The notes beneath the pieces were generated by a model. It saw nothing but the letters and a program-made list of their open reading frames with translations. It was not told where the DNA came from and made no database searches. A stretch of DNA of 45,949 nt, the filler included, from Jimgerdemannia flammicorona (Eukaryota), in the NCBI GenBank assembly GCA_003990765.1. It is 2 parts of 2 records of this genome, joined end to end, with 100 filler letters (N's around TTAATTAATTAA, not from the genome) between each part and the next. Parts side by side here need not be neighbours in the genome. Positions count along the whole stretch, not along the records: positions 1 to 22,928 come from RBNJ01001184.1; 1 more part is not named here. One strand, given 5' to 3'. Position numbers and translations under genes: made by a program. Shown here in pieces: positions 1 to 45,949 of the stretch (position 1 is the first letter of the stretch; each line of letters starts with the position of its first letter).

Positions 1-1200
1 TTTTTTGTTTAACAGACTCAATGTCTCATGGATTTTTATTAGAAAGGAACCTAGACTATATAGGCCAAAACCCTCCCTCACCATCTATTAAGCACTACTC
101 TCCTATTAACTTAGGCTAGCTATTATCTAGTAGTTTGACCATATCAGGTGCAATAGGGCCAATCTGGCCCATATCTCATTCTGCACACCATGCTCTTCCT
201 ACCACCAGGGGGAACCCAGTTATATGCCAATGACTGAAAATGTATGCCTGAGACCCCAATATATATATAAGGCCATACTTGAGCCAAATAGAATAGCTCC
301 TGCCACTCTAAGAAGAATGATAGGTAAAGAAAAACTCTCATCAAAGTACATCACAGTGGGTAGGGTCTGGTTCTCTCAGTCAAGGTGAGTAAAAGACTTA
401 CACATGAGGTAGGAGGAGACCCCCAATATCCTACTACTCAAGCTTACAGGCCTTGATCATGTTGCCATATCAGCTCCTAGTTCTAGTTAAGTATAGCCAA
501 GATGCCTAAAATGGATAGCCTTGGGTCCCCCAATCCCCTCCAATGACCAGGGTCTAATCCACCAAGTTGCCAAAAGAAGCCAAGAGTAATACCTACTATC
601 TAATTGCTCTGCACCAATCAAAAGACTTTACTGAAGCAGCACCCACCCCAGCCCCAATGACTGCCCCCAGTCTAACATTCTACTGGTTCACTATAATTAC
701 TCTTCCTCCTATCTATGATGGCCATCTCCCCTCCCATCCTGACATCATCTGAAAAATAGTCACTTATACCAGAACTGTGCTCACCAGAAAGCTTGCTAAA
801 GCCAGAGGGCCCTACCACAGATACTAAAGACCTGCAGGTAACCTATACTGAGCACTTGATGCCCAAGGTCAGCTGACTCTCTATGTAACCCATGATGCAC
901 TGAGACAGTATCTCATTGGTGATAGTAAAAGAAAGAAAGTGCTATACCAAAATAGATATACTCCAGATATAGCTGAAAGTATCAGAAATCATAAAAAAGT
1001 GGAGAAGATACTGATCAGACATCAATAAAGGGACAACTCATCACTATTATCTTCCCCCCACTGCCCTGCAATAGGTACAGCAAACCAATCCAAGGTAGAG
1101 AGGGTAATAGTAGTAGAAAGTGGACTTGGAAGATTGCCTACCAAATCATTGTAACTGGTAAGGTAGCAGAGAAAGGGGCATATATTGTTCTTCATATATT
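1..1200 (-). mobile_element. Probable 3' remnant of a degenerate non-LTR retrotransposon (poly-A end at the window start)
   Basis: Window opens with a T-run. The minus strand reads AATAAA...AGACattgaGTCT...AAACAAAAAA. It is G-rich and CpG-free on the minus strand, like the two LINEs downstream. No diagnostic protein motif was recovered and the left-right extent is approximate. Confidence 0.4.
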
Positions 1201-1433
1201 CTATCAAGTTATACTCCTTCAGGAGATTACTTATATAGAATATCTAAATAGTATAATGCTTACTATTAAAGATAAGAATTAACCTCTTGACTATATTTAT
1301 ATTTAGTATAAGAACTGTAATCATTATACTCATTCTGAGAGTATCTGTATCTGCTATAGCTAGTATACTTATACTGACTACTTAATTCAATATCTTTCTC
1401 CTGTATAATTCACATTACACAAAACTTCAAGCA

Positions 1434-3500
1434 ATGGTTTTCAACACAACTAGAAGAAAAGGTACTATTATTATAGCATCAAGCAAGAGTTCTGACAGGT
1501 GTACTGGGTTAGGGAGATCTGGGGCTTTCGGCTGGCAGAATGTGGGGAGGGGTTATGGCCTGGGGATAGGGGCCTTTGGAGGGTCAAAGAGTGGTAAGGG
1601 CTCTGGAGGAGGTCCAGTATTGGGTGGTAATGGGGGGAGGACTGGCCCCTCAAGCTTTGCAGACAAGGTGAAGGAAAGTGGATGGCCAGTTGGAGATAGG
1701 GCTGGTGCTACTGTGGGGAAGGACAAGGTGAGCCTTGGGAGGGGGGGAGGTCCTCAGGCTGGAGGTAGGAGCATAGAGTCTGGAGGTGTGGTGGCTGGGG
1801 GTGAGACTGCTGATGGAGGTATGATGGGGAATCAGAAAGAAAAAAGAGATGTGATGGCTGATGGTGGAGTGGGGCTGGAGCTACCAATTTGGAAGAGGGA
1901 CCTGGCTGATAGTGTGATGGGGCTGGTGGTGACACCATTACTCAAGAAGTCAGTTTCGGAGTTCATGGCTACCTTGTGCTTCTGGGGCTTAGTGGTGATG
2001 GCAAGGATGGTCCTGGAGCTTATCTTGCAGCAGGTGGCTGGGGCAGCCTCAGTGAAGTTTCTGAAGGGGCTGAAGGGGGTAGAGGTGGGCTTTGAGAAGG
2101 TAGGCTCACTGGATGAGGCAATGAAGACTGAAGTAGTGGTTGGTGAAGTGGTGATTCCTATGGTGTACTGCCTTAGGTGGGACCCCAGGATGGTACAGTT
2201 GCTAGTCAAAGGAGTACCTATGGTGATGAAGGTTGAGACTAGGAGGAGGGTTGAGGAGGTGGTGGCAGAGTATGGTGACATAGTGGATATCAGATTCTGG
2301 GTGTGGGAGGGGACAGCAATCAGGACAGGTGATGTGGATGTCAGGATTAGGCTGGCAGGGAAGGAGGCCACTAAAAAGACAAATGACTGGCCTTCAGTAC
2401 TGATGTGGGGGACTGTTGTCTGTAGGGTATCAAGGGTGAAGAGAAGTGAAGAGGAGGAGGAGGACTTGTTGGAAGCACTAGAGGAGTTGAGTAGTGCAGT
2501 GGAATGGAGGGCAAAGGCCTGGAAGCTCTTTAAGGAGATAACACATCTGGAGGTTGTGGAGGGGAAGTGGATCCACATGGACAAGAGGCAGTGGGAGTGG
2601 GCACAGGGGCACAGGAGGCAGAGGGAGCTTTTAGTGAGTATGAATGTGGAGATGAAGAAGAAGGCAGAGGGGGCTGAGGTGACTGGGGGCATCAAAGCTG
2701 GTATCTGGGCTAGTAAAGAAGAGGGAGAGGTGGAGGCAGGCAAGGAAGGAGCTGGGAAGGTACTGAGCAAGGACCCCTATACCAATGGTACTTTTGAGGT
2801 CTGGGAGCAAGAATTGGATGCCACTCCCCCCCCCTCTTATCAGAAGGGGCCTGGCTGTGAAGAGAAGGACAACAGAGGATATACTGATGAAGGGGGCCCA
2901 GTGAGTGTGATTTGGGGTCCTAGATGTGATGGAAGGGGGCCAGGGGTGACAGTTGGTGAGAATGAGCTGGCGGATGTCTCTGAGGAGGAGTGGGATAAGG
3001 CTGCCAGTATAGGTGCTGATACCACAATGTTGGATGCAGGACAGCCAGAGACTCCAGGTGGGAAGGAGGTGGGGAACTTGCTGTAGATGAGCAAGATGAT
3101 GGACAACCTTACAGCTGAGGCTTTGGGAGAAGTGGACCTGCGGACAATGCCTGATGAGCATTGAGTGCAGATGCTGTATAGAGATGGAGTAGTGGAAGCA
3201 CTGTGGGCAGAGATTCTTGCAATCTTCCTGGAGGAGGAGGGATATGAGGTTGATGAGATGAGGAAGGCAGAGCTGATGGTGGTTGCAGATGAGAGAGCAG
3301 CCTACTGTTGGGCTGAGCATCATGGTTTGCAGCTCTGGAGGAAGGCCTGTCTAGAGTATCATAAGGACTTTGAGAAGAGAGAAGATAGAGCAATGGTAGA
3401 ACTTCTGGAAGAGTTGAAGGCATGGAAAGCTGGGGAAAGGGAACTAGCTGCTGAACATGTCTTGGACTTGGTGCAGGAGGAGCAGAATGTGAACTTATAA
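1434..3500 (+). pseudogene. LINE-A ORF1 (RRM-like nucleic-acid-binding protein)
   Basis: 550-aa ORF 1434-3086 continues in the same frame through two stops into ORF 3165-3500. The segment VQLLVKGVP...YGDIVDIRFWVWEGTAIRTGDVDVRIRL...WPSVL resembles L1-clade ORF1 RRM and is homologous to LINE-B ORF1. Confidence 0.8.
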
Positions 3501-3531
3501 AGGATGGAATTGCTATTTAATATTATTTCTT

Positions 3532-6500
3532 ATGAACAGTATAACTAACATTTTCTCATTGAATGTGAATGGATTGAGGGGACCTGGGCAGTATAAGAAC
3601 ATTTTTACTTAGCTCAAGGGATTGGAGGCTGATCTCTTCTTACTATAGGATGTTCAATGTGAGGATGAGGATGATTGGGTGGAGTAGACTAGGGAATGGG
3701 GTAGGGCTACTGCTTGGTTTGGTAAGATGGCAATTCTGGTGAGGAAGGGTAGAGGAGACTTGGAGGGGATCAGAAGCTGGGGTAATCACTTGGTCTGGGG
3801 AGATTGGCAGTGGCCAGGGTGAGAGTCAGTGAGAGTTGGCTCCTGCTACTGCCCTGCAGTTAGGGGTAAGAGAATTGCATGGATTGAGGAGCTACTGGAG
3901 GAGGGTATTCTCTTGGAGGAAGGGGTCGATGTTCTCAGTGAGGATTTAAATATAGTTCGGGATCAGCATCTGGACAGAACTGATGGAGGGAGGAGTGCAG
4001 GGGGGAGAAGTGGAGGTCTGGATGCATGGGAGGAGGTGGAGAAGTTGAGTACCTTTGGGGATATGGGCAGAACATATTGGGACAATACCAGGGTCTACAC
4101 ATATTGAATAAATGGCTTAGATATAAGAATTGATTGGATTCTGATGGCAGAGTGTTGGGGTTCTGATGTTTGGAAGATATTGAAGGTGGTGTGGTGTCCA
4201 TAGTCTGATTACTGGGGACTGTTGGGGCAGGGGCAGTTTGGGGGGAGTGGAGATGGACCCAGACATTGGTGCCTTAACTCCTCTCTGCTGGCTGAGAAGG
4301 GGTTGTGGGACTCATAGGTAGAGGACATTCAGGCAAAGGTTCTTGTCTGAAGGCATGAGGGTTTGTCTGTGGATGTCCATTGGATAAGATTGAAAGAGGC
4401 AACAAGGGTCTATTGGGGGAGAGTGGGTAGAGATGCTGGGAGGCAGAGGAGGGAGCACATAAGGTGTGCTTCCAGCAGATTGAGGAGACTGCAAATAGAT
4501 TGGGCAGATTTGCTTACTGCTGATGGTGTGGAGGATTGGAGGATAGAGAGGGCTAAATTGGAGATAGTGAAACTATGACAGGTATTGAGAGAAGAGGAGA
4601 AGACTCATATGTGGGGAATGGCTGCTAGGCTACAGTGGCAGGGGCTTGAGGAGGATGAGTGGCCTACTAGGTACTTATTGAGACTCCTCAAAGCCAGGAG
4701 AGTATGACATCAGTGGAATGAGATCTTGGATGCTAATGGAGACATGGTGCATACCATATAATGAATTTTGGGGGTTTTAAAGGAGAGATGGTAGGGTTTG
4801 TGGAGTGAGGAGGAAGGGGGTGCTGATGGGGCAGCAATTGCTGATACACTAGGGGAGTGGGAGCCACCATGAGTAGCTGGACTGGGTGACTTGATCTTAC
4901 CAGTACAAGGAGAGGAGATTCAGAGTATCCTTGTGGCAACTAAGCTTGGAACAGTACCTGGGGAGGATGGGTTACTATGGGACTTCTGGAAGATGATGAT
5001 AAAGGTTCCTGGTGTTTTGAGTGAGATGACTGCTCTCTGTGACCATGTTCTTCAGAGTGGTGAGTGGGTTGAAGAGCAGGACCTTAGGCTGGTGGCCTTA
5101 TTGTACAAAGATAAGGGAAGGAGAGAAGACTGGAAGAACTGGAGGCTGATCATGCTTCTAGATATAGACAGGAAGATGGTGACTAAGGTAATTATTACAA
5201 GGCTGCAGAAAGTTGCCCAATAGATACTGGGGGAGGAGCAGCGGAGCTTTATTGGGGGCAGACTTATAAGAGATGGAACTGTATGGGTACATGGTATCAT
5301 TGAAGGGGCCTGGGCTTGCAGACTAGATGGAAGGTTGGTCTTTTTGGATCAGGAGAAGGTCTATGATTATGTACAGTGGGTCTGGCTGGGCAAGGTGTTG
5401 GATCAAATAGATGTTCTCCCAAGATTTCAGATATCTATGTTGAATCTACTAGAGAGCAGTCAGGCGGCATTGATGTGTAATGGCCACCAAGGTTTGACAT
5501 TCTCCTTGGGTAGAGGAGTTTCTCAGGGGAACTCTCTGTCCCCTATTCTCTATACCCTTTTGTTGGAGCTGTTGATGGATAGGATTCATAGGAAGGTGGC
5601 AGGGCTCTCTATTTATGGTATAGTGTGGAAGATAGGGACCTTTGTAAATGACATGGTGGTTGGACTTGGGTCTGTGGCAGATGTTGAGGCACTTAAGGAG
5701 ACAGTGGAATGGTATGAGGCTCACTTGAGGGTGAAGCTCAACTGGTATAAGTGTGAGACAATAGTGCTTGGTAATGGGCTAGTGGGTGGGGATATCATTG
5801 GAACAATTGTCCCTACTGGTGTGGCAGTGTAGTATCTGGGCATCTTTCTTTCTGTGTATGGTTCTGTCTTACCACGAGTGTGGTGGGAGAACTGGGTGAC
5901 CATATGGGAGGCAGCCCTTTGAAGTTGGGGAGGCTGCCATATCTCTCTGACAGGACAGGTGACAATTCTGAATGTTTACTAATTCCCCAAGCTGTGGTAT
6001 GTGGCCTATCACCTTGATTTCTCAGCTTGGGTGATGAAGAGGCTGATGAAGATGGCTAGAGATTAGATCTGGGCAGGGAGGAGGTCTCAGATTGGTTGGG
6101 ATACTCTTGCAACACCAGTGGTCAGGGGAGGTCTGGGCCTTGTGGACTTCCCTAAGAGGCTGTACTGCTTGTGAGTCTGGTGGTTGAAGAGAGCTGCTGA
6201 ATTGCAGAGAGGGGGTTGGGTACTACTGCTGAGGAAGGTGTGGGAGATGAGGACCTCCCCTTGAGGGTCCTCTGGAGATCTGCTCTCTTTGATGGGGCTG
6301 AATAGAACTCAGCAGCTGCAGTTTAAGGGTTTTTGGTGGAGGGTGGTAGAGGGAGCACACCATATTGGCCAGCACTGACAAGGCAATGAGAGGGAGGTGG
6401 TTTGGAGGCCTGATATATGGTGATGAGATAGACTACTCCTGGGGGATACTCCACTTGATATATTTAATTTTGGAGATAGAGTAGAGTGTCAGCAGGGTCT

Positions 6501-7230
6501 TGGCCAGGATCTTTGGCCCAGTGGCTGGCAGGCAGCAGAGATCAGTGAGAAGTGGGACTGGGCAGGTATCTGATCTTGGAGTGCTGAGGTACAGAGGTGG
6601 CTTTCTTCCAAGTTCTGGGTGATATGGTGGTGAATGCTGCAGAGAAATGTTATGTTAAACTTTCATACTGGGCATCTGGTGGAGAGTGGTCATTATAATT
6701 GTGAGGAGTATTATAATGTAGAGCAAGCAGAGAGAATTGTACAGATGCCAGAACATTGGCTGGGAGAGTATGAGGTTTTGGAAGACTTTTGGGTAGAAAT
6801 AGGGAATAGATTAGGTGTGAGGCAGAGGCTGGCAGGTGTGGGAGGCTGCTGGGAGGACTTGAGGTCTCAGCTAGTAGGCAGGGTAGGGGATAGCTAGCTC
6901 ACTATAGGGTGGGTATTGGCAGTATAGGTAGAATTGGCAGGATATTGGCTTTTTGTATTTGAAGAGGGGTGATAGATGAGGCTGTGGAAGAAGATTTCCC
7001 AGTAGGAGGAGCTATTGGGAGATCTGTTGACTAGATAGTGGGTGGGTTGGAGTCCTCAAGGTGGGTGGTGTCACAGTTTGATGGCAAGGATCTATACATA
7101 GAGTGGAGGGAGGGTAGAGATTGTATTAGACAAAATGGTCTTTTATCAAGAAGGAATAAGGAGAGGGGGGCCCCCTAGGGGGATCAGATAGGAGGAGGGA
7201 TCACTGTATTTATATGGGATAGATGGGCAT
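3532..7230 (+). pseudogene. LINE-A ORF2 (endonuclease-reverse transcriptase), many stops
   Basis: Starts MNSITNIFSLNVNGLR (APE). RT motifs PGEDG, WRLIMLLDIDRK, DQEKVYD, GVSQGNSLSP and FVNDM (decayed FADD), then GGLGLVDF and a degenerate CCHC near 6700-6770. Confidence 0.93.
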
Positions 7231-9079
7231 AATAAAGGAAGAAAGTCCAAGTGACTATAAAAAAAAAAAAAAAAAAAAAAGAATAGACTTAATCTCAGAT
7301 TAACTGAACAATATAGACATCCTTATTAGAAACTTTAACAAGCTTATACATACACAAGCCTAGTTCCCCACAGAAGCTCCATCAGTCTCCCTCATTGAAC
7401 TACTACTAGGACTAGCAACTATAGAACTAGAAGGATCAAAAATAGCTCCTTCAAGATTATTAAGACTCATTGTATCTCATCTGAGATCAGCAATACTATC
7501 CTCAGGATATCCAAGCATCCCAAGTATCAGTAACAATTCAGAATTAGAATCAGAATCAGAATTAAAACCAGAAGACAGTAATGATGAAATAACTACTCTA
7601 ATACCAACTTTTGCTGAATATTTGAAGGAAGATCCAAGAGATTTTCTTAATAGAATTGAAGAAATTGCAGCTCTGAAGAACCTCTCTACTGAAAGAAAAA
7701 TTGTCATTTACAAGACCCAACTTAGAGACCAGCCAGGGGAATTTTCAACTAAGTAAGAAATGATGTATATTTAGATCTTAGAATAGCCATCTATGTAGTA
7801 GCAAAATATGAAGCCATGATGCACTAGCTTATTGAGAAGTATGCAGGAAATGAAACCCACTATAAGATCTAATAATCTATTATAGGAATGAAGACAAATT
7901 TAGAAAATTACCCAGGATATTCTTTACTAGAATTTAGAAAAGAATACATATAACTGAGTTCAGTGCTACCAACTAAGATATCATAGGACCAATGATCTTT
8001 ATGAATGGGATTTCTCTGAACATTATCCAGTATATCTGTACTCTAGATATCAGAAGACCTAAAGAACAAGTAGATGTAGTCTATGGATTTTTCAATGTTA
8101 AATAAGGAACTACCTGGAGCAATCATGATAAGAAAGATCCTCTTGATCAAAACCCTGTAAGCACTCCTTCAAGAATAAGGAAAATCAGAAGAAAGAAAGC
8201 CAGCTAAGGAGTAGAAAAAAGAGAGAAACAAAATCTAAGATCTCAATTCTAAGTTAGACTGATTTATTGGCCAAATTGAAAACTTATCACATGTAAAAAT
8301 CAGAGCTATTAGTAAGACAACAGAGGGTATACACTATGAGAGAACCATGCTTATCTACCCAGAGATAACTGGAGCTACCAACTATAAGAAAAAAAGAAGA
8401 TATCTTATCTGAGATAGAGCTCAAGTTCAATGCTTCTACTATAGACAGTTCAGATACTATACTACAGAATATAATAATAGAAAAAGTGAACAAAGAGACT
8501 CTGAACTATCAAATTGAAAGAATAAACTCAGTATAAAAAGACTGAGGTCTATTCTGTCAAAGACTTTGAAGAAGAAAGTAATAGTGAATATTGTAGTAAC
8601 CTAGACCTATATAAGGTCATCACTAGAAAGATAGTCTACTTAGTAGAGAAAAAAAAAAGATCTGTAAGAAGACTATTTAGAAATACTAGTAGAAGAATTA
8701 TCTAGAAAGAAGATAAAGAGTGTGAAGAAGAATAAGTGGAAATATCTCTCTAGTCTCTCTTATCTTTTATTTCTAAAACTAATAAACTATCTTCAGAGAA
8801 TAAAAAAAATGAAGCAAAAAGAATGAGAGCCTATTGCCCTGAAGTCCAAGAAGAAGTATACCCTGAAGACTATATCTAGAGATATCTATAATGAAGCCTT
8901 ACAAAAGATTCAAGAAGCTAAGATAGAAGTTTCTCTCTTATAGTTTCTACAACTGATACTCACTAGAGTTCAAAATAAATTATTGAGAACCACCAGATCT
9001 AGTACTGGCTGAGTCTCAATTCTACAACAAGAATTAGCCCCAACTACTATTTAGATTATAAAAAGACATATCTGCATAT

Positions 9080-9420
9080 ATCTGTATAGAGATATCAGAG
9101 AACAAAAGACAAAAATCCTCATTGATATAGGATCAGCTGTCTGTATTATTGCTAAATGATTCTTAGATACCCTTTAATGGCTGATTGATAGACTATCTAA
9201 CCTCAGTATTATAGTAGCAGATAGAGCCTGAACTCAACTCCTTAGAGAAGTATAAAACATCACTCTCTCTCTAAGATATATTCAGTTTTCTATCTCAAAA
9301 GCTATTGTCACTAAAGTTATCACCTATGATATGATTCTTGATATCAACTAGATAAAGGAATTGAATGCTATCATTGATATTGGCCAACAGGTGCTCAAAT
9401 TCGACTATAGAGAAAAGAAG
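9080..9420 (+). pseudogene. Gypsy-1 aspartic protease
   Basis: KILIDIGSAVCIIAK (DTG decayed to DIG) and DMILDIN* (decayed ILGxxW). Confidence 0.85.
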
Positions 9421-10644
9421 TACAGGATCAAGATGACTAACTAACCAGTAGTAAGAAATCTACTATAGAAGAAAAAAAAGAATTAGAAGATGGAAATGAT
9501 CCCAGACTCAACCTAGTGGATAATAGGCCAGAAGATAATATATAGACTAAAGATACTATCTCCATCACAATCAGAACCATTGCAGAACAAATCAAAGAAT
9601 ACCCTATCTATCTCAAAAGATATAAGTACTCTGAACACTCTTTCAAGATTATTGAAATAAGGAATTTATTTGATATAGCTTATCTTGAGTATAGAAAATA
9701 AAAGAAGAAACACCAACATACTTCAAAAATATCTATAGCTGAAGCTGTAGAAGTACAAGCAATTTGGGGTTAAGAAATATCTAAAGAAGAAGCCTCTGAA
9801 TAAGAAGTTCCTGAACAGAAAGAGCTCTTCAAACTTATTCTCTGTGATGATTCTTACTGGATACTACCAGAAGATGATGATCTCTGAAATATTGAAGAAG
9901 AACTAAGTATAGTCATATTGTCCAAAGATAAGAAATATACCAGAAGAGAGCCTTTTGACTAAGAAGATATCAGTACCAAATGATTTTCCACTCTTTCTGA
10001 AACTACTGCTATCAGTGTCACCTATTGGACTAATAAGAAAGACAGAGACCCTGTAGATCTAAAGCCTCAATTATAATTACTCCTTTCAAGAAACCACTAC
10101 AATGTTAAAAAAGTAAGCCAATAGATAAGGCCACTTCACTTGAACAGAGATATAGCCCTTAGCTACTCTTTTTCCAACTTATAATGAGAATGGATACTGA
10201 TTTTCAAGATATTAAGTAATTAATAACTGAGAACTATATTATTGAGCAATGGAATATTACAACTATAGAAAACACCCAGACTGCTGAGATTGCTAACATC
10301 AGAAGATTTATCTCAGCTAAGATATTATTATTCATATATTAATAAGAGGAGATAATAGAACTCAGATCTAAAGAAATCAGGCTAAGAAATTAAAAAAGAA
10401 GACTCTTAAGATTTATAATCTAGGAGAAGATATCCTAGCTCTCATCAGATATATAACCTATCAAGGATAAATAGAGGATGTCATCAACTTCATGGAAGCC
10501 CTAGACTCTACAGGAAAAAGAGGAATCAATTATCTCTGAGATCTCTCTATTGAAGCCAGATGACTGTATCTTAACCTTAAAGCTTAAAGACTTACTCCCA
10601 ATAGAGCCTTAGTCCAAGAATAATCTGAACTCAGTAAAGATGTT

Positions 10645-11052
10645 ATCCAGTATATCTTACTACATCTCAAGGCCAAACCCTCAACTAAAGCTCATCAGAA
10701 AGATATGAGGTATGACCACTATAGTCTAGAGGATAAACCTATTAAATCTGGAATAATAATGATATTTAGAATAAGACTAACCATACAGCTATCTAAAGGA
10801 ATTTATATCTAGCTAACCCCAAGGTCTGGACTTGCCAGACAAGAAATAACTATAGAAGGAGAAACTATAGACTCAGAATATACAGATAAAATCAAGGTTA
10901 TCTTAAATAATAGTAATACAGAATAGTACTGAATCTATAGTGGATAGAAGATTATATAAGAAATCATCATAGAGGTTAAGACTCCCCAGCTACAAGAGGT
11001 CTCCAAACTGACTAAAGAAATAAGATAAACTGAAAGATTTAGAAGCTCAGAT
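10645..11052 (+). pseudogene. dut: Retroelement-encoded trimeric dUTPase domain
   Basis: Decayed dUTPase motifs in order: DMRYDHYS (DAGYDLYS), LTPRSGLA, EGETIDSEYTDKIKVIL (GGxIDxxYxGEIKVIL) and R*TERFRSS (RGxxGFGSS). Confidence 0.9.
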
Positions 11053-11599
11053 AAGAAGGAAGTATACCTTCTTCAAGTTAACCACTTCAAGAAGAATGCT
11101 CTTCAGTAAGTATATTGCCAATTAATCAAGCTATACAAGAACCTCATCTTGGAACCAGGAGAGCAAACTATCTTTAAAATCTTTGTTCCACCTGACTCAA
11201 GAAACCTCTTCTTTGAACTCAATAAAGATATCAAAAATCTAAATATTAAAAGATAATGAGATAAATTCTGTATACTCTTAAACAATTAACAAAAGCTGAA
11301 AAAGTATTATTCTGCTGAAAGAAATCATTATAGGATATCTAGTGCTCTATCTTAACTAAACTCACAGAGAAGTTTATGAGTTAAACTCATTGGAAAATGG
11401 CAAAAAGTTCCAGAAGAAAGGAAAGGCCTCTCTGTGACTCAAGAGAAAGTAAAGTCTTCTATCAATATTGGAGAATAATTGACACCTCAACAATAGCAAT
11501 AACTAGTAGAACTTCTTTATAAATATTAAGATATCTTTACTACTAACTATGATAATCTACCATACAATCCATAGAAAATACAATGTCTATCTAACAAAA

Positions 11600-12830
11600 G
11601 TCTTATAGAATACCTCACTATCTAAAGACATTTGAGAAGGAACATATTTAGAAACTCTTAGACAATGGAGTTATCTAATCCTCCACCAGTCCCTAAGCCA
11701 GCCCTATACTTATTGTATCTAAGAAAAAAGGATGAAGACTCTATATAGACTATAGGAAACTCAATTTAGTCACTAAAAAAGATACTTACTCTTTGCCCAG
11801 AATTGATGATCTTTTAGATTAATTACAAGATATCAGATACTTCAGCAGTATTGTAGGATTTTATAAGATCCTCATAGATCTCAAGAACATTCAGAAAATA
11901 GCCTTTCTTGCTCTAAAAAACTTTTTAAATATCTCTGAATACTCTTTGAACAATATAATATACCCCCAACCTTCCAGAGAATAATGAACTCAGTCTATGG
12001 CTCACTGATCCACTATTGTCTAATTATATATATAGATGACTCTAATATCTATTTAGTAAATTTTGAAGAATATCAATACTATCTAGAGGAATTCTTCAAG
12101 CTTATCTGCAAAAATCATCTGAGACTCAATATCAAGAAATGTTACTTTGAAAAACAGAAGCTTGAATTCCTTAGATTTATAGTTTCAAAAGAAGGAACCC
12201 ATATAGATCTAAAGAAAACCAAGAAGATTAACAATTGGCCAGTATTTAAGATTTCAAAGAAAATACTATTATTCTTAATATTAGTATTCTACTACAGAAG
12301 GTTTATCAAAGACTTTGCCCAAATTGCTACTTCAATTTGAGTCTTGCTTAAGAAAGAAGTACTATATAAATAGATGGAACTACAAGAACTAGCCTTCAAA
12401 GAACTCAAATACTATATAACTATAGTACTAATTCTTATGCAGCCCAATCTACAAAAGCCATTTATCTTATATACAGATACTTTTAAAGATGGCCTTAGAG
12501 CAGTTTTAGTCCAAAAAGGACCTGACCAGTAGTATCATATGATAGCTTATATAAGCTAAGCCACTAACTAGTAGTAAACTAATTATAGTAGTATCAAACT
12601 AGAATATCCTGTAGTTATATGAGCAGTTATCCTATTTAAATACTATCTTATTGAAAAAAGATTCACTCTAATAACTGACTATACTACTCTCAAATAGCTA
12701 TTCAATTATAAGGAATCTACCAGAATTCTTGCCTACTAGGTCCTTATTCTATAAGATTACAAAATCACTATCATCTATAAAGCAGGAAAAGCTCACAATA
12801 ATGTTGATATACTTTCCTACTAAATTTAAT
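11600..12830 (+). pseudogene. Gypsy-1 reverse transcriptase and RNase H
   Basis: DNGVI*SSTSP*ASPIL, RLYIDYRKLN, DTYSLPRIDDLL, IYIDD (ORF 11984-12340), YYRRFIKDFAQIA, FILYTD, ITDY..LK*L, YKAGKAHNNVD. Confidence 0.93.
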
Positions 12831-12879
12831 GAATCAGAAGAAGGGTGTACCAAGTAACTATACCCTAAAGAAAGCTCCT

Positions 12880-13890
12880 ATATATGACTATTAAAGTACA
12901 AGAAGATCTCATCCAAAAAGAATACCAGAAAGCCCACTAAGGACAGAAAAATATAGAAGAAAAGCTGTGAATAACATATCAATAGTGGCTCAATCTCAGA
13001 ACACAAGTCTGGGATATACTCAAAAAAGATGACATCTGCCAAAAGTACTAAGAGAAGAAAAACTACCAAATACTATTATAATTAATTGTACCATTAGACA
13101 ACATCTTTCAAAGATAGAGAGTAGATGTTATTAGACTCTTATTAGTTATACCAAGAAGGAATAAATATATTCTAGTATTTGTAGAATATCTAACCAAATG
13201 GCCCAAAGCTTTTCCAATGGAAATTGCTGATGTCTTGATTATTATTAGTCTCCTCTATGAGCTCACATTTAGATATAGACCTTCAGAAGAACATATCTTG
13301 GACCAAGGTACAGAATTCATCAATAACATAATTATAAGTTATATCTGAATTCACAAGATCTACCTTAAATAGACTATATTATACTACTTCTAAATCAATA
13401 GTATGATGGAATAAATGAATTAAACCATTAAGAAAGAACTTTCTTGAATTAATTCTATCAACTGGAACCTCTGCTTACCTGAGATCCTATGGAAAATTCA
13501 GAACACTCCTGTTGTCTCTATCAAACAAAAGCTATTTAAAATGATGTTTACTAAGAACACCAGAACTACTGATCATGAGGATCTCAGAGATCTCCTCAAA
13601 AAGACAGAACAATTATATAATCAGACTCAAGCTCAGATAATTAAGGCCCAAGAAAGATAGAAGAAGTATTATGACCAGAAACAAAAGAATCAAAAGATCA
13701 AAATTGGAGATCAAATACTAGTTTAGAGAAGTATTATTGAAACAAACTTTGCTATCAAACTAGAATCCAAATGAGAAGAACCTTATCTTATATATAATAT
13801 CAGAGAAACCAGTATCTATTTTAAAAATATAAATAGATGAACCCTGAAGACACTAGTATATATTAATTACCTCAAGCTATATCTCTCTTA
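12880..13890 (+). pseudogene. Gypsy-1 integrase
   Basis: Degenerate HHCC region (..ICQKY), VDVIRL, ILVFVEYLTKWPKAF, DQGTEF and a GPY/F-like K*EEPY. Confidence 0.9.
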
Positions 13891-14436
13891 TTATGAATCA
13901 GAGAATTGATCAGTACCTCTGAACCCTTATCCTTAGTTTCTTCCAAGCTCTGCCTGTCTCTCTGTCTCAGTTCTGCTTACTTGAAGAAATCCTAATATAA
14001 TTGATCTAAAAACATCAAAAGAACCTTACTATTACTCAGAGACTATTATAGATCTACTATCTGCAGGTCTTCTATAATATCAGTCTATTGTTACAGGAGT
14101 AATCTTATATAAAGAAATCAGTTAATATAACTATCTGAGAGATCTAAACTACAAAAAGGCTCTATATCTTATATAGATGAAATCTAAGAGTCTTGTTGCA
14201 AGCTCACTTCCATCTGACTGATATCTACCAGATAAATGAGATGACCTTTCCAGACATCCTTTAATAAGTAGATATTCTATTTCCCAAAGAGCAGAAAGAA
14301 GACCCAGAACTAGAGTAGAGTGATCTAGATATAAAAGGAGATAATAGTACTGATATAGATGTAGAAGATATCTATAAATATTAAAATAATAACTAAAGGA
14401 CAGTCTGAGGACAGACCATCTTTTAGTAGGAGCTGA

Positions 14437-15746
14437 TATAATAAATTAGCAGAAAAACATATATATTAAGTCACTATCTCAATTAGTTACTATATATCAT
14501 ATCAAGTATACATATCAGACAACCAGAGTTACCCTACTATATCAACTTATATAAATAACTCAAATAGCTAAAGAACAAAATATTACAGACCCTAAAGATC
14601 ATCCTGAAATTCTAAAGATTACTTTAAGATCTTGAAGGTCACTTTGAGACTATAAAGGTCACTTATTCCCATATATAGTAAATCTATAATTAGCTATATA
14701 GTAACTAGATAGCAACTAATCTATATATATGAAATACCCCAGAGATAAGAGTGAATAAACCTCAGTCTGAAAATCAAAAGTAAAAGCCAATTATCTAGTA
14801 TACTTAGAAGAAGAAACCTACTATCAAGCTACTACCAAGAAGTTGTAAGCTATTTTCCATTTCAGTCCACTTTCTAATACAAAGAATAAGTCTGAATTCA
14901 AGAGTATTTATCATCCAAGTTTGAGTAAAGAACTTGTCACTATTTGAGTAATCTACTACTTAAAAAAGAGCTGTCATTTTTAAGAGAAGTTCACTATCTT
15001 GTTATAAAGTCAGTTTATTTAATATAACTTCACAGTAAAGTTAGTCTCAATGTAACTTCATATAAATGAAGCCAGTCTCTGACATAACTTTATAAGAAGA
15101 GAATTCACATCATTCAAAAACCATACTAATTTAGGAAGAATTCATATCATCCACCATTTTCTAAAAAGTCTACCATAGAAATCTTACTACAAAGTTAGTC
15201 TATCTTGATGCAACTTTACAATAGAGCCAGTTCTTCTATATAACTCCATATAAATAAAGCCAGTCTTTGACATAACTTTACTTAAAAATCTGTCCTCTGA
15301 GTTATTCAAGTTATCTGTCAAATCAAGTTATTTGAGTTATTTAAGAAATCTGCTAATTTAGAAGAATCTATACCAAAACCAAGTTATCTACCAACCTGCC
15401 ACCTAATATAGAATACTGCCAACCTACTATATTATACCAGATTACCCAGATTGTTATAATACTTTTAGAGATTGTTATACTATATAGAAATTATTCATTA
15501 CTTAAGAAGAAAATTTACTCACAGAGACTATTATATAAATTACCACTATACTTAAGAACTGTCCTAATAAGAAAATTACCAGAATTGATCACTATATCTA
15601 AACTTAACTATTATACTGCTAAATACCAATAACGATACCAGAAAGCATAGAACATTTATTACTTTTTAACAAAGTAACTGAGGGCTTAAGCCAAACTACA
15701 TCAACTTCCAATCTTGTAATTTCCTCTATTAAGTCAGTATATTATA
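14437..15746 (+). repeat. 3' LTR of Gypsy-1 (~1.3 kb) with internal tandem repeats
   Basis: Follows GTCTGAGGACAGAC plus a PPT-like stretch at 14401-14436. Termini TATAAT...ATTATA fit decayed TGTAAC...GTTACA. The 3' end (TTTATTACTTTTTAACAAAGTAACT...ATCTTGTAATTT) matches the reverse complement of 43836-43940. Confidence 0.78.
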
Positions 15747-15949
15747 CTATATATGCTTAAAATATAAGAAACTAGAGTAAGAATAAAGGATAATAGGTCT
15801 CAATAGTAGAAGATCTCAAATATAGAAGAAAAAGAAGAAAAAAATAGAATAGTGCAATATAATACTTAAAGAGAGAGATATATTGTATCATTTTTCTACT
15901 TCCTTTTTGTTATAAAATATTCTGTGATTATCTATTATTTATTACTGAT

Positions 15950-17065
15950 ATAGTTTACCATAAGTCTCATTTTTTTAATATATTATTAAAATTTAAATCT
16001 CAAAAGGGCTTTGGTGAGCAAATCTACAATCATATACTTTATAGAGATATATTCAAAGTATATAGTCTCATTCTTTATATACTCTCTTATAATAATACTA
16101 TATATCAATATACTTTATTTTGAAGTAATATATAGAGTTTTTTTCTATAGCAATTATAGACCTGATGGATGAGCATAGAGTTTTATTTCTAATCAAAGTT
16201 TAGCTTCTTTAGTAATTAATATAGCCAAATAGCTTTTTTGTTACAGTGGAAAAGACTTGATATTTGGCCTAAATAGAAGAAGTTACTAGAGAACTACTTG
16301 TATATTTGCTATAAAATAACTCCTTTGTCATTTAACTGAAAGAAGTATCTAGTTATAGATTACTAATATCTAAGTCTCTAGTCCAATTAGTATTATATGT
16401 ACTGAATAGTTGTATACTGTTTTTGTTATTATTATTATTATTGCTCTTACTCAATCTACTGAGGATAAGTATATAGTATATTATTCCTTTAATATATCTG
16501 AAAATTCTCTTAATAATACTTTAATATAAATTATTATAGTATAATAAATACTATACTATCCTATTTATAGTAAATAAAATATTTGACCTTATTTCTAGCA
16601 TAAGATATATACATAAGAGAACTGACTGTTTATTGATAGGAAATATTGATATAGTTTTTCTCTAATATAGTATCAGACTTCCTTAAATTTATCAAAGTTT
16701 TCATAAGAGTGTTTACTGGCTTATATTCACTCATTTTGAATTATTCAAAGATGATTTAGATATAAGTTAACTATAAGAAATATATAGCATATATACTCCT
16801 ATCATCTATAATAGATATTCTCAAAAGAAAGAATATATTACCTATATTAGTTATCTTGAATTCCTTATACAGAGCTTCTTTAACTCTATTAAGTTTATTT
16901 TTTATTATAATAATAATAATATCATCTATCTAAATATCTATGAATACTACTCTATTGGTATAGTATTGAATATATATATAATTATCTACTTTATAGTATA
17001 TATAGCTATTATTATGAAGATATTTATCAATTTTTCTATTTTATAAATAGACTGCTTAGTTAATA
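15950..17065 (-). mobile_element. Ty1/Copia RT-RNase H fragment, heavily decayed
   Basis: Minus-strand motifs KQS, VFIDI*IDDIII (WVDD), NTNWTRD (DANWAGD), KNSIYYFKIKYIDI (NPVYHxRTKHIDI) and MIVDLLTKAL. Cut off where LINE-B begins. Confidence 0.88.
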
Positions 17066-17251
17066 CTATATAATCCTAGGGGACTCCTTTTGCTCAAACC
17101 ACATAGAGTGAGCTAAGCCACATGGGCATCTTTTTATGAAAAGCAATACGTTTTCAAGTTTTCACTTTGCCTACACTGGTATATTAGGTGTGGCAGGAGT
17201 CTGGCAATAATCCACAATAAGTTTCATTGAAATCTATCAAGTTTTCAAGAT

Positions 17252-19113
17252 ATGATGACCCAGGGTTCATTAAGCTTGGAGTGCCTGGAGAGGAGGAGGC
17301 CTGGCCTGAGTCTCCCCAAGAGTTTTATATGTAGCTGCTTGGAGCTGGAAGACAGATTGGAGGTCAAGAACTGACAGCAGAATTGGATGGTTGGTGCATA
17401 GTGGTGGGAGGTAAGTGGGTAGTCTTTAGGCCTACAGTTGGAGGGCAGCAGGGGCATAGTGTTGACAGAGATGGACATCAGGTGACTGGTCAGCTGACTG
17501 GCCAGGGACTCAGCAGGGGTCAGAGGTCCAGGAGTATAATGGTAGAGATAGGCTTTCCTAGAGCTGGGCCAGTGGCTGGGGGTGGGACTGCTGGTAGTGT
17601 AGTAGCTCCTGGTGAGGTGGTGGCTAGCATGTCTGGAAGCAAGAACAAGGCAATCCTGGCCACAAAGACTGGTGAGCTGGTGGTATGACTATTCTTTCTT
17701 AAGTCAGTGTTGACATAGGCAGTCTCTACCAATTTCTTGGACCTTGGTCTGTTGGCCAAGAAAGTTCTATGACTAGTGGATGAGGAGGTAGCAGGGGCAG
17801 AGTCACTGAGGTATATTCCCTCAGCAGAGGTAGTGGAGGTCAGATTTGTTAAGGAGGAGGCTATGGTGAAGGCCTTAGAGAAGGAGTTGATGGTCAAGAA
17901 TGTTAAGATAGAGATGGCAAGGTGCCTGAGATGGGACCTATGTGCAGTGAGGTTGGTAGTAGAAGGATTGTCAATACTGAGCAGGCAGGAGACCAAGATG
18001 GTGATCACCAAGGCTCTGGAAGGCTATAGTGAGATGGTGGATTTCAGATTTATATTTTGGGAGAGCATGAAGTTGAGGAATGGCAATTGTGAGATAATGG
18101 TGTGGTTGGAGGAGAAGGAGGCAATGGGTTTGGGGCAAGACTGGCCAGAGGTCATTTATATTGGGGAGCAGGAATGTCAGGTTTGGAGGAGGAAAGGCTC
18201 TGAGCAAGAAGAGGAGGAGCTACTGATAGCCCTTGAGGAGTGGGATGAGGTGAAGGCTCTACAGAAGAGGAAATGGAAGGAATTTGCCAAAGATTGGATC
18301 TGGATTAAGACAGATAGAAAGAGGAAGTATTGGCATAAGGTAAACTGAGAGTGGCTACAGGCAGTGCTGCAAGCATCTGTGGAGGAGGAGGTTGAAAGGA
18401 TGGCATCTGATAGGAATCAAATAGAAGGAGTGGAGGCAGCTGAGGTGTCCTTCTTGCAGCTGGGGGGAGTGGGAGAATCTGTACATGTGCCAATAATAGG
18501 GAAGTGGGCAGATGGTGAGGAAGAGCAAGGAGCAGGCTTCAAAGAGAATGTTGAGATAGTTCTGAAAACTCAGATGAAAGACATGGTAATGACTAGGTCA
18601 GTGAATATACACTGGGAATGTCCTGAGGCAGGGGAGGTGGTGAGGTTGAATAAGGTCTCTAAAGAGGATGAGCTAGTGGATGTTGCTTCCAATATATCTG
18701 CAGACAGAAAATTGCTTCAGGAGCTGTACAGGACTCCTAGGCCCATGACTCCAGGGCTACTGGTGATGGTAGCAAATGGCTGGTTTCAGGCAGTCCTGGA
18801 GGAACTAGCAGAGAATGATATTAAGAAAGTGAATGTATTTTAGGGTTCTCCAGAGGCATGGGAAGGATTTCTTAAGGTGGTATTGCAAGGACCAAAGTTG
18901 ATAACTACTATGGTAGCAGCCCTTCTAGAGGATGAAGAGTATGAGGTGGATGATGCCAGAATGGTAGATATCCATAAGGTGGTATCAGAGTGAGTAGACT
19001 CCTTCTGTGGCAGTGTCAATGGTAAGAGAATTTGGCAATCAGTCTGTGAGGAGCATCAAGACATCATTAAGGACAGAGCTGAGAAGGTAGTGGCAGTAGT
19101 AGCTGATATCTAA
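17252..19113 (+). pseudogene. LINE-B ORF1
   Basis: In-frame fragments 17383-17688, 17776-18348 and 18364-18843. VRLVVEGLS...YSEMVDFRFIFWESMKLRNGNCEIMVWL...WPEVI aligns with LINE-A ORF1. The start is uncertain. Confidence 0.75.
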
Positions 19114-19126
19114 ACTCCAATTTTTC

Positions 19127-22100
19127 ATGATGAAGTACAATCTACAAATTCTGTCAATCAATGTCAATGGTTTATGAGATAGAGTGAAGTGGTGGTATCT
19201 CTTTCGATAGTTGAAAGTCCAGAGGTATGATGTGGTGTTTCTTTAGGATATTCAGGCCTATTGTAAGGAGGACTATAAGTTGTGGAGTAAGGAATGGTTT
19301 GGAGATACTGGCTGGAGTAAGCAAGTTGGTATTCTAGTTGGGGTTGGAAAGGGGGAGTTGGTTGATGTGGAAAGATTTGGTAATTGTCTGGTGTAGAGAA
19401 GGTTGAAGGGAGGAAAAGGAGATGGACTCTTGGTGGGCTCTGTGTATCTGCCAGTAGTTGGCAGAGAGTGAAAGCAATGAGTAAAGGAGTGGCTGGCTTG
19501 AGAGGATTGGGCAGCTCTAGGGTTAGACATTCTGGAGGGTGATTTTAATATGGTAAGGGACTGTATACTGGATCAGTCTGATAGTGGGGCTGGTGTAGCA
19601 GTTTCTCCAGAGCTGTCTCAGTAGCTTTAGGTGGAAAAGGGCATGAGATTGGTGGATGGTATATGATTGAGGGTGGGAGATGAGTCAGGGCCCTTTACCA
19701 GGTGGCATTTAATAGACAATAGGATGGTTGGAATATGGATTAATTGGGTACTGGTAGCTGAACATTGGGGTAATGTTTTAGACACAGTGGGGGTATGATG
19801 GTGCCCATGGTCAGACTATTAGGGAGTCAAGGTGTGTGAAAGATTCCAGGCTATTAATGGAGGAGGTGGGCACTGGTGTCTTAATGTAGCCCTACTCTGA
19901 TGCCTGGTGGAATGGAAGCAGTTTATGTACTTGGCCAGATAGGAAGTAGAGTGATGGGTGGCTAGTGGTCTGTCTATTGCTGATTGATGGAGTAAGTTTA
20001 AACACCTTGCAGGTGCATATTGGTGAGACACTGGGGAGGTGGCAGGAAAGGAGCAAAAGGACAAGGAAAGGAGAGTCAAAAGAGGTTTGTGGTGGTGGCT
20101 GAAGTTATTGAAGGATGGTTCACTGGCAGAAGAGAAGAAGTGTCAGCTTGCTAAAGAGGTAGTCAACTTACAGTCAGCTTTGAGGGAGGCTGAGAATAGA
20201 GTCATAGATGGGCTCCTGGCATGCCTGAGGGCTAGGCGACTGGAAGAGGGTGAGCAACTGATGAAATACTTATCTGGTGTCTTAAAGGCAAGAAAAGTTC
20301 AATACAGCTAGTCTTCAGTATTATGAGAAGATGGTATTGAGGTTACCAGTGTGGCAGATATATTGGAGGAGGTTTCTGGACAATGGTGGACCCTCTGAAG
20401 TGATGATGATGAGGGAGGGGGTGCTGGGGTAGGGGATGTTGCTGAGGTACCTCTTGTATATAACTGGCCAGTGGTGCCACTGCCAGAGATAGGGGCTTCA
20501 GTATTAGGCAGAGTGTCTTTGGAGGTATTGGAGGTTCTGCAGAAGGCACCTGGTGGTTCATCGCCAGGTAAGGATGGACTCTCTTGGGAGTTTTGGAAGG
20601 ATTTTCAGATGGAATTTGGAGCTTGGCTTGTTGAAATGATTAATTATATGCTGGAAGAAAGACAGTGGATTGGAAATGGAAGCTTAGGACTGGTGTCTTT
20701 GCTGTATAAGGAGAAAGGTGACAGGAGGGAGTGGCATAACTGGCAGCTGATCATGCTGTTGAATATAGATAGGAAGCTAGTCTCCAAAATCCTGGCAGAA
20801 AGATTGCAGCAGTGAATTGAAAGACTGGTAGGAGAGGAGCAGAGGGGCTTTGTGAAGGGTCAGCAGATCAGGGACAGTACTGCCTGGGTGCAAAATATCT
20901 TAGAAGGCTGTAGGAGTCAGCAGGTCAATGGGAGGATAGTCTTCTTGGATCAGGAGAAGACATATGACAGGGTGCAGTGGCATTATCTAGAGGTAATACT
21001 TCAGAAAGTAGAGTTTGAGCTTGAAGAAGTTGGAAAGCTGATGGGACTGGTACGTGGCTATTGAGAGGCAGTGCTGATGAATGGCTAGAGTAGTTCAGAG
21101 TTTGCCTTAAGAAGAGGGGTTCCATAAGGAGACCCTCTTTCTCTGCTCCTTTATATTCTCTTGCTGGAACTGATGTTGGCCTGGCTAAGAGGATGGCTGA
21201 ATGGCTTGTGAATAGGTGAGGTAGTTTAGAAGCTAGGGGCCTTTGTAGATGACATGGTGATGAGGCTTAGCAGCATGGCAGATGTGGACATTTTAAGAGA
21301 AGGAATAGAACAGTATGAGGGATTGGCAGGTGCAAAGTTGAATTGAGGAAAGTGTAAAACCTTAGAGCTTGGTACAGGCTTAGGGGTAGCAGGGTTTGGA
21401 CAAGTGGTGCCTATAGGGGAGGCAGTACAGTACTTAGGGATATGGTTTTTAGTGTTCAGGACAGTTTTGCCAAGGGAGTGGTATTGTTCAATAGTACAGA
21501 AATAGGAAGGTGTACTGATAGGCTGGACTGGTCAAAACTTCTCCCTGGTGGGAAGAGTGGTGGTCCTGAATGTGTACTGGCTGCTGAAGTTGTGGTATCT
21601 GGGTTTTCACTTAGATTTCCCTAGATGAGTGGTGTGGTGGCTCAAAAAGGCTATTGAAGGATGGCTCTGGAGGGGTAGATGGCCACTAATTGGATGGGAA
21701 ACATTGGTGCTACTGATTACTGATGGAGGTTTGGGGTTGGTGGACTTTTGGTGAAGGTTGAAGGCACTTAGGGGCTGGTGGGGTTGCTGATTAGTAGAGT
21801 TAGGAGAAGAAAGTTGGGGCAGATTGATGATGGATAATTGGGAGATCAGATTCTGCCTCTGGAGTGTGAAGAGGAAGGATTTGTGAGGACTACTTCAAGT
21901 TTGATCAGTGGGGAGGATGAGGTTCAAAGGGTTCTGGTGGGGTATTGTTGAGGCCTAGCTTACAATGGAACTAACAGGACCAGAGGTGGAGGCAATAGGG
22001 GAGGGGGCTAACTCTGAGCAGTGATGGTGGCAACTTAGACTACTCAGGGTAAGAGGGAAGGAGCTGAAGGACTATTCTCTGGTAGAGGCTATGGAATGGG

Positions 22101-22800
22101 CCAGATCAGGCCCTCTTGAGCAGTGGCCAGTAGGATGGCAGACTGCTGGCATTGGCGAGATGTGAGAATGGGGTCGAATTTGGAGATAGGTAGCTACTTT
22201 GAATAAGGTAGTGCCTCTTAGATATTGGGTAGTTTGGTGGCAGTTCCTGAGAAGAAATGTAATATTGAACTATCAGACAGGATGGATGGTGGTCAATGGG
22301 TACAGAGATTGTGAATGGTGTGCCGAGATCTCTGGAGAAGTAGTTCAGACCCCAGAGTATATCATAGAGACCTGCCCAGGGGTAGAGAGTTATTGGCAGA
22401 TGCTGGAGGAATATTAGGGTTCTGACAGAAGGAGGCCAGAAGATTCTGTCAGTGTAGTTACCCAGAGGAGACTGGTGGGGGAGGTTGGGGACATTTGGGG
22501 AGGTGTTGGGAGGATCTTGGGCATATGGGTCTTAATGGCAGCACACTGGTGATGGGTCTTTGAAAGCAAATATTGGATGGGAATTGGTGATCTGGTGGAG
22601 TGATGGTGCTGGCTTGTGAGAGAAGTAGTATAGGGTTGGTGGCACCAGGGGAGGTAGCAGGAGTTGGGGGCAGTAAAGAAGGTCCAAGATATTGTATTGG
22701 AGAGTTAGGGTCATCTAGTACTAGGTGAGGATGGGGTGTAGTGAAAAATTGGGGTGGGTTGATAGGACCTGTTAGGTTTATTTTATCCTTATAGTATGGA
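19127..22800 (+). pseudogene. LINE-B ORF2 (endonuclease-reverse transcriptase-Zn finger)
   Basis: MMKYNLQILSINVNGL, GDFN, SPGKDG, WQLIMLLNIDRK, DQEKTYDRV, GVP*GDPLS, FVDDM, GGLGLVDF and CEWC...PEYIIETC. Confidence 0.93.
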
Positions 22801-22928
22801 ATAGGTGGCTAGTGGGATAAATTTGTGGTTTAATTCATATAGACTAGTGGAATAAAGGAGTCCAAGTAACTATAAAAAAAAAAAAAATTGGTGCTTGGTG
22901 GGATGGTGAGGTCTTGGCTGCTGTAGAG

Positions 22929-23028
22929 NNNNNNNNNNNNNNNNNNNNNNNNNNNNNNNNNNNNNNNNNNNNTTAATTAATTAANNNNNNNNNNNNNNNN
23001 NNNNNNNNNNNNNNNNNNNNNNNNNNNN
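22929..23028. other. Artificial scaffold/concatenation spacer
   Basis: 44 N + TTAATTAATTAA (stops in all six frames) + 44 N = exactly 100 bp. Confidence 0.97.
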
Positions 23029-23263
23029 GGGGAGGGAATGACTTTGCGGTTCTGCTGTGTTGGATTAAGTCACTCGTTGATGGTGGGAGGAGAGGGTCTT
23101 ATATAGATTTTCTCACTTGTCTTGGCCTTGGCTGGTGTTACCCAAGTCTCGGCTCTTGGATCTCGTGGCATTCGAAACCATTAACACAAATTTACATCCT
23201 CAACCGCCAAAAAAGCACTTCACCACTCACAAAACTCTCACGCTACATCTAAAAAAAAAAGAA

Positions 23264-23458
23264 ATGCCTTTCTTCAAATTCTCCAAGAAGACCATCTCCG
23301 TCCACGATACCGCCTCCACCACCTCGTTGGACCCCAAGTCTCAAAACAGTATCCCCAAGCACAGCCTCGACACCACAAAGAAGGAGCGCGAAATTGTCTC
23401 ACCCATGCTGCTCATGGCCGACGGGACGTCATTGTGGGCTACCAACGCCGTGAGGTGA
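23264..23458 (+). CDS. Small hypothetical protein, 64 aa (MPFFKFSKK...WATNAVR)
   Basis: ATG in an A-rich context (GAAATG) after a C/A-rich leader, C-ending codon bias, and a TATATA about 160 nt upstream. Confidence 0.6.
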   Translation: MPFFKFSKKTISVHDTASTTSLDPKSQNSIPKHSLDTTKKEREIVSPMLLMADGTSLWATNAVR

Positions 23459-23574
23459 TCGGGTTTCAATCGGTTGTAGGAAAGCGCTTGCATCACGCAA
23501 AACTCAATTATTTGACACATTTGTTTGTAAAGACCGTTCCTTTATCCGACGGTTACTCCTATCACGACCTCTTT

Positions 23575-23613
<39 letters not shown>

Positions 23614-26600
23614 CGCATACACATAGTATCATTCTCCCACTTTTAAATTATATTGCACGAACTCATTTTGCACATCAAGTACCCGCATAATCTGAAAACC
23701 CGAATAAAATATCTTGAACATACCTTGACCCTCCCATCGTAGTGTCCGTTCAATAACTTAATAGAAAATTCGTTGCATAGAAAAGTATTGTTTTGTTGTG
23801 GACGACCTATTCAGACCATCCTAAAAGAGGCGCTGTTTGCTAGACTAAATGACATGAAGTTCCGACATCATCGCACATGTCTTCCATCGGTATTCTTTTT
23901 TCGTGCCCCCCCCTCCCCCTTTTTTTTTGCCCCTCCAAGTGAAGAACTTCAGCATTGCCGCGCAGTCACCCGATGGGCCAGCAAAATCACCTCAAGGGAC
24001 AGAAAGAAAGAAAAAAATCAAATGTGACAGGTCGGAAGTAGCATACACATGTTAGTACACAAAATCGTTCCATATCACAATTCCGGAAAGATTGAGGGCA
24101 GGTGATATTCGGCCTTGGAATGTGCAAGAGCTTCGTGGGCGTACGGCTCTGTTGCTTTGGGTGTGAGATTGACTCCCGAACCTGCTCTACCGAAACAGAC
24201 GAGATTTTCTCGGCAATCCCTGACATCACCTCGTTGTGTAGCGGATATTTATGGAGAAATTACCCATGATGGGTTAAACGCCGTTACATCCGACGCTTGG
24301 GGCTTTTGAAAAATCCCGGGAGTCTTGGGTGTGCTGTTTGCGCCAAGGCCTTGGAAGACTCCTGCAACAGATATATAAGATGACCGCCTCCACCTGCCAA
24401 TCAACCTATCATCACAACACAAGTGCTTATCAAAACAAAAATCAAAGCAACCAAGCTCTAGGAAATCAAGGTGTCTCCCCTGCGCTCCCAGCGCACGCCC
24501 ACCCTCGTTGAGGTCCTGCGGGTGCCAAAACAAGTCATACTAGTTTGACGGCGGGCTGGGCGGACACAATGAAATCAGTGATGTGCTAAACAAAGAGCAA
24601 TACCAACCAGTCAATGATCGCACGAATCCGCCGTCGCACCAGAAACAGGCCTTTCCCACTCTCAGTTATCATTCACATCACTCGCGCACCGGCTCACTCT
24701 TCATCGGCTGCTGCTGCTGCCTCGTCGCCTGCGGTAGGTAGTAAAAGCGGGACAGAACGTCCGAATAAGAAAACAATCGGTCGCACAAAAAAGCAATCTT
24801 TCCTGTAACGAACCAGTACCTCAGTAGCTGTAGAATCGCGAAACTCCTGAAAGCGACTTCGAGCACCGGATGACCAGCGCCAAAGCACCAAATTCCGGTC
24901 GCGAGAGGCACGTTCTAAATACTAAAATGAGCCAATCAAGATGCACGATACCCACGAGTTAAAAATCACTTATACAGTTCGTCGTTCTACTGCCGAGCAA
25001 CTGATAACCATTGATTGCTTCGTATCGTCACGTATTCATTCTCCTATCGGAGGTAATTATGTGACATTTGAATACAAAAATGATCGACTTTTAGCTGTTG
25101 ATGAGGGTGGCGGCCAATGGACATACCCAATTAATGAGGCATGGAAATGGTACAAGGCGTGTGTTTCTGGCTCGAATGAATGAAATCAAGCGGGACAGTG
25201 ACGTGGCATAAGCGGGCGGAGTACTTATTAGCACATATTTTGCCCAGCTGTCTGCGGTCTGACGTAGATGCCGTGCAAACAAGATTTTGTGTCTAGTGGA
25301 ATGAGAAATTTCCTTTAGGCGATAAGATTAGCTAATACTCTTGGATGAGATAGAACGTAAATCTGCAAAATGTAAATGATCTAACATTTCAATTTATATA
25401 TACGCCGATCAATGCTCTAATTTGACATGATAGGCATACAAACCAGTAATGCTTTGGATGATTCTGATTGACAGTTCTCAGTCCAAAAGGGATTTCCCAA
25501 AGCAATACTTCGTTGAGAAGATCGAATTTTCAATCACCAAATACTTGACCAAAGGATGGGCAGCAAGCGCATAGTTAGCCTGGACTTCGCGTACTGCTGT
25601 TCTAGACCTGAATTGTTGGTTCTTGTTTTTAGTCGAAGACTTGAGCAATTTCGAAATAGGCTACATCACACATATGCGGCGAAGTTTATTAAAAAATACC
25701 TTATGGCCTATCTGGATTGGAAAAATTTCATCTCATTATAGCACGTGACCTGATCAATCCCTGCATCAATTAGTGATTTCCTTATTTAGTAATAGCTTAC
25801 ATACCCACTTGTATGAATACTCTTATCATTCGTTTAATAAATCAACAGTTAACCAACAAGCAAGCACAAAGGCTTAGGAACGCCACAAGGAACCGATTAA
25901 GATTGCAAGATATTAAAGACACTTACATTACATGGCCAAATATTATACCTTTTCCGGGAGGACCCCACCCTCTCGCTTGGAACGAGTTACAATGCCGAGA
26001 CCAAAATGCCCAATGGCTTTCTATCATCACACAAGAATCTCGCGACGACACACGCACCCAAGCTAACTCCGTATATCCGACCTTCAATAGATTCCTATAT
26101 CCATTCACGCGCCATCTTATGAAGCCATGCAAGTATTTGCAGTCGAAGGTGTCTTCCACGCCTCTTACCCTCGTAGTCGAAGCTATGTTCGCCCCTTGTC
26201 CCCTTCTCGACGTCCGATTCAGCGGCAGCCGGCTCCTGCGGCTTTATCACTGCTCACCACCAGCCACAATTTCCTAACGCCTTGCGAGATTATCCACTCC
26301 TCATGATGTATCTGTCGTAGGCAGCTATTTTATTTACAAATAATATTTACTTTATACATGTTTGTCATTGAAGAGAACTAGGTCGAACAAAGCGAGATTC
26401 GGTATTCGGGTCTACTCGATAACGTCTCTAGGCCTATTCAACGCTTACCGCGGTCTTCGCCATTATTCCTCTCTCCCCTCACGTTGTTGTGGCACTGTAC
26501 CAAGGCATTCTCGACCGTCGTCTTTGTAGGCGTAATCTTTGTAGGTATATGGAATAGTAGCAATTATGTGGCCAGACGATGACAACGACAACCGCAACGA

Positions 26601-28788
26601 CAACCGCAACGGCGGCGACAAAAAGAAAAAAGAATATATATATATATATATATAATAGGAGCTGCATGGCGCTTGACAAGAGTTCCGTAACCTTGACTTG
26701 TCTTCCCACGTACCCTAACAATTGACTGTAACCGTCCTCTTCTTACTTGAACCTCTTGTTTAGAGGCTTCTTTTTTTTTTTTTTTTTTACTCTTGAACTA
26801 GTTTTATGAGCAAGTAGTTAGTTGATGGGAGGTAAGTGCGACTGCAAGTGAGAGGGTTCATGAGTGCGAACTCACTGGTGTTTCAGTTGCTTTGAACTGG
26901 TCGGATTTTAGTATCCACTGGGGCTGGGTGTGAGCCAGAGCTGAACACTAGTTAATGGATAGGATAGTCGTGATTCGTGGGTATGCTTCGGCAACATGAG
27001 AACGCGAGTTCGAGCGTAAGATAATGAGGTAGAAAATAAAGTGAAGGGTTGAATATTCCGTGTGCATTCAGATTGCCGCAAGGTTATCTTACGTAGGCAT
27101 TATCTTACGTAGGCATTTGTCTCACACATCGGATGGTCAGATGAATCTTAGGAACTTAGAAAATGGTAACCTACCCATGATCTGACCATTTTGTGCATGA
27201 AACACACGTATTTGATTTTATTTGTTACATAAATCGCTTTCACGTACTTTGATAGTTTAAATCCCAAGGTTGGCTTACCCCATTCTATTCGTGAGACAAA
27301 AGCCTCAGCACGTTTTGGTTCAAAGTTCAAGAAACCTTTAACGGTCTTAACCAAGGTTGGCCTAGCCTTCACCTGATCATTCCTTAATGGTTTGAAATCA
27401 AGGGTAATTTTAAATTTTAAAAAAGGGCTGTGTGACGTATAGTGCACGCGGTTACTTTGTTTTTTTTTTTTTTTATGCAAACTCCGATCACAGTGGTCGG
27501 AGTGGATGGCGGGGTTCAATGTATATACTTCAATGCACGCGAGCTCGGACTCGGGTCATAACATTCTCCGTTCTCGATTGCGTGCTTGACTTCTTCCGTG
27601 TTGTCAAGATACAACAGATAGTCTTTTTCGTCTGTCAAGCTCTGAAACTAATCACATGGGTCTAGGTCCTTAGCGAGAGCGGTGAAGTTTAGGACAAACC
27701 TTTCGGGCGTCAACGAAGTTTTACCGATCCATGAAGTGTTTGCTATTGCAACTTTTCGGTTCCACTTTTCCGCTCAACAAAAACCTTGAGTGAGAAAAAC
27801 TTTCGTAAGAAAAAATTGTCCGTTTATTGTGCAATACTTGCATGTGCCACAACCATAGTAACATATTTTGAATGTAAAAAATAATGAAACAAACAGACGA
27901 AACTAACTAAAAAAAAAAAAAATTCTACAAAGAGAACCCTCTGTCCGCGGTCATATGTATATATGCTTGCCTTCCGCCCATCTTTACCGCCCACCCCTAT
28001 ATGTATATGCTTCTTTCTACGATCGTATTCTCTTGCCTTCCTCCGCCACCACTGTCCCTATCTCTCAATACCCTCTCTCTTCCCACCTCTCAAACTACAC
28101 GACACTACGTGATCCTCTGCCCCATTCCCACTTACTACTACTCACTGACTCAGGTGAATCCATGGCTTTTTACATCCTCTCGTGCAATACATACCGCCAA
28201 ATGCCAGAGCTGACATATTACCCTTACGCACATGCACAAACGAATCCTCACATGCAATGTGTGCTTGCACAACCTCATTGACATGCCGCAGACACCGCAA
28301 AAAAGAAAAGTGGAAATTGATCAGCTATCGTCTAAACGAACAAGAAAACATTGCAATATAAACACATGCATGAATCATACCTGTTCTATCCCCTGTGGAC
28401 GCTTGTCTAGTGAAATAATAGAGAAAAGAATCAGATATCTTTGGTGTAAAAGAAAAGAAAAAAATAGCATGATGATGACAAAATACTCGCCTTTCATTAA
28501 TCTGATGGTAGTAAGTTCGCGGTATATCAGTGAGATTGTGCAAGCAGAGACCAATGACATGAGCGGATTCGTGTGTGCATAATACATAAGAGTAGATCTT
28601 CAGCGCCGGCCCTGGGGAAGTAAAGTCGAGAAGACGGCCACGGTCACCTTTATTGTCAGTGTTAGTAGATAAGCGAGAGATGGAGCATCGGGCGTAGCAT
28701 CAATGCAGAGTGAGTAGGTGTTAGAAAAGGTACCTCAAGATAGAGAACTGTGAGTGAACAGATCGGCAAAGAGAACTTGACCGCAGAA

Positions 28789-29462
28789 TTAGGCATATAC
28801 CACATATCCCCTCACATTGCACCCTCCCACCCCCCCACCCTCCCAACCCCCCTCTCCCCAACACCAAGGCACTCCTCCTGGACGGTCCTTCACCCGATGG
28901 AATCTGCGATGGTCTCGTACTTGGTTGCATCCATGACGATGCAGGTGCGACCACAAATTCCGGTTCGCAGCCATGTTCACCCAGCCAAGGATCTCAGCGG
29001 CAGTTGGGTCGGCGCAAGCAATCCGCCGACCCCCCCCACAAATGGCTTGATAGAACATCCATCCGAACTTCGTGTGAAGAAGCCGAACAAACATCATCAT
29101 GGCGCAATGCTCAAACCACATTGCAAGCTCCTGTGAAAATAGATTTCGGATGTGTTAATAAAAGTGGAGTTATGTATGACGTGTTTCATGTAAGCAAAAG
29201 AAATCGTGTAACATACCAAATCTTCAAGCATCCGGCCGCATTCTTCCACGAGGAGTTCCCCTTGGCGTACTGCCAGCTCGATTTCGGCTGTGCAGCAGCC
29301 AATTGGGGGCAACTCCTCAACGTACGAATCTACGGTCACCTCACTGACCAACGCATTCTCCGCCTCCGCAATCATGTTCGTCATCCTCAACAACAACCTT
29401 TCGTACACCTCGTCGTCCTCGAAATTGTCCTCGAAATTTTTGATAAAGATGATGTCGGACAT
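28789..29462 (-). CDS. Two-exon hypothetical protein (~195 aa), acidic helical N-terminus
   Basis: Exon 1 29462-29217 (MSDIIF...MLEDL), an 86-nt GTATGT...CACAG intron at 29216-29131, and exon 2 in frame (ELAMWFEH...). TATAAAA at 29677-29671. The C-terminus crosses G-runs and is uncertain. Confidence 0.6.
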
Positions 29463-29463
29463 A

Positions 29464-29465
<2 letters not shown>

Positions 29466-29512
<47 letters not shown>

Positions 29513-29533
29513 GTGTATGTGTGTGTGTGTATG

Positions 29534-29568
<35 letters not shown>

Positions 29569-29627
29569 ATGTGTATGTGTGTATGTGTGTGTATGTGTGT
29601 GGTGTGTGTGGTGTATGTGTGTGTGTG
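29466..29627. repeat. Compound (GT)n/(AT)n microsatellite
   Basis: Seen directly. It lies between the TATA box and ATG of the minus-strand gene. Confidence 0.97.
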
Positions 29628-29670
29628 GGTGCGCAATTTGCGATAATGCGCAGTGGTGGATTACGTAGGA

Positions 29671-29677
29671 TTTTATA
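29671..29677 (-). promoter_or_regulatory. TATA box of the 29462 gene
   Basis: TATAAAA on the minus strand just upstream of the microsatellite leader. Confidence 0.5.
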
Positions 29678-30668
29678 AAGGAGAGGAGTGTCCTCACCTT
29701 CTGTAGGGATCCCTCTATCTTCTAGCCTCCTTCTTTGATGGGACGGGACCTACTGAAAATGGAGGGTCCTGCTGGGGTCTACCGAAGATGGTGAACTCCG
29801 CTTGGGCCCTATTGCCAATCATGGGATCGGCTTCGCATGGTCCCCCAGCAATTAAAGATTTCGGAAAAATTTATTTCGTGCTCCGAATTTGACCCATTCC
29901 ATTAATTCGTTAAATGAAAAAAATAAAGTACATGACACGGGCTTTCAAAGGACACAGGCATTTAGAGCACACATAATTTCATGAGAAATATTAAGAGAAA
30001 TTTGCAGAACTTCATTCTGTGGGTTTGACGCAAGAACACCTTGTCTACATTGGTATTATTACAAGAAGCATGTGTCGTACGACGATAATCGCTATCAGTG
30101 GACCCTTCCCCCATCAGTGGACCCCCGTACCTCGTGGACCCCTCCCCTGCAGGTCTCAGACCCTTAAACTGCGAAGTACCAAACCTTGATCAGTCGTTGT
30201 CCGACTCGCAACCTGGCTTCTCGAAACCGGAAACAAAACAACAGTACATATAGTTGTATTAGAACGTCTTTACTTTTGACCGCACTTTCCAACAAACTAC
30301 TCCAGGCACACCAAAACACACAGGGGCAGCGGAAATAGAAAAAGTACGTTATGTGCGGCGCCGTAAATTCTTTTCCATCGCCATGCATCCCGCATTAGTC
30401 GATCAAAACAAACAAAATGACATCTGCATGCCGAATCTTGACTCAGAATGGACGATAAGAACCGAAAACCTCAAAAACCACATGTTCTCACCGACAGAAT
30501 CCAAATTCAGCGAAACTAGACCCAAGACCAAGAATAAAGAAAAGACTATACAACTACGCTTGATCATGCTACTACTTCGAATTCTTTGTCGACTATTCTT
30601 TGTTCATTTGATCATCTTTGCACTGGCGCACGGGATACTTGAATGAACCAGAACAACAAAGCCCACAG

Positions 30669-30736
<68 letters not shown>
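30669..30736 (+). repeat. Poly-A tract (~68 nt)
   Basis: Seen directly. Confidence 0.95.
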
Positions 30737-30737
<1 letters not shown>

Positions 30738-31680
30738 CCCGCCTTTGTATATGCACGTTTGTGAAAATGGGAGCCAGAGTTTTTCGGAACGTTACACTAA
30801 AATGTCATGCCTTGCCATAATTGGCAGAAGAAACGCGTAACTTTCGTCTTCTAAATCTCCCTCCCAACTTTTTAAACATGCTTCTAGCAACGAATTGATA
30901 CCGAGGCTTTAACTTCGATCGACGAACATTTAGAGTCCGAACTCAGAGAGAGAGAAGAGGCAAAGAGCTCTTCAACGTGGTCAACGTGGATCGTTCATTG
31001 ACCAGAGAATTTCTATATTTGGGAATCTAAACAACAAGGGTTAAGGTTACCTGGTGGCCCGAATCTGACTCCGTTGATTTGACATGAGTGGAGTACTAGA
31101 AGATTTATGGTAATTCACACTGATTGGTGCAGAGATCACCAAATGCGTATATGACGATCTATTTACCGGACGCTTGTCCCAGACGAATGGAGTCGATTTT
31201 TTTTTCAAAAAAAATACGTCCTATTGATGCACTACCCAGAAGTCAAGCATATTGTACCTCATATTAGTAGGTGCGTGAAAAGCAGCTCTAAATCTACCAC
31301 TGCTCGTACATAGTAAAACAGTTCTTGCCAGTGCACCTAACGAATCGAGTCAAGGGGCGTCTCATGTCAAACATCCTGGTTTCAAAATTCGGAGTACTAA
31401 AGTCCTTTCGGGCGACCCGGTGCATACCCATATCACCTGACATCCTATCTGTATCTCAATCTTGTAACTATGGCTGCATACCTCAACCGAATTCATTTTG
31501 ATGCTTTAATGTTTCAACATTCTATGTGTTTTAGTAGAATTATGCATGTTTTGATATAATTATATGCGTGACTAAGATACGGCGAATAATTTCAGGCCGA
31601 TTTGACTGTTTTATTCGTCATTTCTTGAGCGAGAAGCGACGGTTATATACAAGACTATCTTTTTCCGTCTTTCAGTTTCA

Positions 31681-31715
31681 CCCTACACCCTACACCCTAC
31701 ACCCTACACCCTACA
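31681..31715 (+). repeat. (CCCTACA)5 perfect heptamer tandem repeat
   Basis: Five exact copies. Confidence 0.95.
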
Positions 31716-31751
31716 CGGCTACTACGTCAACCCTAGTACACCCAGCAGACC

Positions 31752-32036
31752 TCATCTGTACGCGGCTCCCTGTTCCTCTAGCTCATGTCGCAGCGCCTGT
31801 TCCCTTCCGCACTCTGCGCAGGCGGGCATCCTCCCGTGGCAGTGATGGTTAAGAAACCGATACTCTGTAGCCAGCATCTTGCTGTGGCGTGGGCACAACT
31901 TCCAACACTTCTCACAATAGTGGAGGACGAGGAAAGTGCGACCGCACTCGCATTTTGCAAAGCACCATTCGCACGGTACGCGTCTGTCGTGTTCCCAGTA
32001 GCAGTACAGTTTTTTGACTGGGATGTCGTAGGGCAT
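31752..32036 (-). CDS. Small Cys/His-rich, putative multi-zinc-binding protein, 94 aa
   Basis: 11 Cys in CxxC/CxC/CxxH clusters. ATG in ACCATG context, pyrimidine-rich leader, and TATAAAA at 32085-32079. Confidence 0.62.
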   Translation of the reverse strand: MPYDIPVKKLYCYWEHDRRVPCEWCFAKCECGRTFLVLHYCEKCWKLCPRHSKMLATEYRFLNHHCHGRMPACAECGREQALRHELEEQGAAYR

Positions 32037-32377
32037 GGTGAGTAATGGGAGAAGGAGAGAAAATATAGGCTGGTGGATTTTTATAAATCCCCAGGGGCTT
32101 TTGCCCCTTTTACAACCTGCGCGTAGGCTGCAGGGCTGGGTAGTTTATGTTCAACCCCCGCCTAACTGCGAGACAAAAAACCGGGGGGGGGGGGGGGTAT
32201 GGGTCTCTCTATTTTGTGATTTAAGCCCAAAGCCGATCGTGGAACGCCATGACCCCTCTATGCCTACACTTCACATGCCATTTTCCTATGTAACTCGCAG
32301 TTTATACCTAGATGCACAAATTCGCTTCTCTATGAGCTGTACTTGGCCTCCTGCTTTCGCTTGTCTTTCTTATGTTA

Positions 32378-32828
32378 TGTTCGAGTCGATGAAACCATTG
32401 CTATGACGCACGGAGAAATCAAAATCAAATCTCACCGGAACTCTTATGTTGTTCCGATATGCGATTGACTTTGAAGTTAAGAGAAAGGCAAATAGGATTG
32501 AGCAAGCAGTTATACAATGGATGCAGCAGTATTTCAGAAGTGTAACTACCAAATTCCACAGGGTGAACAAGACGAAAGAAGGCGATATTTACATGCTGGT
32601 GAGGTACACGTAAAATTAAAGGAGGTAAGAATGTACCATAATTCAATGTTTTTCTATCTGAATACATATCACGTTATATTCGCACAATATCTCGTTCGCT
32701 CACTAAATAATTTTTTTTCTGTTGGAATATTGTAGCAGGCTGGAGAATCCGAAGTAGCAGTACAATTGGAGGATTGAGAGAACCTGGGCCTATATTTTGG
32801 GTATACGCCAAAAAATAGCTCCACGTGA
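32378..32828 (+). pseudogene. Possible pseudogene fragment of an unknown protein
   Basis: Protein-like frame MFESMKPLL*RTEK...LMLFRYAIDFEVKRKANRIEQAVIQWMQQYF..., a GTAAGA...TTGTAG intron (~32624-32735), in-frame stops and an apparent frameshift. Confidence 0.3.
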
Positions 32829-34133
32829 CGGTGGTACAGAATTGGGTGTTCAAAAGGAAGGCAGAATAAAAATACAAAGTGAAACACTTCCAACATATGG
32901 GCGCTCATAATTAACTAGAGACTGGAACATCAAATTGGACATATTAATACCAAAAACCATGTTTGCATCCCCGTTACAGAGACGGAGATTGATTCAAGAT
33001 TATCTGTATTCACCTGCCATTTACATGCCAACCCTGTGTTCATTCTCGGTGCATTGGTGGCTGTCGTCACTGTTCTCGACCACATCGCTCAATGTAGCGT
33101 GTGTCGCTCCCCGTTGGCAAGGTAACCTTATACTCCTCAGCATCATCAATCACTACTCTTATGGATAATTACTTAAGGGAAGGTTCTCTAAATCTCCTTA
33201 AAACGCGGCACATTCTTACACGCTGTCTGCATCATAATTACGTCTAGACATTTGGATGGGCAGAACGGAGTCCCTTAAGGTGCCCATCCAACGATTATGC
33301 TGCTGCAGAAGCTGTCTCATTGAATTTCACAAATCGTCAAAGCAATTTCCATTACGCTAGCATTTTTATTTATTAAAGGATGACACAATGAGACAAAGGA
33401 CAGCACCGTCTCTGCTCGCTGTACTCGGTACTTTTTCAGTCAAGAACAGTGGAGAATGAAATGTAGTTTGATGACCGTCCCACAGCACAAAGCATTGAGC
33501 ATATGTTACTTTTTTTTCTTTTAGTATGCACAACACTCCAGGGATAGCAGTTTCAACCCAAAACGTTGCTCTTATCGTACTTTGCACACAGATACAGAGG
33601 TCGAAATGGGTGGAGTACGTGATTCACAAAACCTGTATTTTGAGTTAGCAAATACTTTTACAGTCACCTGGATTTGATTCAAGGACTCTAACGTTCTCGC
33701 CTACATTTGGCGCGCCTCCAATTTGACGGCCTTTCGGGTTTCCTTTGGTGCACTAACTTGTAGGCTTCACATTAAGCATGCTCGAAGACGCTTTCAAGTT
33801 TTTATGGGAAATGAAGGCTATATGGGCAGATTGGGTCGAGTTACGAGAATTCCATTGTTTGAAACCGAAACAAAGCAAAAATATTACCCAATTGTCACAA
33901 CAAAGGGGCCCCCTAGCATTTTGAGTAACGTCACGACACTGAAACCACCAATCTGGCATTGCAAAGCGGTTTATATGCTCATATCACTATGTGTTGCCTT
34001 CCTTCGCTCTTCTTTACCTTTTGGTTTCTATTCCCTTAGTGTAACACACCAATAAGTTGGCGATCGCCGATCCAAGTCCATAATGTATTTTACTATGTAG
34101 GAAAATACCCTACAATCGATCCCAAATCGTCAG

Positions 34134-34204
34134 CCGGCTTTAGCTCAGTTGGTAGAACAGAAGACTGTAGCGTTAGGTCGCTAATTCGAATCTGGCAAGC
34201 CGGA
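34134..34204 (+). tRNA. tRNA-Tyr(GTA) pseudogene
   Basis: Acceptor stem CCGGCTT/AAGCCGG is perfect. A box TAGCTCAGTTGGTAGA, loop CTGTAG, TTCGAAT and a downstream T-run are present. The D and T stems are mismatched and the 3' anticodon stem is partly lost. Confidence 0.85.
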
Positions 34205-35785
34205 TGACCTTTTTATTTTCTCCCTCCTAGCATGTATACTCGAAGTCTCATCCGCCACCACGTTCCCATACGTGATTGGCGAGACGCTGGTCACCCGTTT
34301 GGTCCCAGGTGTACGCGTGATTTATGCTTCCCGGCTGGCTGATCACTACCTTTCGTGTCATGATCGGCCTTCTCAACGAATACCGGTCTATGTCTAAGGC
34401 AGTTTGGCATAAAGGAACTCGTGGAGCTTCAGTATGGTGGATATAACTCAACGGTATCATCAGCACATTTTCGTTCCATAATTTTAGAGAAATGTGGCTA
34501 AAGGACGGTAACACTATAGCCAGACGTTAAGACGGGTGGCGGAAGCAGGGGTGCTCCAATTTGCAAATAACGTCATCGATCTTTAATCTGTAGGTTATCT
34601 AAGCAATGACGAAGATGATCACTACTTAGCATGTCATGGGATATTTGACCATTTGACAGCTGATCACATTGCCATTTACACTTTTTTTTTTTTTTACAAA
34701 GCAAAGTTATTCACGCTCGTTCGTTCGGATGCACGCGAATTCGTAGACTCATAATTTAAGTTTAACCAAGCAATTTTGTACTTACTCTAAGTCCACTGCA
34801 TACATTTCGTTCGACAGCTCAGCATTACTAAGTGTGGAACAGTAGGCTCTCGCACCTTTTGCCTTGGTGCAATCCCTGCAGCGATGGTTTGTTTATCTAT
34901 CATTGGAAGAAATCGCCGACACCGGTGTACGAATATAAATGGAGCTCCACGTGCAAGCTCGGGGGTAGTGCCATTTTGCAGAGGACTGTGGTACTGTGGT
35001 ACGCCTACATTGAGGTGTCCCCTACCCTACCTTCAATTGTGGAAAGCTGCTGAAGATTCTCGGTCTGTGTGAGATTGGATTGTTTATTTATTTACTCGGT
35101 TTGAGAAAGGAATCAATCCCATCATTATGCTTTTGTTCTCTCGCACTTTCCTTCTTTATTCATTACCAATTGAACTCCTCGACAGTAGACATGGCCAAAT
35201 GGTTTTCAAGCAATCAAGTTTTATTTTAAATCGACAGTTTTTGTGATGGTTATACCCACTCTCAACATCACTCGATTTAGAGCATAGAAATGAAATCACC
35301 ATCCCCATCCTCACGTTGTATACGTAGCATTTGTTAAACTCTATGACCCTGGATTATGCACTCGGACATTTCACCTATTTCTGTAGCTCACAAAGACCTC
35401 TGCTTATTCCGCCGACATGACTGCCTGTTTTTATGTGAATAAGTGGTAGCATGCTTTCAATTTCGCGTGTGCAGAGTAAACCTTGGAACTGGTGCGAAGA
35501 TCAAACACGTTGGGGTTTCCTGCAAACAGAATATCGCCATTGGAGTACTGATGCCACGGAATTTAATCAAAAAGGGCTGCCGCACATTCTTCCGCCCCCC
35601 TCCCCCATGTGCAAGCGAAGGTCCCCGTATCTCGGGTTCGTTTACAAGGGTTTTGCGACGAAGTATCCGACGGCGTGGTGTGTGAATGAGTCGGATAGCT
35701 CCATATTAAAAGTCTTAGGCGTGTGCTCCCCACAGGTGACCGCCGGATTTGGGGGAATCGCCTATCCTGGCCTGGCGTCCGGCGA

Positions 35786-35948
35786 CTCGGATGTGCGTCA
35801 CGCTGCTTGACGTTTGCGATCATAATGACCGTCACGCCACTTGACGTGGAATCGTGCATCGGCTCGGCTCGGATGTGCGTCACGCCCACTTGACTTTCGG
35901 AATTGCCCCATCCCCCGGATGTGCGTCACGGAACTTGACGTTTCGGAA
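35786..35948. repeat. Four-copy array of a palindromic motif (CGGATGTG)CGTCACG-N2-4-CTTGAC(G) with variable spacers
   Basis: Copies start at about 35786, 35825, 35868 and 35916. Confidence 0.85.
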
Positions 35949-37989
35949 AGGACAATTTTGGATGTGTTTATGGCCGGCGTTACCAAATCCAATCGTGTCT
36001 AAAGTAGCTGACTCTCATTTCCGGAAATTTCTAAAGTCCCAATCAACAAGCTACCAGAAACGTGCATAATTTAATCTCACTCGACGTCCATATCCGACTA
36101 CCTTCCTCCTAAAACCTCTTTCGACGAATGACGCCTCACATCCTCAACGAAACCGTATCGCGCAACACAAAATTCCTAAAGCTGTCGGACTTACGACCGG
36201 CCTACTTGAATCCGACCAGCCTACTTGACCAGGTCCTGCCATACGCTGTGGTAGTGCAATACTGTCTTGAACCAGAACAATATGGTCGTCATTGTATCTG
36301 AGCCAGGGAGATGATCGTGCCGCCGATCGGCTGAAACAGCTTTTAGTTACGGATGAAGTCAATTAGCCGTACTGTGATTGTGAACCTTTCTCATTGTCAT
36401 TTTCCATTCCATCCTATATAGCGGATCTTAGGGAAAGCATTTGATATCGTACCTGCCACCTGAATGCAACAGCATCCTCAGTCCTAGTCTCCTTGTCGGT
36501 TTTTCACCAACCAATCTCACCTATCGTGAACAGTAAATTGCGCTCACCATATCTCTCCGTTACGTGAACGAGATCTTCAATTCCAACGAAAAACGTGAAG
36601 GAGTGACATGACTTATAGTGATTATAAAATGCCACTTTATTCCAATGTTGAAGAGATTTGACAGCGCATGATGAATAAAAATGGCAATGCCACCTTCATT
36701 GGGTGGGGCACCCTCCGTTCAATGGGGTTTCAGTCGAACAATACATGTATATACTGATCATAATCCATCACGTTCAACATAACTCCATACATTGACGGAT
36801 CGAAATCCGCTGACAACTCAGCTGGTGTCGACAAATTGTTTTACCAATTCCCCCCGACTTGGCAAGAGGAATCCATTTATCGTTGCTTCGTCGTTTTCAG
36901 CCGATGTACTTGGGCCGGACTGACCGACACTGTTGGCTTTGTGTGGGCGCACATGTCAGATAATTGTACGATAATTGGACTTTTAGCCCACAGCGTGCAA
37001 ATCACCGGTTGAAGTCATGACTAGGCATACTACTGGCTTGCTTGAACGATTGCGTCTTATCTGTTTCAATTTGGAATTAGTTGCTTCTTTTTGCGCCCAG
37101 CTTGCCTCCGATTCGTTCAAAAGGTTCAAATCCGACATTGGTAAACTGCTGGTTCGGCATGAATGTCTTGAACGCAATCTTTTTGTAGAGAAGCGTTGCT
37201 ATGCAACTCGGTTTTCCCAGTTGGCAGTCCATCGCCCTTGCCCTCCCATTTTTATCGCGCCTTCAGCAAGCTGTCGAACAACTCATAAATGCTCTACAAC
37301 TTTTTTCTCTCCCTGCTCTCGTATGTGCCAAGATACATGCATTAGGTGGAAATTTGACCTCAATTGTAAGCGAAGGGATCCCATTAGCCGCCAATGAAAC
37401 CCTAATCAACCGCCGGTGGGATCAAATCTGAAGTAAAAGCCATACTCCTCGCTGTTTTTCGTTCTCAGGCAACATGCGTCTTATCACTTTACAGTCATGT
37501 TCCCGATTATAGCTTGAATTATTGTGAATATAATAAATCATTAGGTACATTATCGCAATGGCTTTCCGGAGATAAATGTTTGCACATTCATTAGCATATT
37601 ACACACCTCAGGAATTGTCATACAAAATTCCGAGTACCCCAAAGGACCGGCATATTCAACACACATTATCCCCCACGCTCGAACACGACAGCCCAACCAA
37701 ACCTTTCGTGATCACCGACAATTAGACGATCCCAATGGGGAGCTGAGACTTCTCGGGCGCTAAGCACCTCGGGTTGTTCGCCTCAGAGTTCCCGCCGAGA
37801 GTGCCAAGCATCTTCACTTATTGGCTGACTTCTCTGTGCCATCTGTCCCGAACGAGTTGAAGTTCAATACGGACACCCTGCGGAGTCGAGGCATATACCG
37901 AGATGAAGAGGGGGGGGGGGAGGGGGGATCATGAGTATAATGAAAATAGCAAGGAAGAATCCATTGCGATACCTGTGGCGACAATCGAT

Positions 37990-38526
37990 GAATAGTAAAA
38001 TGGTAGCATTTGCACGAAAATCGCCCAAAAGCGTTCTCTCGAATCTCTTCCGACCACTCCGAGAACTCACCCAGGCTGCGAGTCCAACGCCGTCGCCATT
38101 GTTCTATCTGTGCCAGCGTCAGAGGGCCCAAACATATACCTATGACAACGGCAAATAACGTCTTCGTGAACGCGAATAACCCGTCTGGGCAACTATAACG
38201 AGCTTGTATAACAGGACGAACGTGCTGGCGGCGGAGATGGTAGTTACGGTCGCAAGGTAATAGATGATAAAGCGACTCCGCGGCTCATTGAATCCACCAT
38301 CGATTTGGAACATCATGACCATCAGGAGGCTCACCCATAGCCCTATGAGAAACGTCCACAGAAACTCGAAACGTATTTCGCTGAACTGGGAACAGACGCG
38401 TAACGAACAGACGCGTAACAAGTTTGCGAACATGATGCTCACGGTCGCGGCGCAACCCGCACGGATCCCGGTGTAGTCGAGGCTGAGGATGCTGTAAGCA
38501 TCATGACGACGACGATAACGATGTTG
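37990..38526 (-). pseudogene. Probable multi-pass membrane protein gene fragment (frameshifted)
   Basis: Several hydrophobic segments in ORF 38140-38610, an acceptor-like TTTTCAG near 38527, a 15-nt in-frame duplication (LRVCSLRVCS), and a protein-like continuation in ORF 37814-38131 in another frame. Confidence 0.4.
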
Positions 38527-40082
38527 CTGAAAACGAGGTAGATTTTGGTGCATTAAATGGTGTTTGATATAGCGCTCATGGTGGTTTGTGGGAATAGGAA
38601 GTGTCAACATATTCGCAGGTCAGGTGTTCCATCTATTTATAAATTACCCTTTGTTTGAGCACGTAGCCTAAAAATTTCGGGTCGTGAATTTGCATTTGTC
38701 GAATTATTTGATTGTTTGATATATATTCATAATTGCAAGAAAATGAGCTTGACAATCCTGACGATCCTTTAGGCAAGGCACATTGAATAGACCCGATCAC
38801 TTTTCTAAATGATTCGCCCCGTTGAAATTTCATAGTGACAGCATGAGATAAATGACTAAGTGAACCACCTTCAAACTAACTAAGCACGTCAACGAATTTG
38901 CAGAACCAACGGACACGCAGCGTAAGGTCAATCTGTTAACAAGAGGCTGTTCAGAACACGTTTAAAATTTGCGGACATGGATGACTACCCACAACGCGAC
39001 TACTTAGCGGTCTCGATGGTAAGCAATGACATATATTCTTTTAATTGTACAACTTTACAAATGACTAAGTTATTGTACTTATTCTCATTAATGGATACTG
39101 TGCCCCTACTTCCTGCCTCTTCCTGTGACCCGACAGTCGATTTATATATACCTCACAGCGACCCGTGCACAACAGTCTTGTAATGTATGCATAATTACAA
39201 GAATCAATGATCAGGGCAAGGTTAGTTATGATAATGTCGCAGCGGTGAAGACACTGTAACTTTATTATTACTTCAAGAGTTTCGTCGAATCAGGGAGTAC
39301 CGATAAAAATACATGCGTTCGTAAATCTGTCGGTACTAGTCAGATACTCCGATGATCGGATCGTTTACTATCCATATAAACATCAATATCGATAGCGACA
39401 CTATTCGTGCGCGTCTGGAATACAAATGTATGTTGCTTGAATGGAAAAAATCCACACGAACAGTGTGCTTACAGGTTATAGCGACGAATTCCATGGTGTG
39501 AAATGCATATCCCCACGGACGAGTGATCGGCTACGCTGCGTCAATGCGGGACTTAAATAAACATTTCAGCCTGTCGATTACCGCTACCTCACTCTGAACC
39601 ATATTGCGAAAACCTAGACAAGTCGGTCATGTTTCGATTTCTTCAAATTTACAAGACAGGATTCAAGAAGACCATATTTTTATGAGATGAGTGAAGGATT
39701 AGGTGACATTGGGTGGGTGGGTACATGCTTCTATGAATGCAGGTGGTATGTGAGTGTTTTTGAGTCACAGAACTATTTATCCAGTCGCGGGACGTCATTT
39801 ACAGACGGGTGCCCTGAATGGGTTGGCACTGTAAATAGGGCCGCAATATATGACGAGGCTAGTCTGTACATATATTCTTAGTGTATTATACAATATCAGA
39901 AGACAAACGAAATAAATAATTCCAATCATGTATTCAATAAATCGCTGTAGCCACAAAATCGATGGCAAGGTGTCTTTAGATGTAGAGAATGGTACGACGG
40001 TGGGTTATAATGCAGAAAAAAACAAAGATGACGGGAACCTGGCGAGTAAATTTTCAACGATGACAATATTGAAAATGGTACG

Positions 40083-40361
40083 ATTGCTGCTGTTCTTCAA
40101 GATAACCTTGATTTCACCTGTGTATCTGGGGTCTATTGTTCCTTCTTCTGTGGTGACTCCTTATATTGCAAGTCCAGATCTTGAGGTCAGTTGAATGTAA
40201 GTTCTTTTGGGTGGCTGCATGATGAGTCCTGTACCAAGAAGTACTGTGCTTCTAAGACTAATAGTTTCATCTTAGAGACTGTAAAGATCATAGCCTATAT
40301 CTTCCTTGTGGGCTTTTGTTGAGGATCTGGCTTCAGGGTATAGTAAGACATACTGTGCAAT
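40083..40361 (-). pseudogene. dut: dUTPase domain of Gypsy-2, truncated
   Basis: AHKEDIGYDLYS...LGTGLIMQPPKRTYIQLTSRSGLA...EEGTIDPRYTGEIKVILKN. Confidence 0.9.
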
Positions 40362-43300
40362 ATCTTTACTGAGTACAGATTGTTCTTGAGCTGAGGCTTC
40401 TGTGGTTGTAAGTCTCTATGCTCTGATGTTGAGATATAGCCATCTAGCTCCAGTAGAGGGGTCTTGGAGGTAGTTAATTTCTCTTCTTTCAGTGAGGTCT
40501 AGGGCTTCCATGAAGTTGACAGCATCTTCTATCTATCCTTAACAAGTTGTATATCTAATAAGAGCTAGGATATTATCTTCTAGATCATAGATCTTGAGAA
40601 TCTTTTTTGTGGGTTTCTTGGTCTAGTTTTTTTAAATTCTGATTCTATCATCTCCTCTCTTAAGTATGTATATTATAATATCTTAACTGAGATATATCTT
40701 CTTATGCTGACAGATTTGACAGCTTGAGTGTTTTCTATTCTATTACTTAGAAGTACTGTTTTTAGTTACCAACTTCTTACTGTCTTAGGAATCCATAACT
40801 ATTCCTATTATAGATAGAAAAAAGAGTGACTAAGAACTACACTTCTGTATAGGTGAAATATCTCTTCCATAAGATCATTTTGCTAATATTGTGGTTGTTT
40901 CTTAAAATATAGTTATCTATATAATAATTACTAGAGATACTGGTTCAGGATATCTTTATCTTTCTTATTGATCCAATAGATAATACTAATAGCAGCAGTC
41001 TCAGAGAGAATGGAAGACTATTTAATATTAATATCTTTCTAGCTAAAAGATTCTTTTCTGGTTCATTTCTTATCTTAGGACAATAGCAACTATACTTGAT
41101 CTTTCTTCAGTATTCTAAGAATCATTATCTTCTAGTAATGTCTAGTAAGAGTCATTTTGAAAGATCAGCTCAGAGAGTTCTTCTAGTTTGGAGACTTTTT
41201 TATCAGATATTTCTTATCTCTAGATTGCTTATATGTACTTCTGCAGCTTTAGTTATAGATATCTTCTATAAGTAGTTATATTTCTTCTTTCTTCTTTTAT
41301 ATTTAAGATGTACTATATCAGAAGAATTTCTTATCTTAATAATCTTGAAGAAGTATTTAGAGTATTTATATCTTTTGAGATAAATAAAATATTCTTTGGC
41401 TTTTCTTACAATAGTACTAATTGTAATAGAGATAGTATCTTATATCTATATATTGTCTTCTGGCCTATCATCAACTAGATTAATTTATAGATAAAGTTTA
41501 GAGTTATTTTTATCTTCAGATTCCTTCTCTTTCTCTATAGTAGATTTTTCACTACTAGTATATTCTTTCTAGATAGTAATCTTCTTCTTCTTCTTAAATT
41601 ACTCAAAGCTAATTATCTTGATTTAGTACTTCTTTCTCTATAGTCAAATTTGAGCATCTATTGGCCAATATCAATAACTGCATTCATTTTCTTCATTTAG
41701 TTAGTACCAAGAATTATATCATAAATAATAGCTTTATTATAACTGTTTTTAAAATAAAGAACTAGATATATCTGAGAGTAATAGTAATGTTTTATATTTC
41801 TTCTAGAATTTGAGTCTAAGCTCATCTGTTACTATGATACTGAGATTTAATGAACTACTAAAGAGTATCTAGAAATCTTTTGGTAATGATATAGATAGCT
41901 ACTCTTATATCAATGAGGATTTTTATCTTCTGTCCTTCAATATCTCTATCAGATATATACTGATATGTCTTTTGATAGCCTGGATAATAGTTGGTACAAG
42001 TTCTTATTATAGAATTGGAATTGACCTATACTGGATCTAGTGGTTCTTAATAATTTATTTTAAACTCCAGCAAATACTAACTGTAAAAATTATTAAAGAG
42101 AGACTTTATCTTGATTTCTTAAATCTTTTTCCAGACTTCATTATAGATGTTTCAAGATATGATCTTTGGAGTATACTTTTTCTTAGGTTTCAAGATAGTT
42201 GACTTTTGTTCTTCCTTCTCTATCTCTTTATCTTCAGATAAAAAGTTTTCTTCATAAGTTATAGTTTAGATATAAGAGGTGAAGGAGACTAGAGAGGTGT
42301 TTCAACCTACTCTTCCTTATCTTCTCTCTCTCTTTCTTCTAAATAGTTCTTCTATCTACTCTTATAGATAGTCTTCTTATTGGTATATATATATATATAT
42401 ATTTTTAATAGAGTAGACTGTTTTCTTAAAGATGATCCTAGTTGGATATAGGTCTAGATTACTATATTATAGTAAAAGTATTGAACTTGAGCTCTGTCTC
42501 TGAGTGAGTATTTTCTCTCTTTTTATAGCTAATAGCTTCTCTTATTTCTAAGTGAGTAGTCTTGATTTCTTTATAGTATATAACTTCTGTTATCTTGTAG
42601 ATAGCTCCAATTTTTACATATATTGAGTTTTTTTTGATTTATTCAACCAATCAGTCTAGTTTAGAGCTGAGGTCTTATATTTTATTCTTATCTTTCTTTA
42701 TTCTTTTTGTGGAGTTCTTCTCTCTTGAGTTTCCTTGAAGAATTCTTTGGAGAGTTTTGACTAAGAGGTCTTCCTAGTCTTCCTTCTTATTATTATTCCA
42801 AGTAGTTTCTTGTTTGATATTAAAGTATTCTTGAGCTATATCTACTTACTATTAGATTTCTTAATACTAAGAGTGTAGACATACTGAGTAATGTTGAGAG
42901 AGATTTTATTCATGAAGATTATTGGGCCAATAATATCTTAGTTAGTAGTACTGAATCTGATAGTATATATTCTCTTCTGAATTCTTATAAAGAATACTTG
43001 TGGAAATTCTTTAAGGTTTATCTTTATGCTTATAATAGATTTTTGAGCTTTATAGTAAGTTTCTTTTCCTATATACTTCTGATGAGTTAGTGGATAATAA
43101 CTTTATATTATTCTACATAATAGTATGTATTGGCTATAGCTTGTCTTAGATCAGAGTTTGGGTTATTTGATATTTTATTAAAGATTTCTTTAGTTGGTTC
43201 TCTTAGTTGTACTTTGTAGACTACAATTTATCTTCTAGAAGTGAGGATCTTTCAGAGTTGTAATTCCTTCAAAGATATCTAGAAATTTTCTTAGATCTTC

Positions 43301-43817
43301 TTCTATATACCCTATAAATATGAGTAGTAGTACTATTATTTCATCAATACTATCTTTTAGTTTTTCTTTAGTTTCTAAATCTGTTTCACTTATTATAGAT
43401 ATACTAAGTCTAATTAATCTACTGAGAGTTGAAGGATATATACTTGATCTTTGGAGTACTGAAATACTTCTTGATATTTCTTAAAGATACTGGACTTGGA
43501 GAATCTGCTAATTTAGATAAAGGTGAGATAGACAGATCTTTTGACAATAAGTCTGCTAGTACTTCTGGAGTATTTATAAGATGAACTCTTAGTGATTAGA
43601 CTAATGCTGATTGAGGATTTTATACTATACTAATCTTTAGTTAGAATTCTTCTAATACTGAATAGTTGACAAGTCTTGAGATGATTACTTCTCTTTCTAT
43701 CCAAATACTACTGATGATTCATTCTCTTAGAATAGTAGAGATTACTGCTATATCAAATATATCTAGTTTGGCTATTGGGTTCTTATAAGCTGAAAAGTTA
43801 CATAGATTGAAAATCTT

Positions 43818-43835
43818 CTCAGTTGAGCCTCTAAA
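43818..43835 (-). promoter_or_regulatory. Primer-binding site of Gypsy-2 (tRNA-Gln-like)
   Basis: TTTAGAGGCTCAACTGAG directly after the LTR end. Reverting two transitions gives TGGAGGCTCAACCGAG, close to the complement of eukaryotic tRNA-Gln 3' ends (TGGAGGTYCCACCGAG). Confidence 0.6.
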
Positions 43836-44560
43836 TATAATATATATATATCTGGCTCAATAGAGATAAATTACAAGATTAAAGAGCTATATAGATTGAC
43901 TAAAGCATTAGTTACTTTGTTAAAAAGTAATAAAATATTCAATAGTTTCTTATTTATATAGTATAGATGATTTTGACAGTTTTCTAATTAGATATAGTTT
44001 TATATAATATGATAAATTTAGCAGATTTCTTAAAGGATATAGATTCTGTACAATATAGTAGATTGGTGAATAATACATAGTAATTCCTTAGGCTTTATCT
44101 GACAAACAGACCAAAATATAACAGATTTTGAAGTTGGCAGACTTTTTTGATAAATAAAGTTATACTTTATTTATATAAATAAGTTTACTACAAAGATATA
44201 TCTAACTAGAGAGAGGGGAGAGAGGAGGAGAAGAAGAGGTAGCCCTTTGTGAGATTGGATAAGAGGTGCATCATTCATCTATATAGATTGAGAAATAATA
44301 AAGTAAAAGTCCAAGTGACTATAAAAAAAAAAAAAAAAACCAAATGAACATAAAAAAAAAAAAAAAAAAAATCTGGCTAACTGACTTTAGTCAAAATAGG
44401 GTAGACTTCTCTTTAGGCTTAATCTGATAAGTAGACTGAAAATATGATAAATTTCTCAAGTTCTTCTAGCTTAAGTCTGATAAGTATACTAAAAATCAAT
44501 AGACTTTTTTATATCAGAAAGTAGACCAGAGTGAAAAAGGAAACTTATAATCTCCTAAGT
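43836..44560 (-). repeat. 5' LTR of Gypsy-2 (interrupted; may extend beyond the MITE)
   Basis: 43836-43940 matches 15650-15746, and 44505-44555 resembles 14835-14895. Confidence 0.72.
44209..44371 (+). mobile_element. Short 5'-truncated LINE tail (or SINE-like insert) with double poly-A
   Basis: AATAAA, then AGTCCAAGTGACTAT, then poly-A, identical in motif to the LINE-A end. A second poly-A lies at 44352-44372. Candidate TSD ATCTAACTA (44200-44208) / ATCTGGCTA (44372-44380). Confidence 0.8.
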
Positions 44561-44561
44561 A

Positions 44562-45040
44562 TAGTGCTCTAAATGAGCTAATCTAAATTAATTTAAAGTA
44601 ACTTATAGATGATACAATTTGAAGAGAATTTAATATATCAATATATATTATTATTTTTATTTTCAAATTAGATAATTAAATATTTATATCAATAACTTAA
44701 TATAATATTATCTAATTTTGATTATTTGAAAGTCCTTAAGAGATCTTTCTAATGATTAAAATTAGATGATATATCACTATATTATCAATATTTCCAAAAT
44801 CAGTAAGTTGGATAGTTTTCTTAATAACTCAATAATGTATTATCTGATTTCAATATTCTTGGTATCATTAGGTCTTATTAAGAGCTTTTGAATAATATTT
44901 CTTCAAGTTATTGATATAAATATTAATTGTCTAATTTAAAAATCAAAATAATAATATTGATATATCAAATTCTCTTCAAATTATACTATATATGTATAAG
45001 CTACTTTAAATTGATCTAGATTGACTCATTTGGAGTACTA
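44562..45040. mobile_element. Non-autonomous Tc1/mariner-like MITE (~480 bp, ~140-bp TIRs)
   Basis: 44562-44700 is an imperfect inverted repeat of 44903-45040. Termini TAGTGCTC.../...GAGTACTA fit decayed CAGT...ACTG and are flanked by TA on both sides. Confidence 0.82.
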
Positions 45041-45924
45041 TATATAGAGATATATATGTAATTATATCAGATATTTTATATATTATTTAGCTATACTATA
45101 ATATTTACTTATCATAATATATATATATTTATATATATTTTGCTCATATATTCTTTTATTTATATATATTAGTAAATTATATAATAAGTTTAAATTTGAA
45201 TAATTTAGTTTACAAAATTCAAATTAAATTTAAATTTTGAGATTTGAATTCAGAGATTTGAATTACTAGATTCAAATTAGAAACTATTATAATTTAAATT
45301 AATTTGAACTGACTCATTCAGAGTACTAAATATAAGCTATAGAGCTAATTAATAAACTGATAATTGAGTACTACTATATCTTCTGACTTATAATATAAAT
45401 TATAGTTTTGTAAATCTATTTACTATATTAGCTATATATTATAAAATAATATACTAATAAAATTAATATATTATAAATAATCAATTAACTATTAGCCTTA
45501 AGTTTTAAGTTCTTTAAGAAAGTACTAAGTTTTAATTGTCTTTTATAATAGGGTCTAGATATTACTTTTGGGTTCTTATACTGATAGAAGTACCATACTT
45601 ATATTCTAAATTGATTAGGCTTAGAATTATTAATAAGTTATATCTAAAGGTTCTATAATAAGAATACTGTTTTATTCTTATATATATTCAGAGAAAGCAG
45701 AGCTGAGATTATAATATACTAGTATAGAGATTATTTATATATTTGAGACTATAACTAAATATAGTATACTGAATATATCTATATATATTTATATATACTA
45801 TATACTTTAGATAACTATAACTGCTAATTAGAAATTCTATAGAAATTTTCATAGAAATTTCTATCAGAATTTCTGTCAGAATTTCCAATAGCTTGTAGAT
45901 ATATATAATAATTTCTTAGCCTAC

Positions 45925-45949
45925 TTTTTTTTTTTTTTTTTTTTTTTTT
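45925..45949 (-). repeat. Terminal poly-T run, possibly the poly-A tail of another minus-strand retroelement
   Basis: 25 T at the window end. Confidence 0.6.

What the first reader, a model, noticed from the sequence alone, without database searches (positions are those of the whole stretch)
7281..17065. RIP-like, repeat-restricted C>T/G>A hypermutation that goes beyond CpG
Seen: only a handful of CpG in ~10 kb of Gypsy/Copia DNA. Invariant motifs also show non-CpG transitions: Trp TGG>TAA (SPW, 11694), TGG>TAG (LKWL, 12695), TGG>TGA (KWEGPY, 13772), LTR termini TGT..ACA>TAT..ATA, PBS TGG>TAG, and both MITE ends CAGT>TAGT. The unique DNA at 23029-40082 keeps normal CpG. Known: RIP (RID-dependent, mostly CpA) is established in Pezizomycotina, and CpG/TCG-biased variants are reported in some Basidiomycota. 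Inference: the host has a repeat-directed methylation/deamination defence with broad context (CpG strongest, CpA and others too). If the host is an early-diverging fungus, as the element style suggests, this would be a poorly described genome-defence system.
Basis: partly seen in the sequence, partly recalled or inferred. Interest (0 to 1): 0.75.

Follow-up and report, generated by a model that had tools for sequence, protein, structure and literature searches.

The report
Repeat-only cytosine decay, CpG first
Every transposon in this stretch has lost almost all of its CpG sites and the older ones have also lost many other cytosines, while the neighbouring non-repeat DNA is untouched; this fits a kind of genome defence already known in fungi, in a host that could not be identified.

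Summary
Repeat DNA (1-22928 and 40083-45949) holds 19 CpG against about 915 expected. The non-repeat DNA at 23029-40082 holds 824 against 834. The finding's span holds 2 against about 217.

The loss goes beyond CpG in the Gypsy and Copia DNA. Polarised with 120 Pol relatives, Gypsy 1 shows 0.24 C>T/G>A changes per G/C site and 0.014-0.018 reverse transitions per A/T site. The context order is CpG > CpA (0.48) > CpC (0.27) > CpT (0.10). An independent comparison of two Gypsy copies confirms that CpT is spared (p = 1.8e-15).

It does not look like classical RIP. CpG dominates rather than CpA, Ts/Tv is only 2.8, and the mutations are not clustered by strand. The two neighbouring LINEs lost their CpG but keep 47-48% GC, and one keeps an open 566-codon ORF.

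My best reading (0.5) is repeat-targeted cytosine methylation, saturating at CpG and weaker at CpA/CpC, with slow 5mC deamination. The closest known cases are CpG-driven AT-enrichment of transposons in Austropuccinia and the CpG plus CpA signatures in Tuber.

The host could not be identified, so "early-diverging fungus" is untested. The window is two contigs joined by a linker.

The parts
1..1000 (.). Unclassified CpG-free DNA, C-rich (GC 0.43)
   Evidence: 0 CpG against 43.5 expected. No homology to the Gypsy LTR regions.
1001..7281 (+). LINE A. ORF1 is 1386-3086 and is open. ORF2 is about 3358-6990 with 34 in-frame stops, RVT_1 at 5131-5841. The poly-A tail ends at 7281. GC is 0.48, G 0.35, C 0.14.
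   Evidence: RVT_1 E=4.1e-16. 9 CpG against 297 expected. Stop counts.
7281..14500 (+). Gypsy 1, 5'-truncated and degenerate. dUTPase at 10684-11049, RT at 11963-12175, RNase H at 12383-12760, integrase to about 13880. GC is 0.31.
   Evidence: Pfam hits. 1 CpG against 178 expected. Polarised spectrum.
15527..15752 (+). Gypsy LTR remnant
   Evidence: 69.6% identical to 44059-43835, next to Gypsy 2.
16702..17055 (-). Copia RT fragment, cut off at 17065. It lies in the most AT-rich part (GC 0.23-0.26).
   Evidence: RVT_2 E=2.7e-7, 30.9 bits against a 31.6 cut-off, profile positions 126-242 of 244.
17066..22890 (+). LINE B. RVT_1 at 20735-21445. It shares its 3' tail motif with LINE A. GC is 0.47, G 0.34, C 0.13. 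Both ORFs are broken.
   Evidence: RVT_1 E=8.3e-20. 8 CpG against 254 expected. Stops.
22929..23028 (.). Contig-join spacer, N(44)-TTAATTAATTAA-N(44)
   Evidence: Read directly.
23029..40082 (.). Non-repeat DNA with normal CpG (o/e 0.99, GC 0.44). It holds at least one spliced transcript around 31687-32858.
   Evidence: 824 CpG against 834 expected. 81 of its 86 ORFs of 70 aa or more were scanned and none reaches a Pfam cut-off. GT..AG joints at 32036>32561 and 32622>32734 in contigs of run X1.
40083..44059 (-). Gypsy 2, the same family as Gypsy 1 (70% identity). It is truncated inside its dUTPase exactly at the CpG boundary. GC is 0.29.
   Evidence: blastn 8588-10913 against 42470-40090 and 7546-8443 against 43382-42468. 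dUTPase at 40083-40322, profile positions 6-85 of 129. 0 CpG against 82 expected.
44277..44344 (+). LINE 3' tail fragment
   Evidence: 82% identical to 7208-7280.
44345..45949 (.). Unclassified, very AT-rich, CpG-free DNA (GC about 0.2)
   Evidence: 0 CpG.

Best explanation
The host methylates cytosines in repeats, and only there. CpG methylation covers each repeat right to its edge and is nearly saturating. Deamination of 5-methylcytosine has therefore erased CpG from every transposon class, including a LINE lineage that was still coding. A weaker non-CpG component, with CpA > CpC > CpT, acts mainly inside the repeat blocks. Over a long time it has taken the older Gypsy and Copia copies from about 44% to 25-31% GC and filled them with TAA, TAG and TGA stops.

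Shown: the restriction to repeats, the direction of change, the context order, and the graded damage among elements. Inferred: that methylation is the cause, and that deamination is slow and cumulative rather than an enzymatic pre-meiotic burst.
For: 1. Restriction to repeats. CpG is 19 observed against about 915 expected in repeats and 824 against 834 next door, with normal GpC. The switch falls within 8 bases of the truncated end of Gypsy 2.

2. Direction. At 205-262 Pol columns conserved among relatives, C>T plus G>A is 0.24 per G/C site. T>C plus A>G is 0.014-0.018 per A/T site.

3. Most events are not CpG-derived. Only 1-9 of 61-104 events have a neighbour compatible with a CpG origin. 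Complete CpG loss alone can lower GC by only about 5 points, because CpG makes up 4.8% of positions in the non-repeat DNA.

4. Context. In contexts fixed within the codon, the mutated fractions are CpG 5/8, CpA 10/21, CpC 12/44 and CpT 4.3/42.8. In the independent two-copy comparison, the share of C sites that differ is CpA 154/229, CpC 57/83 and CpT 130/381. CpA against CpT gives p = 1.8e-15.

5. Cumulative character. Ts/Tv is 2.78. There is no strand clustering (runs z = -0.97 and +2.48). The LINEs show the same ranking at a lower level (CpA 6/29, CpC 5/56, CpT 1/50) while being fully CpG-free.

6. Edge effect. In the 600 bases of Gypsy 2 nearest the non-repeat DNA, Gypsy 2 keeps G/C at 78 sites and Gypsy 1 at 48. 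Elsewhere the counts are 229 and 347 (p = 7e-6). CpG is nevertheless absent right up to the edge.

7. Printed analogues (passages read in each). CpG depletion and AT-enrichment of transposons by 5mC deamination without classic RIP indices (PMC8063080). Methylation roughly 3:1 CpG to non-CpG and coextensive with repeats in Tuber (PMC4165359).
Against: No methylation data exist and no methyltransferase gene could be looked for, so the cause is inferred from sequence alone.

The order CpC > CpT is not a context order I know for any methyltransferase (recalled, not tested).

The codon-parsimony method undercounts synonymous changes. It is also ambiguous at Leu and Arg, which biases the CpT class downward. 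The two-copy test shows CpT spared as well, but there CpA and CpC are about equal.

The native GC of the Gypsy family is not known independently.

The non-repeat DNA may hold its 44% GC through selection or biased gene conversion rather than through mutation balance.

All of this rests on one 46 kb window of two joined contigs. A mis-assembly at 40083 cannot be excluded, because no contig of run X1 spans it.
Confidence: 0.5

Rival explanations
1. A true RIP-like process. A homology-triggered, enzyme-driven C>T mutation of duplicated DNA, of the RID/Masc1 type or an analogue, with an unusual target order of CpG > CpA > CpC > CpT.
For: The mutation is coextensive with repeats and stops at the end of homology. 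There is a strong CpA over CpT preference. The composite RIP index is positive in the Copia/LTR block (+0.32), in Gypsy 2 (+0.17) and in 43951-45949 (+0.10). The Gypsy family has at least 2 copies here. LINE A and LINE B gave no blastn match to each other apart from the short 3' tail, so they would not count as duplicates of one another. CpG plus CpA signatures were linked to RID/Masc1-bearing species in PMC4352252 (section 12 read).
Against: Ts/Tv is only 2.78, with 253 transversions in 3249 aligned sites. There is no strand-wise clustering. The RIP index is negative for Gypsy 1 (-0.12) and for the LINEs (-0.57 and -0.69). LINE A ORF1 is CpG-free yet open for 566 codons, which points to slow loss under selection rather than a burst. 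Damage is graded among elements.
Confidence: 0.2
2. Plain ageing. Methylation removes CpG quickly, and the rest is ordinary AT-biased neutral decay of old LTR elements. The LINEs are simply younger.
For: There are many transversions and indels and no strand clustering. The order of damage, LINE < Gypsy 1 < Gypsy 2/Copia, looks like an age series.
Against: GC>AT runs about 13-17 times AT>GC per site. That implies an equilibrium GC below 10%, yet adjacent non-repeat DNA with no recognisable coding sequence sits at 44% GC with CpA 1.10, TpG 1.17 and TpA 0.76 o/e. There is a two- to almost five-fold dependence on the 3' neighbour. Damage is lower at the repeat's edge.
Confidence: 0.2
3. Native or lineage-evolved composition. 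The transposon families were already CpG-free and AT-rich (or, for the LINEs, G-rich) when active, so little of the pattern is post-insertion mutation by the host.
For: LINE A ORF1 is intact with 3 CpG against about 92 expected. The LINE sense strand is G+T-rich, with lineage-wide A>G, T>G and C>T shifts relative to relatives.
Against: The Gypsy changes hit invariant Pol residues and create stops. In 262 conserved columns only 154 keep the consensus residue, and Trp columns read TAG, TAA or TGA. The two Gypsy copies differ by 703 transitions, so the decay is post-divergence.
Confidence: 0.1

Closest known systems
5mC-deamination-driven CpG depletion and AT-enrichment of transposons in the rust Austropuccinia psidii (Tobias et al. 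2021, PMC8063080; passages read)
   Same: The genome is rich in Gypsy and Copia. Transposons are about 10 GC points below the rest. CpG is depleted specifically in transposons, more so with age. Classic RIP indices are not clearly shifted. Gene-free distances are long.
   Different: Here CpG loss is essentially complete (o/e 0.00-0.03). A non-CpG component with a CpA > CpC > CpT order is shown directly. That paper attributes the AT-richness to CpG instability. The host here is unknown.
Combined CpG and CpA signatures at C>T sites in Tuber melanosporum transposons (Amselem et al. 2015, PMC4352252; abstract and sections 7 and 12 read)
   Same: There are two dinucleotide signatures in one genome, with CpG more common than CpA. 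Ts/Tv is above 2.
   Different: Tuber transposons keep abundant methylated CpG and show no RIP-index shift (PMC4165359, passages read). Here CpG is all but gone.
Classical RIP of Neurospora and other Pezizomycotina
   Same: C:G>T:A changes confined to repeated DNA, stop codons from CAA, CAG and TGG, AT-rich relics.
   Different: In RIP the main target is CpA, transitions vastly outnumber transversions, and mutations arise in pre-meiotic bursts (recalled, and as summarised in PMC4165359 and PMC4352252). Here CpG dominates, Ts/Tv is 2.8 and there is no strand clustering.
TpCpG hypermutation in Pucciniomycotina (Horns et al. 2012, PMC3318451; abstract read)
   Same: A CpG-centred, repeat-associated C>T bias outside the Pezizomycotina.
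   Different: The trinucleotide preference cannot be tested here because no CpG is left. For non-CpG sites, a 5' T is the least mutable neighbour (0.42).
DIM2-dependent mutation of methylated repeats in Zymoseptoria tritici (PMC8016269, search listing only; described in passages of PMC8063080 and PMC13297926)
   Same: Methyltransferase-linked C>T changes in repeats at CpA, outside a classical RIP burst.
   Different: In that case CpA, not CpG, is the affected context. No methyltransferase could be examined here.

Membership tests
Classical RIP (RID-dependent) | C:G>T:A transitions confined to duplicated DNA | tested here: met
   Direction shown. Confinement and a sharp boundary shown. The Gypsy family has 2 copies in the window.
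Classical RIP (RID-dependent) | CpA is the dominant target | tested here: not met
   CpG loss is complete (19 against about 915). CpA is second, at 10/21.
Classical RIP (RID-dependent) | Transitions vastly outnumber transversions | tested here: not met
   Ts 703, Tv 253, ratio 2.78.
Classical RIP (RID-dependent) | RIP indices: TpA/ApT high, (CpA+TpG)/(ApC+GpT) low, composite index above 0 | tested here: inconclusive
   The composite index is positive in 3 of 7 repeat compartments and negative in Gypsy 1 and both LINEs. CpG>TpG/CpA products mask the loss of substrate.
Classical RIP (RID-dependent) | RID/Masc1 gene present; pre-meiotic timing | not testable with these tools
   No genome is held.
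Methylation-driven CpG decay of transposons | CpG depleted in transposons but not in the rest, with GpC normal | tested here: met
Methylation-driven CpG decay of transposons | Excess of the products TpG and CpA | tested here: met
   In the LINEs, CpA is 1.35-1.43 and TpG 1.16-1.18 o/e. In the LTR elements the excess is erased by further decay.
Methylation-driven CpG decay of transposons | 5mC present on repeats; DNMT1/DNMT5-class genes present | not testable with these tools
   There is no methylome and no genome.
APOBEC-like editing of retroelement cDNA | Plus-strand G>A excess with a 5' TC or CC target and strand-wise clusters | tested here: not met
   C/T differences number 365 and G/A differences 338. 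A 5' T is the least mutable neighbour (0.42). There is no clustering.

The most novel reading that the evidence does not exclude
A two-tier, repeat-restricted cytosine mutagenesis in a host outside the Dikarya, for instance a large-genome early-diverging fungus. The first tier erases CpG completely, coextensive with each repeat. The second tier hits non-CpG cytosines with an order CpA > CpC > CpT and fades within about 600 bases of a repeat's edge. If the second tier is enzyme-driven, it would be a RIP analogue with a new target order in a lineage where RIP has not been established.
Probability: 0.15. Interest if true: 0.7.

Novelty: new member of a known kind. Interest (0 to 1): 0.4.

Why it matters
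The window shows in one place that repeat-targeted cytosine decay can be total at CpG yet continue at other cytosines with a clear context order. That is what actually makes these transposons AT-rich, because CpG loss alone can explain only about 5 GC points here.

It also shows that a LINE can stay coding while CpG-free. In other words, transposon lineages can adapt to such a defence.

If the host turns out to lie outside the Dikarya, this would extend RIP-like genome defence. If it is a rust or a truffle relative, it is a clean example of something already described.

Tried and rejected
**Host identification failed.**
- No genome is held.
- Earlier scan notes were empty.
- LINE ORF1 gave only 2 unnamed relatives at 50-52% identity.
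- Gypsy Pol relatives are 24-39% identical and come from plants, insects, fish and Rhizophagus.
- LINE ORF2 gave 7 hits at 21-33% identity.
- Both Atlas calls pointed only to generic animal retroelement clusters.
- The plasmid DNA search found nothing.
- ARAGORN found no tRNA. Rfam found one tRNA-like match at 34134-34204.

**Sequencing runs.** Only one coded run (X1) was listed, with 0.08 of the words, and no RNA holder was listed. Its contigs cover 8 of 30 bins. None spans the boundary at 40083.

**Scan that was too large.** A six-frame Pfam scan of the non-repeat DNA was too large to print. I replaced it with 81 of the 86 plain ORFs. The 5 left out were one ORF containing N and four made of GT repeats. 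Nothing reached a curated cut-off.

**Other rejected lines.**
- An alternative genetic code as the cause of the LINE stops: ORF1 of the same element has none.
- APOBEC-type editing.
- Estimating the ancestral CpG content of the Gypsy from the 16 TG-versus-CA double differences proved inconclusive, because secondary hits erase that signal.


Full report
**What the window is.** It is eukaryotic DNA, and no genome is held for it. The run 22929-23028 reads N(44)-TTAATTAATTAA-N(44). That 12-mer is its own reverse complement and places a stop in all six frames. I read it, from general knowledge, as a spacer used to join contigs. The window is therefore two contigs. The left one (1-22928) is all repeats. 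The right one (23029-45949) has 17 kb of non-repeat DNA followed by repeats.

**Anatomy.**
- LINE A (1001-7281, + strand) has RVT_1 at E=4.1e-16 and a poly-A tail ending at 7281.
- Gypsy 1 (7281 to about 14500, + strand) has dUTPase (E=1.3e-12), RNase H (E=3.4e-19) and a weak RVT_1. All six frames of the finding's span carry hundreds of stops.
- An LTR remnant at 15527-15752 matches 44059-43835.
- A Copia RT fragment lies on the - strand at 16702-17055 and is cut at 17065 (30.9 bits, just under the curated 31.6).
- LINE B (17066-22890, + strand) has RVT_1 at E=8.3e-20.
- On the right contig, Gypsy 2 (- strand, 40083-44059) is 70% identical to 7546-10913. It is truncated inside its dUTPase exactly at 40083.
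- A LINE tail fragment lies at 44277-44344.
- The non-repeat DNA has no recognisable gene. 81 of its 86 ORFs of 70 aa or more were scanned and none reaches a Pfam cut-off. Contigs of one coded run do show GT..AG joints at 32036>32561 and 32622>32734.

Observed against expected CpG, by compartment:

| Compartment | CpG observed | CpG expected |
|---|---|---|
| 1-1000 | 0 | 43.5 |
| LINE A | 9 | 297 |
| Gypsy 1 | 1 | 178 |
| 14501-17065 | 1 | 40 |
| LINE B | 8 | 254 |
| Gypsy 2 | 0 | 82 |
| 43951-45949 | 0 | 21 |
| Non-repeat DNA | 824 | 834 |

GpC is normal everywhere. The finding's span holds 2 CpG, at 9402 and 15633. On the right contig CpG runs on to 40081 and then stops, within 8 bases of the first base of Gypsy 2 homology.

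**Does it go beyond CpG? Yes, in the LTR elements.**

First, arithmetic. CpG makes up 4.8% of positions in the non-repeat DNA, so its complete loss lowers GC by at most about 5 points. The LTR elements are at 21-31% GC against 44%.

Second, direction. I laid 120 Pol relatives on Gypsy 1 by tblastn. At columns where the relatives agree, I inferred the change from the nearest codon of the consensus residue.
- At a 0.6 threshold (262 columns, 154 residues kept) there are 45 G>A and 35.3 C>T against 5 T>C and 3 A>G. That is 0.243 per G/C site against 0.018 per A/T site.
- At a 0.7 threshold (205 columns) the rates are 0.239 against 0.014.
- Only 1-9 of the 61-104 GC>AT events have a neighbour compatible with a CpG origin.

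Third, context. For contexts fixed inside the codon, the mutated fractions are CpG 5/8, CpA 10/21, CpC 12/44 and CpT 4.3/42.8.

Fourth, an independent test that needs no protein relatives. In the Gypsy 1 / Gypsy 2 alignment (3249 sites, 70.6% identity, Ts 703, Tv 253), I used only sites whose two neighbours are identical in both copies. The share of C sites that differ is CpA 154/229 (0.67), CpC 57/83 (0.69) and CpT 130/381 (0.34). CpA against CpT gives p = 1.8e-15.

The two tests agree that CpT is spared. They disagree on whether CpC equals CpA. The codon method undercounts synonymous changes and is ambiguous at Leu and Arg, so its CpT figure is a low estimate.

**What speaks against classical RIP.**
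- CpG, not CpA, is the saturated target.
- Ts/Tv is 2.78, with 253 transversions.
- C>T and G>A events are not clustered by strand (runs z = -0.97 and +2.48).
- The composite RIP index is positive only for the Copia/LTR block (+0.32), Gypsy 2 (+0.17) and 43951-45949 (+0.10). It is negative for Gypsy 1 (-0.12) and for the LINEs (-0.69 and -0.57).
- The LINEs flanking Gypsy 1 are CpG-free but keep 47-48% GC, and their CpA and TpG are in excess (1.35-1.43 and 1.16-1.18 o/e), as expected for plain CpG>TpG/CpA products.
- Polarised with 157 LINE relatives (the 7 and the 150), the LINEs show the same ranking at a lower level: CpA 6/29, CpC 5/56, CpT 1/50. These counts are small.

The damage therefore looks graded, in the order LINE < Gypsy 1 < Gypsy 2/Copia. 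It does not look all-or-none.

**What speaks against plain ageing.**
- GC>AT exceeds AT>GC by about 13-17 fold per site. That would drive GC below 10%.
- Yet the adjoining 17 kb, in which no coding sequence was recognised, sits at 44% GC with CpG 0.99, CpA 1.10, TpG 1.17 and TpA 0.76 o/e.
- The 3'-neighbour dependence is two- to almost five-fold.
- In the last roughly 600 bases of Gypsy 2 next to the non-repeat DNA, Gypsy 2 keeps G/C at 78 sites against 48 for Gypsy 1. Elsewhere the counts are 229 and 347 (p = 7e-6). CpG is absent to the very edge.

That pattern fits a CpG component covering the whole repeat and a non-CpG component that weakens at the border.

**Best reading.** The host methylates cytosines in repeats only. 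CpG methylation is saturating, and there is a weaker CpA/CpC component. Cumulative 5mC deamination follows. I put this at 0.5. Methylation itself is inferred and was not observed. The rivals are:
- an enzyme-driven, homology-triggered RIP analogue with an unusual target order (0.2);
- plain ageing plus CpG decay (0.2);
- lineage-evolved composition (0.1).

**Literature.**
- CpG depletion and AT-enrichment of Gypsy and Copia by 5mC deamination, without classic RIP indices, is described for Austropuccinia psidii (PMC8063080, passages read).
- CpG plus CpA signatures are described for Tuber melanosporum, with a link between CpA and RID/Masc1 (PMC4352252, abstract and sections 7 and 12 read).
- Tuber transposons, however, keep methylated CpG and show no RIP-index shift (PMC4165359, passages read).
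- TpCpG hypermutation is described in Pucciniomycotina (PMC3318451, abstract read).
- CpG-biased hypermutation that also affects genes is described in Rhizoctonia (PMC4014442, passages read).
- A preprint on Entomophthorales reports positive RIP indices in 24% of the Zoophthora genome and an enrichment of dUTPase and retroviral protease domains. The word CpG does not occur in its main text (10.1101/2023.09.13.557621, passages read).
- A 2026 review states that 5mC is near-undetectable in early-diverging fungi (PMC13297926, passages read).

The kind of process is therefore known. What this window adds is the completeness of CpG loss together with a directly measured non-CpG context order.

**Host.** It was not identified (see Tried and rejected).

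**Verdict.** I file it as a new member of a known kind, with interest 0.4.

Noticed in passing
window 1386-3086 (+): LINE A ORF1 is open for 566 codons. The other two + frames have 39 and 43 stops, and shuffles give about 32 (minimum 13 in 500). It holds only 3 CpG against about 92 expected, while ORF2 of the same element has 34 in-frame stops. This LINE lineage seems to have been coding while already CpG-free, or ORF1 is under separate selection. Two unnamed relatives are 50-52% identical.
   Followed up: partly
window 1001-7280 and 17066-22928: Both LINEs have a strongly skewed sense strand: G 0.34-0.35 against C 0.13-0.14, GC skew about +0.45. Trp TGG makes up 6.4% of LINE A's ORF2 codons and about 6.5% of LINE B's. 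Relative to 157 relatives, sense-strand C>T (0.16 per C) exceeds G>A (0.06-0.07 per G), and A>G (0.09-0.13) exceeds T>C (0.01-0.04). T>G is also common. The skew is too large to come from C>T alone. It is probably a composition drift of the lineage, or strand-specific mutation or editing during transcription and retrotransposition.
   Followed up: partly
window 40083-40709: The 600 bases of Gypsy 2 nearest the non-repeat DNA are less depleted of non-CpG G/C (GC 0.34-0.41 against 0.24-0.30 further in). CpG is still zero there.
   Followed up: yes
window 22929-23028: N(44)-TTAATTAATTAA-N(44), a six-frame-stop spacer. The window is two contigs placed end to end.
   Followed up: yes
window 31687-32858: Contigs of a coded public run match at about 99% and skip 32037-32560 and 32623-32733 with GT..AG ends. 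A spliced transcript therefore lies in the CpG-normal DNA. None of its ORFs has a Pfam match.
   Followed up: partly
window 34134-34204 (+): A tRNA-like match in Rfam (34 bits, gathering score 29) that ARAGORN does not call.
   Followed up: no
window 23579-23614, 29461-29640, 30669-30734: Long poly-A runs (36 and 66 bases) and a (GT)n/(AT)n microsatellite of about 180 bases inside the CpG-normal DNA. The poly-A runs could be tails of retroposed sequences.
   Followed up: no
window 10684-11049 and 40083-40322: This Gypsy family carries a dUTPase domain upstream of RT.
   Followed up: no
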